From an uncultured Verrucomicrobiae bacterium (lineage in GTDB: Bacteria > Verrucomicrobiota > Verrucomicrobiia > Limisphaerales > JAFGQR01): a stretch of 64,000 bases of DNA. The stretch covers positions 18,213-82,212 of the forward strand of contig CAWBHS010000080.1 of NCBI GenBank assembly GCA_963788655.1, written 5' to 3'. Both the position numbers and the translations under genes were made by a program. Every line of letters starts with the position of its first letter. Within the stretch, counting starts at the first letter, position 1. A model generated the notes under the pieces. The model did not search any database. It was not told the DNA's origin and worked only from the letters and a program-made list of their open reading frames with translations. Below are positions 1 to 64,000 of this stretch, piece after piece.

Positions 1-276
1 AATCCAAAACCGGACCTGGTGAAACTGTTTTCCAATGATCTGCAAGTGACCGACCGCACGCCGCCCACCTTCTTGGCCCATGCGTTGGATGACACGCTCG
101 TGCCACCGGACAACAGCCGGATGTTTTTCGAGGCGTTGCAAGCCCACCAGGTGCCGGGCAAGTTTCTTGAACTGCCGCATGGTGGACACGGCCTGAATGG
201 ATACTCGGGTCCGATGTGGACTGCTTGGCAAACCGGCTGCCTCGATTGGCTCAAGTCCATAAAGCGGCTGCCGTGA
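1..276 (+). CDS. Alpha/beta hydrolase (esterase/BD-FAE-like), C-terminal part; truncated by window edge
   Basis: TPPTFLAHALDDTLVP (catalytic Asp) and GGHGL (catalytic His) motifs; frame appears open to the window start. Confidence 0.8.
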   Translation, partial: NPKPDLVKLFSNDLQVTDRTPPTFLAHALDDTLVPPDNSRMFFEALQAHQVPGKFLELPHGGHGLNGYSGPMWTAWQTGCLDWLKSIKRLP

Positions 277-440
277 CCGCCCGGCAACTCGTGGAGCAGT
301 GCGTCCCGCCTGTCCCGATTTCCAACAAGCCGTGCAACATTTCTTCGAACGTGCTGATACCAATTGACGTTCGTAGCCCATTCGTGGCGGCCCAGACAGT
401 GTAGGTGAATGGCGCGATTTTGGAACGGCCTGCATTCTGT

Positions 441-589
441 CGCGCCAGCGTTTGGAGTGCGTCCGGCTTGCCGGCGCTTTTGCGGGGAACGCAACCAACA
501 AGCTACTGATGCGGACGCTTCATCGTTGGCGAGCCGAATGGTATTTTACGAAGGCGGGAGCAAGCTCCTCGCACTCCAAACGCTTCGCG
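441..589. repeat. Palindromic doublet, family B (CGCGCCAGCGTTTGGAGTGC.../...GCACTCCAAACGC); other copies at 4473-4577 and 30101-30207
   Basis: Inverted arms TTTGGAGTGCGTCCGGCTTGCCGGCGCTT and GCGGGAGCAAGCTCC-GCACTCCAAA read directly at three loci. Confidence 0.85.
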
Positions 590-625
590 ACGTTCGGAGG
601 CACCAACACCTCGCTCGGCTACATG

Positions 626-788
626 GTAGGACAGCGCGTCCCGCCTGTCCCGAAATGCCAAAGAACGCCCTTTGCAACAAGTCCACCATGACGACAATTG
701 AGCGGTCCTTGACCATTCGGGACAGCCGAGACGGCTGTCCTACGTGATGGCTCGCAACGCCGGTAGGACATTGCGTCTCGCCTGTCCC
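626..788. repeat. GTAG-type REP doublet, family A (GTAGGACAG-GCGTCCCGCCTGTCC ... GGACAGCCGAGACGGCTGTCCTAC), plus an extra single REP at 763-788
   Basis: GTAG...CTAC-bounded inverted pair at 626-743; same family at 19070-19185, 40204-40319, 44192-44308, 45852-45968, 56903-57016. Confidence 0.9.
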
Positions 789-799
789 GCACGCACTGC

Positions 800-3700
800 T
801 TACGTCCATTCACACAAGCTCTGCACATAAGTCGCGGAGCCATCGCGGAGCCAGCCGTCCAACTGGGCCTGGTCTTTGAGTTGTTGGCCGCGCAGACGGG
901 GGACCACGGCAAAGCGTGATTCGATTTCCGGCAGCGCCGTCATGTCCACCCACAGCTTTTCGAATTGCGTCACGGGGAACACGTCCTCCTGGCCGTGGCC
1001 CCAACGTTTCTTCACGTCTTTGATCGTGATGTACGTCGGCATCTTGGCGGCGAGCGTCCGAATGGCGGCAGTCACTTTGCCTTCGTTGGACAAGTCGTTT
1101 CGCGCCAGTTTGAAGGCAGCCAGTAACTGGTCGAGATCGATCCAGCACGTGTTCGAGTTGTAATAGCTCAGGCCGAACTCGACTTCCTCGCGAGGCATGG
1201 CCAGACCTTCCACCAGCCGCACCCGGCCATTGACGCGCGCCAGGCCGCCGCCGCGATCATCCAGTCGGCGCGTGATCACTTCGAACGTCAAACCCGCACC
1301 GCTGGCGATGTGTTGGCCCAGCAACGCGGGGTCCGCGTCCGCGCCCAGGGTGTCAATGTTATGCAGCATCAGGTATTTCAACTGCGGGCGCTCGGTGAGC
1401 AGTTGCGCCAGCACGCCATTGCGGAACAGGTTGGGCACTTCGTACCAGTGGCCGACCGGATGCAGACATTGGAGTGGCAGGTTGTCTGTGTAATCGCTCG
1501 CTGCACCCAGCGACTCCGCCCATTGGATCAGCGCGTGCCGGAGACTATCGCGGACCTTTTGTTGCTGCTCGTCGAGCATTTGTTGGGGCATTTCTTCCCA
1601 GGCAAACCGGAGATCGCGCCCCGTGGGCACCATGCGGAGCCCCACTGCCTTGCCCGGTGAAAGATGCAGCGGTCCTTCATAACCGTAATTCTTTTGTTGC
1701 GCCAGGAATCGAGCGGTGGGCTCATGCGTAAGATAGCTGGTGGTGAAAATGTGCGGCAAGGTCGTCCCTGCCTTTTGGGAAATTCGCCGGCTCTTGGCCA
1801 GGTGTGTCTCAATAAACGTGCGATGGCGTCCGCCGAGTTTGCAAAAGGGGTGCAGCGCTTTGACAACCCCAGCGCCTTGCGTCCACCGACTCCCCGCGCC
1901 TGCGGCCAAGGTAACTACGGCGACCTCGCCGTGACGCAAGGCGCTCCAGCCGCGTTCGATCAAGTCCGGCCGCAGGTCCGGCGAATCAGACATTACTTCG
2001 TTTTGCTGGGAGCGTTGATCCGTAGCCCCCGACGTGCGGAGGCGGACATTTTCGGCCCCCGTGCTGGACGAATTCGCCTCGTCCCCTCGGCGGCTACTCG
2101 GCTCCAATTTGCCCCGGGACGCGCTGATGACTTGCCCGACCAACTCCGTGGCATCGACGACATCTTCCGCGCGCACGTCTTCAATCACGGCGCTGGCCGG
2201 CAGCCGGTTTTGCGACAAACCAATCCGTCCGTCCTTGAGATCGCGACGGATTTGTTCGTGCTGGGTGCGGTCAAAACCATGGTGTTCGAGCAACAGCTCG
2301 AGCGACTGTTCGTTGGCGGACTCGGCTTTGCCACGCGGCAACATCACGTCAAAGAGCGCCTGCACCATGCCGCTCAATTCCGGCTTGGTGCGGCAGGCGG
2401 CGCCGAACTTGTCCAACTCGGCGCGCCGCACCGGCGACAGGGCGTGCCGCTCCTGGCGCAGCAGCGCGGGCACCGTCAATGTGTAATACCGGGGTGGCAT
2501 CAACGCGGCTTCGCTCTCGAGCAGGTCGGCGAACGTGCCGTGTTCGTTGATGGCAAAATCGTAAACCACCGGTTCCATCGCGAATGGCAGCGCGTGCTGG
2601 AGATCGCTTTTGAGCGCTGACATGATCTCCTGCAAGCGCGTTTGCGCTTCGGTCTTGCGCGCCGGGTTGAAGATGAATCCCATGCCGCCACCGGACATCC
2701 CGCCCAGCATCCAAAAGCCCCAGAACGCTTCGCCAAAACTGCCCCGGACCTGCTCGATAAGCGTCTCCGTGAAGTAATTGCTGGCCCAGGGAATGATGGT
2801 TTGCAGTGGCTCAAAGAAATTCTTCGTCGTAGCCCGGCCAATCGCCCGCACGTCGCCGGCTCGCAAGGCCGCCAGGATTTCGTCGAGAATGTCCCAGCAT
2901 GCCCCGGCGCGCTTTCCATTCGGCTTCGCAGCGCAGCAGATATTTCTCGGTCACCATTTCGAGAATCGGCCCGACGTTTTGGGCCATGCCACCATGGACC
3001 AACACCAAGCTATCCTGCAGGGCGCGCCGGGTTTCAGGCGAAGCATCCGGTTGTTCGAGGATGCGATGCGTGGGCATGAGCCGTCCGCGACTGATGCCCC
3101 ACTCGGGATCGCCCTCCTGGGCCAGGGCGCCTTCAATGAGTTTCATGCTGGGCCATACGCCGCCCGAATCCTGCCAGCCGCCGCCGGAACCGCTCAGCCA
3201 TTCACCCAAGAGAGCGCGCGCCAGCACCAGCCGCCGTTCCTCCTCGTGCAGCGGCCCGGCGAGGGATTGGGCCTGGCCCGTGGCCCGCATGCAGACCGAG
3301 ATCAACGCGGCCAGCAGGTTGGTGGAAACGGCCAGGCGCGAGCCCTTGGGGATGTCGTTGACACTGCTGACGATTTCCAACCCGCGTCCCGGTCCGACGA
3401 TGCGCGCGAGCAATTCCGCCAGGCTTTGCCCGGAACCTTCGATACCTGGAGGCACAATGCCGGCAGCAATCACTGCTGCTTTGAGCAGGCCCAGGTAGTC
3501 CTTGGCGAAGTCAAACATTTCGGCGAGATGCGTGATGTCCGCCGTGCAATTCAAATCGACACTGACCAGGCGCAACAATGGTTCGTCGATCACTCGCAAA
3601 TACGCTTCGACCGGCGGGCGCGGAGCTTGGTCGCGGCCATGCACGCCCAAATCAATGGACACATTCAATACCTTCGCGCCTTCGGGATAATCCATGCCGA

Positions 3701-4301
3701 GGAAGAAAATATCGCTCCAACCGCAGTGCGTGAGGTCCATGCGGACGGGCGTTCGTTCGCGCAGAATGGGATGTGTGCCATCGTCGGCCTGGCACAGTAA
3801 CTCGGGCCGGATGCGCAATGGTTGATCGATGGGATGGCCCATGCGAAACATCCATTGGTTGCCCCGCACCGAACGCACACTGCGCCGCACCTGGTCCGCG
3901 AGCGTCTGAAATGCGAGCCGTTGATAGGCCGCCGCCAGCGCGCTCGAAATGCCGTCGCTCGGACCCTGTTCCGCTTGCACGCTCAGGAAATGATCGATGG
4001 CCTCCTCGAAACGGCGTTGGAGGAGGTGTTCGTAGCCTTTGAACGGGATCAGCCCGGTCTGGTTGTCGGCCAAGGGCGTTTCGGCGAGCAGTCGCCCCGG
4101 AAGATGAAAGCGATGGAGCGCGTACAGGAAGAACAGCGCCCGGACCCGCTCGTAGAGGTTTTCACTGCGCCGGCGAAACGTGTCCAGTTCCGCCGCCTGG
4201 GCCATCAGTTCCCGGAGTGACGTTTCCTGGCAAAGCGCGTCGAGTGATTGATGGCGTGTCGCCGGGTCGGTGGCGGTGATGATGCTGGTTAGACTTTGCA
4301 T
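800..4301 (-). CDS. Fused GHMP-family sugar kinase / UTP-sugar-1-phosphate uridylyltransferase (about 1165 aa); one frameshift near 2894
   Basis: Kinase motifs [33 protein letters not shown] motifs [29 protein letters not shown]. Removing one C from CCC at 2893-2895 joins ORFs 2811..4649 and 800..2866. ATG (MQSLTS) at 4301. Confidence 0.8.
2022..2097. repeat. GTAG-type palindrome, family D, lying inside the kinase/uridylyltransferase CDS
   Basis: GTAGCCCCCGACGTGCGGAGGCGG...CGCCTCGTCCCCTCGGCGGCTAC; resembles intergenic copies at 7576-7645 and 24618-24687. Confidence 0.75.
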
Positions 4302-4623
4302 GTTATGCTGGGCGCCAAGGTCACAAAACCCGCGCCCGCCGTCAACAGCGCGTGATCTTGGTGGGGCAGAGGGGGTGAATGGCCGTCGCTGCCTCGTGCC
4401 GGCGCTTTTGCGCAGGTGGTTCAAATCCTGACGCAAACGGTTTCGTTCATTGCACGCCCTATGTCCACCGACAGCGGGAGCAAGCTCCGCGCACTCCAAA
4501 CGCTGGCGCGAGGTTTGACTGGGTCGGCGGAAATGGCGCGCGGGCGTTTGGAGTGCGCTCGGCTTGCCGGCGCTTTCGCACACCCAAAGCAGCTTGGCCA
4601 AATTGGTGGACGGCCCTCTGGCC

Positions 4624-7230
<2,607 letters not shown>

Positions 7231-7366
7231 CGCCCGGAAAGGTAAACCGAAAGGGGGATCCGTTCGAAGTCAAAATTCGGACGGCAAAATGATCGGGAAA
7301 TCCGAAAGAAGCTCGTCAGGATATTTCTGCACCAGATCGCACCACGCAGAATTTGGAAAGCTACCT

Positions 7367-7645
7367 TTCACCGCAAAGACACGAAGGGCGCAAAGGTTTT
7401 CCGCCCCAGCCTTGGTGCCCTTCGTGTCTTGGCGGTGAACTGAGGCCTGCCAGATGCAGTGGCTGGTGCGACACCCTTGAGTTTCAGGTCTTTGGGCTTC
7501 GGGCTTCGGATTTCGGCGTTCGGATTTGGCTTTTGATCTGGATATTTCGCACCGAGTTTAAAACACGGACCGCCTGTAGCCGCCGACGTAAGGAGGCGGA
7601 GCACTGGAAGAGGTGCCAGGTCCGCCTCTTTCCGTCGTCGGCTAC
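7367..7645. repeat. Intergenic repeat mosaic: inverted repeat (TTCACCGCAAAGACACGAAGGGC / GCCCTTCGTGTCTTGGCGGTGAA), heptamer run, family D palindrome
   Basis: IR at 7367-7439; TCGGRNT-like heptamers at 7492-7533; GTAGCCGCCGACGTAAGGAGGCGG...GTCGGCTAC at 7576-7645. Confidence 0.75.
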
Positions 7646-7774
7646 AGCGAGTGTGAAATGTTCGGGTTGGCCCTCTGCCGCTCCTTTTCCGACAACAAAA
7701 TCTTGGCCGCGAGGCTGGGGCAACATAAAGTCTCACCGACAGCCGTCTGACCTTGGCCTGCGTTAAGCGCCGCC

Positions 7775-8308
7775 ATGAATAACATTGTCTATTTTGATTT
7801 GGAAACGCAGAAGTCCGCCGACGAAGTGGGCGGGTGGAATCGTATTCGGGAAATGCGGATGAGCGTGGGGGTGACGTACAGCACCGCCCGTGGCGAATAC
7901 CGGATTTATTCAGAAAAGCAGGTGGACGATCTGATTGGTGAGTTGCAACGGGCCGATCTGGTGGTGGGCTTCAACCACCTGCGTTTCGATTACGAAGTGC
8001 TTCATTATTACACGGTTCTGGATTTGCGTCAGATTCCCGCCCTGGACATGCTGGTGGAATTGCAAAAGACCCTGCCCCATCGGTTGTCGCTCGATTCCAT
8101 TGCCTCCGCCACCTTGGGGGTCGAAAAGACCGCCGAAGGATTGCAGGCGATCCGGTGGTTTCGGGAGGGGCGCCTGTTGGAAATTGCCGAGTATTGCTGT
8201 TTTGACGTCAAAATCACCCGGATGGTCCATGAATACGGTCGCGATCATCACCAGCTTCATTATACGGATCGCATGGGCCGCAAATTGGCGGTTTCCGTGG
8301 GTTGGTGA
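7775..8308 (+). CDS. RNase H-like (YprB/RNase_H_2-type) DEDD 3'-5' exonuclease
   Basis: YFDLETQK, GFNHLRFDY, SLDSIA, YCCFDVKIT motifs. Confidence 0.85.
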   Translation: MNNIVYFDLETQKSADEVGGWNRIREMRMSVGVTYSTARGEYRIYSEKQVDDLIGELQRADLVVGFNHLRFDYEVLHYYTVLDLRQIPALDMLVELQKTLPHRLSLDSIASATLGVEKTAEGLQAIRWFREGRLLEIAEYCCFDVKITRMVHEYGRDHHQLHYTDRMGRKLAVSVGW

Positions 8309-8322
8309 AGGTCGAAGAAAAA

Positions 8323-8407
8323 TGGTGCCCGCGACAGGATTTGAACCTGTACCCGGTTACCGACTAGAACCTGAATCTAGCGCGTCTGCCAATTCCGCCA
8401 CGCGGGC
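8323..8407 (-). tRNA. tRNA-Leu (anticodon CAG)
   Basis: Reverse complement reads GCCCGCGTGGCGGAATTGGCAGACGCGCTAGATT-CAG-GTTCTAG...GGTTCAAATCC...GCGGGCACCA; long variable arm; encoded CCA. Confidence 0.97.
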
Positions 8408-8465
8408 CCATTGCGACCGGTGCCCCGGCCGGAGCGGATGCTTTGAATCCGCCGGTTTCGGGGGC

Positions 8466-8494
8466 TAAATAAACACCAAACTCGGTCGGTGCAA
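8466..8494 (-). promoter_or_regulatory. Putative sigma70 promoter of tRNA-Leu
   Basis: TTGCAC-17 nt-TATTTA on minus strand, about 60 nt upstream of the tRNA. Confidence 0.45.
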
Positions 8495-8877
8495 GTAAAA
8501 TCCTTAAAACTTACTTGAAATTGATTACCAATTGGGGTCAATTATGTCCAATCAACCGCAACGCGAGGGCAAGTCAATATTGTGCCTGCGTCGGTTGTCG
8601 CTGTTCCGGGGCTTCCAGGGTTGGCAGAAAACCGGAGGGCGGAAGTGTGTATGAAGATTTCCATGCTGGAGAAACGTAGCTCCCGCCGCTCGGTCGGAAT
8701 CGGCAGCAGCGGCCCAATCGCTGGTGAGGGGCGTCTCCGATCTTGGGACAAAACCAATCCGCGAGGATTGGCTCGATGGGTGAACCGCATCGCAACGTGG
8801 CACAAATGAAGCTGTTGAGTAAGAGTTACCTATTTGAGAAGTGCAACATTAGTAAACAGATAAACCGTAAGCGTCTT

Positions 8878-10938
8878 ATGCGAAGTGTCTTTTTTAAAAC
8901 TGTGGCTTTGATCGTTACCGCGATCGGGCTGGCCGCCAGTCTGCCCTCTGCTTCCGCAGCAACGAGTGGGACCCGATCTTCTCGTGGGACAAATCCTTGG
9001 CAATACAATGATTCCGGAGCGAACTTTGGAACCATCTGGAGAGCGACCGGATACAACGACACTGGTCCTGGCTGGAAGACTGGCACCGGAGGTGTTCGCT
9101 GGGTTCCGGCGAGATGGCGACGACCGCAACCGTTGGCTTAACGGAAACGCGGTCGCCGAGCGCAGGGCCCATCAACGCACCACCATGGCGCGCTATCTGA
9201 CAGACGGCACAACGCAGATCACGACGTATTATTTCCGAACTCATTTCAATTTCCGGTGCAACCGCGCTTCGTGTTTTTGGTCGTGTTCCAACATGTTCTG
9301 ATGACGGGGCCGTCATTGTACCTCAATGGTGTGGAGATGATCCGCTTGCACATGCATGACCGGCACGGTCACCCCCGCCAATTGGCTAATAACGGCGCTG
9401 CGGTGGAAGTCAGCCGAGCGGGGGATGTCACCATCGCCCAACGATGGCGGTCTACTATGAGTATTTGCTAGGCTCGACGAATCTGCATTTTGGCGACAAT
9501 GTGCTGGCGGTCGAAGTGCATGAGCGTAAACGCGACGAGTTCGGACGTGGTCTTTGGCATGGCCTTGGGCTACCGGATCGTGACGCCGCCAACAATCACC
9601 ACGCAACCGGTCAGCGTGGATATTGAACAAGAAATTCCTTTACCCTGAGCGTTGGGGCGACTGGCGAATATCCGTTGTACTACCAATGGCAAAAGGACGA
9701 TGGGACGGGCACCTTTGTGGATGTGGCCGGCGCGGTCAACGCGACTTACTCGATTTCTCAGGCGCTGGCGTATCATGCCGGGCGTTACCGGGTGATCGTT
9801 TCCAATGCCGGTGGCAGTGCCACCAGCGCGGTGGTCCGGGTGAACGTGGTCACCGACAGCAGCGGGACCGCGTATCGTTTCGGCCATCGCCGACCCGGTG
9901 TTTCCCCCTTATCTGGTCGTTGTCCGGTTCAACGAGAACGTCTCATTGGCAACCGCAACGAAGACAACCAACTATATTATTACCGAGATGGCTACAGGCA
10001 ATCGGTGACCGTAAGTAACGTTCAATTGGGGAGTGATTACCGCCCGTTTGAACACGGGCCCCTGGGATCCCACCAAGCAATAGAAGATCACCATCAACAA
10101 CGTGGCCGACAATTTCGCCGCTCACAACCTCATCGCTCCGGACACCAAAGTGGGCATGGCGTTCACCAGCATACAGCCGATCTTTGCCATGAACAAAGAA
10201 TGGTCCTTTTGGCAAGATGGTCCTCTATACATTTATCCCGGGTTGGAAGATTCGTGGAAAACCAATGGCTTGGACAGCAGTAATCCGGATTTGCCCTATG
10301 ATCCCAACACGGGGCACGGCGTTTTCTATTTTGAATACAACGGGCTTCCGAATTTGTGCAATGGCAACTTGGGGACGGTGATCGACAACGGGCCGATGAC
10401 CCACTATTTCACGACGCGTTTTACGGTGGGCACCGTCGATCCCCGGGCCTCGTTTGAACTCCACTCCGTCATCGATGATGGGGCCGTGTTTTATCTGAAT
10501 GGCGACGAGATTGGCCGGTTCAATATGCCAGCGGGACCGGTCGATTATTGGACACCGGCGGCCACCAGCATCGGGGATGCCGAGTGTGTCACGAATGTCT
10601 TTGGAGTGACCAATCTGGTGTCCGGGGAAAACCTGTTGGCTGTCGAGTTGCACCAGATCAATCAAACCACCACCGATGATGTGTTCGGTGGGGAACTGGA
10701 GGCACGTTTGGTTACCTTCTACGATCTGACGAATGACCCGCCGCCCACGCTGAACTTGACGCCCAACCCCGGTGCGGCCAACGACATGGTCCTCTCGTGG
10801 ACCGGTTCGGGTTTTGCGCTGGAATACGCCAACAAGGTCGAAGGACCATGGTTTGAAGCCCAGCCCATGGCGAATCCGTTTGCGACGGCTTCCACCAACG
10901 CAATGCAACGGTTCTGGCGCTTATCCTTGCCACAGTAA
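8878..10938 (+). CDS. Secreted modular protein: two jelly-roll-like repeats flanking Ig-like domains (heavily frameshifted from about 8950 to 10100)
   Basis: Signal peptide MRSVFFKTVALIVTAIGLAASLPSASA; repeated TYYFR/THYFT, YLNGVEM/DDGAVFYLNGDEI, GDNVLAVEVH/GENLLAVELHQ; Ig motif YYQWQK...GRYRVIVSNAGGSATS; C-terminal LSWTG...GPW...RFWRL domain. Confidence 0.7.
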
Positions 10939-10965
10939 CTGCTGGGATACGGTTGATTCTGCACG

Positions 10966-10998
10966 CAAGCGCGGCACTTCGCCGCGCTTGTTTGCTTT
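10966..10998 (+). terminator. Intrinsic terminator
   Basis: CAAGCGCGGC-acttc-GCCGCGCTTG followed by TTTGCTTT. Confidence 0.7.
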
Positions 10999-11107
10999 GG
11001 GTGGTGGCTGCGTGAGGATCACGCACTATGCGTGGAAATTTTTCGCAGTTGAAGGCGTAACTGGGCAAAATCCGTGTGTTATGTGGACTTCTGTAGAAAA
11101 AGTTGCA

Positions 11108-11123
11108 TGGCATTGCTGCTGCT
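11108..11123 (+). promoter_or_regulatory. Putative sigma54 (-24/-12) promoter of the first pilin-like gene
   Basis: TGGCATTGCTGCTGCT has GG-N10-GC spacing, about 75 nt upstream of ATG 11197. Confidence 0.45.
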
Positions 11124-11196
11124 TAAAGGTCTGGCAGACTTAGTCGCGCAAAGTAACAATTAATTCCGAACCCGTAATTAGGAACAAACGCAGAAC

Positions 11197-11886
11197 ATGA
11201 AAAATAGATACCAACAAAAAAATCGGGCGTTCACTCTCATTGAGTTGCTCGTCGTTATCGCCATTATCGCCATTCTGGCGGGCTTGCTCTTGCCGGCCCT
11301 GGCCCGCGCCAAGGCCAAGGCGCAACGCATCAACTGCATCAGCAACCTCAAACAGGTTGGGCTGGCGCTTCGCATGTGGTCCAATGACCACGATGATCGG
11401 TTTCCCTTCATGGTGGAGAATCGGCGCGGCGGCAATTTGCACAATGATCAAACGCTCGACATTGGTAACGTGGATGCCGTGGTGGACATCTTCCGCAACA
11501 TGTCCAACGAATTGAGTTCGCCCAAAATCCTGGCTTGCTCCAGCGATGGCAACGCCACCAAGGAAACCAGGTGGCCAGACCTCACTGGGGGCAATACCGG
11601 AGGAGATGTAAGCTACTTCTTGGGACTGAGAGCTGATGAATCCCAGCCGCAAACCATTCTCACCGGTGACCGGAATATCGATGGCGATACTTACCTCGGC
11701 AGTGGTGGCAAGTCGGTCACGTCTGGTGCCGACGTGCAATGGGGTGGCAACATTCACAACGACAACGGCAACCTCGGACTTTCCGACGGTAGTGCCCAGC
11801 AGGCGAGCCAGTCGGCGCTCGATCGGCAGGTTGAGGCGAACTTCTCCGTCATCGACCCGAATCCGATTTTGCTCAAAGGGCCATAA
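11197..11886 (+). CDS. Prepilin-type N-terminal cleavage/methylation protein with H-X9-DG C-terminal motif
   Basis: [52 protein letters not shown]. Confidence 0.92.
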
Positions 11887-11901
11887 TCGTCTGATTTGAC
11901 A

Positions 11902-11940
11902 AACAAAAGGCATCCCGGCAGTTCAGGGATGCCTTTTGTT
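11902..11940 (+). terminator. Intrinsic terminator (possibly bidirectional)
   Basis: AACAAAAGGCATCCC-loop-GGGATGCCTTTTGTT. Confidence 0.8.
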
Positions 11941-12034
11941 GCTTTCCGGATTCGGCAAGATTGGGGCTGGTCGAGTTGATGTGGACCGTTGATATAAATG
12001 CGTTTTCCCCATGCTTTTAGTGTAAAAAAACCGA

Positions 12035-12064
12035 TTGACACCGAATCTTACGAACTGTTAAATT
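12035..12064 (+). promoter_or_regulatory. Putative sigma70 promoter of the second pilin-like gene
   Basis: Perfect TTGACA at 12035-12040, 18-nt spacer with extended TG, TAAATT at 12059-12064. Confidence 0.55.
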
Positions 12065-12080
12065 CCCTCTAGCATTGCTT

Positions 12081-12881
12081 ATGAAAAATTTTCGCCCAAA
12101 AAATACCTCGACGGCATTCACCCTGATTGAACTTCTGGTCGTGATTGCTATTATTGCGATTCTGGCCGGTCTGCTGCTACCCGCCCTCGCCAGGGCCAAG
12201 GCCAAAGCCTTGCAGATTGCCTGCGTCAGCAACATGAAGCAAATCTCTCTGGCCTACAACTTATGGGTCAACGACAACGACAAGAATAACCTCCCCTTCC
12301 GCGTCTGCTATGACGATGGGGGGCTCAAACTCACCGGATCCAACCCAACTTGCACTCCAAGTCAACAACCGCCCTGGGCGGGATTTCAGAACAACCTTTG
12401 GTTTCAGTATTCGTTTATCTCCAACGAGCTGGCGTCACCCAAGATTCTGGTGTGCCCCGCGGACAAAGCGAAAACGGCCGCATTCGACTGGTCGCACAGT
12501 GCCGATGGCGGATTCTTGAATGGCGCGTTTAAAGGCAACGCAGTCAGCATCGTTCTGGCCCTGGATGGCGGGTACCTGAACGGCGCATTGAATTGGGCGG
12601 CGGCCCAACAGCACATTCTCTTGGTGGATCGTAATATGTACACCGAAGGTGTTAATGCAGGCTGTTCTTCAGGCATAACCACGGCGAACGGGCTCACTGC
12701 GCCACGCAAGGGCGGTAAAGCCATTTGGGAAAAAGGCATCCATGGTGAAGGCAACGGCAACGTTGCCAAGCTGGATGGGAGCGTAGAAAAAACTAGTAAC
12801 TACGGTCTGAAGGATGCGCTGGACCTGGGTGATGAAAACGGTAACCTGCATTTCCTTTTCCCGCTGGGCAGTAAGAACTAA
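12081..12881 (+). CDS. Second prepilin-type N-terminal cleavage/methylation protein (H-X10-DG variant)
   Basis: [58 protein letters not shown]. Confidence 0.92.
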
Positions 12882-12915
12882 GCTCTCAGACATCGCAAGC
12901 TTGACGCTTGCATGC

Positions 12916-12955
12916 GAACCTCGCCGTTTCCGAAGCGGTGAGGTTTTTCTTTTTT
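12916..12955 (+). terminator. Intrinsic terminator
   Basis: AACCTCGCCG-loop-CGGTGAGGTT followed by T-rich tract. Confidence 0.7.
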
Positions 12956-13135
12956 CCGCGCGGTCAACCGGCGTCGATCAGCTTAAAACCAGCAGCAGGA
13001 CGTTACGGATTTCACGGATGCAAGGCCCTGGCCGCCCGAAGCCGCGTAAGCTGGCTTACCAAGCGTGCGACCAGGAAAGCGCTTGTCCATCTGTGTAATC
13101 CGGGCAATCCGGGGTCCCAACTGGATCATTGGGGA

Positions 13136-14290
13136 TCAACCATCATGGACCGAGTCTTGGTTCGCGAACACGTAAACTTGCCGATCAGTCGCCGGCACGA
13201 ACAGATTTCCCCGAGCATGGAATGAAGGCCGGGCCTGAATGGCTCGGGGCGCTTCAAAGATGGGTTGCCCCAATCCGTTCGGCTGAATGCAGTGGATCAT
13301 CCCCAGCGGATCGCCAATAAACACAACTCCACGGTTATCGCACACACCTCCCGCCAGCAAATACTCGCAGCCGGTGGCATAGCGGTAGCGTGTCGAACCA
13401 TCGGGCGCCAAGGCATGAACGAAACCCGCCATGTCCGCCACCACAATGGTGCCGTCGTTCGCGACCGCCGGCGTGGCGCCAACCGCCGCGGAGAATTGGT
13501 ATTTCCACATCAGTTTGGCGCTTGCTGCGGACCAAGCGTGAAGCGCTGCCTCCCGGTCACTGTTGACCACCAAGTAAACGATTTTCCGCCTCGCATCCCA
13601 AACCGGCGCCGCCGCCACCAGCAAACGATTGGCCGGCCGATGTTTCCCCGGCTGTTCGAAGAGGATCGTTTCCTTGCCTTCCGCACTGATGCGGACGCAC
13701 TGCACCCCCTGCGGCCAGACGGTGCGCACGCAATAAACCATTTCATCGTCATCCGCCATGGCACCAGCGGATGGAGAGATTCCAGCGTCCCAGGAATGTG
13801 TTACTTCCCCCGAGCGGGCATCCAGCAGATGGAACCGGCCACCCCAACTACTCAATACGACGGTCTTCTGCCGAGGTAGATACAGCAGATCCGAAAGAAT
13901 GCGCGCATCGCTTTTGGTGGGGATTTCTTTCTTCCAAACCACATTGCCATTGGCCGCGGCCAACGCATAAATCCAACCGGTGTGTGTCCCGACGAACAAG
14001 AGACCGCCGTCAGGATCAATCGCCGGGGTCGCAGAAATGCCTCCTGTCAATCGCTGCTCCCAGATACGCCGGCCATCATCAGTGAACGCCTCCACCCCGC
14101 CGGCCATGTCGGCGACATACGCGCGGCCCTGCGAATCAAAAACCACTGCCGCTTGGACCGCGCCTTGGGCTGGCAATCGCCGGAGAGGTTGGTGGCCCGG
14201 TTGCACTGCGCCGGCAAATAAGCCACGGCGGGAGTTCTCACCGCCACTGGTGGACCATCCGCGCTCAAATTGGGAGTTGGTGTCGGACAT
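13136..14290 (-). CDS. PQQ-binding-like beta-propeller repeat protein
   Basis: Repeats such as ISATPAID...LFVGTHTGWIYAL...GNVVWK and VGATPAVANDGTIVVADMAGFVHAL; ATG (MSDTNS) at 14290. Confidence 0.8.
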   Translation of the reverse strand: MSDTNSQFERGWSTSGGENSRRGLFAGAVQPGHQPLRRLPAQGAVQAAVVFDSQGRAYVADMAGGVEAFTDDGRRIWEQRLTGGISATPAIDPDGGLLFVGTHTGWIYALAAANGNVVWKKEIPTKSDARILSDLLYLPRQKTVVLSSWGGRFHLLDARSGEVTHSWDAGISPSAGAMADDDEMVYCVRTVWPQGVQCVRISAEGKETILFEQPGKHRPANRLLVAAAPVWDARRKIVYLVVNSDREAALHAWSAASAKLMWKYQFSAAVGATPAVANDGTIVVADMAGFVHALAPDGSTRYRYATGCEYLLAGGVCDNRGVVFIGDPLGMIHCIQPNGLGQPIFEAPRAIQARPSFHARGNLFVPATDRQVYVFANQDSVHDG

Positions 14291-14301
14291 GAATTCGGTG
14301 C

Positions 14302-15537
14302 TCACGCATGAATACGCTGGAAGGTTGGTTGGTATTCGAACCGCGCGGACTTGATATCCACTCCGGCCACTTCGAGATTCTGGAGGCGATTTTCCCCGAG
14401 CCCCTTGCGGCGCGCCAGCGCCAGGTAATTGGTGCCGTTGGCAAATGGATGCGTGCGATCCGGAGCTTCGGGATTGAAACCCATCACTGCGGCGGCCACC
14501 GAGTCGGTGCTGACCGCATTGCGCCCCGCCAGCAGCAACCCGGGCCGCGTGACCGACACCATGGAACCATTCCACCAGCCTTCGGCGGTTTGAATCACGC
14601 TGATCGCATCGATCACCACCAAGTCGATGGGAAACGCGGCGTTCAAATCGACGATAAACCGCGGCACATTGAAACCGTGGTCGCCCTCGACTGAGTTGCC
14701 GGTGAAGTAATCCACCGAGGTGAGCGGTTTGCGGGTGCAGGCATGCATCGTCTTGCCCCGGTAATCAACGGCGTTTTCGTCGGGCTCGTTCTTCAAATCA
14801 TCGCCGTAAAGGCTGCTGGGCGGAATGCCGAACAGATTCTTCATCCCCCCGGTGATCCCGCCAGAAACGTGACTTTTCAATTTCGTCAGCGAGATGAGCA
14901 CGTCCGTATCGACATAGCTGCGATTGACCTCCCACGCCGTGGCCAGTTCGGCGCCGGAAGCGACTTTGACCGTGGCATAATTCGCATGCTCCCCTCGGTT
15001 GCGGGTGTTCACGAATCGCGCCCGACCGGCCATCACTGCGTTGAACTTCTTGAGATCAAAGCCGTAGCCCAGGAACGCTTCGGCATCCAATGCCCGGAAT
15101 GGCAACTGATCGCAAAACGTCACGCGCCGCGCGCCGCAATCTACCAGCAAACTGCCCAGCGCCATTGCGACTTGCGGATGCACCGTTACCGTCAGCCACA
15201 AGGGCACCCCGTAAACATCCTCGGCCGACGTGTTCACCAGATTGGTCTTGATGGTCACGTGCTTGTTTTTCACCAACGGACGAATGTCGCCCAAGTCCTC
15301 CAGAAGTTGGGCCAATGTCCGCCGGACTGCGGCAAAGTCATAGCGTTTGCAGAGGCCAATAGCCGACAAGGCGCGCGGGACCGCGATGGAGGGTTCTGCT
15401 GCGGACGCAGTGTCGGACAGCGACTTCGCCAGAGGTAGAAGGGCCGCAACCGCCGTGCCCTTCAGGAAGCTGCGGCGCGATAGCACTCCACCGGGGCACT
15501 TTGGGGCGGCAGCGAAATCAAGTCGGTGCGAATTCAT
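14302..15537 (-). CDS. Tat-exported DUF362 domain protein
   Basis: SRRSFLK Tat motif; VTIKTNLV, TVHPQV, LTKLKSH, GGMKNLFG, VSTDSVAAAVMG. Confidence 0.85.
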   Translation of the reverse strand: MNSHRLDFAAAPKCPGGVLSRRSFLKGTAVAALLPLAKSLSDTASAAEPSIAVPRALSAIGLCKRYDFAAVRRTLAQLLEDLGDIRPLVKNKHVTIKTNLVNTSAEDVYGVPLWLTVTVHPQVAMALGSLLVDCGARRVTFCDQLPFRALDAEAFLGYGFDLKKFNAVMAGRARFVNTRNRGEHANYATVKVASGAELATAWEVNRSYVDTDVLISLTKLKSHVSGGITGGMKNLFGIPPSSLYGDDLKNEPDENAVDYRGKTMHACTRKPLTSVDYFTGNSVEGDHGFNVPRFIVDLNAAFPIDLVVIDAISVIQTAEGWWNGSMVSVTRPGLLLAGRNAVSTDSVAAAVMGFNPEAPDRTHPFANGTNYLALARRKGLGENRLQNLEVAGVDIKSARFEYQPTFQRIHA

Positions 15538-15835
15538 GGTTCATTTACACGTCAGGCCAATTTACTACGGAAACAAGTTACGCCATACGCGCATTTAGCA
15601 AAGGCCGAATGCATGGCCTCCGCGCGAACGAATACTTCACGATTCGTTTACAATACCGGCGGCTACCGCGGTTGGTGGCTGCGCGGGCGTGTTGTTCACC
15701 CCGGCAGGGTTCGACGGAGTTCCGCCCTGCCTTGCCAGCCCTGTGGGCTACGCTGTCCTGCGCAAAAAAGCTCACTTCGACTGCTTCAGCAAAATCTTGC
15801 GCCCCAGCTTTGCATGCCCAACACTCAGGCGACTT

Positions 15836-16771
15836 ATGAACCACCAATCCAACCTCTCACGCCGAACGTTTCTGACTCGCACTGCTTTGGCGTCCTCCGC
15901 CGCTGCGCTGTGGCCCGGCAGCCTGTTTTCCAGCTTGGCAGCGGAGGCGTTCAATCCACCCGTCGCCGTCTTCAGCAAGGTCTATCAGGAATTGAAATTG
16001 GACTTCGAAGCGGGCGCTGCCGTAACGGCCCAAGCTGGACTGGATGGGATCGATTGTCCGGTTCGTCCGGGGGGAGAAATTCTGCCCGAACGCGCCGCGG
16101 ACGATATGCCCCGTTACGCCGAGGCTCTGCGTCGGCACCAGGTTCGCATGCTGCTGATCACCACCGGCATTCTCGAAGTATCCTCGCCGCACGCGGAAGC
16201 CATTCTGCGCACTGCCAAACAACTGGGGGTCCAATATTACCGGCTGGGGTCTTCACGTCACGCAACTGGCAAGCCGCTGGCACCACAACTCGCGGATGTG
16301 AAAGCCAAGCTCAAAGACCTGGCCGCCCTCAACCGCGAATTGGGAGTGTGTGCGCTGTTCCAGAATCATTCTCCCGGCCGGCAACAATATTTTGGCGGTG
16401 AGCTGAACGAACTGTATGAGCTGGTCAACGATTTCAATCCGGACCAGATTGGCGTTGCGTTTGATCTCGGGCACGCCCTCATCGTCCACGGAGACGAATG
16501 GACCACGCACTTCGAGCGGCTCAAGCCGCATCTCCAGGTGGCCTACATCAAGGATGTCAAATTGCCCAGGAGCTTCGTGCCGTTTGGCGAGGGCGAATTC
16601 AAAAACACGGATTACTTCACGCGCCTGAAAAAGATGGGTTATCGCCATCCGTTCTCATTGCACATCGAATTTGAATGGGCGGGCGAAGGCAAGCCCAAGA
16701 CCCGGGCCGGGCTGGTGAAGACGCTGCGGGATAATCTCCAAGTGTTGAAGCAATGGGTGGCCAAGGCATAG
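15836..16771 (+). CDS. Tat-exported sugar phosphate isomerase/epimerase (xylose isomerase-like TIM barrel)
   Basis: SRRTFL Tat motif; FSK, DCPVRPGG, QNHS, FDLGHA, YIKD, SLHIE. Confidence 0.85.
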   Translation: MNHQSNLSRRTFLTRTALASSAAALWPGSLFSSLAAEAFNPPVAVFSKVYQELKLDFEAGAAVTAQAGLDGIDCPVRPGGEILPERAADDMPRYAEALRRHQVRMLLITTGILEVSSPHAEAILRTAKQLGVQYYRLGSSRHATGKPLAPQLADVKAKLKDLAALNRELGVCALFQNHSPGRQQYFGGELNELYELVNDFNPDQIGVAFDLGHALIVHGDEWTTHFERLKPHLQVAYIKDVKLPRSFVPFGEGEFKNTDYFTRLKKMGYRHPFSLHIEFEWAGEGKPKTRAGLVKTLRDNLQVLKQWVAKA

Positions 16772-16780
16772 ACGGATTCC

Positions 16781-18200
16781 ATGAACCACCAGCCCACCTC
16801 CGAATCCCACGGCAGTCCGGCTTACCTGACCGCTATATGCTTGATTGCTGCCTTGGGCGGATTGCTCTTTGGCTACGACACCGCGGTCATTGCCGGCGCA
16901 ATTGGATTTTTGAAAACGCACTTTCAACTCAGTGCCGCGATGGAGGGCTGGGCGGCTTCCTGCACGCTGCTGGGTTGTATTCTGGGCGTGTCCATCGCGG
17001 GGGTGTTCAGCGATTGGCTCGGCCGCAAGAAGACGCTGGTTTTGGCCGGCGGGCTCTTTCTCGTTTCCGCGGTGGGCACCGCCCTGCCGCAAGCGCTTTG
17101 GCAGTTTGTGACGTTTCGCATTCTGGCGGGGGTCGGCGTCGGCGTGGCGTCCCTGGCTTCGCCAATGTATATCGCGGAAGTCACCCCGGCGCGCATTCGA
17201 GGCCGAATGGTGTCGGTGAACCAGTTCGCGATCATCTCGGGAATGCTGGTCGTCTATTTCGTCAATTATTTCATCGCCCGCCACGGTACTGGGGAATGGA
17301 ACGTCACCACCGGCTGGCGCTGGATGTTCGCCTCCGGAATCCTGCCGTCGGCCCTGTTTCTGGCCTTACTGGTTTTGGCTCCGGAAAGCCCGCGCTGGCT
17401 CATCAAACAGAACCGGACCGAGCAGGCCCTGGCGATTCTCAGCCCGGGTGGACGGCTCCCGTTTTGCCCAAAACGAAGCCGTGGCTATCCGCGAGAGCAC
17501 GGCGGATGATCGCAATCCCATGGCACGTGGATTCCCGTCACGAATGCTCCCCGTTTTTGTTATTGGGGTAGCCTTGGCCATCCTGCAGCAAGTCACCGGG
17601 ATCAATGTCTTTCTCTACTACGCCCCGACCATCTTCGAGAGACTGGGCACGGGCGTGAACGGTGCGTTGCTGGCGCAAGTGGCGGTAGGCGTCGTCATGT
17701 TGGTGTTTACCGTCGTGGCGATTTGGACGGTGGATCACCTCGGGCGCAAACCGTTGATGATAGCCGGGGCGGCGGGTATGGGCGCGTTTCTCCTGGCCAT
17801 GGGAGTGGCCATGCAGGTGCAGGTCGCCACCGCCACGTTACCGATCATTCTCATTCTGGGATACATCGCGTGCTTTGCCTTGTCGGTTGGGCCGGTGACC
17901 TGGGTCATTCTGACCGAGATTTTTCCGACGAGTATTCGCGGACGCGCCCTCTCGATTGCGACCTTCGGCCTGTGGGCGGCGAACTATGTCGTCTCCCAAA
18001 CCTTTCCCATGATGCGCGATGATCCCGTGCTGATCGAGCGCTTCCACCACGGGTTTCCCTTTTATATTTACGGCGCCTTTTGCGTCGTGCTGGTGTTGGT
18101 GGTCTGGTTCGGCGTGCCGGAAACCAAAGGCAAATCGCTCGAGGAAATCGAGGCGTTTTGGAGTCGGGGCGTGCGTCCAGCGCCAGCGGTTTTGCCGTAA
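16781..18200 (+). CDS. Sugar porter family MFS transporter (XylE/GalP-like); frameshift near 17445
   Basis: GGLLFGYDTAVI, DWLGRKK, PMYIAEVTP, PESPRWL, QQVTGINVFLYY, EIFPTSIRG, PETKGKSLEEI. Confidence 0.93.
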
Positions 18201-18329
18201 TAAAAGGAGGCCGGGCTAACAATGTTTAAGGTTGTTCCTGCGTTCGTCGCAAGCCTGACAAACCAACCGCGGTTAGCACGGTTTGACGTTTTTCACCGAT
18301 CCGAAAATCCCAGCGGGCCGGACGCCCCC

Positions 18330-18446
18330 AGCGTGCTGCCGGCGTCCCGCCGGCAGAAACGGATGCCAACGCAGTGCGCGAACGACCGGGGGCTACGATT
18401 CGGAGCGGGCCGTTCCAAACTGCCGGCAAGATGCCGGCAGCACGTT
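18330..18446. repeat. Palindromic doublet, family C (CGTGCTGCCGGC...CTGCCGGCAAGATGCCGGCAGCACG); other copies at 34634-34770, 37603-37966, 62977-63094
   Basis: Terminal inverted arms read directly; located between convergent genes. Confidence 0.85.
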
Positions 18447-18531
18447 TGAGGCGTTGGCGCAACGAACCGAACACTGCTCCCAACATGGCTCCAGCCATCC
18501 CCCCACGGCCACCGGAAAGAAAACGTGCAGA

Positions 18532-19008
18532 TCAAGGATTTTTGAGGATCTTCTGTTTCGCGGCTTCGTACTCCTGGTCGTTGATGATGCCGTCCTGGTG
18601 CAATTGGTGGAGACGCCGCAACCGTTCGTCGAACGGAAGTTGTTCTTTGGGCGGTTCGCCGCCGAAGTTAATGCCCGCTTCATCCAGGGCATCTTTGACT
18701 ACGCCGCCGGTCATCCGCGACCAGGGTTCAACGTCTTTGCGGGTTTCCTCCGGATCGAGCTTGATCCCAGAGCCGGCCACGCCCATGCGGCCGACGCGCA
18801 TCAGGATGCCACCGCCAATCATCAGCCCCATGCCGATGATCGCTCGCGCGGCCATCGAACGGGTGCGCTGTTGGAATTCGCTGAAGTCGCCGAAATGCAG
18901 GGCGCCCGAAATAAAGACGGAGCCAAATGACAGGAATCCGATCACGGCCAGAGCCATGCCCAAGTAATAAGTGCCTTTTCGTTCAGGCGATATTTGTCTT
19001 CGAATCAT
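18532..19008 (-). CDS. Two-TM membrane protein with C-terminal SHOCT domain
   Basis: Two hydrophobic segments; ERLRRLHQLHQDGIINDQEYEAAKQKIL fits the SHOCT pattern. Confidence 0.8.
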   Translation of the reverse strand: MIRRQISPERKGTYYLGMALAVIGFLSFGSVFISGALHFGDFSEFQQRTRSMAARAIIGMGLMIGGGILMRVGRMGVAGSGIKLDPEETRKDVEPWSRMTGGVVKDALDEAGINFGGEPPKEQLPFDERLRRLHQLHQDGIINDQEYEAAKQKILKNP

Positions 19009-19069
19009 ACGCTTCAATAAGCCAACACCGGCTCAAACTGGTTTGTTGCCAGGAACAGTCAAGCCGCCC

Positions 19070-19185
19070 GTAGGACAGCCGTCCCGGTTGTCCCGAACTT
19101 CCAAAGCGGCCCCGTTAGTCAACGCACGTGTTGCGAAAAGCCAACGCATTCAAGCCATCCTGGACAGGCGAGACGCCTGTCCTAC
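19070..19185. repeat. Family A REP doublet overlapping the stop codon of the SBP lipoprotein gene
   Basis: GTAGGACAGCCGTCCCGGTTGTCC...GGACAGGCGAGACGCCTGTCCTAC; CTA at 19182-19184 is the TAG stop on the minus strand. Confidence 0.85.
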
Positions 19186-20276
19186 TTTTCTTGTACCATC
19201 TTGATGTAAGTCGGATCAAATCGCAGGGCGGCGTCTGCTGCTGCCGCTTTGGCGCCATAGCCGACTTTGGGTGCCGAACCAGTGATCTCGTGGCTGACAC
19301 AGAAGGTCACGACTTTCTTCATGATGTTGGGTAGTTCGGGACCGGTCAGCACCGCCAGGCCGTCCTTCGGCGTGCTGTAGAACTTGGTTTGCTGCACGAC
19401 CTTTTTCATGGACGCCAGGTCGAGATGGGAGAATTTTTCGCCCAACGCTACGAGGGTCTTATCCGCGGTCGCCGGTGCGGCCAGGCGCTGGCAGAGTGTG
19501 TAGTACGTGTCGATCACGGCGCAGGCAAAATTCTCGCCGCCGGGCTTGTTCAGGGAATCCTGGGCGACGACGACACAATCAATGATTTCGTTCGGGATCT
19601 TGGTTGAGTCGAACAGCACTTTAACGTCGGGACGTTTGTTGAGCGTATCCAGCACAAACGGATTCCAGACGACAATGGCTTCAATGTCCTTATCCTTTTG
19701 TTGCATCGCCATGGCGGCGGCGGCGGGGTCCATGTTGCTGAACTGGTAATCGGATTCTTTCTCCCCCAGGATTTCCAGGTTCCGCACGAAGCAGTATTCG
19801 GAAACACTCTTCGCCAGGCCATGGACCTTCTTGCCCTTGAGCTGCTTCACGTCTGTGACGGTGTTCGGCACCAGGCAGGCATCCGCACCGTAACTGGTGG
19901 AGGTGGGCAGGATGACGACCGACGGCCGGGTGAGCGCCGGATTGAGCGCGTCCATGTCGGTGATGCACACCGCGTCGCACTGGGCGGCGCCATACATCGA
20001 GATGCACGGATCATACTCGGCCTCCTTGAGCACGATATCGACGTTCCACTTCTTTTCGATGGGCCCAAGCTGGCCTTCGCGGCCATCGATGAGTTGATCG
20101 ACATGCGCCACGCCGAACGTGCTCCAGGAGGGATACTCACTCCAGGCCAGCGAGAAACTGGGAGCGTTCCCCGCCGGCGTGGACGAGCCGGTTTCTTGTT
20201 TGCTGCAGCCGGTGAAAGCCAGGCCGGCCAGGGCCAGCGTGACGAACGAAGCGATGAATGAACTTGTTTTTTTCAT
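19182..20276 (-). CDS. Periplasmic binding protein type II (NMT1/SsuA/urea-like) lipoprotein
   Basis: Lipobox FTG-C; LAWSEYPSW, STSYGADA, AIVVWNPF, FDSTKIPNEIIDCVVV. Confidence 0.8.
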   Translation of the reverse strand: MKKTSSFIASFVTLALAGLAFTGCSKQETGSSTPAGNAPSFSLAWSEYPSWSTFGVAHVDQLIDGREGQLGPIEKKWNVDIVLKEAEYDPCISMYGAAQCDAVCITDMDALNPALTRPSVVILPTSTSYGADACLVPNTVTDVKQLKGKKVHGLAKSVSEYCFVRNLEILGEKESDYQFSNMDPAAAAMAMQQKDKDIEAIVVWNPFVLDTLNKRPDVKVLFDSTKIPNEIIDCVVVAQDSLNKPGGENFACAVIDTYYTLCQRLAAPATADKTLVALGEKFSHLDLASMKKVVQQTKFYSTPKDGLAVLTGPELPNIMKKVVTFCVSHEITGSAPKVGYGAKAAAADAALRFDPTYIKMVQEK

Positions 20277-20302
20277 GGGATCAAATGTTTGGGTGTTGGC
20301 GT

Positions 20303-21133
20303 TTATTCCGGCAGTGCGGAACTCTTGTCCGGTGAAGCTGGCTGCGCCGGGGTTTGGGATTCGGCTTGTTGGGCCAGGCCGATCAATTGATCAAATTCAT
20401 TCGAGGCCTGGCTCTTGCGGGCGTATTCGAGAAACTCGGCTTCCTGCGCCTTGGTGTCCGTGCCGGCCATTTCCTTGGAGACGCGGGCTTCGGCGTGAAT
20501 CTCCTGGCGCAATTGCCGCAACTGCTGGAGTTCCTCCGCCGAACCATCCTGGGCAATGCCGGACAAGGTGTCGGCCAGGTCGCGTTCCTGCTTGGCGGTG
20601 ATGATGTCGGCCACGGCGTCAGCCGCCTCGGATTTGATTTTATCAACGTCGCGCAAGAGTTGCTGCAACTGCACCTTGTGATTCGCAATGGTCTTGGCGT
20701 ATTCGTTGATGTCCTTTTCGAGGCTGCCGATGTGGTCTTGTTTCTCGGACAAGGTCGAAGAGAAGTCGTTGTAGGCTGCGAGGCATTTCTTGTAGTCCTC
20801 GGTCTGGTGGATCGCCTCCAGGCTCTTGCCGGTCTTCTGCAGATCGACCACGGTTTGTTTGGCTTTGGCCAGCGCGCCGGCTTTCAGGCGCTCCAGGTTG
20901 TTGACCTCTTCGGTCAGGGCTTTGACCTTGGCCATCTTGTTTTCCTGCTGGGCAATCAAGCCGGCGACCGCTTGTTTGTAGGTTTGGATTTGCGTGATCT
21001 TGTCCCGGATGATCGCGTCGTATTTGGCGCGAATGACATGCGGATTGGTGTCGAGCACGCGCCGGGCGGAATCAATCTGACCGGTCAGCATGTATCCAAT
21101 GGCTTTGACCCAACGAGCTAGAGCGCGAAACAT
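20303..21133 (-). CDS. PspA/IM30-like coiled-coil protein
   Basis: Amphipathic N-terminus MFRALARWVKAIG, NP kink, about 270 aa of continuous heptad-rich helix, acidic helical C-terminus. Confidence 0.7.
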   Translation of the reverse strand: MFRALARWVKAIGYMLTGQIDSARRVLDTNPHVIRAKYDAIIRDKITQIQTYKQAVAGLIAQQENKMAKVKALTEEVNNLERLKAGALAKAKQTVVDLQKTGKSLEAIHQTEDYKKCLAAYNDFSSTLSEKQDHIGSLEKDINEYAKTIANHKVQLQQLLRDVDKIKSEAADAVADIITAKQERDLADTLSGIAQDGSAEELQQLRQLRQEIHAEARVSKEMAGTDTKAQEAEFLEYARKSQASNEFDQLIGLAQQAESQTPAQPASPDKSSALPE

Positions 21134-21143
21134 AGGTATTCCT

Positions 21144-21917
21144 TCAGGTTTGGGGTTTATCGATGATCGGTGGTAGTTGCGACATCACGGAGGTTTCTTT
21201 TACAAAATTATTGACCCGCGCTTCAACTGCTTTAGCAACGGCCAGACTCTGGTCCAGTTCGTCGCGGAGCTGCGTCAACTGGGCGTTGGCGCTTTCTCCG
21301 GCACCCATGCGTTGCAACGCCACCAGGGTATCGCTCAATTGCTTGATGCTGCCCTGCACGTCGGCAATGAGTTTTTCGCGCTGCTCGATAATCGGCTGGC
21401 GCGCCGCCGGGGTGTGCAGTTGCTGGGCGATCTGCCACAATTGATCGGTTTGTTTCAACGAATCGACGCATTGGTCAAACAATAGTCCAGTGCGGGACTG
21501 GATTTCGATCGCGTTGCCGGTATTGAACCGCAAATCGTGGTCGGCGTAATCGGCAAAAGCCTGCACCAATGCCCGCATGTCGCGCAAGGCGGTTTCGGGA
21601 CGCGGATCCTGGTCGGCAACGGTGAGGCGGCGGTCCAGTTGGTCGAGGGCTTGTTGCCGCTCTTTTTGTTTGGACTCCTCAGCTTCGCGCAGAACCCGTT
21701 CGGCCACCTTGTCGCCGCGAACGAGCAAGCGCGTGACGAAGGTCCCGGCGGCTACCAACACGCCCGCCAACCCGGCGAACAACCCGATGCCCGGCTGCCA
21801 TTCCAAAGCCCAACTGGCGGTCAGCGTCGTCATGCCCAGCAGAAACGGAAGCACCGTGCCGGGACTGCCCAGCAGGCGCAGGAAGACTTTTCGTTTGAGT
21901 GTCGGTTCGTCCAGCAT
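21144..21917 (-). CDS. Two-TM protein with helical-bundle/coiled-coil body (XpaC-like topology), uncharacterised
   Basis: Two N-terminal hydrophobic helices followed by long charged heptad segments. Confidence 0.6.
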   Translation of the reverse strand: MLDEPTLKRKVFLRLLGSPGTVLPFLLGMTTLTASWALEWQPGIGLFAGLAGVLVAAGTFVTRLLVRGDKVAERVLREAEESKQKERQQALDQLDRRLTVADQDPRPETALRDMRALVQAFADYADHDLRFNTGNAIEIQSRTGLLFDQCVDSLKQTDQLWQIAQQLHTPAARQPIIEQREKLIADVQGSIKQLSDTLVALQRMGAGESANAQLTQLRDELDQSLAVAKAVEARVNNFVKETSVMSQLPPIIDKPQT

Positions 21918-22033
21918 GGCTGGTTACGGGTCAGGGAGTATGGGCTAAGAGCATGCGCGTGAACAGCAAACAATGGGCTGAGCGGAATGGCATAAGGCAT
22001 AAGGCAAATGGCAAAGGTCATAGGTGCTGAAAC

Positions 22034-23611
22034 TCAATACGGCACTTGCCCGACCACGAACAATACCGACTGCGCTTCGCCGCCGGCCACGGTGCTCGGG
22101 GCGGCTTCGGTGCGGATGCGGTCCGCTGATAATCCTTGCCCGATCAGGTATTGCGCCGCAGCGTCCGCGCGGGCCTGGGCCAACTGGCGATTGGCCTCGG
22201 GATCGCCTTCGGCGCGGGCCTGCCCGATCACCCGCAGATAGAATTCCGGAAAGGACTGCAACCGTTTGCTCAACGCTTGCAAGTCGCGCTCGCTTTGGTC
22301 GCTCAGTTTGGCGGAAGCGCGTTGAAAAGTGATGGGCTCGACGCGCAATTCCCCGACCGGACGCAGGCTGCTCCATTGCTGCGGCGTCAACGGCCCCAGC
22401 GCCCTGTCCGTATGCACCTGTTCCTGGTCGCCGATGTTGCCCACGCCGGGAATGAGGTTCAGGCCCTTTCCCGGATGAAAATTGGCGGCTTTCATTTCCG
22501 CCAGGATTTGGCTGTAAAAGAGGGTAGTGTGCTGGCCATTTAACGGATCACTGGGCAATGCCTGCGTCTTCACCAGCACGTCGATGATATTGCCGATAAT
22601 GTCCTCCAAGTGCTGCTGGTCGTTGGCCGCCGCGTCCTGGGCGAGGCCAAAATGGGCGTAGTTTTCCAACGTGTTTTTCCATTGAATCCCTTTTACGACC
22701 TGCCGGGCTTGGGTTTCGTCCAGGGCATCGGCTCCGGCGCCACCCGCGTCGGCGCGCACAAGTTTGACCAGACCGTCGGGCGATTGGCTGTAAGCGTACG
22801 CCGCGCGGCAGTGCGCTTCCACCACGGCCTTGACGAGGTCCGGATGATCGCGCAGGAATTGTCGTTCCGCCACGAGCACGTCCACGATGAAGCCTTTGAG
22901 TTTGGAACTGTCTATGAGCACCTGGGCGTCCGGAATTTGAAGGGCCTTGGACACATACGGCTCCCATAGCACGTAGGCCCGTTTCTCGGCGGGATTGGCG
23001 GAACGGAATTGGTTGTAAACGTCCCGCGCCCCATCCGCTTTCACCCACCATTGGTCCGGCAGCCGGGGCAGGTTGAAATGGGCAAGCACCACCCGCGCGA
23101 GGAATTCGCTGGGCGAATTCGGCGTGAGCACCAGCCGCGCCGCCGGATCATTCAAATCCTGCAGGCTGGCCACGGCGGTTTTGCGGGAGACAATGGCGTC
23201 ACCGCCCTTCGTTTCGTCGATCACCAGCACAATGCTGCCGGGGAATTCGCCGGCCTTGGCCCCCGACGTGATCAGCGAATCAACGGTAAAGACCGCCATC
23301 TGCACCTTGCCGGATTGGAGAGCTTTCACGCGGGCCGAGTAATCGCCGCTGTCATCCTGGAAGTTCAACTTGATCTGTTGGGTCTTGAGATCCTGCCGGA
23401 CCGCGTCCGAACGCAGAATGGCGTAGCCCGAGAAGGAATCCACCGCGACCGTGATTTCATGTTGGTATTGGCTGGTGGAAGCGGTCTGGCGTTTCAGCTT
23501 TTCGGAGAGATACGGATGGATCAGCAGTTTATAGCCCACCCCCAGCGCCGCCAAAATGACGCACCATATCACTGCCGCCATCAGGCATCCTTTGGCGCGG
23601 CGTTCACTCAT
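22034..23611 (-). CDS. Membrane-anchored PBP-II substrate-binding domain fused to a C-terminal OmpA-like domain
   Basis: N-terminal TM; DSFSGY, DETKGGDAIV, VLWEPYVSKA, IVDVLVA; ITFQRASAKLS...ANRQLAQARADAAAQYLIGQGLSADRI; ATGA overlap with the vWA stop. Confidence 0.85.
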   Translation of the reverse strand: MSERRAKGCLMAAVIWCVILAALGVGYKLLIHPYLSEKLKRQTASTSQYQHEITVAVDSFSGYAILRSDAVRQDLKTQQIKLNFQDDSGDYSARVKALQSGKVQMAVFTVDSLITSGAKAGEFPGSIVLVIDETKGGDAIVSRKTAVASLQDLNDPAARLVLTPNSPSEFLARVVLAHFNLPRLPDQWWVKADGARDVYNQFRSANPAEKRAYVLWEPYVSKALQIPDAQVLIDSSKLKGFIVDVLVAERQFLRDHPDLVKAVVEAHCRAAYAYSQSPDGLVKLVRADAGGAGADALDETQARQVVKGIQWKNTLENYAHFGLAQDAAANDQQHLEDIIGNIIDVLVKTQALPSDPLNGQHTTLFYSQILAEMKAANFHPGKGLNLIPGVGNIGDQEQVHTDRALGPLTPQQWSSLRPVGELRVEPITFQRASAKLSDQSERDLQALSKRLQSFPEFYLRVIGQARAEGDPEANRQLAQARADAAAQYLIGQGLSADRIRTEAAPSTVAGGEAQSVLFVVGQVPY

Positions 23612-24588
23612 CGGCGGCCTCTTCTTTGGTTGGCTTTGACGATCAGGAAGACGACGGCGATGATGCCAATGAACACGATGACGCCCACGACGAACAATCC
23701 CACCAGGATGGGCAACCACACAACTTTCGCCCGTGGCGAATGACTTTGCGATCCATGCGACTGCATGGGCGGGGCTACCCGATTTTGCGCGGGCACTGGA
23801 CGGGGAACCGCCGCGTTTCTGATCGGTGGGCTGGAGCCGATCGGCTCATTGCCGGAAGTCGAGAGCGATTGGATCATGGCGGAAGCCACTTCCGTCGGGA
23901 TCGGCGCGAGCAGATCGAATGCTTCGGCTTGCGCCACATCCGTAGCGGTACCGCCCACCTCGGCAAACACCTCTCGAATGGCGCGCTTCAAGGATTCTGG
24001 ATCATCCGCCCGCCGATAGGAATGCACGCGGGTCGCCAGCGTGTGCGCCTGGCTCATGGCCACGCCGATGACATCCATGGTGATGCCCCGCGCCATGACT
24101 TCGGGCGTGTAACGGTTCACCAGATTTTTGTCATTCGCTTCACCATCCGTGACAATCAGTAACCGGTAAGTGCCATAACCAAACTGGGCCTTCCGCTCGG
24201 CCAGCAACCGGTCGGCGCCTTGCTTGATATAGGCTCCCAGCGGGGTGCTGGAGCCGGGCTGGATGCGATCCAGCGCCTGCATCATCACCGCATCATTGCG
24301 CGGACCCAACGGATACACCCAATCGTTCTTCAAGTTGGACGCGCTGAATACCAGCAATCCCACGTGCGTGGACTCGGGAACCGTTTGCATCACCGCTTTG
24401 ATCGCGGACTTGGCGGCGTCCATCTTTTTAGTGCGCTTGTCTCGCATCATTTGTCCCATGGAACCGGAAGCATCCAGGACGATGACGACATTGTCGGCGA
24501 ATTGCTGGGCGGGTGCGGTAGTGGGGAACAGCATCAGTGCCAACGCTAAACCGCACAAACCGGCAACAAGGCGTTTTCGATTTCGCAT
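23608..24588 (-). CDS. Exported von Willebrand factor A domain protein with C-terminal TM anchor
   Basis: Signal peptide MRNRKRLVAGLCGLALALMLFPTTAPA; MIDAS DASGSM, STPL, VTDGE; Pro-rich linker; TM plus basic tail. Confidence 0.88.
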   Translation of the reverse strand: MRNRKRLVAGLCGLALALMLFPTTAPAQQFADNVVIVLDASGSMGQMMRDKRTKKMDAAKSAIKAVMQTVPESTHVGLLVFSASNLKNDWVYPLGPRNDAVMMQALDRIQPGSSTPLGAYIKQGADRLLAERKAQFGYGTYRLLIVTDGEANDKNLVNRYTPEVMARGITMDVIGVAMSQAHTLATRVHSYRRADDPESLKRAIREVFAEVGGTATDVAQAEAFDLLAPIPTEVASAMIQSLSTSGNEPIGSSPPIRNAAVPRPVPAQNRVAPPMQSHGSQSHSPRAKVVWLPILVGLFVVGVIVFIGIIAVVFLIVKANQRRGRR

Positions 24589-24617
24589 CAGCCAGAGATT
24601 CCCTGCTCCTTTGATTA

Positions 24618-24687
24618 GTAGCAGCCGACGTGAGTCGGCTCTGGCTTTCTTTCCCGAAAGAGTCAGCGGATTTACATCCGCTGCTGC
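24618..24687. repeat. Family D-like GTAG palindrome between the SBP-OmpA and vWA genes
   Basis: GTAGCAGCCGACGTGAGTCGGCTC...CAGCGGATTTACATCCGCTGCTGC. Confidence 0.65.
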
Positions 24688-24751
24688 GAAGTTTATGGGG
24701 AGGTGCGGCTCCACCAGTAAATGCTTTGTATGCGGCATAGCGCCCTCCGGG

Positions 24752-26594
24752 TTAGAAGTCGAAGTCGGCGGCTTTGGTGGCTTCGGCGGCCACCCGGACG
24801 ACGCGGAATTCCACGCGCATGTTTTGCTTGGCTTCGTCCATGTTGCGCGGCTTGGCGACGAACGGTTCACGAATGCCCACGCCCACCGGCTGGATCTGGC
24901 TTTTATCGAAATTGAGCCCTTTGGACTTCGCGTATTCCACGATGGAATCGCGCACCGCTTCGGCGCGCAATCGCGACAAATTCAGTGCCGCCTGCATGGT
25001 TTCGCGCGGGTTGATATCCGGCACCCCGTCGAAGGCGCCCGCATCGATGTACTGGGTGAGTTGGTCGAGGGCGCTCAGGTCGAGCGGCTTGCCGTTGAGC
25101 GAATAAGAGTAATTCCCGCTCGAACCCACCCGCTTGAGCACGCCTTTTTTCATACCGGCGCGAACCAAATCCAGCAGCGTTTTGGTGGGGTCGGCGTGCC
25201 CGCGAATGGCGATCGCGGCATTGCCAAACTTGTCGGCGGTTTCCACCACGCGCTGGAACTCGGCGCCGTATTGCACCGCACTGAACGTCTCCTGGTTGGG
25301 CTCAAAGTTGATGGTGAACGAAATGATCGTGCGCGAATCCAGCGCGCCGCCCGAACTCAGCGCCTCGATCTCACTCTGCACCGCCTCGGCGCGGAAGCGT
25401 TCTCCGCGCTCAAATTTGGTCTTGGTGAGGTAACTCAGGAACATTGGCGATTGATAATCCAGGCCCGACGGAAACAAGCCCATCCGTTCCTTCGCGTAGC
25501 CGCGGCTGGTGGCCAGGTCGAGCGCGGATTTTTGGAAGGCCTCGAATCCGTGCAAATTGCCGGTCTGCGTGAAGAACGTCACGTTGCCCGGGTAACCCAC
25601 AAACGTGCAGTCTGAGATCAACCCGTGCGCATCCTCCAACGTCGGGATGGTTTGCTTGCCATAGATCGTTTGGGTTAATTCCAGCATCGCCTTGTAGGGC
25701 GCCGAACCGGAAGCTTCGTATTGTTTCTTCAAGTCGATAATTTCTTCGCAGGCCTTCAAGTAGCCGGCCACGAATTTGGTAATCAGCGGCTTGTTGGCGT
25801 CGTAGAAATCCTTGCGGCAGACATACACGTCCGCGATGGAACGGCTCAGTTCGGCCGTCGAAACCAGCACCCGCGCGTCCTTGACCGTGCCCTCGGCGCC
25901 CGAACCCGTGTTGTGCAGGCCGCCGCACAAACTGATCATGTCCGGCGTGATGGCGAAGCAGGCGTCAATGTTCGTTTGTTTGCGGAACATTTCCGGCGCG
26001 GAATCGGGCGAGGCGGTCAGGTCCTTGGCCCAGACGACTTTGATGTCGTTCCAACTGAGCTTGGCGGTTTGCAGAATGTCATTCAGCATCCCGACATGCG
26101 GGCCGCCTTGCTGGAGGACCACGGTTTTGCCTTTCAGGTCGGCCATGGTTTTGATGTGCCCCCGCGCGACCATGTGATCGCCGGCCGACCAGGTCAGTTG
26201 CAGGATCACGACGCCTTTGGTCCGCGGGTCCGATCCAATCGCTTCGGAAGCCAGACCCATCATTCGGAACGTGCCGCGCAGGAACGGCGTTTTGCCCGCC
26301 CGGTAATCCCGCACTTGTTGGACGAAATCATCGCCGGCCGTCAGACGGAGGTTGAGTCCCTGTTTTTGGAAAATAGTATTGGGCTGGGTCGCGAGGCCGC
26401 CGTTCGCGTAGAACGTGGCCATGTCTCCCCCCCAGGTGATGTAGGGCACCTGCAAGGGCGCTGTTTGCGTGACCGGTCCCACCGGCGCGTTGCCCACGAG
26501 ATCAAGAAAGCGTTTTTCCTGCGCCCGGCTGGCTACGGCCACCGAGAGCAGTCCGAGCGTGACAATGAACAGAAGATGATTTCGTCGGTTTCAT
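24752..26594 (-). CDS. Exported PBP-II substrate-binding domain fused to an OmpA-like domain with a large insertion; one extra A just after the start codon
   Basis: Removing one A from ATGAAAC gives signal peptide MNRRNHLLFIVTLGLLSVAVASRA; YITWGGD, TWSAGDHMV, IADVYVCRKDF; INFEPNQ, RGHAD, LSRLRAEAV, NMRVEF. Confidence 0.83.
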
Positions 26595-27089
26595 GGCAGT
26601 GTCTTTCGTTGGCAAACAATTCATGTTATTCAGTCGAGCTATCTCGCGTCCATTAACAACGAGTCCTTATGGGCGCCAGCCGGATCCCGCAGGATTTCCC
26701 GGCCGTGCCAGCATCGTTGCAATGAGTCCGGTCCACAGGCACTTGTAGTAATGCAACCCGCCGTGCCGGGCAAGTACACATTCCCCGGCACTTTGTAATA
26801 TTTTGACAACGTGATGAAGCATTCGTCGAGCTTTGCCATAGAATTGCACGGCGCGGTGGTTTATACCTTCGCTCCATGATCGCTTGTTTGAAACGGCTCA
26901 GGCTGCCGCTCTGCTTGGTGAAAAGACTGCGCTTTGCCGTAGCGCAGATTTGCAATCTGCTGCCGCTGCCGCGCTGGTGCGCTTTAGCGCGCCACGGGTA
27001 TTGCCGAGTTGGATTCGGCACTGGAGCTTGGGCTATTGTCAGTCGGCTCGTTCAATTGGACTTCTTAATTGGTGCGGGGCTCGCGCTAA

Positions 27090-27186
27090 CGCGGCAGCGT
27101 CGTGGAGTGCGGCAGTCCTCTGCCGCTTTCGAACGCCGCGCCCCGTCGAAAGCGGCAGAGGACTGCCGCACTCCAAAACCTGGCGG
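27090..27186. repeat. Family B-prime palindrome (GGAGTGCGGCAGTCCTCTGCCGCTTT / AAAGCGGCAGAGGACTGCCGCACTCC); second copy at 34909-35007
   Basis: Near-perfect inverted arms at both loci. Confidence 0.85.
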
Positions 27187-27202
27187 CTACTCGCATGGCT
27201 CA

Positions 27203-29998
27203 ATGGACAGGCTTGCGCATTCCTTGGCTGTTGCCTGGCTGATGATTCTCGCAACTGGCGGCGTTTCGGCCACCGGCCAAGCAGCGGCGCCAATTGGCAA
27301 CCGCGTTCTCGCGGCCTGGGAATTCAATCAGGCGGGCAACCTGCAAGGTTGGCAGCCCAACGGGCACTTGACCGAGGTGAAGGTGGCCGATGGCGCGCTC
27401 TCCTGCCGGGCGGTGGGCTCCGATCCGATTCTGGAATTGCGTCCGCTGATCGATCTGACGGCGTCGCCCTGGCAGTTCCTCGAAGTCCGCTTGAAAGCCA
27501 GTCGCGACGGCACCGCGGAATTCTTCTGGAGCAACACGTCCACCGGCCGCTATGGCGGATTCAGCCAGGAGAAAACCACGCGTTTCAACGTGACCGGCGA
27601 CGGCCAGTGGCACACGTATCGATTGATGCCCTTCTGGCAGGCGGAAAAGAAAATCGTTCGGCTGCGGTTCGATGTGTTCGACGGCGCCAGGTTTGACGTA
27701 GATTATTTTCGCATCCTCCAGCAAGACATGCCGCGGGTAGTGGATCGAGCGGATTTTGATTTTGCCGACTCCGCTCAGAATTGGCAGGCGCTTGAAGGCG
27801 CTTCATTGGATGCCGGTTCGCAGGGGGTGTCCATTTCGACAAGCACCGCGGAAGGATTTGTTTTCGCACCGCCCGTGCGACTGTGGGCGGACGAGGAGAA
27901 TTTTGTTTCGTTGCGCCTGGCGGTTGACCGCGGAAGCCGGGCCACGTTGTTTTTCGCTACTGCCGAGCAGTCCAGTCTGAAGAGCCTGACGTTCCCCATC
28001 AAGGCCGGCGCCGGGGAGCGCACCTACAATCTCGATATGCTGGCGGCACCGGGATGGAAAGGTCACGTCATTGCCTTGGGACTGCGTCCGAGCGATGCCG
28101 ACGGGGCAACTGGCCGATTGCGCTGGTTGAAGGTCAGCGATGCACCGCAGGGGGCACCGCAATTGCAGGTCAAATCCTTTGTGCTGGCGGATGCTCTGCC
28201 GCGCGCCGGACGGTCTGCGACATTGGCAGCGATTGTTTCCAACACCGGCGGCATCATGGCCACGAACATCCAGGCCCGACTGGAACTGCCGTCTGGCCTC
28301 AAGCTGTCGGATAACGATGCGGATGCGAAGTCCATTGCGGCGTTGGGCTTTGGCGACGAGGTTCCGTTGAATTGGCGCGTGATGGCGGCGGCTCCGTTAA
28401 CCAACACTGTCCGACTGTCGCTTTCATCGCCCAATGCCGAAGCTGTCGAGACCACTGCGTCGGTGGATTTCCTGCCCGCGCTCAAAATTGAGCCGGCCGA
28501 ATACGTGCCCGAGTGCAAACCGGTGCGCGGTCCGTATGAGGTGGGAGTTTATTACTTTCCCGGTTGGAAGACCGCCAGCCAATGGCGCCCATCCGGCGGT
28601 TCCCGGAACGCAAACCGGTGTTGGGCTGGTATCGCGAAGGGGATCCGGAAGTGGCCGATTGGCACATCAAATGGGCGGTCGAGCACGGCATCACGTTCTT
28701 TGCCTACGACTGGTACTGGAACCAGGGCGCGCGACAGCTTGAGCACGCGCTGCACGACGGTTACTTCCACGCGCGCTACCGGCACTTGCTCAAGTTTTGC
28801 CTGCTCTGGGCCAATCACAATCCGCCCGGCTCTTCGTCGCGAGAGGATTGTCTGGCGGTGACGCGATATTGGATCGAGAACTATTTTCGCCGCCCCGAGC
28901 ATTTGACCATCGACGGCAAACCGGTGGTCATCATTTTCAGTCCCTACCGGCTGACCTCGGACCTGGTAAGCGCCAACGTAAAGGCGGCATTTGAAGCGAT
29001 GCGGGCGGAATGTCGGCAAGCAGGTTTGAAAGGGCTTTACCTGATCGCCTGTGTCGGCGATGCGGGCGGGGCTCGTCAGGCGGCGGCTGAAGGTTATGAT
29101 TCGGTGACGGCCTACAATTGGCCCGGCCTGGGAAAAACGGGCGAGGGCATGTATGCGCCGTATTCGACGTTGATCGAGGGCTATCGTCGGAACTGGGAAC
29201 ACATCCTGGAACAGAGTCCCATTCCGCTGGTGCCGCTGCCCGTGAGCGGTGGTTGGGACAGCCGGCCCTGGCATGGTGAGAACAACCTGGTCCGCTTCGG
29301 TCGGACACCGGAATTGTTCAAACAGCATTTGTCGGATGCCCGCCAGTTTCTGGAGACGTTCCAAGCCTCTAGCGTCAGCGCCGAAAATGGTATTGGTCGA
29401 AGCCTGGAACGAATGGGGGAAGGTTCGTATATCGAGCCGCACAAGGAATATGGATTCGGCTATCTTGACGCCATTCGCAATGTGTTCAGCTCGGCCCCGC
29501 AAGCGCACACCGATCTTGCGCCTGCGGACGTGGGACTGGGTCCTGTACGATTTGCCGCCCGTAGTGTATCAGACCGCGTGGGATTTCGCGTCGAATGACG
29601 AAGGTTGGAGCAACACGATGGGCCTGGCGGACGTTCAGTCGAAGGCGGGCGTGCTGGCCGGACGCGCGGTTTCAAATGATCCGGCGTTTTTCGGACCGCC
29701 GATGCAGGCCCGGGCGAGCGAGTTCAACGCCGTCAGGATTCGCCTGCGATTGGAGAAAACCAGCGGCTCGGCATTCACTGACTCCGCCCAGTTGTTCTGG
29801 CGCACGAGCCGTCTGGCGGAAAGCGAAGCCACCAGCGAGCACTTCGCCGTCACTGGCGATGGTCAATGGCACGACTACACCGTGGTGGTGGCGAAGAACC
29901 GCCGTTGGCGGGGTGTCATCACCCGTTTGCGGATCGATCCGTGTAACCGACCGGGGGTGAGGGTGGAGATTGGTTCCGTCAAACTGGTGAGACAGTAA
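27203..29998 (+). CDS. Secreted multi-domain glycoside hydrolase, GH99-like/WbsX catalytic domain with repeated beta-sandwich modules (about three frameshifts)
   Basis: VGVYYFPGW, RKPVLGWY, ADWHIKWAVEHGITFFAYDWYW, FCLLWANHN, EAWNEW + GEGSYIEP; repeated DGQWHTY/DGQWHDY...RLRFD/RLRIDP modules; start position uncertain. Confidence 0.75.
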
Positions 29999-30351
29999 AC
30001 AAGCGTCGCTTGATCATTGCCACCAATCCGCAAGCAGAAAGAACCAAGAATGAATCCAGTGCCGCTGAATGGCAATCCATCCCCAGGTAGGGCTCCCAAC
30101 GAAAGCGGGAGCAAGCTCCCCGCACTCCATACGCTGCGCGAGGTTTGGCCGGGCCAGCCGCAACGTCGCGCCAGCGTTTGGAGTGCGTCCGGCTTGCCGG
30201 CGCTTTCGCGCGCCAGGTGCATTCAATTCTGCGCTACGATTGGCGGCAACTCCATCGGTTCTTTTGAACAAGCAAGTGCGTGCATTAGCAGGTCAAAGCT
30301 CCAATCTTCATTCGTGTCGATTTGTGTTCATTCGCGGCTGATCTAACATTT

Positions 30352-31488
30352 ATGAGTGACAAACTGGAAATCCTGCCGCTGTCCTGCAACTCGCGGGACG
30401 TGCTCCGTTTCTTGAAGGTCAGTTACGGCATCTACCGCGACGACCCGCTTTGGGTGGCGCCGTTGTTGATGGACCTGAAGAAAGTATTCACGCACGCCAA
30501 TCCGTTGTTTACCCACGCTGAGATGCAATTATGGGTAGCGGTCAAAAGTGGCCGCGATGTCGGGCGGATTGCCGGGATTGTCGATGAAAGCCACAACCGG
30601 ACTCAGAAGGATCAAGCAGCCTTTTTCGGCTTTTACGAGTGCGTAAATGATGCAGCAGTCAGCCAGCAGTTGTTTGACGCCGTACAGGATTGGGCCCGGC
30701 AAAAAGGACTGCGCCGGTTACTCGGTCCGATGAACCCCACCTCGAACGACGAGTGCGGCCTGTTGGTGGACGGTTTCGATTCCTCGCCGGTGATCATGAT
30801 GACCTACAACCCGCGCTATTACCTGGACCTGATGGACACAGCGGGATTTCGCAAGGCCAAGGATTTGATCGCGTATCACATTGACCTGGCCAAAACGCCG
30901 ATGGAACGATTCGAGCGGATTGCCGGGAAAACCAAAAAGCGATGGCCGGACTTGAAGTTTCGTCCGATCCGGCGCAAGACGCTGATCCAGGATTTGGGCA
31001 AGATCAAGGAAGTGTACAACGAGGCCTGGGAGGAGAACTGGGGCTTCGTGCCGATGACGGATGCCGAGGTGGATTTCATGGCCGAACGGCTGAAGCCCTT
31101 GTTGATGGAAGGCATCGTTTGGCTCACCGAGTTCGGCGATGAACCCGTGGGGTTCCTGCTGGCCTTGCCGGACTACAACGTGCCGATGAAACCGCTGCGC
31201 GGCCACGTGCTGACGCCCAAAGTGCTTGGCTTCCTACCCTATTTGCTGGGGTGGAAATACCCGCCGCGTTCGCGCGTGCTCGCGCTGGGCGTCAAGAAGG
31301 CCTATCGTGGCAAAGGCCTGGAGGCGGTGATGTTGTTCGAAGGCTTGAAAGCGGGATTTGCGGTTGGCTTTGTGGAAGCTGAAGCCTCGTGGATTCTCGA
31401 AGACAACACCATGATGCGCCGCGTGCTGGAGGTCTTCGGTGCAACGTCTTACAAAACCTACCGGCTCTACGAGCGGGAAATCTTGTAA
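30352..31488 (+). CDS. GNAT-fold N-acyltransferase of the YghO / bacterial ceramide synthase (bCerS)-like family
   Basis: IYRDDPLWVAPL, GRIA, FGFYEC, GPMNPTSNDECGLLVDGF, MMTYNPRYY, AWEENWGFVP, SWILEDN. Confidence 0.7.
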   Translation: MSDKLEILPLSCNSRDVLRFLKVSYGIYRDDPLWVAPLLMDLKKVFTHANPLFTHAEMQLWVAVKSGRDVGRIAGIVDESHNRTQKDQAAFFGFYECVNDAAVSQQLFDAVQDWARQKGLRRLLGPMNPTSNDECGLLVDGFDSSPVIMMTYNPRYYLDLMDTAGFRKAKDLIAYHIDLAKTPMERFERIAGKTKKRWPDLKFRPIRRKTLIQDLGKIKEVYNEAWEENWGFVPMTDAEVDFMAERLKPLLMEGIVWLTEFGDEPVGFLLALPDYNVPMKPLRGHVLTPKVLGFLPYLLGWKYPPRSRVLALGVKKAYRGKGLEAVMLFEGLKAGFAVGFVEAEASWILEDNTMMRRVLEVFGATSYKTYRLYEREIL

Positions 31489-31638
31489 GGGCTGGCGCGT
31501 CCGACTGTTCCCTGGGCTCTAATCCGGGCAGGTCACACCCTCATCGTAGCCGCCAACTGGAAACAAGAGGGTAGCTGGAAACATTCAGGTATGATTCCCT
31601 GAATGTGTAGCGGCTTCTCGCTGGCGCCAACTTGGGAC

Positions 31639-31671
31639 AAAAAAATGTGCGGCGCTTTACCGAAGCGCCGC
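31639..31671 (-). terminator. Probable terminator of the LysR gene
   Basis: GCGGCGCTT-loop-AAGCGCCGC with an A7 run on the left (T-tract on minus strand). Confidence 0.55.
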
Positions 31672-31730
31672 TGCTCGAGATTCAGAGTGAAGGGATAAGG
31701 TTGGCAAGCGCCATTCGGGACTTCGCTTCG

Positions 31731-32612
31731 CTACGGTGTGCCCTTGAGGGTCGTGATGAATTGCGTCATCGCGGGCGACAGCGTTTTGCTTCGCTTGTAG
31801 ATTACGGCCCAGGGTCGCCCCAGGTTCACGCCGTCGATCGGCACTGCTTTCAAGGTCTTTTTCGCCACTTCCTGCACCACCGTGCTCTGGGGTACAATGG
31901 CAACGCCGGCGCCAATCTCCACCGCCCGTTTGACAGTTTCCACGTTATCGAACTCCATGGCATGCGCCACACTCAGGCCATGTTCGCGGAACACCTTGTC
32001 GAGGGCCTTGCGCGTGGGCATGTCCGGGGCAAAACTGACGAATTTCTGCCGGGCCAGATCTTTGAGTTTGACGCTTCTCCGGCCGGCCAAGGGATGGTCC
32101 GGTGGGCAGATGAGCACCATCGTGTATTTGTGCAGGGGAACGATCTCGAGGTTCTTGGTTTTCTGGGGAAAGGCGACGAGGCCCAGGTCCACCAAGTTGC
32201 CCAGCACGTCTTCATACACCCGATTGGCCCGGCGGTATTCAATATGGACGTTGACGGTGGGATAGGCCTTGAGGAACTTCTTCACATACGGAGGCAGATC
32301 GTGGAGCCCAATGCTATAGACGGTGGCCACGCGGATATTGCCGGAGATGATGTCCTCGATTTCCTTCAACTTCTTGAGCAGCGAATCGTGGGTCTGGAGG
32401 ATCTTCCGGCTGTAGTCGTAAACCACCTGGCCTTCCCGGGTCAGGTTGAATTGCTTCTTGCTCCGCTCGACCAATCGGCTGTCGAAGATCCGTTCCATTG
32501 ACGAAATCTGCTGGCTGACGGCCGACTGGGTGACTTCGTTGATTTTGGCGGCTTTGGTGAAACTTTCAGTGTCCACCAGGTCACAAAACATTTTCAGGCT
32601 TTCAAGTTGCAT
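31731..32612 (-). CDS. LysR family transcriptional regulator
   Basis: SFTKAAKINEVTQSAVSQQI HTH; substrate-binding domain ending DNVETVKRAVEIGAGVAIVP. Confidence 0.95.
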   Translation of the reverse strand: MQLESLKMFCDLVDTESFTKAAKINEVTQSAVSQQISSMERIFDSRLVERSKKQFNLTREGQVVYDYSRKILQTHDSLLKKLKEIEDIISGNIRVATVYSIGLHDLPPYVKKFLKAYPTVNVHIEYRRANRVYEDVLGNLVDLGLVAFPQKTKNLEIVPLHKYTMVLICPPDHPLAGRRSVKLKDLARQKFVSFAPDMPTRKALDKVFREHGLSVAHAMEFDNVETVKRAVEIGAGVAIVPQSTVVQEVAKKTLKAVPIDGVNLGRPWAVIYKRSKTLSPAMTQFITTLKGTP

Positions 32613-32654
32613 AATCGTGGGTGGGTAAGTTGTTTGGTTGCGTGGGTGGACGAC

Positions 32655-33152
32655 CTAGGCGCGGCGACGAGACACTTTCTTGTGGGCCTTCTTGCCGGTG
32701 GAAGGCACCGAGGACTTTCCGGTTGCGGTGGCGGCCAGCGACGGCGCCAGTTTGGCCAGCAAAGCTTTGGGGGGACTAAATTTGCCATCTTGGCGCGGAA
32801 ACTTTTGGCCATACAAGATCACTTGGATGGAGTTGGCCGGGTCTTTGCCGCCAAAGCGATAGCCCAGTTTCTTCACCGCCTCAAGGATCTCCGGTTTGGT
32901 TAAGGGCTTGACGGCAGTCACCCTGACGATGGCCTCGCGCAGGGGCATGGGGTTGTCGATTCGTCGTTTGCCCTTGCGTCGGACTGCCGGCCGCGCAGCC
33001 GCAGCCGCCCGGGGTGCCGGGGCCGCGGCTGGAGCTGGGGATTGGCCCGTCAGCGCGGCGGTAACTTCCTTGAGTCGCGACGTGACGCGAGCTTTTTCGT
33101 CGATTAGTTTCTGCCGTGCTTCCACGTAGGACTTCAAAATGTCATTTGCCAT
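32655..33152 (-). CDS. Small basic protein: coiled coil, Ala/Pro linker, putative winged helix, Lys/Arg tail
   Basis: Composition and segment pattern of the translation; co-oriented just upstream of LysR. Confidence 0.6.
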   Translation of the reverse strand: MANDILKSYVEARQKLIDEKARVTSRLKEVTAALTGQSPAPAAAPAPRAAAAARPAVRRKGKRRIDNPMPLREAIVRVTAVKPLTKPEILEAVKKLGYRFGGKDPANSIQVILYGQKFPRQDGKFSPPKALLAKLAPSLAATATGKSSVPSTGKKAHKKVSRRRA

Positions 33153-33353
33153 GCGCAGGATATACATCCTGAGTATTGCTTATGACAAGCAATCACTTTG
33201 TAACGAGGGGAGAAACTTTTCCCCGGCGCCTTAAAGTCTTAGCCGTTGCATCTCGAAATATGGGCTTCGCCGGGCGCACTAGGAATGTTTTCCCTTGAAT
33301 ATGCACCCAATTGTAGTTCTAATCCGCACACGTCATATAGATCGATTGAAGCC

Positions 33354-34616
33354 ATGAACATTTATATTTCCCGATCCGGCCAGTCGTTCGGCCCCTACCC
33401 CCTCGAGTCGCTGGCAGACATGATCCAGGCCGGTAACGTCTTGTCCACCGATCTCCTATGCCCCGAAGGCGGAACCGATTGGGTACCCGTGGCCGAGTTC
33501 CAGGCGGCGCATCCACCCAAACCCAAATTGTCGGTCGCCAAACCACCGGCCATGGCTTCCGGCGATGAAGGACCGCCGGTAATTGCCGAAGGCGCGGTAG
33601 GACACGCCGGGGAATATAGCGACGTGGAACAAGCCATTCTGCACGGCGGACGTTTCGTGCTGTACCAATACTGCGTCTCGGTGCTGGTCATGACCTTTAA
33701 GCGGGCTTCCTCGCCGGTGTTTCTGCGCGGCGACCAGGATGGTTTGGGGCCGGCGCTGCAATACTCGCTGATTTCGCTGGTGGCGGGTTGGTGGGGCATT
33801 CCGTGGGGACCGATTTGGACCATTGCCTCATTGGTCAACAATACCCGCGGTGGCACGGATGTGACCCAGGCCGTGTTGACGGACCGCTTCGGCCCGGCGC
33901 GCGCGGCCCAACTCATGGCTCGACGGCAGGCGCCGGTGCCACGAGGCATGGGTCTGAAGATGTTTCGGTGGGCGCTGGTGGGTTGTGTGTTGCTGCTGGT
34001 CGGAGGCATTGGGATTTTTGGGTATGGCGTGTATCGTGCCGGGGAACGGGAACGCAACCGTCCCCGGATGGCTGGCGAGACGGAGTTCGAGGTGGCCAAC
34101 GACCGAATCAACTTGCCCCATGGCACGGTCGCTTTCGGCAACTCGGCGCAAGCGATCGCGGTGGCAACCCATTTTTCCCGGACCATGAAGTCGCTGCGCG
34201 AACAATTCTTTGAAGCCGGCCAAAAATCCGGACGGTCGTTGCGGGACAATCAATTCCTGACGTATTGCGAGCTGCGGCCACAACATTGTGTGATCCTGGT
34301 GCATGTGTCCGAGTTGCGGCGCTTCACCCGGGAGGCGCAAAAGTCCTTGGGCGAAATGGCGTGGTTTGCTGCCCAATCAGCCCTGAAGAAAAATGCGGTT
34401 GGCCGATCAGGCATGCCGGTGGCCGTGGGGGTGCGAGGCGAAATCTTGTACGACCGAGTGCTCCTGGGGCAATACCAACCAGCGGCATCGGAGGACGAAA
34501 CCGGCCTGGCGGCCACCCATGAAGGAAACCGATCTCGCGAAAAGTTGTTCGAGTTCTTCCAACCGCCGGCACGAACGCTGAGTGCCCCCGACAGTCATGC
34601 CCTTACGAACCGTTGA
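33354..34616 (+). CDS. GYF_2 (DUF4339) domain membrane protein
   Basis: IYISRSGQSFGPY...L...G...TDL..PEG..DW; GWWGIPWGPIWT membrane segment; second TM. Confidence 0.75.
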   Translation: MNIYISRSGQSFGPYPLESLADMIQAGNVLSTDLLCPEGGTDWVPVAEFQAAHPPKPKLSVAKPPAMASGDEGPPVIAEGAVGHAGEYSDVEQAILHGGRFVLYQYCVSVLVMTFKRASSPVFLRGDQDGLGPALQYSLISLVAGWWGIPWGPIWTIASLVNNTRGGTDVTQAVLTDRFGPARAAQLMARRQAPVPRGMGLKMFRWALVGCVLLLVGGIGIFGYGVYRAGERERNRPRMAGETEFEVANDRINLPHGTVAFGNSAQAIAVATHFSRTMKSLREQFFEAGQKSGRSLRDNQFLTYCELRPQHCVILVHVSELRRFTREAQKSLGEMAWFAAQSALKKNAVGRSGMPVAVGVRGEILYDRVLLGQYQPAASEDETGLAATHEGNRSREKLFEFFQPPARTLSAPDSHALTNR

Positions 34617-34633
34617 CTCACCCGCCGCCAAAC

Positions 34634-35194
34634 AGCGTGCTGGCGGCAGATCGCACGGAAGAATGGCGGCGAATTGCCGCAGTGGTTCGGACCCACCTGG
34701 GGGTATTCGTTTCTGCTGGCGGGACGCCAGCAGCACGTTGGGCAGCGTGCTGTCGGCATCTGGCCGGCAGTTTGGAACGTGAGCATTGAAGAAGAATGAA
34801 CCGAGGACCAATGACCAATTGCCAATGCCCAATGACTGGAGAATGACCAAAGTCCAATGGCTAGTGAACCGTTGCAACTTCCCCCCATGGGTTGGGGATC
34901 GGCGCCAGCGCGGCAGCGTCTTGGAGTGTGGCAGTCCTCTGCCGCTATCGGACGCACCGCCGCCCAGCGAAAGCGGTGGAGGACTGCCGCACTCCAAAAC
35001 CTGGCGGTCACTCGCGTGGTTCTTTAGGCATAGAACCGACAGTAATGCTGGGATGAGTCTTAACCTTCCTCGATTGAGAATATGCAATACTCCGTTTGCC
35101 CGCAGACGAACAGTGCAAGGCGTTTCGAACACAGTGCAAATTTCGTGCGCATCCACTGCATCCGATCCTGCCGGCGGGACGCTGGCTGCACGTT
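34634..35194. repeat. Intergenic mosaic of family C palindromes, heptamer run (34805-34860) and a family B-prime doublet
   Basis: Motifs shared with copies elsewhere in this window. Confidence 0.75.
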
Positions 35195-35203
35195 ATTAAC
35201 CCT

Positions 35204-36148
35204 ATGAAGCTTTTTAAGAATATCCATCCCCTCGTTCTGTTGATCGTGGCCGTTTCTTTGCCACTTCCAGCTCCGGCTGCGAGCCCGGTCGTTCCTCTGT
35301 TGCAGGCCCACGCGCACAATGATTACGCCCACGCGCACCCACTGCACGATGCGTTGGGTCAGGGCTTTTGTGGCGTCGAAGCTGACGTGTGGTTGGTGGA
35401 TGGTCAATTGCTCGTGGCGCATGACCGTCGTCAGGTCCGCCCTGACCGCACTTTGCAGGCGCTTTACCTTGATCCGTTGCGGGAGCGGGTTCGGGAAAAC
35501 GGGGGTCGTGTTTATCCGGATGGTCCGTCGATAACTTTGTTAATTGATCTGAAGTCGGACGCGGTTGCGACCTATCAAACGCTTGAGAAAATCCTGGAAC
35601 CCTATCATCCCGTCCTGACGCGCTTTGAATCCAAGCGCACCGAAACCAATGCCGTCACTGTGGTTGTTTCGGGCAACCGACCGAAAGATTTGATGCTATC
35701 CGAGCGTATGCGGTGGGCCGGCTACGATGGCCGTCTGGCGGACCTGGACACGGGATGGTCGCCGCACTTCATGCCCCTGGTAAGTGACAACTGGACGCTG
35801 CATTTCCAGTGGCGTGGCCGGGGTGAAATGTCAGCCGCAGACCAACGCAAGCTGAGTGACCTGGTGGCCAAAGCGCATCATCAGGGGTACCGGTTGCGGT
35901 TTTGGTCGATTCCAGATTTCCCGGCCGGCTGGCGTGTTTTGCAGGACGCGGGCGTTGATTTGATCAATACGGACAATCTGGCCGGCTTCGCCAAATTCAG
36001 TGCCGAGGAGCGAGCGAAATCCCCAAGTGATTCGCTGACTTCCCCGCTTTTGTCTTTCCCCGGGGCTCTGCCCTCCGCATGCTGGCGTCATGTCAGGTCT
36101 GATCGCTATCGTAGGCCGGCCCAATGTGGGCAAGTCGGCGCTGTTTAA
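35204..36148 (+). CDS. Secreted PI-PLC/GDPD-like phosphodiesterase; true stop may be earlier
   Basis: Signal peptide; AHAHNDY, VEADVW, LLVAHD, LLIDLKS, GVDLINTD; C-terminal 59-bp overlap with der is suspicious. Confidence 0.8.
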   Translation: MKLFKNIHPLVLLIVAVSLPLPAPAASPVVPLLQAHAHNDYAHAHPLHDALGQGFCGVEADVWLVDGQLLVAHDRRQVRPDRTLQALYLDPLRERVRENGGRVYPDGPSITLLIDLKSDAVATYQTLEKILEPYHPVLTRFESKRTETNAVTVVVSGNRPKDLMLSERMRWAGYDGRLADLDTGWSPHFMPLVSDNWTLHFQWRGRGEMSAADQRKLSDLVAKAHHQGYRLRFWSIPDFPAGWRVLQDAGVDLINTDNLAGFAKFSAEERAKSPSDSLTSPLLSFPGALPSACWRHVRSDRYRRPAQCGQVGAV

Positions 36149-37592
36149 TCGCATCGTCGGGCGCCGCATTGCCATTGTCCACGACCAACCCGGCGTCACC
36201 CGCGACCGCATCAGTGCCGAAGCCGAATGGCGCGGTCGGCCCTTTACCCTCGTGGACACCGGCGGGTTGGGATTGTTGCAGCGGGAGAAAGCGGGCGATG
36301 CCCTTGTCCAGGCTGCCTTCGACCAAGTGCAAGTGGCCATCGACGCGGCCCAGGTTGTCCTGTTCGTCGTCAATGTGCAGGAGGGCATTGTGCCACTGGA
36401 TCGCGAGGTGGCGAACCAGTTGCGGCAAGCCGGCAAGGCGGTCGTGGTGGTGGTGAACAAGGTGGATACAGTCCAGGTCGAACTGGGCGCGACCGAGTTT
36501 GCCGAATTGGGATTTGATACCATCCTCCCCATTGCGGCGATTCACGGGCGCGGCATTGACCCGCTGATGAGAACTGCGGTGGCCCTGCTGCCGGTCGCCA
36601 CCGACGACCAGGGGACGGAATCGCCCGCCCGCCAACCTATGTCGGCGGTCAAGCTGGCGATCGTCGGCCGGCCGAATGTGGGAAAATCCTCAATCATCAA
36701 TGCCCTCACCCAATCCGAGCGGGTGATTGTCAGCGCGATCCCTGGCACGACGCGCGACGCCGTGGATGTCCCGTTCGAGGTGGAGACCGACGGCGTCCGC
36801 GAACCCTACATCCTCATCGACACCGCCGGCATGCGCAAAGCGCGCCGGGTGGGTGACTCAATTGAGTTTTTCAGCGTAAAACGGGCCGAAGATTCCATCG
36901 CCCGCAGCGACATTGTCGTGCTGGTGATCGATGCCGAACAGGGCGTTTCCGAGCAGGATAAAAAGATTGGTGATCGGATCGTGGACGGCCGCAAAGCCTG
37001 CATTGTGGTGGTGAACAAATGGGATTTGTTTGCCGACGACGTCCGCCAGGCGCAGGCCAAGGTCGCGGCGCAGTCTCGCAAAAAGACTCGGCCCGAGAAC
37101 GCCGTTCAGAGGCACTCCCTGGCGGAGTTTGGTCAGTGGGTGCAGCAACATCTCTTTTTCCTGGACTATGCTCCGGTGATTTTCACCTCGGCCACATCGG
37201 GGTTCAATCTGGAGCGTTTGCTGGAAGCCATCCGGTATGTCTCCGCCCAATTGCGGCAGTCCATCCCGACCGCCCTTTTGAACCGGACCTTGCACAACGC
37301 AGTCGAGCGGCGCCAGCCCGCCAGCGCTTCTGGGCATCGGCTGAAGTTCTTTTACGCCACCCAGGTCCGGTCCGCACCGCCCACATTCCTGCTGTTCGTG
37401 AATCGCAAGGAATTGTTTTCGGATCAGTACAAGAAACATCTGACGCGGGAAATGCGTCAGGCCTTCGGATATGAAGGCTGCCCGTTGCTCTTGGTGCCCA
37501 AAGACCGGCCCAAGACCGTGGAGTCAAAATCACCGGTCCGACGCAAACGGCCGGGCGCAGCGAAGAGGGTTTGGCGGCCGGATCATGAGTAA
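36090..37592 (+). CDS. der: Ribosome biogenesis GTPase Der
   Basis: Two GRPNVGKS P-loops, GVTRD/GTTRD, DTGG/DTAG, NKVD/NKWD, C-terminal YATQ...PPTF domain. Confidence 0.97.
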   Translation: MSGLIAIVGRPNVGKSALFNRIVGRRIAIVHDQPGVTRDRISAEAEWRGRPFTLVDTGGLGLLQREKAGDALVQAAFDQVQVAIDAAQVVLFVVNVQEGIVPLDREVANQLRQAGKAVVVVVNKVDTVQVELGATEFAELGFDTILPIAAIHGRGIDPLMRTAVALLPVATDDQGTESPARQPMSAVKLAIVGRPNVGKSSIINALTQSERVIVSAIPGTTRDAVDVPFEVETDGVREPYILIDTAGMRKARRVGDSIEFFSVKRAEDSIARSDIVVLVIDAEQGVSEQDKKIGDRIVDGRKACIVVVNKWDLFADDVRQAQAKVAAQSRKKTRPENAVQRHSLAEFGQWVQQHLFFLDYAPVIFTSATSGFNLERLLEAIRYVSAQLRQSIPTALLNRTLHNAVERRQPASASGHRLKFFYATQVRSAPPTFLLFVNRKELFSDQYKKHLTREMRQAFGYEGCPLLLVPKDRPKTVESKSPVRRKRPGAAKRVWRPDHE

Positions 37593-37602
37593 AGCTGCGT
37601 GC

Positions 37603-37966
37603 AACGTGCTGCTGGCGTCCCGCCGGCAAAAACGAACGCGGCAAGTGCGCTCGATCATATAACCTCAGTTCGAAAGTGATATTTCCGTTCGAATTGCCGG
37701 CAAGATGCCGGCAGCACGCTGGCATAACGTGCTGCTGGCGTCTCGCCGGCAGAATCGGATGCGGCAAGTGCGCTCGATCATATAACCTCGGTTCGAAAGT
37801 GATATCTCCGTTCGATCTGCCGGCAAGATGCCGGCAGCACGCTGGCATAACGTGCTGCCGGCATCTTGCCGGCAGAATCGGACGCGGCAAGTGCGCTCGA
37901 TCATATAACCTCAGTTCGAAAGTGATATTTCCGTTCGATCTGCTGGCAGGATGCCGGCAGCACGTT
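37603..37966. repeat. Tandem array of three family C palindromic units (123-bp period)
   Basis: Units start at 37603, 37726, 37849; each about 118 bp with inverted arms, joined by GGCAT. Confidence 0.95.
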
Positions 37967-38092
37967 CCTTGCTGACATGCCGTGCGTAGATTCAAAACGC
38001 TGGTTCTTCGCCAGCGAAGTCTGTCCCCGCCAGCGATGGTTTCGTGAAATTTTGCGCTTGGCGAACTGGCTCCCGCGCGCTCAGATGCAGTC

Positions 38093-40183
38093 ATGCAAGC
38101 TACAATCTTCCCGCTCGCCGTTTGCCTGAGCCTGACCACCGGTCCGCTGGTGGCCGACCAAGTCCTTTTCGATTTTGGCCGCAACTTCGACCGCACTAAA
38201 GCCACCGTATCCGATGCCACCATTACGCCGATGAAGTCGGGCGCGAAGACCGTGCTCCGGATCGCCACCGGTCACGAACGGCCGTGGCCGGGCGCCACTT
38301 TGGCGGCTCCCGACGGACATTGGGATTTGTCGCCGTTTGGGCATGTCGCTCTTGACGTCCGCAACACCGGCTCCGAACGCGTCACGGTCCATTGTCGCGT
38401 CGATAATCCCGGCGCGGATGGCACCCGACATTGTGTCACCGGTTCAATCGGATTGAATCCCGGCGAAGCGGGCACCTTGAAAGTGATTCTGAAACGCACG
38501 GCTAGCGACAAGTTGGACGGCAAACTATTTGGCCTGCGCGGCTATCCGGTGTCGGCCGGTGGTCCCGGCACGGTGAACGCCTCGAACATCACCCAATTGC
38601 TCGTCTTCGTGAGCCAGCCCAAAGCCGACCATGTTTTCGAAATCGACAACCTTCGCGCCGAAGGCCGTTACACCCCGCCGACCGCCTGGGTCACCGACGC
38701 CGATCCGTATTTCCCGATGATCGACACCTTCGGCCAATACCGGCACAAGGATTGGCCGGGCAAAGTGCATTCGCTGACGGAACTCAAACAACGCCGCGAA
38801 CAGGAGGCCCAGGAACTCGCGGCCGCTCCCGGACCGAAGAATTGGTGTGAATACGGCGGCTGGACGGCGGGTCCGACGTTGAAAGCCACCGGCTTCTTCC
38901 GCACCGAAAAGTATCACGGCAAATGGTGGTTCGTCGATCCGCACGGGCATTTGTTCTGGTCGCACGGCGTTGATTGCGTGCGGATGATCGACACCACGCC
39001 CATCGACGAGCGCGAGACTTGGTTTGCGGATTTTCCCGGCAAGGAAACTGACTTCCGGGAGTTTCTCTCCCGCGGGTATGCCTTGAAGGGCCACTACGCC
39101 GGGCGTAGTCCGCAATGTTTTTCCTTTGCCGCCGCCAACCTGAAACGCAAATACGGCGACGACTGGAAACATGCCTATGCCGGCGTCGCCCACCAACGCC
39201 TCCGCAGTTGGGGATTGAACACCATCGCCAACTGGTCTTCAGCGGACGTGTTCCTGATGCGCCGCACCACCTACACGGACACCCTGGGGTCGCGCGGCGC
39301 GAAAATGATCGAAGGCAGCGAAGGCTATTGGGGCAAGTTTCCGGATGTATTTGATCCCAGTTTCGCCGCCAGTGTCCGCCGCGCCATGGCCGGCAAAAAA
39401 AGCAGCAGCGCCAACGATCCCTGGTGCCTCGGCTATTTCTCGGACAACGAAATGTCCTGGGGCGATGAGACCTCGCTGGCGATTGCCGCCTTGCGCTCAC
39501 CCGTGGGCCAGGCGGCGAAACAGGAATTCATCGCCGACCTCCAAGCGAAATACGGCGACATCGCCAAGCTGAACGCGGCTTGGGGATCTGCCCAGGCTTC
39601 CTGGGAAGCGCTGGCGGAATCGCGCGAGGCACCGGACCAGAACAAGGCGCACGACGATCTCACGGCATTCTATACCAAATGCGCGGAAACCTATTTCCGT
39701 ACCGTGCATGAAGCCATCAGGGCCGTGGCGCCGAACCAACTTTATCTTGGCTGCCGTTTCGCCTGGGTGAACGAACGGGCTGCCAAAGCCGCCGCCCGGT
39801 ATTGCGACGTGGTCAGCTACAATCTCTACCGTCGCAACATCGCCGACTTCCAATATCCCGGCGGCGACAAGCCGCTCATCGTCGGCGAATTCCATTTCGG
39901 CGCGTTGGATCGCGGCATGTTCCACACCGGTCTGGTGCCCGTGGAAAATCAGGCCGCCCGCGCCCAGGCGTATCGGGATTACGTGCTTGGCGCGGTGCGG
40001 CATCCGCAGTTTGTCGGTACGCACTGGTTCCAGTGGAAAGATGAGCCGACCACCGGCCGGGTGTACGATGAGGAGAATTACCAGATTGGCTTTCTGAGTG
40101 TTGCCGACACGCCTTATGCCGAAACCATCGAAGCCAGCCGCGAAGTAGGCCAGACGCTGTACCAAACCCGGCTCGGAGAATAA
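38093..40183 (+). CDS. GH50-family glycoside hydrolase (beta-agarase-like) with N-terminal CBM-like domain
   Basis: IDTFGQY..KDWPGK, ATGFFRTEK..GKWWFVDP, RLRSWGLNTIANWS, GYFSDNE, GEFHFGALDRG, HWFQWKDEP. Confidence 0.85.
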   Translation: MQATIFPLAVCLSLTTGPLVADQVLFDFGRNFDRTKATVSDATITPMKSGAKTVLRIATGHERPWPGATLAAPDGHWDLSPFGHVALDVRNTGSERVTVHCRVDNPGADGTRHCVTGSIGLNPGEAGTLKVILKRTASDKLDGKLFGLRGYPVSAGGPGTVNASNITQLLVFVSQPKADHVFEIDNLRAEGRYTPPTAWVTDADPYFPMIDTFGQYRHKDWPGKVHSLTELKQRREQEAQELAAAPGPKNWCEYGGWTAGPTLKATGFFRTEKYHGKWWFVDPHGHLFWSHGVDCVRMIDTTPIDERETWFADFPGKETDFREFLSRGYALKGHYAGRSPQCFSFAAANLKRKYGDDWKHAYAGVAHQRLRSWGLNTIANWSSADVFLMRRTTYTDTLGSRGAKMIEGSEGYWGKFPDVFDPSFAASVRRAMAGKKSSSANDPWCLGYFSDNEMSWGDETSLAIAALRSPVGQAAKQEFIADLQAKYGDIAKLNAAWGSAQASWEALAESREAPDQNKAHDDLTAFYTKCAETYFRTVHEAIRAVAPNQLYLGCRFAWVNERAAKAAARYCDVVSYNLYRRNIADFQYPGGDKPLIVGEFHFGALDRGMFHTGLVPVENQAARAQAYRDYVLGAVRHPQFVGTHWFQWKDEPTTGRVYDEENYQIGFLSVADTPYAETIEASREVGQTLYQTRLGE

Positions 40184-40429
40184 ATTGAGGACGTCGGTAT
40201 TTCGTAGGACAGGCCTCCCGTCTGTCCCGGATGTTCAATCGGCAATTGGCATTTTTCAGGACGGTCGATAACGATTGGATCTCCCCAGTTGTTCGGAACC
40301 GCCGAGACGGCTGTCCTACCATGAAGGCGCGCCCAGCCAACTGATTCTTCGTTGCCGGACATGCCGCCGTGTCGCGCCCGCAACTCGACAATTGTGTTTG
40401 CCTGCCGGATGTCCCACACTCGAATCATT

Positions 40430-43400
40430 ATGGCAAGTCCCTTCATTTGGCTTCGTTACGCTGGTTTGGTAGTGCTGCTCACCAGCGCCCTCACGTTTGG
40501 CGCTACGCCGAATTCCCTGTCGCTTCGGCTGCGCAGCTTGCAGCCAGCCCCCGGTGATCCCGCACGTTACGAACCGGTGGACCGGCCCGCGACCTGGGAC
40601 GCGCCGCACACCGCCGCCGTGATCTGTGACATGTGGAATCAGCATTGGTGCCAAGGCGCGACTGCGCGGGTGGCGGAAATGGCGCCGCGCATGAATGACG
40701 TGATCAAAGAGTTGCGCCGCCGCGGAGTGCTGATCATTCATTGCCCCAGCGGCACGATGAAGTTTTACGAAGGCACCCCACCGCGGAAGCGGGCTCAATC
40801 GGCACCCAAGGTGACGCCCCGCGTGCCGTTGCAAGGTTGGTGCAACCTCGACCCGAAACGGGAAGCGCCCCTGCCGATCGACGATTCGGATGGCGGTTGC
40901 GATGACGAGCCGCAGTGTAAGCATCCGCCCTATCCCTGGACGCGCCAGATCGCCACACTGGAAATCAAGGACGGCGATGCGATCACCGACAGCGCCGAAG
41001 CCTATTACCTGATGCGCCAACGCGGCATCACCAACGTCATCGTCATGGGCGTGCATGAAAATATGTGCGTGCTCGGCCGGCCATTCTCCATTCGGCAGAT
41101 GGTCAACCAGGGCCAGAATGTCGTGCTGCTGCGCGACCTGACCGACACGATGTATAACTCGCGCCAGCGTCCGTTCGTCGATCATTTCACCGGCACCGAC
41201 TTGGTGGCTTGGCACATCGAAAGATATTGGTGCCCCACCATCACCAGCGACCAGATCGTGGGCGGCAAACCGTTTCGTTTTACGGCCGACACACGAGCGC
41301 CGCGGCAGTTCAAGGATTACGCGTATTTGTTTACTCCGGACGGTCACCCCGCGGACCGCTACAATGTGGTCTGGACCAGTCCGAGCCAGGATTCCTCCGG
41401 TTCGATGCCGTTGGGCAATGGCGACATCGGGCTGAATTTCTGGGTTGAGGAAAATGGCGACCTGCTGTTCTACCTCAGCAAGAGCGACGCTTGGGACGAG
41501 AAAGATCACCTCGACAAACTGGGGCGGGTGCGCGTGAGACTGTCGCCCAATCCTTTCCAAGCGGGTTCGCCCTTCCGGCAGGAACTCAAGCTCAGTCAGG
41601 GCGAAATCGAAGTCCGCGCCGGCGAACCGGATGCGGCGATCACGCTGCGCGCTTGGGTGGATGCCAATCATCCCGTGGTCCATCTCGAAGCCGAAGGTGA
41701 ACAACCGTTCAACCTGCAAGCAAATCTGGAAATCTGGCGCACCAAGGAACGAACCCTTTCGCCCGAAGAAGCCAATGGCGTGGACCACTTTGCCAAAGAC
41801 GAACCGCCCAAAGCGTATCCCGACCAAGTGGTCACCGACCAAGCTGACCGGGTCATTTGGTATCATCGCGACGAACGCTCAATCTGGGCGGCCACGCTCG
41901 CTCACCAGGGTTTGGCTGGTCTGACCAATCAGTTCAAAGATCCGCTGCTACACCGCACCTTTGGCGGGACAATGAAAAGCGACGGACTTGTGAAAGCCGG
42001 CGCCACTCAATTGAAATCAAAGCAGGCGGCAAAGCATTTCGTCCTCTCCATCTACGCGCTCACGGCGCAGACCCCAACGCCGCAAGCTTGGCTGGACCAG
42101 CAAGCCGGCAACGTGGCAGCGATTGACGCGATTGATTTAAGCCAGGCGCGCCAGGCTCATCGCCAATGGTGGCGCGATTTTTGGAATCGCAGTTGGATCC
42201 GCGTCACCGCTTCGGGCAGCGACCACCTGATGGCGCGCGCAATCACCCCTAACCAATTCCCCTTGCGCATTGGCGCCGACAGCGACGGCCAAAACCGCTT
42301 CCGCGGTGAACTGGGCCGCGTGGCCGTGTACGATCGCGCCCTCAATAGCGAAGAAATTACGGCGCTGGCCAAAACCAAGTCTATACCCGCCAAGCGGCCG
42401 GCTGGTTGCGTTTGGGAATGGCTGTTCAGCCGCGGGTCGGCCGGCGATAGCTCAAGCTTGCTCAATGATGCTGCGGTTCCCAAAGCAGTTGGCCAATTTG
42501 AAACGAAGGAAAACGCCGCGGAATCCGGGGGGTGCAGCATTCAATTCAATGGCCAAGGTTACTATGAAATTCCTTCGGCACCAGCCACGGACTTAACGAA
42601 TGCAGTCACGCTTGAAGCCTGGATCAAACCCGATCAGTTGCCGCCCGGTGGCGGCCGCATCCTCGACAAATCCAAGGCCGGCACCTCGAACGGTTACCTG
42701 CTTGATACGTATCCCGGTAATTCGCTCCGGTTGATCGTTGAAGATGGCACTTTGACTTGCGACGCCAAACTGCCCACGAACCGATGGTCGCACGTCGCCG
42801 CCGTCTTTGATGCGCACACCGGCGAAAAGAAGCTGTATCTCGATGGCAAAGTTGTGGCCACTGGCGGCCAAGACCAAAGGTCGCGCCCCGATGACCAAAT
42901 CGTTTCCCAAGGCTACGCGCTCCAGCGGTTCATCAATGCCTGCGCCGGACGCGGCGGCTCGCCCATCAAGTTCAACGGGTCGATCTTCACGGTCGATGTG
43001 CCGGGCAAGTTTGACGGCGATTACCGCCGGTGGGGTGGCTGTTACTGGTTTCAGAACACGCGCCTGCCGTACTGGCCGATGCTGGCCGCCGGTGATTTCG
43101 ACCTGATGCAACCGCTGTTCAAGATGTATCGCGACGCCCTGCCGTTGGCCCGTGCCCGCACGCTGGTTTACTACCGTCACGATGGCGCGTTCTTCCCGGA
43201 AACGATGCACTGGTGGGGCGCGTATCACAACGGCGGCATGGGCTACGGCTGGGACCGTGCCGGCGAACCATTGGGGCGTACGGTGAACCGCTACATCCGC
43301 TTCTACTGGTCGGGCGGGCTGGAGTTACTGGCCATGATGCTCGACCACTTCGCGTTCACGCAGGACCGCGTCTTCCTTCAAAACACGCTGTTGCCGCACG

Positions 43401-44185
43401 CGGAGGCCGTGCTCGAATTTTACGCCAAACATTACCCCCACGAACCGAGCGGCCGGATTCTGTTTGCGCCCGCGCAATCGTTGGAAACCTGGTGGGAATG
43501 CGAGAATCCCATGCCGGTGGTCGCGGGTTTACGCTGCGTGCTGAAGCAACTGCTGGCCTTGCCGGTGGGGCAAGTTGGCGAGGGACAAATGGAGGATTGG
43601 AAGAAGTTGCAAACCCGGTTGCCGCCCATTCCACGGCGCGAACTGGCCGGGCAACCGGCGCTGTCGCCGGCGGAAGCGTACCGGTCGCAACACAACATGG
43701 AGAATCCCGAATTGTACGCCGTGTTTCCCTACCGGCATTATGGCGTGGGGAAACCCGAGCTGGACATGGCGCGCTGGTCCTTTGCCCATCGCCAGTTCAA
43801 GGGAAATCGCGGCTGGCAGCAGGATGACACGCAAGCCGCGTTCCTGGGCTTGGCGGACGAAGCCCGCCGGATGGTGGCGAGCCGTTTTTCCAATAAGAAT
43901 CCTGGCAGCCGGTTCCCCGCGTTTTGGGGACCGAACTTCGACTGGATTCCCGATCAGGACCACGGCGCCAACGGCCTGATGGCTCTGCAAACCATGCTGC
44001 TCCAGTGGGACGGCCGGAAGATGTTCCTGTTCCCGGCTTGGCCCAAAAACTGGGACGTGGAATTCAAACTGCACGCGCCGTTCAACACGACCGTGGAAGG
44101 CACTTGGCGTGGTGGCCGATTGCTTTATATGAAAGTCAGTCCACCCGAACGCAAACCCGACCTGGTGCAAATGACGCCCCAGTAG
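40430..44185 (+). CDS. Secreted fusion: isochorismatase-like cysteine hydrolase + DUF5703/GH95-like glycoside hydrolase with inserted LamG domain
   Basis: ICDMW...GVHENMCVLGRPF; SMPLGNGDIG, KSDAWD, KFNGSIF, RRWGGCYWFQNTR, ENPELYAVFP, RFPAFWGPNFDWIPD; LamG VTLEAWIKP...WSHVAAVFD...LYLDGK. Confidence 0.75.
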   Translation: MASPFIWLRYAGLVVLLTSALTFGATPNSLSLRLRSLQPAPGDPARYEPVDRPATWDAPHTAAVICDMWNQHWCQGATARVAEMAPRMNDVIKELRRRGVLIIHCPSGTMKFYEGTPPRKRAQSAPKVTPRVPLQGWCNLDPKREAPLPIDDSDGGCDDEPQCKHPPYPWTRQIATLEIKDGDAITDSAEAYYLMRQRGITNVIVMGVHENMCVLGRPFSIRQMVNQGQNVVLLRDLTDTMYNSRQRPFVDHFTGTDLVAWHIERYWCPTITSDQIVGGKPFRFTADTRAPRQFKDYAYLFTPDGHPADRYNVVWTSPSQDSSGSMPLGNGDIGLNFWVEENGDLLFYLSKSDAWDEKDHLDKLGRVRVRLSPNPFQAGSPFRQELKLSQGEIEVRAGEPDAAITLRAWVDANHPVVHLEAEGEQPFNLQANLEIWRTKERTLSPEEANGVDHFAKDEPPKAYPDQVVTDQADRVIWYHRDERSIWAATLAHQGLAGLTNQFKDPLLHRTFGGTMKSDGLVKAGATQLKSKQAAKHFVLSIYALTAQTPTPQAWLDQQAGNVAAIDAIDLSQARQAHRQWWRDFWNRSWIRVTASGSDHLMARAITPNQFPLRIGADSDGQNRFRGELGRVAVYDRALNSEEITALAKTKSIPAKRPAGCVWEWLFSRGSAGDSSSLLNDAAVPKAVGQFETKENAAESGGCSIQFNGQGYYEIPSAPATDLTNAVTLEAWIKPDQLPPGGGRILDKSKAGTSNGYLLDTYPGNSLRLIVEDGTLTCDAKLPTNRWSHVAAVFDAHTGEKKLYLDGKVVATGGQDQRSRPDDQIVSQGYALQRFINACAGRGGSPIKFNGSIFTVDVPGKFDGDYRRWGGCYWFQNTRLPYWPMLAAGDFDLMQPLFKMYRDALPLARARTLVYYRHDGAFFPETMHWWGAYHNGGMGYGWDRAGEPLGRTVNRYIRFYWSGGLELLAMMLDHFAFTQDRVFLQNTLLPHAEAVLEFYAKHYPHEPSGRILFAPAQSLETWWECENPMPVVAGLRCVLKQLLALPVGQVGEGQMEDWKKLQTRLPPIPRRELAGQPALSPAEAYRSQHNMENPELYAVFPYRHYGVGKPELDMARWSFAHRQFKGNRGWQQDDTQAAFLGLADEARRMVASRFSNKNPGSRFPAFWGPNFDWIPDQDHGANGLMALQTMLLQWDGRKMFLFPAWPKNWDVEFKLHAPFNTTVEGTWRGGRLLYMKVSPPERKPDLVQMTPQ

Positions 44186-44397
44186 CAAACGGTAGGACAG
44201 GCGTCCCGCCGGTCCCGGATTTCCAAAGAACGTCCGCCCTTGAAGACAACGCAGCATGACGAGTGAACGTTTTGGGGAAGTCCGGGACAACCGGTACGGC
44301 TGTCCTACACCGGTGTCCCGCCCAATACTGCCTTCCCTCCAGCGTTCGTTTATCCAAGCGTGAATTCCAACCCTGTTTACCCCATGATGCTCAGGCA

Positions 44398-45768
44398 ATG
44401 AGCACGTCAACCGCGAGTGCATCGCCCGCCCCAGACCGGTTTCCCGCCGGCCTGAAGAACGCTTTTGTCTTCGCGATGTTCAACGCGCTTTCGTTCCAGA
44501 TGATTGTGGGCAATCCCATGATCCTGTATGCCAAGACGCTGGGAGCCAGCGCGACCACGCTGGGTTTGATTGCCGGCATGCTGCCGTTGCTGAACGTCTT
44601 TCAGATTCCGGCGGCGCGGCACGTGGACCGCATTGGCCACAAGCGGTTTGTCCTGGCGGGTTGGTCCACGCGGGTCATCTTCATTTTTATCATGGCGCTG
44701 GTGCCGTTGGCGGCGGTGTTTTTGCAGAGTCAAACCCGGCTGGCGCTGATTCTGTTTCTGCTGTTCGCCTTCAATCTTTCTCGCGGCATTTCCGTGTGCG
44801 GTTGGTTGCCGTGGATTACCGGGGTGATTCCGCCGGCGATCCGGGGACGCTACCTGGCGCTGGAAAGCGGTTGCGTCAACGCCGCCAGTTGCGTGGCCTT
44901 TCTCCTGGCTGCTGGCGTGCTGGGTGTGTCGCCGGCTGAATGGCGGTTTTCCTTCCTGTTCTTTTTCAGCGGACTGGCCGGCGTGATCAGTCTGACGTTC
45001 TTGAAACGAATTCCCGAGGCCTCACCACCTCCGGCGGACGTTTCCACCTCCCGGGAACCGGTGCCGTGGCGGGCAATTGCGGGCTATCGTCCGTTTCGAA
45101 AACTACTGCGGATGAACGTGGCTTACAGCCTGGCTTCGGGGGGTGTCATTGCGTTCGTCACGGTGTTCATGCGGGTGGAACTGCGCCTGGCCGAATCGCT
45201 CATTTTGTTGATCACGGCTACCAGTTTTGTCGGAGGGCTGAGCAGTTTGTGGTTGTTGGGCCGGCGTCTGGATCGCTTTGGAAGCAAACCGGCGTTGATC
45301 CTGTTTCACGGCGTGTGGCTGCTGATCATGGCCGCGTTAACGGCGGTGGCCACACGCGTATTGCCAGCTTGGTTGGGTGTCTTGGTGGGGCTGCAATTTC
45401 TGTTGGGACTCAGTTCCGCCGCCGTGCAGATGGCCAACATGCGGCTGGTGATGGCCACCATTCCGGAACGGGGACGCAGTCATTTCTTCGCGTTGCAATC
45501 GGTCGTGAGCAACGTGTTACTCGGCGTCTCGCCCATTTTCTGGGGCGTGTTGATCGACGCCACCCGGTCGCTGGAGTTCACCTGGCACGGGATTTCGATC
45601 AACCGGTACGGGCTGTATTTTGCGGCGGCCTTGGTGGTGTTTGTGGTTTCCCTATTCCTGTGCCGGCCGCTGGAGGAAGCGGAATCGCAGAGCACCGAAG
45701 CCATGTTGCGGGACATCCTCACCCGGTCGCGATTGCGCGCCTGGCTGCGTCTCTGGCCCAGAGCCTAA
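44398..45768 (+). CDS. MFS transporter
   Basis: About 12 hydrophobic segments; DRIGHKR and DRFGSKP loop motifs. Confidence 0.8.
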   Translation: MSTSTASASPAPDRFPAGLKNAFVFAMFNALSFQMIVGNPMILYAKTLGASATTLGLIAGMLPLLNVFQIPAARHVDRIGHKRFVLAGWSTRVIFIFIMALVPLAAVFLQSQTRLALILFLLFAFNLSRGISVCGWLPWITGVIPPAIRGRYLALESGCVNAASCVAFLLAAGVLGVSPAEWRFSFLFFFSGLAGVISLTFLKRIPEASPPPADVSTSREPVPWRAIAGYRPFRKLLRMNVAYSLASGGVIAFVTVFMRVELRLAESLILLITATSFVGGLSSLWLLGRRLDRFGSKPALILFHGVWLLIMAALTAVATRVLPAWLGVLVGLQFLLGLSSAAVQMANMRLVMATIPERGRSHFFALQSVVSNVLLGVSPIFWGVLIDATRSLEFTWHGISINRYGLYFAAALVVFVVSLFLCRPLEEAESQSTEAMLRDILTRSRLRAWLRLWPRA

Positions 45769-45769
45769 T

Positions 45770-46046
45770 TAAAATGACCAATCACCAAGGACCAAGGACC
45801 AGAGAAGTGCCAAGCCCCAAGTTTTAAGGAGAAGTTGCCACCCCCTCATCGGTAGGACAGGCGTCCCGCCTGTCCCGAATTTCTCAGTGGCGTTCAAATA
45901 CTTGCGAGACGTCCACCAGCGTGAGGTGTAGTTCTGGTAATTCGGGACAGCCGAGACGGCTGTCCTACGGGGTGAGGGCGAACCGCCCCTTGGTTATTGG
46001 GCATTGGGCCTTCTCTGGTCATTGGCCATTGGCTCTTGGTCATTAA
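45770..46046. repeat. Composite element: heptamer-repeat inverted arms enclosing a family A REP doublet (45852-45968)
   Basis: Left AATGACCAATCACCAAGGACCAAGGACCAGAGAAG; right arm reverse complement AATGACCAAGAGCCAATGGCCAATGACCAGAGAAG. Confidence 0.75.
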
Positions 46047-46081
46047 CGGCAACGCCCTATAATTCGCCACGAAAGCCGCGT

Positions 46082-47062
46082 TCAGTCTTCCGCCTTGGAC
46101 TCGCGCGCCAGCAAGTCCATCACCGCCTGACGCACGTTCTTGCTCTCGTAGAGCATGGCATACACTTCGTCGATGATCGGCGTGGAGATGTCTAACTTGC
46201 GGGCCAGTCGGTAGGCTGAGCGCGCGGTGGGGTAACCTTCGGCCAGTTTGTGTTCCGCCGCCATGATGGCTTCGATTTGTTCGCCGCGTCCCAAGCGTTC
46301 GCCCAGTTCGCGATTGCGGCTGAGCCGCGAAAAACAAGTCAGCGTCAAATCGCCCAATCCACTCAGGCCCGAGAACGTTTCCGGTTGCGCCCCGCAAGCG
46401 GTACCCAACCGGCGCATCTCGGCAATGGCCCGGGTGACCAGTGCCGCCTTCGAGTTGTCGCCAAAGCCCAGCCCGTCGCAGACCCCGGCGCCAATGGCCA
46501 TGATGTTTTTGATCGCGCCGCCCAATTCCACCCCCACCACATCCGTGCTCGTATAAACGCGAAAGGTGGCGCGATGAAAAAGAACCTGCGCTCGCTGGGC
46601 CGTCGCGGCATCGTCCGACGCGGCGACGATGGCGGTAGGAATGTCTTGCGCCACCTCGAAAGCAAACGACGGCCCGGAAAGCGCGGCAATGGGATTGTCC
46701 GGCGCGTGTTCCCGCAGGATTCGGCACATGGTTTTGCCGGTATCGTATTCGATGCCTTTGGTAACACTCACCAGCAGCGCGGTTTTGTTTTCCAGGCGAC
46801 CGGCGACTTCGCGGAACGCCACCGAAGGGATGGCGAACACCACGCAATCGCGTCCTTGGACGGCCTGGCTCCAGTCGCTCTCAATTGTCCAATCCGCCGG
46901 CAAGTCGAGCCCCGGGAGATACCGTTGGTTGCGCCGGGTTTGGCGCAAGCGGTCAAGGTGCGCGCCGTCGCCATCCCAGAGCGTGAGGCGGTGCCGGTTA
47001 TGGTGGAGCACCAGTGCCAGGGCGGTTCCCCAGGCGCCGGCGCCAGCCACAGTGATGTTCAA
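46082..47062 (-). CDS. gpsA: NAD(P)H-dependent glycerol-3-phosphate dehydrogenase
   Basis: GAGAWGTALA, TKGIE, LSGPSFA, GVELGGAIKN, GLGDLTLTC...SRNR. Confidence 0.96.
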   Translation of the reverse strand: MNITVAGAGAWGTALALVLHHNRHRLTLWDGDGAHLDRLRQTRRNQRYLPGLDLPADWTIESDWSQAVQGRDCVVFAIPSVAFREVAGRLENKTALLVSVTKGIEYDTGKTMCRILREHAPDNPIAALSGPSFAFEVAQDIPTAIVAASDDAATAQRAQVLFHRATFRVYTSTDVVGVELGGAIKNIMAIGAGVCDGLGFGDNSKAALVTRAIAEMRRLGTACGAQPETFSGLSGLGDLTLTCFSRLSRNRELGERLGRGEQIEAIMAAEHKLAEGYPTARSAYRLARKLDISTPIIDEVYAMLYESKNVRQAVMDLLARESKAED

Positions 47063-47697
47063 GAGGTGGCCTCCTTCTTTCTAAAACGCACGCGGTGCTC
47101 GGTGCCGTTGAGCAGACGTTGGATGTTACCGCGGTGTTTGTAAATGGCCAGCGTCGTCATGCCGACGGTGACGAGCACCATCGTGAGACTCTCCCCGGTG
47201 AGCCAACTGGCCAGGGGCAACGCGGCCGCCGCGGCGATCGAAGCCAGCGAAACAAACGCGCTCAGGGCAAACACGATCACCCACACTCCACAAATGATGC
47301 CCAGTGCCATCGGCACCAGCGCGGCCAGAACGCCGGCGGACGTGGCAATGCCCTTGCCGCCTTTGAAGTGGAGCCAACAGGTGTAGTTGTGACCCAAAAT
47401 CACCGCCAGCCCCGCCAAAATCCGATGCGGTTCGGCGTGCAGTTCGGGCACCGCAAACCAGTTCATCAGCAGATCGCAAAGCCAGGTGCAGGCGACAAAT
47501 CCTTTCAACCCGTCCACGACCAGCACGAAGATGCCGGCGGGAACGCCCAGAATCCGGAATACATTCGTGGCGCCGATGTTGCCGCTGCCCACGCTGCGGA
47601 TGTCAATCCCTTTGGCCTGCGCGACCACGTATCCGGTGGGAATGGATCCCAGCAGATAAGCGCCCAGCATCACGGCCACATAACTCACAACTGCCAC
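47059..47697 (-). CDS. plsY: Glycerol-3-phosphate 1-O-acyltransferase PlsY
   Basis: YLLGSIP, GSGNIGATN, DGLKG, GHN, FKGGKGIAT, HRGNIQRL; GTG start at 47697 inferred. Confidence 0.95.
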   Translation of the reverse strand: MAVVSYVAVMLGAYLLGSIPTGYVVAQAKGIDIRSVGSGNIGATNVFRILGVPAGIFVLVVDGLKGFVACTWLCDLLMNWFAVPELHAEPHRILAGLAVILGHNYTCWLHFKGGKGIATSAGVLAALVPMALGIICGVWVIVFALSAFVSLASIAAAAALPLASWLTGESLTMVLVTVGMTTLAIYKHRGNIQRLLNGTEHRVRFRKKEATS

Positions 47698-47798
47698 GGG
47701 CTCGAATCTAGGCAAAGCCCTTTCGCGGCGGCAAGCGGATTTGTGAGGTATGCGTTTTTGGGCTTTGCAGTTCGGGCCGGGCGCTTTATAGCAGCGGC

Positions 47799-48824
47799 AT
47801 GTCATCGACTGTCAAAGTAGCCGTGGTCGGCACGGGATCGCTCGGCAAAGAACACGCCCGCATTTACGCTCAACTGGCGGCGGCCGGGCAGGTGGAGTTT
47901 GTTGGGGTGTTCGATGTCGCGACGGAGACCGCGCAGAAGATCGCCGCGAAACACAACGTTCGGGCGTTCGAGTCGGTGGACGCCGTGACCGAAGCCAGTG
48001 ATGCCGTGAGCATCGTAACCCCCACCAGTTCGCATTACGAGCTGGCGAAGCGGTTTCTGCAAGGCGGCAAACATCTGTTGGTCGAGAAGCCGATGACCGA
48101 CAGCACGGCGCAAGCCGCCGAATTGGTGCAACTTTCCCAGGCAAACCATTGCTTGTTGCAAGTCGGCCACGTCGAACGATTCAATCCTGTGTTGAAATAC
48201 CTGGAGTCGGTCGCCACGGAACCGCGGTTCATCGAAACGCATCGGCTCTCTCCTTACCCGGCCCGCAGCACGGACATCGGCGTGGTGCTGGACCTGATGA
48301 TTCACGATTTGGACGTTGTGCTGGCCTTCGTCAAGGCGCCCCTCGCCAGCGTGGACGCCGTCGGCATTCCCGTGCTCAGCGCGTCCGAGGACATTGCCAA
48401 TGCCCGGCTGCGTTTCGCCAACGGCTGCGTGGCCAACCTCACGGCCAGCCGCGTCAGTCCGGAGCGCATGCGCAAAATCCGCGTGTTCAGCAGTGGCGCG
48501 ATGCCGAGCTACATCTCGCTCGATTACCGTTCGCAGGAAGGATTCATCTATCGCATTGCGCGCGGGGAAGAATCGGAGAGTTCGTTGCTCAAAAAACTTC
48601 TGGCCACCAAAGACAGCACGATTGTAAGTGAGTTTGCCGGCAAACGCATCGTCCGTGAGCCGGTGCCGATTGCCAAGGACGAGCCACTCAAACTGGAGCT
48701 GCAACATTTCGTCGAATGTGTACACGCGCACCGAACACCCCGGGTCAGTGGTGAATCGGCCCGGCGCGCTCTGGAACTGGCGTTCGAGATCACCAAGCAA
48801 GTCCAGACCGCCGGTGGACAGTGA
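47799..48824 (+). CDS. Gfo/Idh/MocA oxidoreductase, GnnA-like (UDP-GlcNAc 3-dehydrogenase)
   Basis: VEKPM, QVGHVERFNP, VVLDLMIHDLD, DIANARLRF...TASRVS; directly upstream of lpxB. Confidence 0.75.
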   Translation: MSSTVKVAVVGTGSLGKEHARIYAQLAAAGQVEFVGVFDVATETAQKIAAKHNVRAFESVDAVTEASDAVSIVTPTSSHYELAKRFLQGGKHLLVEKPMTDSTAQAAELVQLSQANHCLLQVGHVERFNPVLKYLESVATEPRFIETHRLSPYPARSTDIGVVLDLMIHDLDVVLAFVKAPLASVDAVGIPVLSASEDIANARLRFANGCVANLTASRVSPERMRKIRVFSSGAMPSYISLDYRSQEGFIYRIARGEESESSLLKKLLATKDSTIVSEFAGKRIVREPVPIAKDEPLKLELQHFVECVHAHRTPRVSGESARRALELAFEITKQVQTAGGQ

Positions 48825-48899
48825 CCCGAACCTTTTCAATCCCAGAGCTTGCGGTGAGCCCAACCCAAAACCTATGAATTCCGTGTCCTCCAGCAATCC

Positions 48900-50285
48900 A
48901 TGAATCCATTGACCTTCATGTTGATTGCCGGCGAACCCAGCGGCGACCTGCTGGCCGCCGAACTGGTGCGGCAGTTGCGCGCGGAATGGGAGCGGCGAAG
49001 TCGGTCGGCGGGCCCGGGCTCGACGGCTCCGCCGCGGCCGTTTGCTCCGCATTTTTTCGGTGCCGGCGGATCGAAAATGGCGGAGGCGGGAGTTGACCTG
49101 GCCGTGGACATGATGGCGCATGCGGTGGTGGGACTGGTGGATGTGGTGAAGAGTTATGGCCGATTGCGGCGGCTGTTTCATCAATTGCTGGACCAGGCCA
49201 TTGCCCGCCAGCCGGACGCCATTATCTGCGTGGATTATCCCGGCTTCAATCGCCCGTTTGCCGGCGCGGTGCGGCGCTACCTGGAGCGGCGCGCGGGGCC
49301 GTTTTTCAACTGGCGGCCAAGGATTGTCCATTACGTTTCCCCGCAAGTTTGGGCGTCCCGGCCTTGGCGCGCCAAGCGGATGGCGCGCGATCTGGACTTG
49401 TTGCTCAGCATTTTTCCGTTCGAGAAAGAATGGTTCGCCCAGCAGACCCCAAAATTGCCCGTCGTGTATGTGGGGCATCCCCTCATCGACCGCTACGCGG
49501 CGGCCAAGATTGCTGCGGCCGGCCCGGGAAGAGCACTGCCCTCCTCGGAAACTGCCGGGGCTTCGTCCGGTTCGGCACCAGCAGCGGCACCAAACCGCGC
49601 GCCGGAGAAACCGGCTCCGCGCGGGCCGCTGCCCCTGGTGTTGCTCCTGCCCGGCAGCCGCGTCAGTGAATTGAAGCATCATTTGCCGGTGATGCTTCGA
49701 ACCGCGGGCCTGATTGGCGCCGATTGGCCTTCGGTGCGTTTCCGCATGGTCTTGCCCAATGAGTCGCTGATGCGAATGGCGCTGGATCAGGCGGCTGTCC
49801 TGTCGCGCAAGCCGTTGGTTCGCAGTGGCGGCGACCAATGGCCCGCGAGCATTGCGGTGGACCTGGGCCGGTTTGGCGTCCGCACCATCGAACTCAGCAA
49901 TGGCGGATTGATGGAGGCCTTTCGCGAAGCCACAGTCGCCATTGCCTCGACGGGCACCGTAACGATGGAATGCGCTTACTTCGGCATGCCCACCGTGGCG
50001 ATGTACAAAACACTGTCGAGCAACTACCACCTGGCCAAGCGCCTGATCCTCGTCAAGTATCTGGCCATGCCCAACCTGCTGCTGGATGAAGCGGTGTTCC
50101 CAGAATTTATTCAGCACGAGGCCACCCCGCAGAACATCGCGCGCGAGGCGCTCGACCTGCTCGAGAGTCCCGAACGACGCGAGCAGATCAAAAGCAAGCT
50201 GGCCAACGCCATTGCGTCGTTGGGCCCGCCGGGGGCCGGTGAGCGCGCCGCCCAAGCCGTGTGGGATTTGCTCCTGGTGCGGTGA
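48900..50285 (+). CDS. lpxB: Lipid-A-disaccharide synthase
   Basis: IAGEPSGD, VDYPGFN, YVSPQVWA, IFPFE, VGHPL, LLPGSR, GTVTME, PEFIQ. Confidence 0.95.
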   Translation: MNPLTFMLIAGEPSGDLLAAELVRQLRAEWERRSRSAGPGSTAPPRPFAPHFFGAGGSKMAEAGVDLAVDMMAHAVVGLVDVVKSYGRLRRLFHQLLDQAIARQPDAIICVDYPGFNRPFAGAVRRYLERRAGPFFNWRPRIVHYVSPQVWASRPWRAKRMARDLDLLLSIFPFEKEWFAQQTPKLPVVYVGHPLIDRYAAAKIAAAGPGRALPSSETAGASSGSAPAAAPNRAPEKPAPRGPLPLVLLLPGSRVSELKHHLPVMLRTAGLIGADWPSVRFRMVLPNESLMRMALDQAAVLSRKPLVRSGGDQWPASIAVDLGRFGVRTIELSNGGLMEAFREATVAIASTGTVTMECAYFGMPTVAMYKTLSSNYHLAKRLILVKYLAMPNLLLDEAVFPEFIQHEATPQNIAREALDLLESPERREQIKSKLANAIASLGPPGAGERAAQAVWDLLLVR

Positions 50286-50411
50286 TTGGCGGACGAACGC
50301 GGTGGGTGCCGCAGTTTGTTGATCGGGCGGCAGGCGATGTTTCTGTTGTAGGCGGACTGCCGACGTTCTCACCCCTCCACTTGGATCTCAACCAGCGCAG
50401 CTTTCTGAAAC

Positions 50412-50441
50412 AAAACAGCCGCCGCGAATCCGCGGCGGCTG
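50412..50441 (-). terminator. Terminator between convergent lpxB and HEAT genes
   Basis: AAAA-CAGCCGCCGCG-aatc-CGCGGCGGCTG. Confidence 0.65.
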
Positions 50442-50475
50442 CGAATGGAGAAGGTAGTTTACGGTAAGATGCCTG

Positions 50476-52453
50476 CTACTTGCCCGCTTTGCTCTTGGCT
50501 TGTTCGGCCAGGGCTTGGGCGCGTTTGGCCAGGTCATTGTTGCTGGTGGCTTGCGCGGCTTTTTGCAGGGGCTCGATCAAACGGGCGGCCAATTGATTGG
50601 CGTTTTTGCGATTCAACAGTTTGTCGGAAACGTTCACAATCGCGGTGCTCGCCTCTTCGGCGGTGGCCGGATCATTGAGGTAATCCACCATGAGATTCAA
50701 CGCCGCCGGCGCTTCGACCGTTCCCAACGCCGCGAGTAACATCTTCTTTTCATCCGGACGCGACACCATGCTGGCCGCCTGTCGGCACATGGCCAAACGC
50801 TCTTGGGCGGGCAGGTCGGATCGTCGGGCAAAGCCCAGGTAGCTGCGCAGGCTTAGCATCTTGACGGTGGGATTGCCGGTGGTCTTGGCAATCCCCAGCA
50901 AGTCGGGCGCGGCATCGGCCGTCTTCCACGCGCCCAGCGCGCGAATGGCTGCATCCCGAACCGCCTCGTTTTCCGACTCGACCGCCGCGCGCACGCTCTT
51001 CAACGCGGAATCTCCGCCCACCGTGCTCTGAACATTGAGCAACACGGCTTTTTGCGCTGGTTGCGCCGGGCCCATACGAGCGGCAATCTTTTTGGCGCAA
51101 TCTTCCTGATCGGTGGCTTTGGCGCAAACATCGCTCATCGCTTGTTCCGCGGCATCCAGATCCCTCGAATTCTCGTATTTCGCCAGCAGGTCCAGCAACG
51201 CCGGCAGTTCCGATCGGCGCGCCCAATTCGCCCACCCGCTTCAACGCGGCGGGTCGCACCTTCGCGTCACTACCGCCGGCGGCTTTCAGCAGGGCGGGCA
51301 CGGCACTGGCCATGCGCCGACGGCCGATCAGTTCAACGGCGGCAAGTTGGTCGTCAGCGTCTTTGCTGCCTAGCATGTCCATCACCACGGCATCGATCTT
51401 TTGCCCCGGAATGGCCGCCAGACATTCCTTGGCGGTTTTGGCAATGTCGCCGTCACTGTCGCCCACCAGTTCCACCAGCGCGGGTGCCGCCGCGGCATCG
51501 CCAATCATTGGCATGGCTTCAATGGCCGCCAGGCGAACGGCTTTGGGTCCGTTTTTGGCAACCGCCGAGAGCGCCGAAATGGCGGCTTCGTCGCCGCGCT
51601 TGCCCAACGTTTCAATCACCAAGATGGCATTGTCTTCTGGCAGTTTGCTCAGTTCCGCCGCCAGCGCCTGAGTCACTTTCACGCCCGGCATTTCCTGGGC
51701 GGTTTGCACCGCGGCGGAAAACAGGATGTAATCCTTGCTGCCCAAGGATTCCTTAAGCAAATCGAGCCCATCTTTTCCCCGGGCCAGGATGGCTCCGCGC
51801 AACGCGCCGCCCCGCACTTGGTGCGCCGCGTTGGGCAACGCGCGCAACCGGTCGTAAATGAGCACGGCCGACTGGGTCTGCCCCTGGTCCATCAGGCGTT
51901 CGGCGCAACGGAACAGTCCTTCGCACAACGCCAGTCGGTTGGCGGCTGGCGCTTTGGCCAACGCTTTCTGCAAACCTTCCGCGGCATCGGGAGTACCAAT
52001 GGCACCCAACGCACGCGCGGCACCTTGGGCCACGTCGGCATTGGCGTTTTCAAGCAAGGCGGTCAAGGGCTCGACGGCCTTGGAGTCACGGCGAACACCC
52101 AGGCTGTCAATGACCCCGACCAATTGCCGGCCTTCGACGTTGCCCAGCGCCTCGCGTAACGCCGCATCCACTTCCGGATACGGCATGGGCTCGAGAGCAT
52201 AGCGGGCCATGTGCGACAATTCCTCGTCACCGAGAAGACTGGCCAGGACGGGAATGGCTTCCTTGGTACCGACCAACGCGAGCAACCGGCACGCGTCGGC
52301 CTTTTCTTTGCGGGTCGCGTCGGACTTCAGTACCGCAATGAGTCTATCGACTTGCTCGCGGGTGGCCGGCACGGTGGTCTGGCCAAAGGAGCAGGGAACC
52401 GCGCTGAGCAGCACGGCGACGATCAGGATCAAGTTCAATTTGAATTTTAACAT
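50476..52453 (-). CDS. Secreted HEAT-repeat protein (frameshift near 51220)
   Basis: Signal peptide; many repeats such as ARYALE, GAARALGAIG, VRLAAIEAM, VRDAAIRALG. Confidence 0.85.
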
Positions 52454-52489
52454 GGCTTCAAAGGTTTACGGGTTAAAGTTGGTCGTTCG

Positions 52490-53884
52490 TTAAATGGTCC
52501 ACGGAGCACGCATGGCACGGGAACGCAGCCGGTTCGCTTCCGCGTCGTTGATGAATTCTTCTTTGACCGGATCAAACTTCATGTCGCGCTTGAGCCACAT
52601 GCAAATGTTGGCCGCGTGAACGGTCGTCATGGAATGGTGCATCACTTCCGGATTGGCCACGGTTTGCCGGCGGGACTTGACGCAATCGAGCAGGTTGCGC
52701 ACGTGGCTCATCGGGCGTTCGGTGCGGTCCATGTAGTCATGCACGATTTTGTTGAAATCAGCCATCCAGGCCGGATTGGAAACTTCCGGTTTGGAATACC
52801 CATCCGCCACGGACACCCAGCCTTCAGTGCCTTCGTAGCAGACGCCACACGAGCCGTGCCAGCCGCCGGCTGATCCCTGCCAACCGCCGCGATTCAGGAT
52901 CATTTGAATGCCGTTGGCGAACTTGGTCACCATGCCGTCGCCGCTGTCGTTGTTCACGTATTGGTATTCGATGGGCGAGGTTTCGGTGGCGCCGATGGCC
53001 ACCTGGCATTGGGCGAACGTGTGCGCACCCCATTCCCCGATGCAACTGGTGTGGAAGTCATAAAAACCCCGCCAGCCGCCCCGCACGTAATTTGAGTTGT
53101 ACGGACGCCACGGACACGGCCCCAGCCATTGATCCCAATCCACCTCGTCCCGGTCGGGTAACGGTTCCGCTGGCAGCCAGTCGTGCCGCATTTCGGCGGC
53201 GTCCCACGGCGCGATGTGCGCGCGCACCGTATGGACTTTACCCAGGTATCCGAGGCGAAGAATTTCATTGGCAAACGTGAAGTTGCCTTCGCTGAGACGT
53301 TGCGTGCCGGTTTGATAAATCCGGCGGTAGCGTTTGGCGGTTTCCACCACGGCCCGGCCCTGGGCAATGGTCATGGCCGAGGGTTTCTCGGAATAAATAT
53401 CTTTGCCGGAGCGCATCGCCATGATGGCGGCCAGCGCGTGCCAGCGGTCGCCGGTGGCGGTCAGCACCGCGTCGATGTCGGTGCGCTCGGCCAAAAACTC
53501 GCGGATGTCGCGATACATGGCGCAATCCTGGTTGCCATTGCGATTGTCAATGATGCGCTTGACGGCTTCGCGGCGGGATTTCCGGGCGTCGCAGATCGCG
53601 ACGAACTGCACGTCCTTCTCCGGCAACATCCAGCCCAGGTCATGCCCGCCGCGGTTGCCAATGCCCAGCCCGGCCATGATGATGCGGCCGCTGGGCGGCA
53701 CCGCGCCGTCGCGGCCAATGGCGGACGCGGGAATCAGGGTGGGCAACGCCACGGCGCTGCCAGCCAGCGCGGCCCGTTTCAAGAATTGCCGCCGGCTCAG
53801 ACTGGAAACGTCCATCGAGCCGGCCGGTGAGGATACAGGTTTCGCGAATGCGCGACCTCTGGAAAATAAAGAGTGCTTTGCCAT
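52490..53884 (-). CDS. Tat-exported Gfo/Idh/MocA oxidoreductase
   Basis: SRRQFLK; GLGIGNRG, DRWHA, DIYSEKP, QTGTQR, WDQWLGP, EWGAH. Confidence 0.9.
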   Translation of the reverse strand: MAKHSLFSRGRAFAKPVSSPAGSMDVSSLSRRQFLKRAALAGSAVALPTLIPASAIGRDGAVPPSGRIIMAGLGIGNRGGHDLGWMLPEKDVQFVAICDARKSRREAVKRIIDNRNGNQDCAMYRDIREFLAERTDIDAVLTATGDRWHALAAIMAMRSGKDIYSEKPSAMTIAQGRAVVETAKRYRRIYQTGTQRLSEGNFTFANEILRLGYLGKVHTVRAHIAPWDAAEMRHDWLPAEPLPDRDEVDWDQWLGPCPWRPYNSNYVRGGWRGFYDFHTSCIGEWGAHTFAQCQVAIGATETSPIEYQYVNNDSGDGMVTKFANGIQMILNRGGWQGSAGGWHGSCGVCYEGTEGWVSVADGYSKPEVSNPAWMADFNKIVHDYMDRTERPMSHVRNLLDCVKSRRQTVANPEVMHHSMTTVHAANICMWLKRDMKFDPVKEEFINDAEANRLRSRAMRAPWTI

Positions 53885-53943
53885 GTGACTTTTCTAGTGG
53901 GTTCTGCGAGGAACTGCAAATCATCTTTTGTCGCTTTTAGAAG

Positions 53944-54408
53944 AATGACCAAGGGCCAATGACCAAGGCCCAGAGAATGGCCAATGCTCAAGCCCGAATT
54001 GGTGCTTGATCGTCTTCCAGTCCCGTCAGGGACGACTGGAAATAGCCCCCCGATTCATCGGTGGGTTAGCTCAACGAACAAACGCCGTGAGTCCCGCCAG
54101 GGACGAAAGAGAATTTCGTGGGCGCGGACGAATTGCAACTGAGACTGGCCGCGGCGCATGGCTGCGCATTCTTTCGCCCCTTCGGGTCTCCTTAACCTTT
54201 TGGAGGATTTCCCACGCTTCAAAGCGTGGGCTATTCTCGGTCGTCCCTCCGGGACAAGTGCCGACATGAAACGTTCCGGAACCATCTTCGATGGCAACGC
54301 GCCCCGCGATTACCATCACAATCTTCCCCCAATGTTCCTGTCTCGGAACAGCCTTCCCTTGTCCAACTGGTCATTCTCATGGTCATTGGTCCTTGGTCCT
54401 TGGTCATT
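53944..54408. repeat. Composite element: heptamer inverted arms enclosing a multi-hairpin GTCCC-NNN-AGGGACG element (54020-54255)
   Basis: Arms AATGACCAAGGGCCAATGACC... and ...GGTCCTTGGTCCTTGGTCATT; internal GTCCCGTCAGGGACGA, GTCCCGCCAGGGACGA, TCGTCCCTCCGGGAC. Confidence 0.7.
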
Positions 54409-54419
54409 CCCAGCTATCC

Positions 54420-55877
54420 TCAACCTTGGTTCGATGCCCCCTTCATTTTCCGGTATGCCTCGAGCGCAACCTCGCGGGCAATGGCGTGACTGACAATCGG
54501 AGCGGGATACGTTTTGTCGAACTGCACTCCAGCCGCCACCAGCGCCTCCGCCGGTGCTTCCCAGGGATGGTGAATCCACTTGGTCGGCAGCTTTGCCAGT
54601 TCGGGAATCCACCGACGCACATAGTCGCCTTCCGGATCAAACTTTTGCCCCTGGCTGACCGGGTTGAAGACGCGGAAATACGGCGCGGCATCGGCACCAC
54701 AACCAGCCGTCCATTGCCAACCTTGCGTATTGTTGGCCAAGTCAGCATCGACCAGGGTGTCCCAAAACCATCGCGCGCCTTCCGGCCAGGGAAGCATCAG
54801 GTCTTTCACCAGGAACGAGGCCACGATCATGCGCACGCGATTGTGCATCCAGCCGGTCGTCCACAGTTCGCGCATGCCGGCATCGACAATTGGGTAACCG
54901 GTTTGTCCTTGTTGCCAAGCGCGCAATGCTCGGTTGTCGGTATGCCAGGGGAACCGCCGAAATTCCTCGCGCAATGGCTGCCTGGCAGTGTGCGGAAAAT
55001 GAAAGAGCAGATGATGGGAAAAATCCCGCCAACCCAGCTCCGCCAGGAATTGCCAGTGTTTCCATTGGCTTGCGGGAACGTGCCGGCGTTCGGCGGCTTT
55101 TTGTACGGCCGTCCAGATTTGCCGCGGGGAAAGCTCGCCAAAGTGCAGGTGCGGTGACAGCCGCGAGGTGCCGGAATGGTCCGGCCGGTTCCGGCCCGTC
55201 GAGTAATCGAAGAGCGTGCCGCGGGTGAACTGCTTGAGCTGTGACTGCGCGCCAGCTTCGCCCGGCTGCCAGGCATGCGCGAATCCTTCGGCCCAATTGA
55301 TTTTCGGCTCCAGTCCGAGCGCTTCCAATTTGACGGACTTGGGCCACTTGGCCAGCGATGGAACCGTCTTGGGCGCCGGCAATGGATCATCCGGCGACAG
55401 TGACGCCAGGCACGTTCGCCAATAAGGGGTGAACACTTGGAACGGGCGAGCCGCTTTTGTTCTTCACCGCCCAAGGTTCGTTCAACAACGAGCTATTGAA
55501 GCTTTCCACCTGCACGCCTTCCTTCCGTAGTGCTTCTTGGATTTGGACGTCGCGCGTCGTAATCACCGGTTCATATCGGCGCGTCCAGAACACTGCCGTG
55601 GCGCCGGTTTCCGGATAAGCCCGCGCAACGTTTCCAGCGAAGGCCCTTGGCGGATGACCAGTCTCGAACCGGCTTGCTGGTACGACTCGGCCAGTTGCTT
55701 GAGCGATCGGTGCAACCACCAGTTCGAGGCGCCGCCGGGAGGCCAATCGCCTTCTTCTTCAGGCGCCCAAATAAACACCGGCAACACCCGGCCAAACTGC
55801 CGCGCCGCCTCCAGGGCGGGATTATCGGCCAGCCTCAAGTCGTGCCGATGCCAAATGATTGCGATAGGTGCGGACAT
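54420..55877 (-). CDS. phrB: Deoxyribodipyrimidine photolyase, class I/III (frameshifts near 55440 and 55610)
   Basis: WHRHDLRLADNPAL, FTPYWR, TSRLSPHLHFGELSPR, WQQGQTGYPIVDAGMRELWTTGWMHNRVRM, LVDADLANN, PYFRVFNP. Confidence 0.93.
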
Positions 55878-55983
55878 GGCAGTTGATCGAGGGACGTTGA
55901 GTCAGGTGTTGTTGGAACATCGCGTCAGCGGACGCGTTCAGCAGGGTTTTCTTGCCGAAGCGGATCATTCGCTGTCGCCGTGG

Positions 55984-56391
55984 TCAGCTTTTGTTTGCCA
56001 GACTTGTTTTCACTGTTCGGGCCAGCACATTGACCTGTTCAAGCTGTTCGCGGAGTTTCGACCAGTCGGGCTCATCGAGGTCGAATCCGGGATAGCGATC
56101 AGAAAAATAGGCCTCGGCAAGTTCGTCGGTCAATGGATCCACTGCGGGCATGAGTTCCGAACCACGAGCTCGCAGTTCGCCCGATAGGTGTTCAAGGTCG
56201 TGAGTTTTTACCAGAAACCAACCGATACGAAGCAATTCAGCCTTGAGCACTTTCTCCAACACGTCGGCCAATTTGCTGCGGCACATCGAATACGCGGCTT
56301 GGTTTTCAGCCAAGACTTGCAGTCCCTCCAAGTCGGAGTCGGCGATGGCCAACCAATCAGCCGGATTGTTGGAATCAGTCTTCCGTGGCAA
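55984..56391 (-). CDS. HEPN domain protein
   Basis: DWL..A..DL, EKVLKA, KTHDL, RYPG; overlaps the upstream MNT gene. Confidence 0.85.
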   Translation of the reverse strand: MPRKTDSNNPADWLAIADSDLEGLQVLAENQAAYSMCRSKLADVLEKVLKAELLRIGWFLVKTHDLEHLSGELRARGSELMPAVDPLTDELAEAYFSDRYPGFDLDEPDWSKLREQLEQVNVLARTVKTSLANKS

Positions 56392-56734
56392 GTAACACTC
56401 CTTCCTTTAACACCGTAATGAAAAAGTGATCACCTACCGTTTGTTTTTCCGTGAGGCGGGCGGGAGAAATGGGAACGAGCGTAAACGCGGGTCGTGGCCA
56501 CACCGGGCGCATGGCTTTGCGCCACTGGGCCGCCGCCTCCAATTGCCGTTCGGCTCCATCAGCCACGAGACAGAGATCCACGTCGCTGTCAGGACGCGCC
56601 TCGCCGCGAGCATGAGAACCGAACAAGATTGCCCGACGAAGAGGTACCGCACGATCCATCGCCTCCAGGCAGCGCGCCAGGCTTTCGCGCTGGTTCCCCA
56701 GCGACGGTGGCAAGTTGTCCAGCAGCAATCTCAC
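56375..56734 (-). CDS. Minimal nucleotidyltransferase (MNT), partner of HEPN
   Basis: LFGSHARGEARPDSDVDL (GS-X10-DXD); C-terminal KEGVLL. Confidence 0.9.
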   Translation of the reverse strand: MRLLLDNLPPSLGNQRESLARCLEAMDRAVPLRRAILFGSHARGEARPDSDVDLCLVADGAERQLEAAAQWRKAMRPVWPRPAFTLVPISPARLTEKQTVGDHFFITVLKEGVLLATED

Positions 56735-57028
56735 GGAAAAACCTTAGCGTTGCCCCGGTGGTCTGACAAGTGGCCATTCGTGCTTGCGCCACCGCCAGGG
56801 GACAAGGATGATCCTGCGCATTCGTATGCTGACGGACAACATACTCGAATTGATTGGCCACACGCCATTGCTCCGGTTGATGTGAGAAACACACCGCGAT
56901 CCGTAGGACAGCGCGTCCCGCCTGTCCCGAATGGTCAAGGAACATCCAGTCGTTCGCGAAGCGCCCGTTATAAAAGAACGATTTTTCGAAATCCGGGACC
57001 GCCAGGACGGCTGTCCGGCCAGCGCAAC

Positions 57029-57445
57029 TTATTCACCGATCACCGTCACCATTACGGTACGGTGGCGGGGTTTAACATCGCACTCGAGGTGAAAGATTTG
57101 CTGCCAGGTGCCCAGCACCAAGCGGCCCTCGCGGATGGGCACAGATAGGGATGGCCCGAGCACGGTTGCCTGGAGATGCGAATGCCCGTTGCCGTCGTGC
57201 CAGGCTTGTTCATGCCCGTATTCGCGGCTGGGCGGCAGCAACTGGTCGAGCATCGCGGGCAGATCCTTTTGCAGGCCCGGTTCAAATTCAATCGTCCCCA
57301 CCACGGCGGTGCTGCCGACATTGAACAATTGCACGATACCGGTGCGTACTTCGGCTTCGCCGACAATGCGGGCGACCTGGTCCGTGAGGTCGTGCATATC
57401 GCGATGGCCGGCAGTTTTCAGGCTGATCTCTTTCTGGTAAACCAT
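57029..57445 (-). CDS. YjbQ/UPF0047 family protein
   Basis: GSTAVVGTIEFEPGL, HE..WHDGNGHSH, LGTWQQIFHLE. Confidence 0.9.
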   Translation of the reverse strand: MVYQKEISLKTAGHRDMHDLTDQVARIVGEAEVRTGIVQLFNVGSTAVVGTIEFEPGLQKDLPAMLDQLLPPSREYGHEQAWHDGNGHSHLQATVLGPSLSVPIREGRLVLGTWQQIFHLECDVKPRHRTVMVTVIGE

Positions 57446-57685
57446 GCCGCTCCTTGTCGCCTGATCGACCGGGAAAAGGCAAGCGCGAATCAAGCGTGCG
57501 CATGCGGAAGAGTGCATCCCCAAGTTGGCGGCGTTGGCAAACGCCGTTCTCCTGGTAGGCCGCGGGCTCCCACGCGGCGGACGAGGCAGAGCCACCGACA
57601 ACCTGAGGATGCACCGCCTACCGAAAACTTTCGCTGAAAACTTTCGCTTTTCCTCCGCGCGCCTATCCACCATCATTTGGTGTTT

Positions 57686-58390
57686 ATGCATGCGGATTCC
57701 AAACCAGTACCACCGCCGACCTACGTCCAGATTCGGGAGTGCAGCAAGAACTTGCATTCCAAAATGGTGAAACGCCTTTCCGAACTGGGCTACGATTTCC
57801 TGCGCGTGGCCAAGGCCATGACCTTGCCCACCGCGGGGCGCACCTTGATTTTTGGCGGTGAAACCGACATGAACGCGTTCATGGATTTCCAGGCGCACGA
57901 ATACCGGCTCAACGGCAAAACTCTGATGGAACATTGCGTTCCCGAGTGCATGGAATTGTCGCCGCTCGAAATGGAGATTGCGCGCGCCGTGCAGCAATCC
58001 CGCACTTCGCTCTTCGAAACGATCGGCGTCGCGCCACCCGCCCATCAAATCCAGTTACAGGATCTATTGGAACCGGAACAGCCGGTGGTGTCGCTGACGG
58101 ACCTGGGTCTTAGCTCTTCTATCAACCGGTTTCACCGCCGCCCCTTGCTCTTCATGCGGGTGATCACTGTGCATGGCATCTCCATGACCAGCGGATTCTC
58201 ATTTCTTTTTGAACCGGCGTTGAAGAACCGCCTGCTGCAATCCTACCGGCAGAAGATGAAGAAAATTCCCCCATCCGAATTACCGATCAAGAAGTTCGTT
58301 TTCTTCTTTCGCAAGAATACCGAACTGGGCGAGGAACAGGCGTATCAGACGGTTACTCCGCATGGCGTCAGCCCGAACCTTCTTCCGTAG
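57686..58390 (+). CDS. Hypothetical protein
   Basis: About 234-codon ORF with plausible composition, ending 6 nt before the oxidoreductase. Confidence 0.6.
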   Translation: MHADSKPVPPPTYVQIRECSKNLHSKMVKRLSELGYDFLRVAKAMTLPTAGRTLIFGGETDMNAFMDFQAHEYRLNGKTLMEHCVPECMELSPLEMEIARAVQQSRTSLFETIGVAPPAHQIQLQDLLEPEQPVVSLTDLGLSSSINRFHRRPLLFMRVITVHGISMTSGFSFLFEPALKNRLLQSYRQKMKKIPPSELPIKKFVFFFRKNTELGEEQAYQTVTPHGVSPNLLP

Positions 58391-58396
58391 GCGACC

Positions 58397-61045
58397 ATGT
58401 CGGAACACGAGAGCTTTGATTTCCATTCGCTGGGCGAACTGCGGCAGCACATCGCCGATTTGAAACTCGACCTGGAACTGGCCGAAGATTTCAGTCCGTT
58501 GTTCGAACCGTTGACCGTCGGCCGCTTCACTCTGCCAAACCGTTTCGTGGTGCTCCCCATGGAAGGCTGCGACGGCAAACCGGACGGTGCGCCGGGGGAA
58601 CTGACCTTCCGACGCTACCGCCGTTTCGCCGGAGGCGGCGCCGGACTGCTCTGGTTCGAAGCCACCGCCGTCGTCCCCGAAGGCCGCGCGAATCCACGCC
58701 AACTCTGGTTGCACGAGCGGACCGTGCCGGCCTTCGGCGCGCTGGTCGAGGAATCGCTGAAGACGGCCCGCGACCGTGTGGGGGCGAGCCATCGGCCGCT
58801 GACCATCGTGCAACTGACTCATTCCGGTCGTTACAGCCGGCCGGGACGCACGCCGTCGCCGATCATCGCGCACCATTCACCGTATCTCGATCCGACGCAC
58901 CAATTGCCGCCGGATTATCCGCTCATCACCGACGATGAATTGGAGCGGCTGGAAGACGCTTACGTCGAAGCCGCCCGTTGCGCGCAGCAAGCAGGATTCG
59001 ATGGCGTGGATGTGAAGGCGTGCCATCGTTACCTGGTTTCCGAACTCCACGCTTCCTTCACCCGGGAAAACAGTCGTTACGGTGGCGCGGCTTTTGAAAA
59101 CCGTTCGCGTTTCTTCCGCAACGTGGTCGCCAAAATCCGCGACACGGTGCCCGGCCTGATCGTCACCGCGCGACTAAATGTCTTCGACGCCATGGCGCAT
59201 CCGTACGGTTTCGGCGTGGACCGTGAGCATCTCGCGCAACCTGATCTCACCGAACCGAAGGAATTGGTCGCTTTTCTCGGCGCTCAGGGGACACCGCTGG
59301 TCAACGTCACTATTGGCAATCCCTACTACAATCCGCACGTCAACCGGCCCTTCGATCTGCCCACGACCGGGGCGCCTCTGCCCTCGGAACCACCGCTGGT
59401 GGGCGTCGATCGGTTCGTGCAAATCGTGCGGCAAATCCAGGCCGCCTTTCCGGCTATGGCCGTGATCGGTGGGGGCTATTCGTGGCTGCGGCAATTTCTC
59501 CCGCACCTCGCTGCCGCCAACGTGCGCCGCGGCTGGGTGTCACTCGTAGGTTTGGGTCGCATGGCGTTCGCCTATCCGGACAGTGTGCGCGACCTCGAAC
59601 GCACCGGCCAATTCGATCCGCAACAGGTCTGCGTGGCCTGTTCTGCTTGTACGCAAATCATGCGCGACGGCGGGCGCACCGGCTGCGTGCCGCGCGATGC
59701 GGAGGTTTATGAGCCGATTTACAAACAAGGCCGGGCCGACGCTCTGGACACGATCATCGCCATGGCCAAAACCTGTCGGCAGTGCAACGATCCCACGTGC
59801 GTGGGCCAATGCCCGGCCCAGGTGAATATTCCCCGGTTCGTAGCCCACATTGCCGCGGGACGTTTCCGGGAAGCCTACGAAACGTTGCGCGAAGCCAACA
59901 CGCTGGCGGCGGTGTGCGGTTACGTCTGCCCCGCTGAAGTGCAATGCGAAGCTGGATGCATCAATCAGCACTATTCCTTCACCGTACCGATTCGCCATCT
60001 GCAACGCTGGGTCAGCCGGAAAGCCGTGGAAGAAGGTTGGGCGGCAGAACCGCGGCCAACGGCCCAGTCCACCGACAAGAAAGTCGCCGTTATCGGTGCC
60101 GGTCCGGCGGGCATATCCGCCGCCACCAAACTGGCGTCGCTTGGTCATGCGGTGACGTTGTTTGAACGCGCCGCCGTGCCCGGTGGCATGGCTCAGGAAA
60201 TCATCCCGGCGGACCGGTTGCCCGAATCCATTCTGCAGCGCGAAATCCGCGACGTGCTGGCGTCGCACGGATCGTTGATTCAACACCGCAATGCCACGTT
60301 GAGTGCCGCGTTCAACCTGGACCGGTTGATGGCGGAAGGATTTGACGCAGTATTGTTGGCGGTGGGTTTGAGCAAATCAATTCCGTTACCGTGCCCGACA
60401 CAGCCCACGACCGGACTCATCGGAGCGCTGGAGTTCCTGGCGCGCCTGAAGCGACGTGAAACGTGTTCCGGCACCGTGCGGGTGTTGGGCGGTGGCAATA
60501 CGGCCATCGATGCGGCCCGCTGCGCCCGCAAGGCCGGTGCGATGGACGTCTCGTTGGTTTATCGCCGGTCCTTTGCGGAAATGCCGGCGTGGCCTGAGGA
60601 ACGGGATCAAGCGATTGCCGAGGGCATCCATTTCCTGACGCTTACTGCGCCGCTCGATTACGTCACCGATGCCAACGGGAAACTGACCGGCCTGAAAGTC
60701 ATTCGCACCACCCGGGGCGCGCCGGATGCCCGCGGTCGCCGACGACCGGAACCGCTGCCGGGCACGGAACACGTGTTGCCGGCCGAGCTGATTGTTGAAG
60801 CCCTCGGGCAAGCGGTTGCCGACGAACTGAAGACCGCGCTGCCGGGCGTGGAGTTTACGGAGGCCGGCCTGATTTGGGTTCACGAAGACCGGTTGGAGAC
60901 TTCGCGCCCCGGCGTGTTCGCGGCTGGCGACGTGGTTAACGGCGGCACCACGGTGGTCCGCGCCGTAGCCGAAGGCACTCGCGCGGCCCAACAAATTCAC
61001 GACTTCTTTTACGCCGAGCCAGTGCCCATTCATTTCAAAAACTGA
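58397..61045 (+). CDS. Fusion of Old Yellow Enzyme-like FMN TIM barrel and GltD/PreT/NfnB-like FAD/Fe-S pyridine nucleotide oxidoreductase
   Basis: LPNRFVVLPMEGCD, GFDGVDVKACHRYL, YGG..FENRSRF, CVACSAC; CRQCNDPTC...CP, CGYVCP...CEAGC, VAVIGAGPAG, GGGNTAID, YRRS, FAAGD. Confidence 0.85.
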   Translation: MSEHESFDFHSLGELRQHIADLKLDLELAEDFSPLFEPLTVGRFTLPNRFVVLPMEGCDGKPDGAPGELTFRRYRRFAGGGAGLLWFEATAVVPEGRANPRQLWLHERTVPAFGALVEESLKTARDRVGASHRPLTIVQLTHSGRYSRPGRTPSPIIAHHSPYLDPTHQLPPDYPLITDDELERLEDAYVEAARCAQQAGFDGVDVKACHRYLVSELHASFTRENSRYGGAAFENRSRFFRNVVAKIRDTVPGLIVTARLNVFDAMAHPYGFGVDREHLAQPDLTEPKELVAFLGAQGTPLVNVTIGNPYYNPHVNRPFDLPTTGAPLPSEPPLVGVDRFVQIVRQIQAAFPAMAVIGGGYSWLRQFLPHLAAANVRRGWVSLVGLGRMAFAYPDSVRDLERTGQFDPQQVCVACSACTQIMRDGGRTGCVPRDAEVYEPIYKQGRADALDTIIAMAKTCRQCNDPTCVGQCPAQVNIPRFVAHIAAGRFREAYETLREANTLAAVCGYVCPAEVQCEAGCINQHYSFTVPIRHLQRWVSRKAVEEGWAAEPRPTAQSTDKKVAVIGAGPAGISAATKLASLGHAVTLFERAAVPGGMAQEIIPADRLPESILQREIRDVLASHGSLIQHRNATLSAAFNLDRLMAEGFDAVLLAVGLSKSIPLPCPTQPTTGLIGALEFLARLKRRETCSGTVRVLGGGNTAIDAARCARKAGAMDVSLVYRRSFAEMPAWPEERDQAIAEGIHFLTLTAPLDYVTDANGKLTGLKVIRTTRGAPDARGRRRPEPLPGTEHVLPAELIVEALGQAVADELKTALPGVEFTEAGLIWVHEDRLETSRPGVFAAGDVVNGGTTVVRAVAEGTRAAQQIHDFFYAEPVPIHFKN

Positions 61046-61109
61046 ACCAGGACTGAAATTTTTCTTTGCCTTCCGCGCCAACTTTTGGGCTATTTGAGCC
61101 CTCAATTTT

Positions 61110-61921
61110 ATGAGCACTGCATACCAAATCGTTGTTTGCGGCAGTATCGTGCCGGACCCGCTCCAAACCCTGGAGCCGGTCAGCGGCCCGACTGGACCCG
61201 CGTTGAAGAATGAAATGATGCTGCCAGCGGTCCTCGATCCGTGGGCCAGCCATGCGCTGTACGAGGCGGCCAACCTCGCGAAGAACGCTCCCGGCAGCAA
61301 AGTGTATCTGGTCAGCCTCGGACCCAAAGCCAAGCTGCAACAGGTCATGATGACCGTGGCGCAGAAGGTGCCCTTCGAATTGGTCGCGCTCGATGGTCCG
61401 GCCAACGGGTTTCACCGAGTCCTTTGAAACCGCCGCCGCGCTCGCCGAAGCGATTTCCGCCATGCCCGGATTGGACCGCGCCGAAGTTGCTGGTCTTCGG
61501 CGGATGGGAATCGGCTTCCCGCGGCGCGGGCGTCACGATGCAGATGGTCGGCGAACGCCTGGGCATCGTGGACCAGTTCCAGGGAGTGGACGAACTCAAG
61601 GTTAATGCCGATGGTTCACTCGACATTCTGGAGCGCGTGGAAGGCGGCAAACATCAGATCTCCCGCTGCGCCGGACCGCCGGCTTTGCTCGGCTGGGCCA
61701 CGGGCAATTTGCCGGAACCGAAAAACAATCCGCAGGTCGGCATGATGAACATGCGCACCGTCATGCCCGCGCTACAAAAGGCCAAGCCGGTCAAACTCGC
61801 CGGCGAAGGCGTCGCGTTTGCCAGCGTCACCTTGCCCAAGCAACAACGTGAAACGCGCATCGTGAAGGACATTGCGCCGGACGAAATCGCGCGGGAAATC
61901 GTGGCGTGGATCAAAGAATAG
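61110..61921 (+). CDS. Electron transfer flavoprotein beta subunit, divergent (frameshifts near 61410-61485)
   Basis: IVVCGSIVPD, LDPWASHALYEA, VSLGP, ERVEGGKH; adjacent to ETF alpha. Confidence 0.75.
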
Positions 61922-61929
61922 CTTGCCCT

Positions 61930-62967
61930 ATGGAAACGATACTTTTTCTTGCCAATACCGAAGCCGACGGCTCCCTGGCCAAACCCGCGCTGGAAGCCTT
62001 GGGTGCCGCCTGCAATCTGGTTGCCGCCTCTGCGGGCACGCCCTTGCTGGTGGGTCTGGTAGGCGAAAACGTTCAACCCGGCGCGAATCAAATTGCAGCT
62101 TGCGGCGCCGCCAAATTCCTGGCGGTAACGGGCGCCGAGTTCAGCCAGTCGCGCTACGCCACCGATGCCACTGCCGCGGAAGCCCTCGCCAAAGCCGCCC
62201 AGGCCACGGTGATTGTCGCGCCCGCCACCTCGCGCTGGACGCGCACCATGCCGGGCGTGGCCCAACGGTTGAACGGACGCGTCGATACTCACGTAACCGG
62301 GGTATCGGTCAACGACGGCGCCATGGCGATCCATCGCTGGTATTACCGCCAGCGGATGGAAGCCGTTTTGAAACGCACCACCCGGCCCTGGGTGATGCTG
62401 ATCGATCCCGGCAGTCAACCGTCCTGGACAGCGGAGGCCGGGACGGCGGTGGTTGAAGCCGTATCCGTCACGCTGCCTGACAACTGCAAACGCACGCAGG
62501 TCAGCGGCCTGCGCGAGCCAGCGGCGGACGCGCAGACCATTCGTCCGGACGCCGACGTGCTATTTGTCGCCGGCGCTGGTTGGACCAAGAAACAAGCTGA
62601 CGGCCAGACGCACCTGCCGGAGGCGGAAAAGCTGATTCTGGATTTCCTCAAGCACAGCCGTGCCTCGCTGGGCAGCAGCAAGTCGCTGGTCGATTTGGGC
62701 GGCGAAGGCCAGGCCGTGTTATCCTTCCTGACGCACCTCAATCAAATTGGCCAGACCGGCTCGACGCCGCGGCATCCGAAGGGCCTGTCCACGTGTTGCC
62801 ACGGCGAAGAACCGCACACGGTGGGCTGGCGCTTCATCAACGCACGGCGCGCCATCAGCCTTGATCCCAACTGCGGTTGGGCCCGCGGCAAGGCCGACGT
62901 GCTCTACGTGGCCGACGCGTTCGCGGTCATGACGAAGGTTAACGAACTGCTGGCGGCTTCGGCGTAA
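61930..62967 (+). CDS. Electron transfer flavoprotein alpha subunit, divergent
   Basis: ADVLFVAGAG, LGSSKSLVD, QIGQTG, ADVLYVADA. Confidence 0.8.
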   Translation: METILFLANTEADGSLAKPALEALGAACNLVAASAGTPLLVGLVGENVQPGANQIAACGAAKFLAVTGAEFSQSRYATDATAAEALAKAAQATVIVAPATSRWTRTMPGVAQRLNGRVDTHVTGVSVNDGAMAIHRWYYRQRMEAVLKRTTRPWVMLIDPGSQPSWTAEAGTAVVEAVSVTLPDNCKRTQVSGLREPAADAQTIRPDADVLFVAGAGWTKKQADGQTHLPEAEKLILDFLKHSRASLGSSKSLVDLGGEGQAVLSFLTHLNQIGQTGSTPRHPKGLSTCCHGEEPHTVGWRFINARRAISLDPNCGWARGKADVLYVADAFAVMTKVNELLAASA

Positions 62968-62976
62968 TAACGTGCC

Positions 62977-63094
62977 AACGTGCTGCCGGCGTCCCGCCGG
63001 CAGAAACGGGCGCGGTGGGTGCGCTCGAACGTTTTTCCTCGGTTCGAACATTCTTTTTGCGTTCTGTCTGCCGGCAAGATGCCGGCAGCACGTT
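62977..63094. repeat. Family C palindromic doublet after ETF alpha
   Basis: AACGTGCTGCCGGCG...GCCGGCAAGATGCCGGCAGCACGTT; interior GTGCGCTCGA...CCTCGGTTCGAA shared with the 37603 array. Confidence 0.85.
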
Positions 63095-63363
63095 ACAGAC
63101 GGCTTTGCGGCGCGGAGATGGGAAGCGAGGTCGGATGGAGCAGCACGCGGTTGGCGCGAACTTCAAATTGCAAATTGATGTCGTGATGGGTTCGGGCTTG
63201 GGCGGCGGCGAACAGCGAGCAACGTGCCGCCGCACCCGGGGCTCCGCAAGACCTCACGCAAACCGGATAACCAGTTGTAGATTGCCTGGAATCCGAGTCC
63301 GACCAGCGAACCTTCGAGATTGAGGCGGTTGGACTCGAACTCAACGTCCTTCAGGCGCTTGGA

Positions 63364-64000
63364 TTACTTCTGATCACCGACCCAATCCCAGTCCCCATTG
63401 GTGAGGGTCATGGTCGAGCCATCGTGCTTGTCGGTGCCAGTAGATGGGCAATGCACCCAGGTTCGGATGGTTTTCTGCTTGGGATCAAACTCGAACAGGC
63501 GAACCGGATTTGTGGCGTTGTCATGGTAGCACTGAACGAACTGGTGAATCGTGTTCCCGTGCGTTCCCACGTCCTGCCGATACCCGTGGGTGCCCACGTG
63601 TCCGCTAAACACCAATCGGACGTTGGCGAACTCTTTCAGCAGATGATCGAACACATACTGCGGGCTGTTGTCGCCATAGCCGCCTTGGGTTTGCCCGACG
63701 GTGCTTTGGGCGGTGAGATGCGCATGCGTAAGCACGATGACGTTGTGTTCCGGGTGGTGCTGCAGCACGGTTCTCGCCCACTCCACTGCTCCCGTGCGCG
63801 GCCACAGTTCAAGATTGAGAACGAGCCAGTCCAGTCCGCTGGCCGTAAAGGTGTGGTAAGCATTGTCAATCTTCCCGGTTTCATACACCCCGCCGAGCGC
63901 CTTGAACCGCGTTAACGGGAAATAGTGGTTGTAGGTCGTGGTATTGCGCAAATTCGTGTTGACGTTGCCCGGCGCGGCGCTGCCGCCGACCTTGGTGGCG
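63364..64000 (-). CDS. Calcineurin-like metallophosphoesterase, C-terminal part (truncated by window edge)
   Basis: WLVLNLE..PR...VEWA, VIVLTHAHL, VFSGHV. Confidence 0.75.
   Translation of the reverse strand, partial: ATKVGGSAAPGNVNTNLRNTTTYNHYFPLTRFKALGGVYETGKIDNAYHTFTASGLDWLVLNLELWPRTGAVEWARTVLQHHPEHNVIVLTHAHLTAQSTVGQTQGGYGDNSPQYVFDHLLKEFANVRLVFSGHVGTHGYRQDVGTHGNTIHQFVQCYHDNATNPVRLFEFDPKQKTIRTWVHCPSTGTDKHDGSTMTLTNGDWDWVGDQK

Follow-up and report, generated by a model that had tools for sequence, protein, structure and literature searches.

Operons that combine PspA with an AAA protein of the 'inactive-Classical-AAA+Classical-AAA' architecture were predicted by comparative genomics by Ravi et al. 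(mSystems 2024, PMC11237479). In the account given there, some of these operons are extended by genes for an ABC ATPase, a permease, and SIG+PBPB+OmpA and SIG+TM+Snf7 proteins; the example OGG56892.1 is from Candidatus Handelsmanbacteria. For PspA-AAA operons the same authors proposed ATP-dependent membrane remodelling, independently of the present analysis. As far as that account goes, the operon type has been known in silico, as a prediction, since 2024 and in a form lacking a vWA gene; 'vwa' has 0 occurrences in the main text and supplementary file 1 of that paper. Passages of a 2025 review (PMC7619361) and of Makarova et al. 2024 (PMC10936438) describe Vps4-type partners and ESCRT systems as absent from, or confined outside, bacteria. 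Archaeal 'Meth_adaptin' ESCRT loci, as presented in part of the latter paper, include a ProX substrate-binding protein.

The stretch of DNA analysed here, which we call the window, is 64,000 nucleotides long and comes from an uncultured Verrucomicrobiae bacterium. Positions 19182-26594 of the window hold genes one to six of a nine-gene envelope cassette that is conserved in Verrucomicrobiota and split in this genus. A preliminary description of the region had listed seven co-oriented minus-strand genes, g1-g7, and an ORF check of the window found 7/7 (Table 1); the domain assignments made for them hold on Pfam, NCBIfam, profile and structure evidence. The description of the flanks holds as well: an MFS sugar porter is convergent with the run and a glycosidase, a WbsX/GH99-like gene, is divergent from it, though each of the two is broken by frame breaks.

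Table 1. Coordinates (window positions) of the genes and of the hairpin.
Feature	Coordinates	Strand	Description
g1	24752..26594	-	ORF 24752-26542; secreted NMT1/SsuA-type SBP fused to a divergent OmpA-like domain
g2	23608..24588	-	periplasmic vWA protein; signal peptide, DxSxS MIDAS motif, C-terminal TM anchor
g3	22034..23611	-	N-terminal TM anchor, periplasmic NMT1-type SBP, C-terminal OmpA
g4	21144..21917	-	2TM hairpin, then cytoplasmic all-helical domain
g5	20303..21133	-	predicted divergent PspA/Vipp1-like protein; amphipathic N-terminal helix, conserved C-terminal LPE tail
g6	19182..20276	-	TauA/SsuA/TIGR03427-like SBP; lipoprotein-type signal in this genome (..FTGC)
hairpin	19162..19182	-	9 bp, GC-rich, directly 3' of the g6 stop codon
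g7	18532..19017	-	2TM-SHOCT protein; neighbour, outside the conserved cassette

Across 23 related loci, g1-g6 run on into a TauC/SsuC-like permease, an ABC ATPase and a two-domain AAA ATPase, and all nine genes stand in identical order in 10 of the 23. The permease and ABC ATPase lie directly after g6 in 17/20 loci long enough to tell, and the AAA ATPase is present in 19/19 such loci. Other genomes preserve the order of g1-g6 with proteins 37-83% identical, and across classes gene order persists at 37-63% identity; this arrangement is far beyond chance. The earlier view of these genes as one conserved, envelope-spanning unit is thereby borne out for g1-g6, with g7 excepted. In the genome that carries the window, the remaining three genes form an operon of their own on a different contig, C72, with the AAA ATPase at C72:23526-25340 and the permease and ABC ATPase at G000:C72:25453-27174. 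Compared with locus L011, these three products are 62-66% identical, and g5 and g6 65-70%. The genus-mate G001 has the same split, its back three genes likewise forming an operon apart from the others on a different contig. The 6+3 split of the cassette is new here.

Comparison of the loci separates an invariant core, consisting of the PspA/Vipp1-like g5 and the classical-clade AAA ATPase, from two optional modules, the wall-tethering genes g1-g2-g3 and a NitT/TauT-type importer (g6, permease and ATPase). Minimal g5 plus AAA pairs occur in L007 and L020; L043 has g1-g5 and the AAA gene without the importer, and L017, L041 and L042 have g5-g6-importer-AAA without g1-g3. Since the modules are found separately, the wall tether and the importer may be dispensable add-ons. 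The g5 family occurs in 8/401 genomes of the phylum, and strong matches to the AAA N-domain (E <= 1e-130) occur in exactly the same 8/401. Among order-level relatives, 4/41 have the cassette.

All five architectures of the Ravi operons (PspA, inactive-AAA/AAA, ABC ATPase, permease and SIG+PBPB+OmpA) are found in the cassette, here over two contigs. Shared with those operons are PspA, a two-domain AAA protein whose N-terminal domain is dead, the ABC ATPase, the permease and secreted SBP-OmpA, as well as a membrane-anchored helical protein adjoining PspA; family identity rests on this matching architecture. The gene order is not the same, the cassette has in addition a vWA protein, a separate SBP and a further SBP-OmpA with a TM anchor, and the operon has undergone the 6+3 split in this genus.

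The product of g5 is predicted to be a divergent PspA/Vipp1 relative within the ESCRT-III superfamily. As a single sequence it matched PF04012 (PspA_IM30) only at E 0.03 (14.4 bits against a cut-off of 33.9) and had no match in the PDB. A family profile built from 70 sequences matched Vipp1/PspA in the PDB at E 2.8e-8, colinear over query positions 39-96 and 132-250, and 13/70 family members matched PF04012 (best E 3.4e-7). An AlphaFold model (pLDDT 79.7) shows a long hairpin of helices 31-100 and 112-193 followed by helix 199-245, and Foldseek ranks 1-5 for this model were all Vipp1 (best E 2.6e-4, probability 1.00), with TM-scores of only 0.3-0.5. Family profile and predicted structure therefore agree with the PspA/IM30 label given earlier to 20303-21133, which passes the modelling check proposed for it. 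The N-terminus is predicted to form a helix at 2-28; residues 1-18 have the top hydrophobic moment (0.60) among 258 windows, residues 2-19 carry a net charge of +3, and the family means are 0.47 and +3.1. At the other end, beyond a variable linker, LPE stands at the C-terminal end in 20/22 locus proteins. Among the 70 diverse family members, 33 have [LI]P[EDQ] inside the last six residues, against 0.09% of internal windows, and about half lack the LPE tail. The conserved C-terminal LPE tail is new here.

The gene immediately upstream of g5 in 18 loci is g4, separated from it in the window by 10 nt. Its product has two hydrophobic helices, gave no significant Pfam match, and was modelled by AlphaFold at pLDDT 73.8 with helices at 19-38, 42-101, 105-128, 133-166, 170-206 and 210-246; a fold search with the model gave no specific match. 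In place and anchoring g4 would fit the SIG+TM+Snf7 protein of the Ravi operons, being membrane-anchored and helical, but comparison with ESCRT-III/Snf7 and with g5 by profile and fold detected no similarity (hhalign probability 4%). We presume that g4 is a membrane adaptor for the PspA-like g5. In an Atlas feature search with g4, the named cluster that came nearest was Rv2743c (score 0.88), which we take as a lead only; Pfam did not return this lead among the most frequent 25 of 114 families listed for 60 g4 relatives, nor did it when g4 of the window was searched at E up to 10.

A PspA-family effector beside a small membrane partner is also the pattern of the classical Psp and Lia systems (E. 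coli PspF-ABC, B. subtilis LiaIH, M. tuberculosis ClgR-PspA-PspM(Rv2743c)-Rv2742c), and the 2TM protein g4 is positionally like PspM or LiaI. Pfam searches of the nine genes and the scanned flanks found no PspB, PspC, PspF, LiaI/LiaF or Toastrack domain, the cassette has no ClgR domain either, and a classical Psp/Lia stress system was rejected on the absence of the PspB/PspC, PspF, LiaI/LiaF and Toastrack partners.

The AAA ATPase, the core partner of g5 that the preliminary gene set had omitted, is a classical-clade protein of about 609 aa with two domains. Its C-terminal domain matches PF00004 (E 1.6e-16), Pfam placing AAA only at 356-475. A Walker A motif G.IG.GK[TS], a W[FY]G pore loop, a Walker B sequence DEADTQ and RRPGR are each present in 19/19 aligned sequences. 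The N-terminal 330 residues weakly resemble the AAA domains of Vps4 and spastin (E 0.018-0.5), and LTGNIxDLF stands there in place of Walker A. We read the protein as a degenerate N-terminal AAA-like domain followed by a putatively active C-terminal domain (Walker A, WFG, DEAD, RRPGR), and these motifs predict a catalytically competent ATPase of the substrate-threading type. An ESCRT-III-superfamily gene beside a classical-clade AAA gene with an aromatic pore loop resembles archaeal and eukaryotic ESCRT-III with Vps4 (such as CdvB/CdvC), and the flexible C-terminal tail of g5 with its short conserved end motif recalls MIM tails. The cassette differs in that the partner is PspA/Vipp1-like rather than Snf7-like, in that periplasmic and transporter modules are added, and in the AAA protein itself, in which Pfam found no MIT domain and which is closer to its best solved relatives, Cdc48/VAT/p97 (E 1.8e-27), than to the CdvC NCBIfam model (E 1.6e-11). 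We rejected a Vps4 orthologue, the protein lacking MIT, not being single-domain and lying closer to Cdc48/VAT/p97; the analogy to Vps4 is therefore functional only.

On the periplasmic side, g2 adjoins both g1 and g3 in 16/16 loci that have g1. The g1 product has an NMT1-type SBP domain (Pfam E 1.7e-7) and is kept at 56-83% identity in 16 loci; its OmpA match in Pfam is weak (E 0.005, 17.5 bits, under the 27.2 cut-off), and the family consensus shows the OmpA-like motifs GHADP...NLSRxRAEAV...NMRVEFRV. Homologues of g1 have clear N-terminal signal peptides ending just ahead of QEKRF. For the signal peptide reported for g1 in the window, the coding stretch is indeed present, though it can be read only across an apparent 1-nt indel, because it and the ATG at 26594 lie in a frame shifted by one base relative to the ORF 24752-26542. 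The g2 product matches VWA (Pfam E 1.2e-12), has the MIDAS-type residues DASGSM, GSSTPLG and VTDGE in agreement with the first account, and combines a signal-like N-terminus with a hydrophobic stretch at the C-terminus; we place its start at MRNRKRL (24588), the longest ORF extending to 24870. The TGA of g2 overlaps the ATG of g3, the ATGA coupling noted previously. In g3, one TM segment at the N-terminus precedes domains matching NMT1 (Pfam E 3.2e-4; TIGR03427 E 2.9e-14) and OmpA (Pfam E 1.2e-12), and hhalign shows a remote relationship between the SBP domains of g3 and g1 (E 4.5e-5, probability 69%). The SBP domains of g1 and g3 would be tethered to the wall and could be scaffolds or sensors instead of shuttling receptors.

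The third SBP, g6, begins 26 nt after g5. It matches TIGR03427 at E 1.3e-47, under the model cut-off, and TauA in the PDB at E 2e-4. The permease matches TauC (E 3.7e-19) and SaoP (E 2.6e-19), and the ABC ATPase matches NtrCD/TauB-like models (E 1e-46 to 1e-48); all of these scores are far under the equivalog cut-offs and identify the class of importer rather than its substrate. At that level the three proteins are predicted to form a NitT/TauT-type ABC importer with g6 as its receptor, as in TauABC, SsuABC and NrtABCD, to which the cassette adds two SBP-type domains fused to OmpA-like wall anchors. Genomic linkage of an ESCRT-III/AAA unit to the solute-binding component of an ABC system recalls the Meth_adaptin loci as described in part by Makarova et al. 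(PMC10936438); this is an analogy only, for the SBP class and the domain of life are different and the Meth_adaptin loci, in that description, have no wall anchor.

Taken together, we propose that the split nine-gene cassette encodes AAA-driven turnover of a g5 polymer at a site with a wall tether and a linked importer, and we give this reading a probability of roughly 60%. The g5 protein would attach to the inner membrane by its amphipathic N-terminal helix and form polymers there, probably docked on g4. The AAA ATPase would engage g5, plausibly via the flexible tail ending in LPE, and thread or extract subunits, so that ATP would drive turnover of the polymer, as it does for ESCRT-III with Vps4. 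The OmpA-like proteins g1 and g3, with the MIDAS-bearing g2, would fix the membrane site to peptidoglycan, and the importer, perhaps with the tethered SBPs, would link the machine to a small solute of the taurine/sulfonate/nitrate-type binding-protein class.

An unlikely alternative, though the one that survives best, is that the cassette serves mainly nutrient uptake, as a NitT/TauT importer with wall-anchored receptors to which PspA and the AAA protein are generic stress or chaperone accessories that only protect or assemble the surrounding membrane. Three SBP-type domains, permease and ATPase account for 5/9 genes, PspA proteins classically stabilise stressed membranes according to part of the 2025 review (PMC7619361), and chaperone-like assembly roles are suggested in passages of Ravi et al. 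(PMC11237479). The distribution of the modules runs the other way: the importer is dispensable, g5 and AAA occurring without it in L007, L020 and L043, whereas 0 of the related loci examined have the importer module without g5 and AAA, and the cross-class identity of the AAA protein (50-60%) is comparable to or above that of the permease (39-62%). We think it somewhat less likely still that the wall-tether/vWA genes, the PspA-AAA pair and the importer are three independent units, neighbours in an island by shared ancestry and with no joint function. The modules do combine differently among loci, this genus has unlinked both parts while losing neither, and some copies have genes of mobile elements inside or close by, namely PemK and HNH in L006 and an integrase in L011; yet gene order is constant across classes at 37-63% identity, the junctions are tight or overlapping (ATGA at g2/g3, gaps of 10 nt at g4/g5 and 26 nt at g5/g6), and both halves are kept in both genomes of the genus.

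There is little in favour of the reading with which the analysis began, a self-contained seven-gene sensor or scaffold, complete without a transporter, with three binding domains passing signals to a PspA-like effector and to a SHOCT protein. Between its flanking genes the window has neither permease nor ATPase, and the tethered SBPs g1 and g3 could hardly shuttle ligand to a permease. This reading does not stand against the cognate permease and ABC ATPase that follow g6 in 17/20 loci and are present on C72, the very finding, homologous clusters with permease and ATPase that this genome encodes elsewhere, named at the outset as counting against it; it also overlooks the AAA partner on C72. The SHOCT gene g7 (Pfam E 6.4e-8) has no homologue in any of the 23 related loci (tblastn E <= 1e-6) and no match in the 533 nt after g6 at the contig end of G001, and we regard it as an unrelated neighbour instead of a member of the system. 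Most improbable is that the cassette is a defence island, anti-phage or of another kind, centred on a phage-shock-type protein. The patchy distribution (8/401 phylum genomes, 4/41 order-level relatives) and the toxin-antitoxin and HNH genes inserted in one copy might speak for this, but PADLOC matched no system-specific model, all its matches being generic cross-matches to coiled-coil, ABC and AAA models, and the nine genes are without a nuclease or other effector-type domain.

The preferred reading, the split nine-gene cassette, places g7 beyond its end, across a gap of 164 nt after g6 that contains the hairpin. The hairpin possibly marks where the g1-g6 transcript of this genome ends; on the minus strand no T-run follows it, which makes it weak evidence. 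The reading frame of the ABC ATPase is broken in this genome and, with the cassette split as well, the genes here might be a copy in decay; three other frame breaks in the region speak for assembly indels instead.

Using tblastn with the window proteins and candidate downstream proteins, and scanning the neighbouring ORFs with Pfam, we mapped 23 related loci, 16 of them found by scanning species-representative genomes and 7 by a genome search across the phylum. In these loci the order of g1 to g6 is maintained at 37-83% identity, and the run continues past g6 with a BPD_transp_1 permease, an ABC_tran ATPase and an AAA ATPase of about 610 amino acids (PF00004). The complete ordered nine-gene set was found in 10 of the 23; permease and ABC ATPase are present in 17 of the 20 assessable loci, and the AAA gene in all 19 whose contig reaches far enough, the other four contigs ending too early. 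The preliminary description had reported seven co-oriented minus-strand genes, here g1 to g7, bounded by a convergent sugar porter (an MFS gene) and a divergent glycosidase (WbsX/GH99-like), and took them for a complete system with no ABC permease or ATPase. The ORFs are real and lie where described, but the run is not a whole system, the reading that it has no transporter is wrong, and g7, the SHOCT gene, is not supported as a member, having no match by tblastn in any of the 23 loci. Rather than something new that lacks a transporter, the locus is one half, the front one, of a split copy of an operon type for which an in silico prediction exists.

The genes that follow g6 elsewhere are encoded on a second contig of the same genome, C72, which carries the permease, the ABC ATPase and the AAA ATPase in cassette order, all on the minus strand. 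Together with the permease and ATPase of the homologous clusters, this is the outcome that the preliminary description itself named as refuting its reading. They have 62-66% identity to their counterparts in the related locus L011, much like g5 and g6, and a divergent oxidoreductase gene lies upstream of them. The genome of a genus-mate (G001) is split likewise, with g1 to g6 at one contig end and the other three genes on a 38-kb contig where over 10 kb of unrelated sequence precedes the trio. In the window, a perfect 9-bp GC-rich hairpin (19162-19182) sits immediately 3' of the g6 stop codon, where the permease gene comes next in relatives, and could represent either the rearrangement junction or the end of a transcript.

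Locations of the cassette genes, frame breaks and partial AAA matches (window positions unless a contig is named)
Feature	Location	Strand	Remarks
g1	24752-26542	minus	NMT1/SsuA-type binding domain, Pfam E 1.7e-7; OmpA sub-threshold, E 0.005
g2	23608-24588	minus	vWA E 1.2e-12, DASGSM; signal-like N-terminus, C-terminal hydrophobic anchor
g3	22034-23611	minus	N-terminal TM segment, NMT1-type domain, OmpA domain E 1.2e-12
g4	21144-21917	minus	two hydrophobic helices; no significant family match
g5	20303-21133	minus	PspA/Vipp1-like by family profile and AlphaFold model
g6	19182-20276	minus	TIGR03427/TauA-like binding protein, lipoprotein-type signal
g7	18532-19017	minus	2TM + SHOCT
Permease	C72:26386-27174	minus	
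ABC ATPase	C72:25453-26360	minus	
AAA ATPase	C72:23526-25340	minus	
Frame break, MFS sugar porter	16781-18200		gene split into two ORFs
Frame break, g1 signal peptide	26542-26594		
Frame break, WbsX/GH99-like gene	26876-29598		
Frame break, ABC ATPase	L033 (C72 region of the window's genome, G000:C72), about 9980-10020		
Weak AAA N-domain match	G064:C16:56979-57485		
Weak AAA N-domain match	G139:C5:400691-401203		
Weak AAA N-domain match	G217:C1:2633344-2633850		
Weak AAA N-domain match	G102:C2:17657-18148		
Weak AAA N-domain match	G327:C52:11930-12430		

Four apparent single-base frame breaks were seen, all in otherwise conserved genes. The ATG at 26594, from which g1 had been taken to start, differs in frame from the g1 ORF by one base; the hydrophobic signal sequence is in the frame of the ORF and precedes the first start codon in that frame. 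Since similar breaks occur in the MFS, WbsX-like and C72 ABC ATPase genes, the sequences point to assembly indel errors rather than pseudogenes; the ABC ATPase of the genus-mate has an intact reading frame. The g1 family profile gave weak SsuA matches only against the PDB, and the OmpA reading of g1 is made because Pfam and NCBIfam matches, although sub-threshold, are accompanied by motifs visible in the family consensus (GHADP...NLSRxRAEAV...NMRVEFRV). In an hhalign comparison g1 and g3 have SBP domains that are remote paralogues of each other (E 4.5e-5), and the g2 stop overlaps the g3 start codon as ATGA.

The g5 product taken singly scores E 0.03 against PF04012 (14.4 bits against a cut-off of 33.9) and has no match in the PDB by phmmer; as neither search was informative, we used a family profile. 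At E <= 1e-3 the family numbers 1162 proteins among the scored candidates of a 90%-clustered collection, and a 50%-clustered library has 489 representative clusters. A profile of 70 diverse members, 13 of which individually match PF04012, finds Vipp1/PspA first among structures, colinearly (E 2.8e-8). The AlphaFold model of g5 (pLDDT 79.7) has the long helical hairpin, residues 31-100 against 112-193, and Vipp1 takes all of the top five places in Foldseek (best E 2.6e-4, with modest TM-scores). No window of the protein is more amphipathic than residues 1-18, and residues 2-19 carry a net charge of +3. On these grounds the PspA/ESCRT-III label first given to this product stands. A search of the rest of the 86%-complete assembly with PF04012 found no canonical gene at E <= 0.01.

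The C-terminal half of the AAA ATPase is a classical AAA domain whose best solved relatives are Cdc48/VAT/p97 (E 1.8e-27), with NCBIfam matches to CDC48 (E 7e-19) and CdvC (E 1.6e-11); all 19 AAA sequences carry the Walker A motif, a W[FY]G pore loop, DEADTQ and RRPGR. The N-terminal 330 residues have LTGNIxDLF in the Walker A position and a weak likeness to Vps4/spastin AAA domains (E 0.018-0.5), an apparently degenerate domain that fits the 'inactive AAA + AAA' architecture of the literature. Pfam detects no MIT domain in this protein, which is therefore not a Vps4 orthologue. The tail of the g5 family is variable and poorly predicted, ending in LPE in 20 of 22 locus proteins, and [LI]P[EDQ] occurs within the last six residues of 33 of 70 diverse members, compared with 0.09% of internal windows. 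We propose that the LPE tail may serve as a handle for the AAA ATPase.

Several loci carry reduced forms of the cassette. Two (L007 and L020) are reduced to a minimal pair, with the AAA gene directly after g5; in L043, g1 to g5 and the AAA gene occur without the importer; and L017, L041 and L042 have g5, g6, the importer and the AAA gene without g1 to g3. Only g5 and the AAA ATPase are thus invariant and make up the core, to which the wall-tether and importer modules are optional additions. Among 401 sampled genomes of the phylum, the g5 family is present in 8, and the genomes that match the AAA N-terminal domain strongly (E <= 1e-130) are exactly the same 8. Five other genomes have weak, partial matches only (E 1e-13 to 1e-17), in ORFs of about 610-670 amino acids and with no g5-family gene; these ORFs may form a sister family of two-domain AAA ATPases that has a different partner.

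For g4, the AlphaFold model is a TM hairpin plus helical bundle (pLDDT 73.8), and the simplest reading, given that the gene keeps a fixed place 10 nt before g5, is a putative membrane adaptor. As a PspM/Rv2743c relative it had an Atlas score of 0.88, a lead only, and the corresponding family, PF25587, is not among the 25 most frequent of 114 Pfam families in 60 g4 relatives. Four tests of kinship with ESCRT-III/Snf7 were negative or uninformative: the best PDB profile match is prefoldin (E 0.039), hhalign gives a 4% probability against the g5 family, Foldseek returns none at E <= 0.001, and a wide VIA-align search finds designed or generic helical bundles only (top Z 12.3, within the tool's stated range for helical models). 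The importer components fall into the Tau/Ssu/Nrt group, every score being far below equivalog cut-offs. A defence system is dismissed, PADLOC giving generic cross-hits and nothing specific.

In the parts of Ravi et al. 2024 (PMC11237479) consulted, bacterial PspA genes are paired with a two-AAA-domain protein whose N-terminal domain is inactive, and ATP-dependent membrane remodelling linked to solute transport is proposed. By its matching architecture, the present cassette is of this operon type. It has in addition, relative to those parts of the source, a vWA protein, a second TM-anchored SBP-OmpA and a separate SBP; the term vWA is absent from the text and supplement as consulted. Our literature search found no experimental study of the PspA-AAA operon type, and further papers could exist.

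The mechanism we favour, whose anatomy is supported and whose every dynamic step we infer, would place a polymer of the PspA-like g5 on the inner membrane, turned over by its dedicated AAA unfoldase, at a site that would be tethered to the wall and associated with the ABC importer. A bolder version, which we consider improbable, is that the cassette is a true bacterial ESCRT-III/Vps4 counterpart spanning the envelope. The cytoplasmic-face polymer, turned over by its own AAA unfoldase, would have a mechanical link, by way of g4, g3, g2 and g1, with both peptidoglycan and ligand-loaded binding domains, so that bound periplasmic solute or cargo would trigger inner-membrane deformation, as invagination, vesicle formation or local repair. 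If true, PVC bacteria would possess a solute-gated device of an endocytosis-like or membrane-sorting kind, at odds with the current statement that an ATPase-driven ESCRT-III cycle is lacking in bacteria: in the excerpts consulted, a 2025 review holds that a Vps4-like ATPase appears absent in bacteria (PMC7619361), and Makarova et al. 2024 confine vps4-plus-ESCRT-III systems to archaea and eukaryotes (PMC10936438). Because the predicted PspA-like protein strictly co-occurs with a dedicated, apparently threading-competent AAA ATPase, an ATP-driven bacterial ESCRT-III cycle could be tested directly with two soluble proteins. The natural variants (minimal pair, wall-tether form, importer form and the split form of the genus) separate core from accessory genes and suggest clean genetic designs.

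Some loci carry additional genes. L006 has genes inserted within the cassette (10850-13062 and 14226-15066), a PemK/MazF-type toxin gene separating g5 from g6 and an HNH endonuclease gene separating g6 from the permease. An ORF of about 138 amino acids, without a Pfam or NCBIfam match and absent from the window's part of the genome, lies between g6 and the permease in L011 (12032-12448), L013, L015 and L018, with 51-60% identity to the L011 copy across loci. L011 also has a phage-type integrase gene (2724-3764) about 0.9 kb upstream of g1, which together with the patchy spread of the cassette hints at horizontal mobility.
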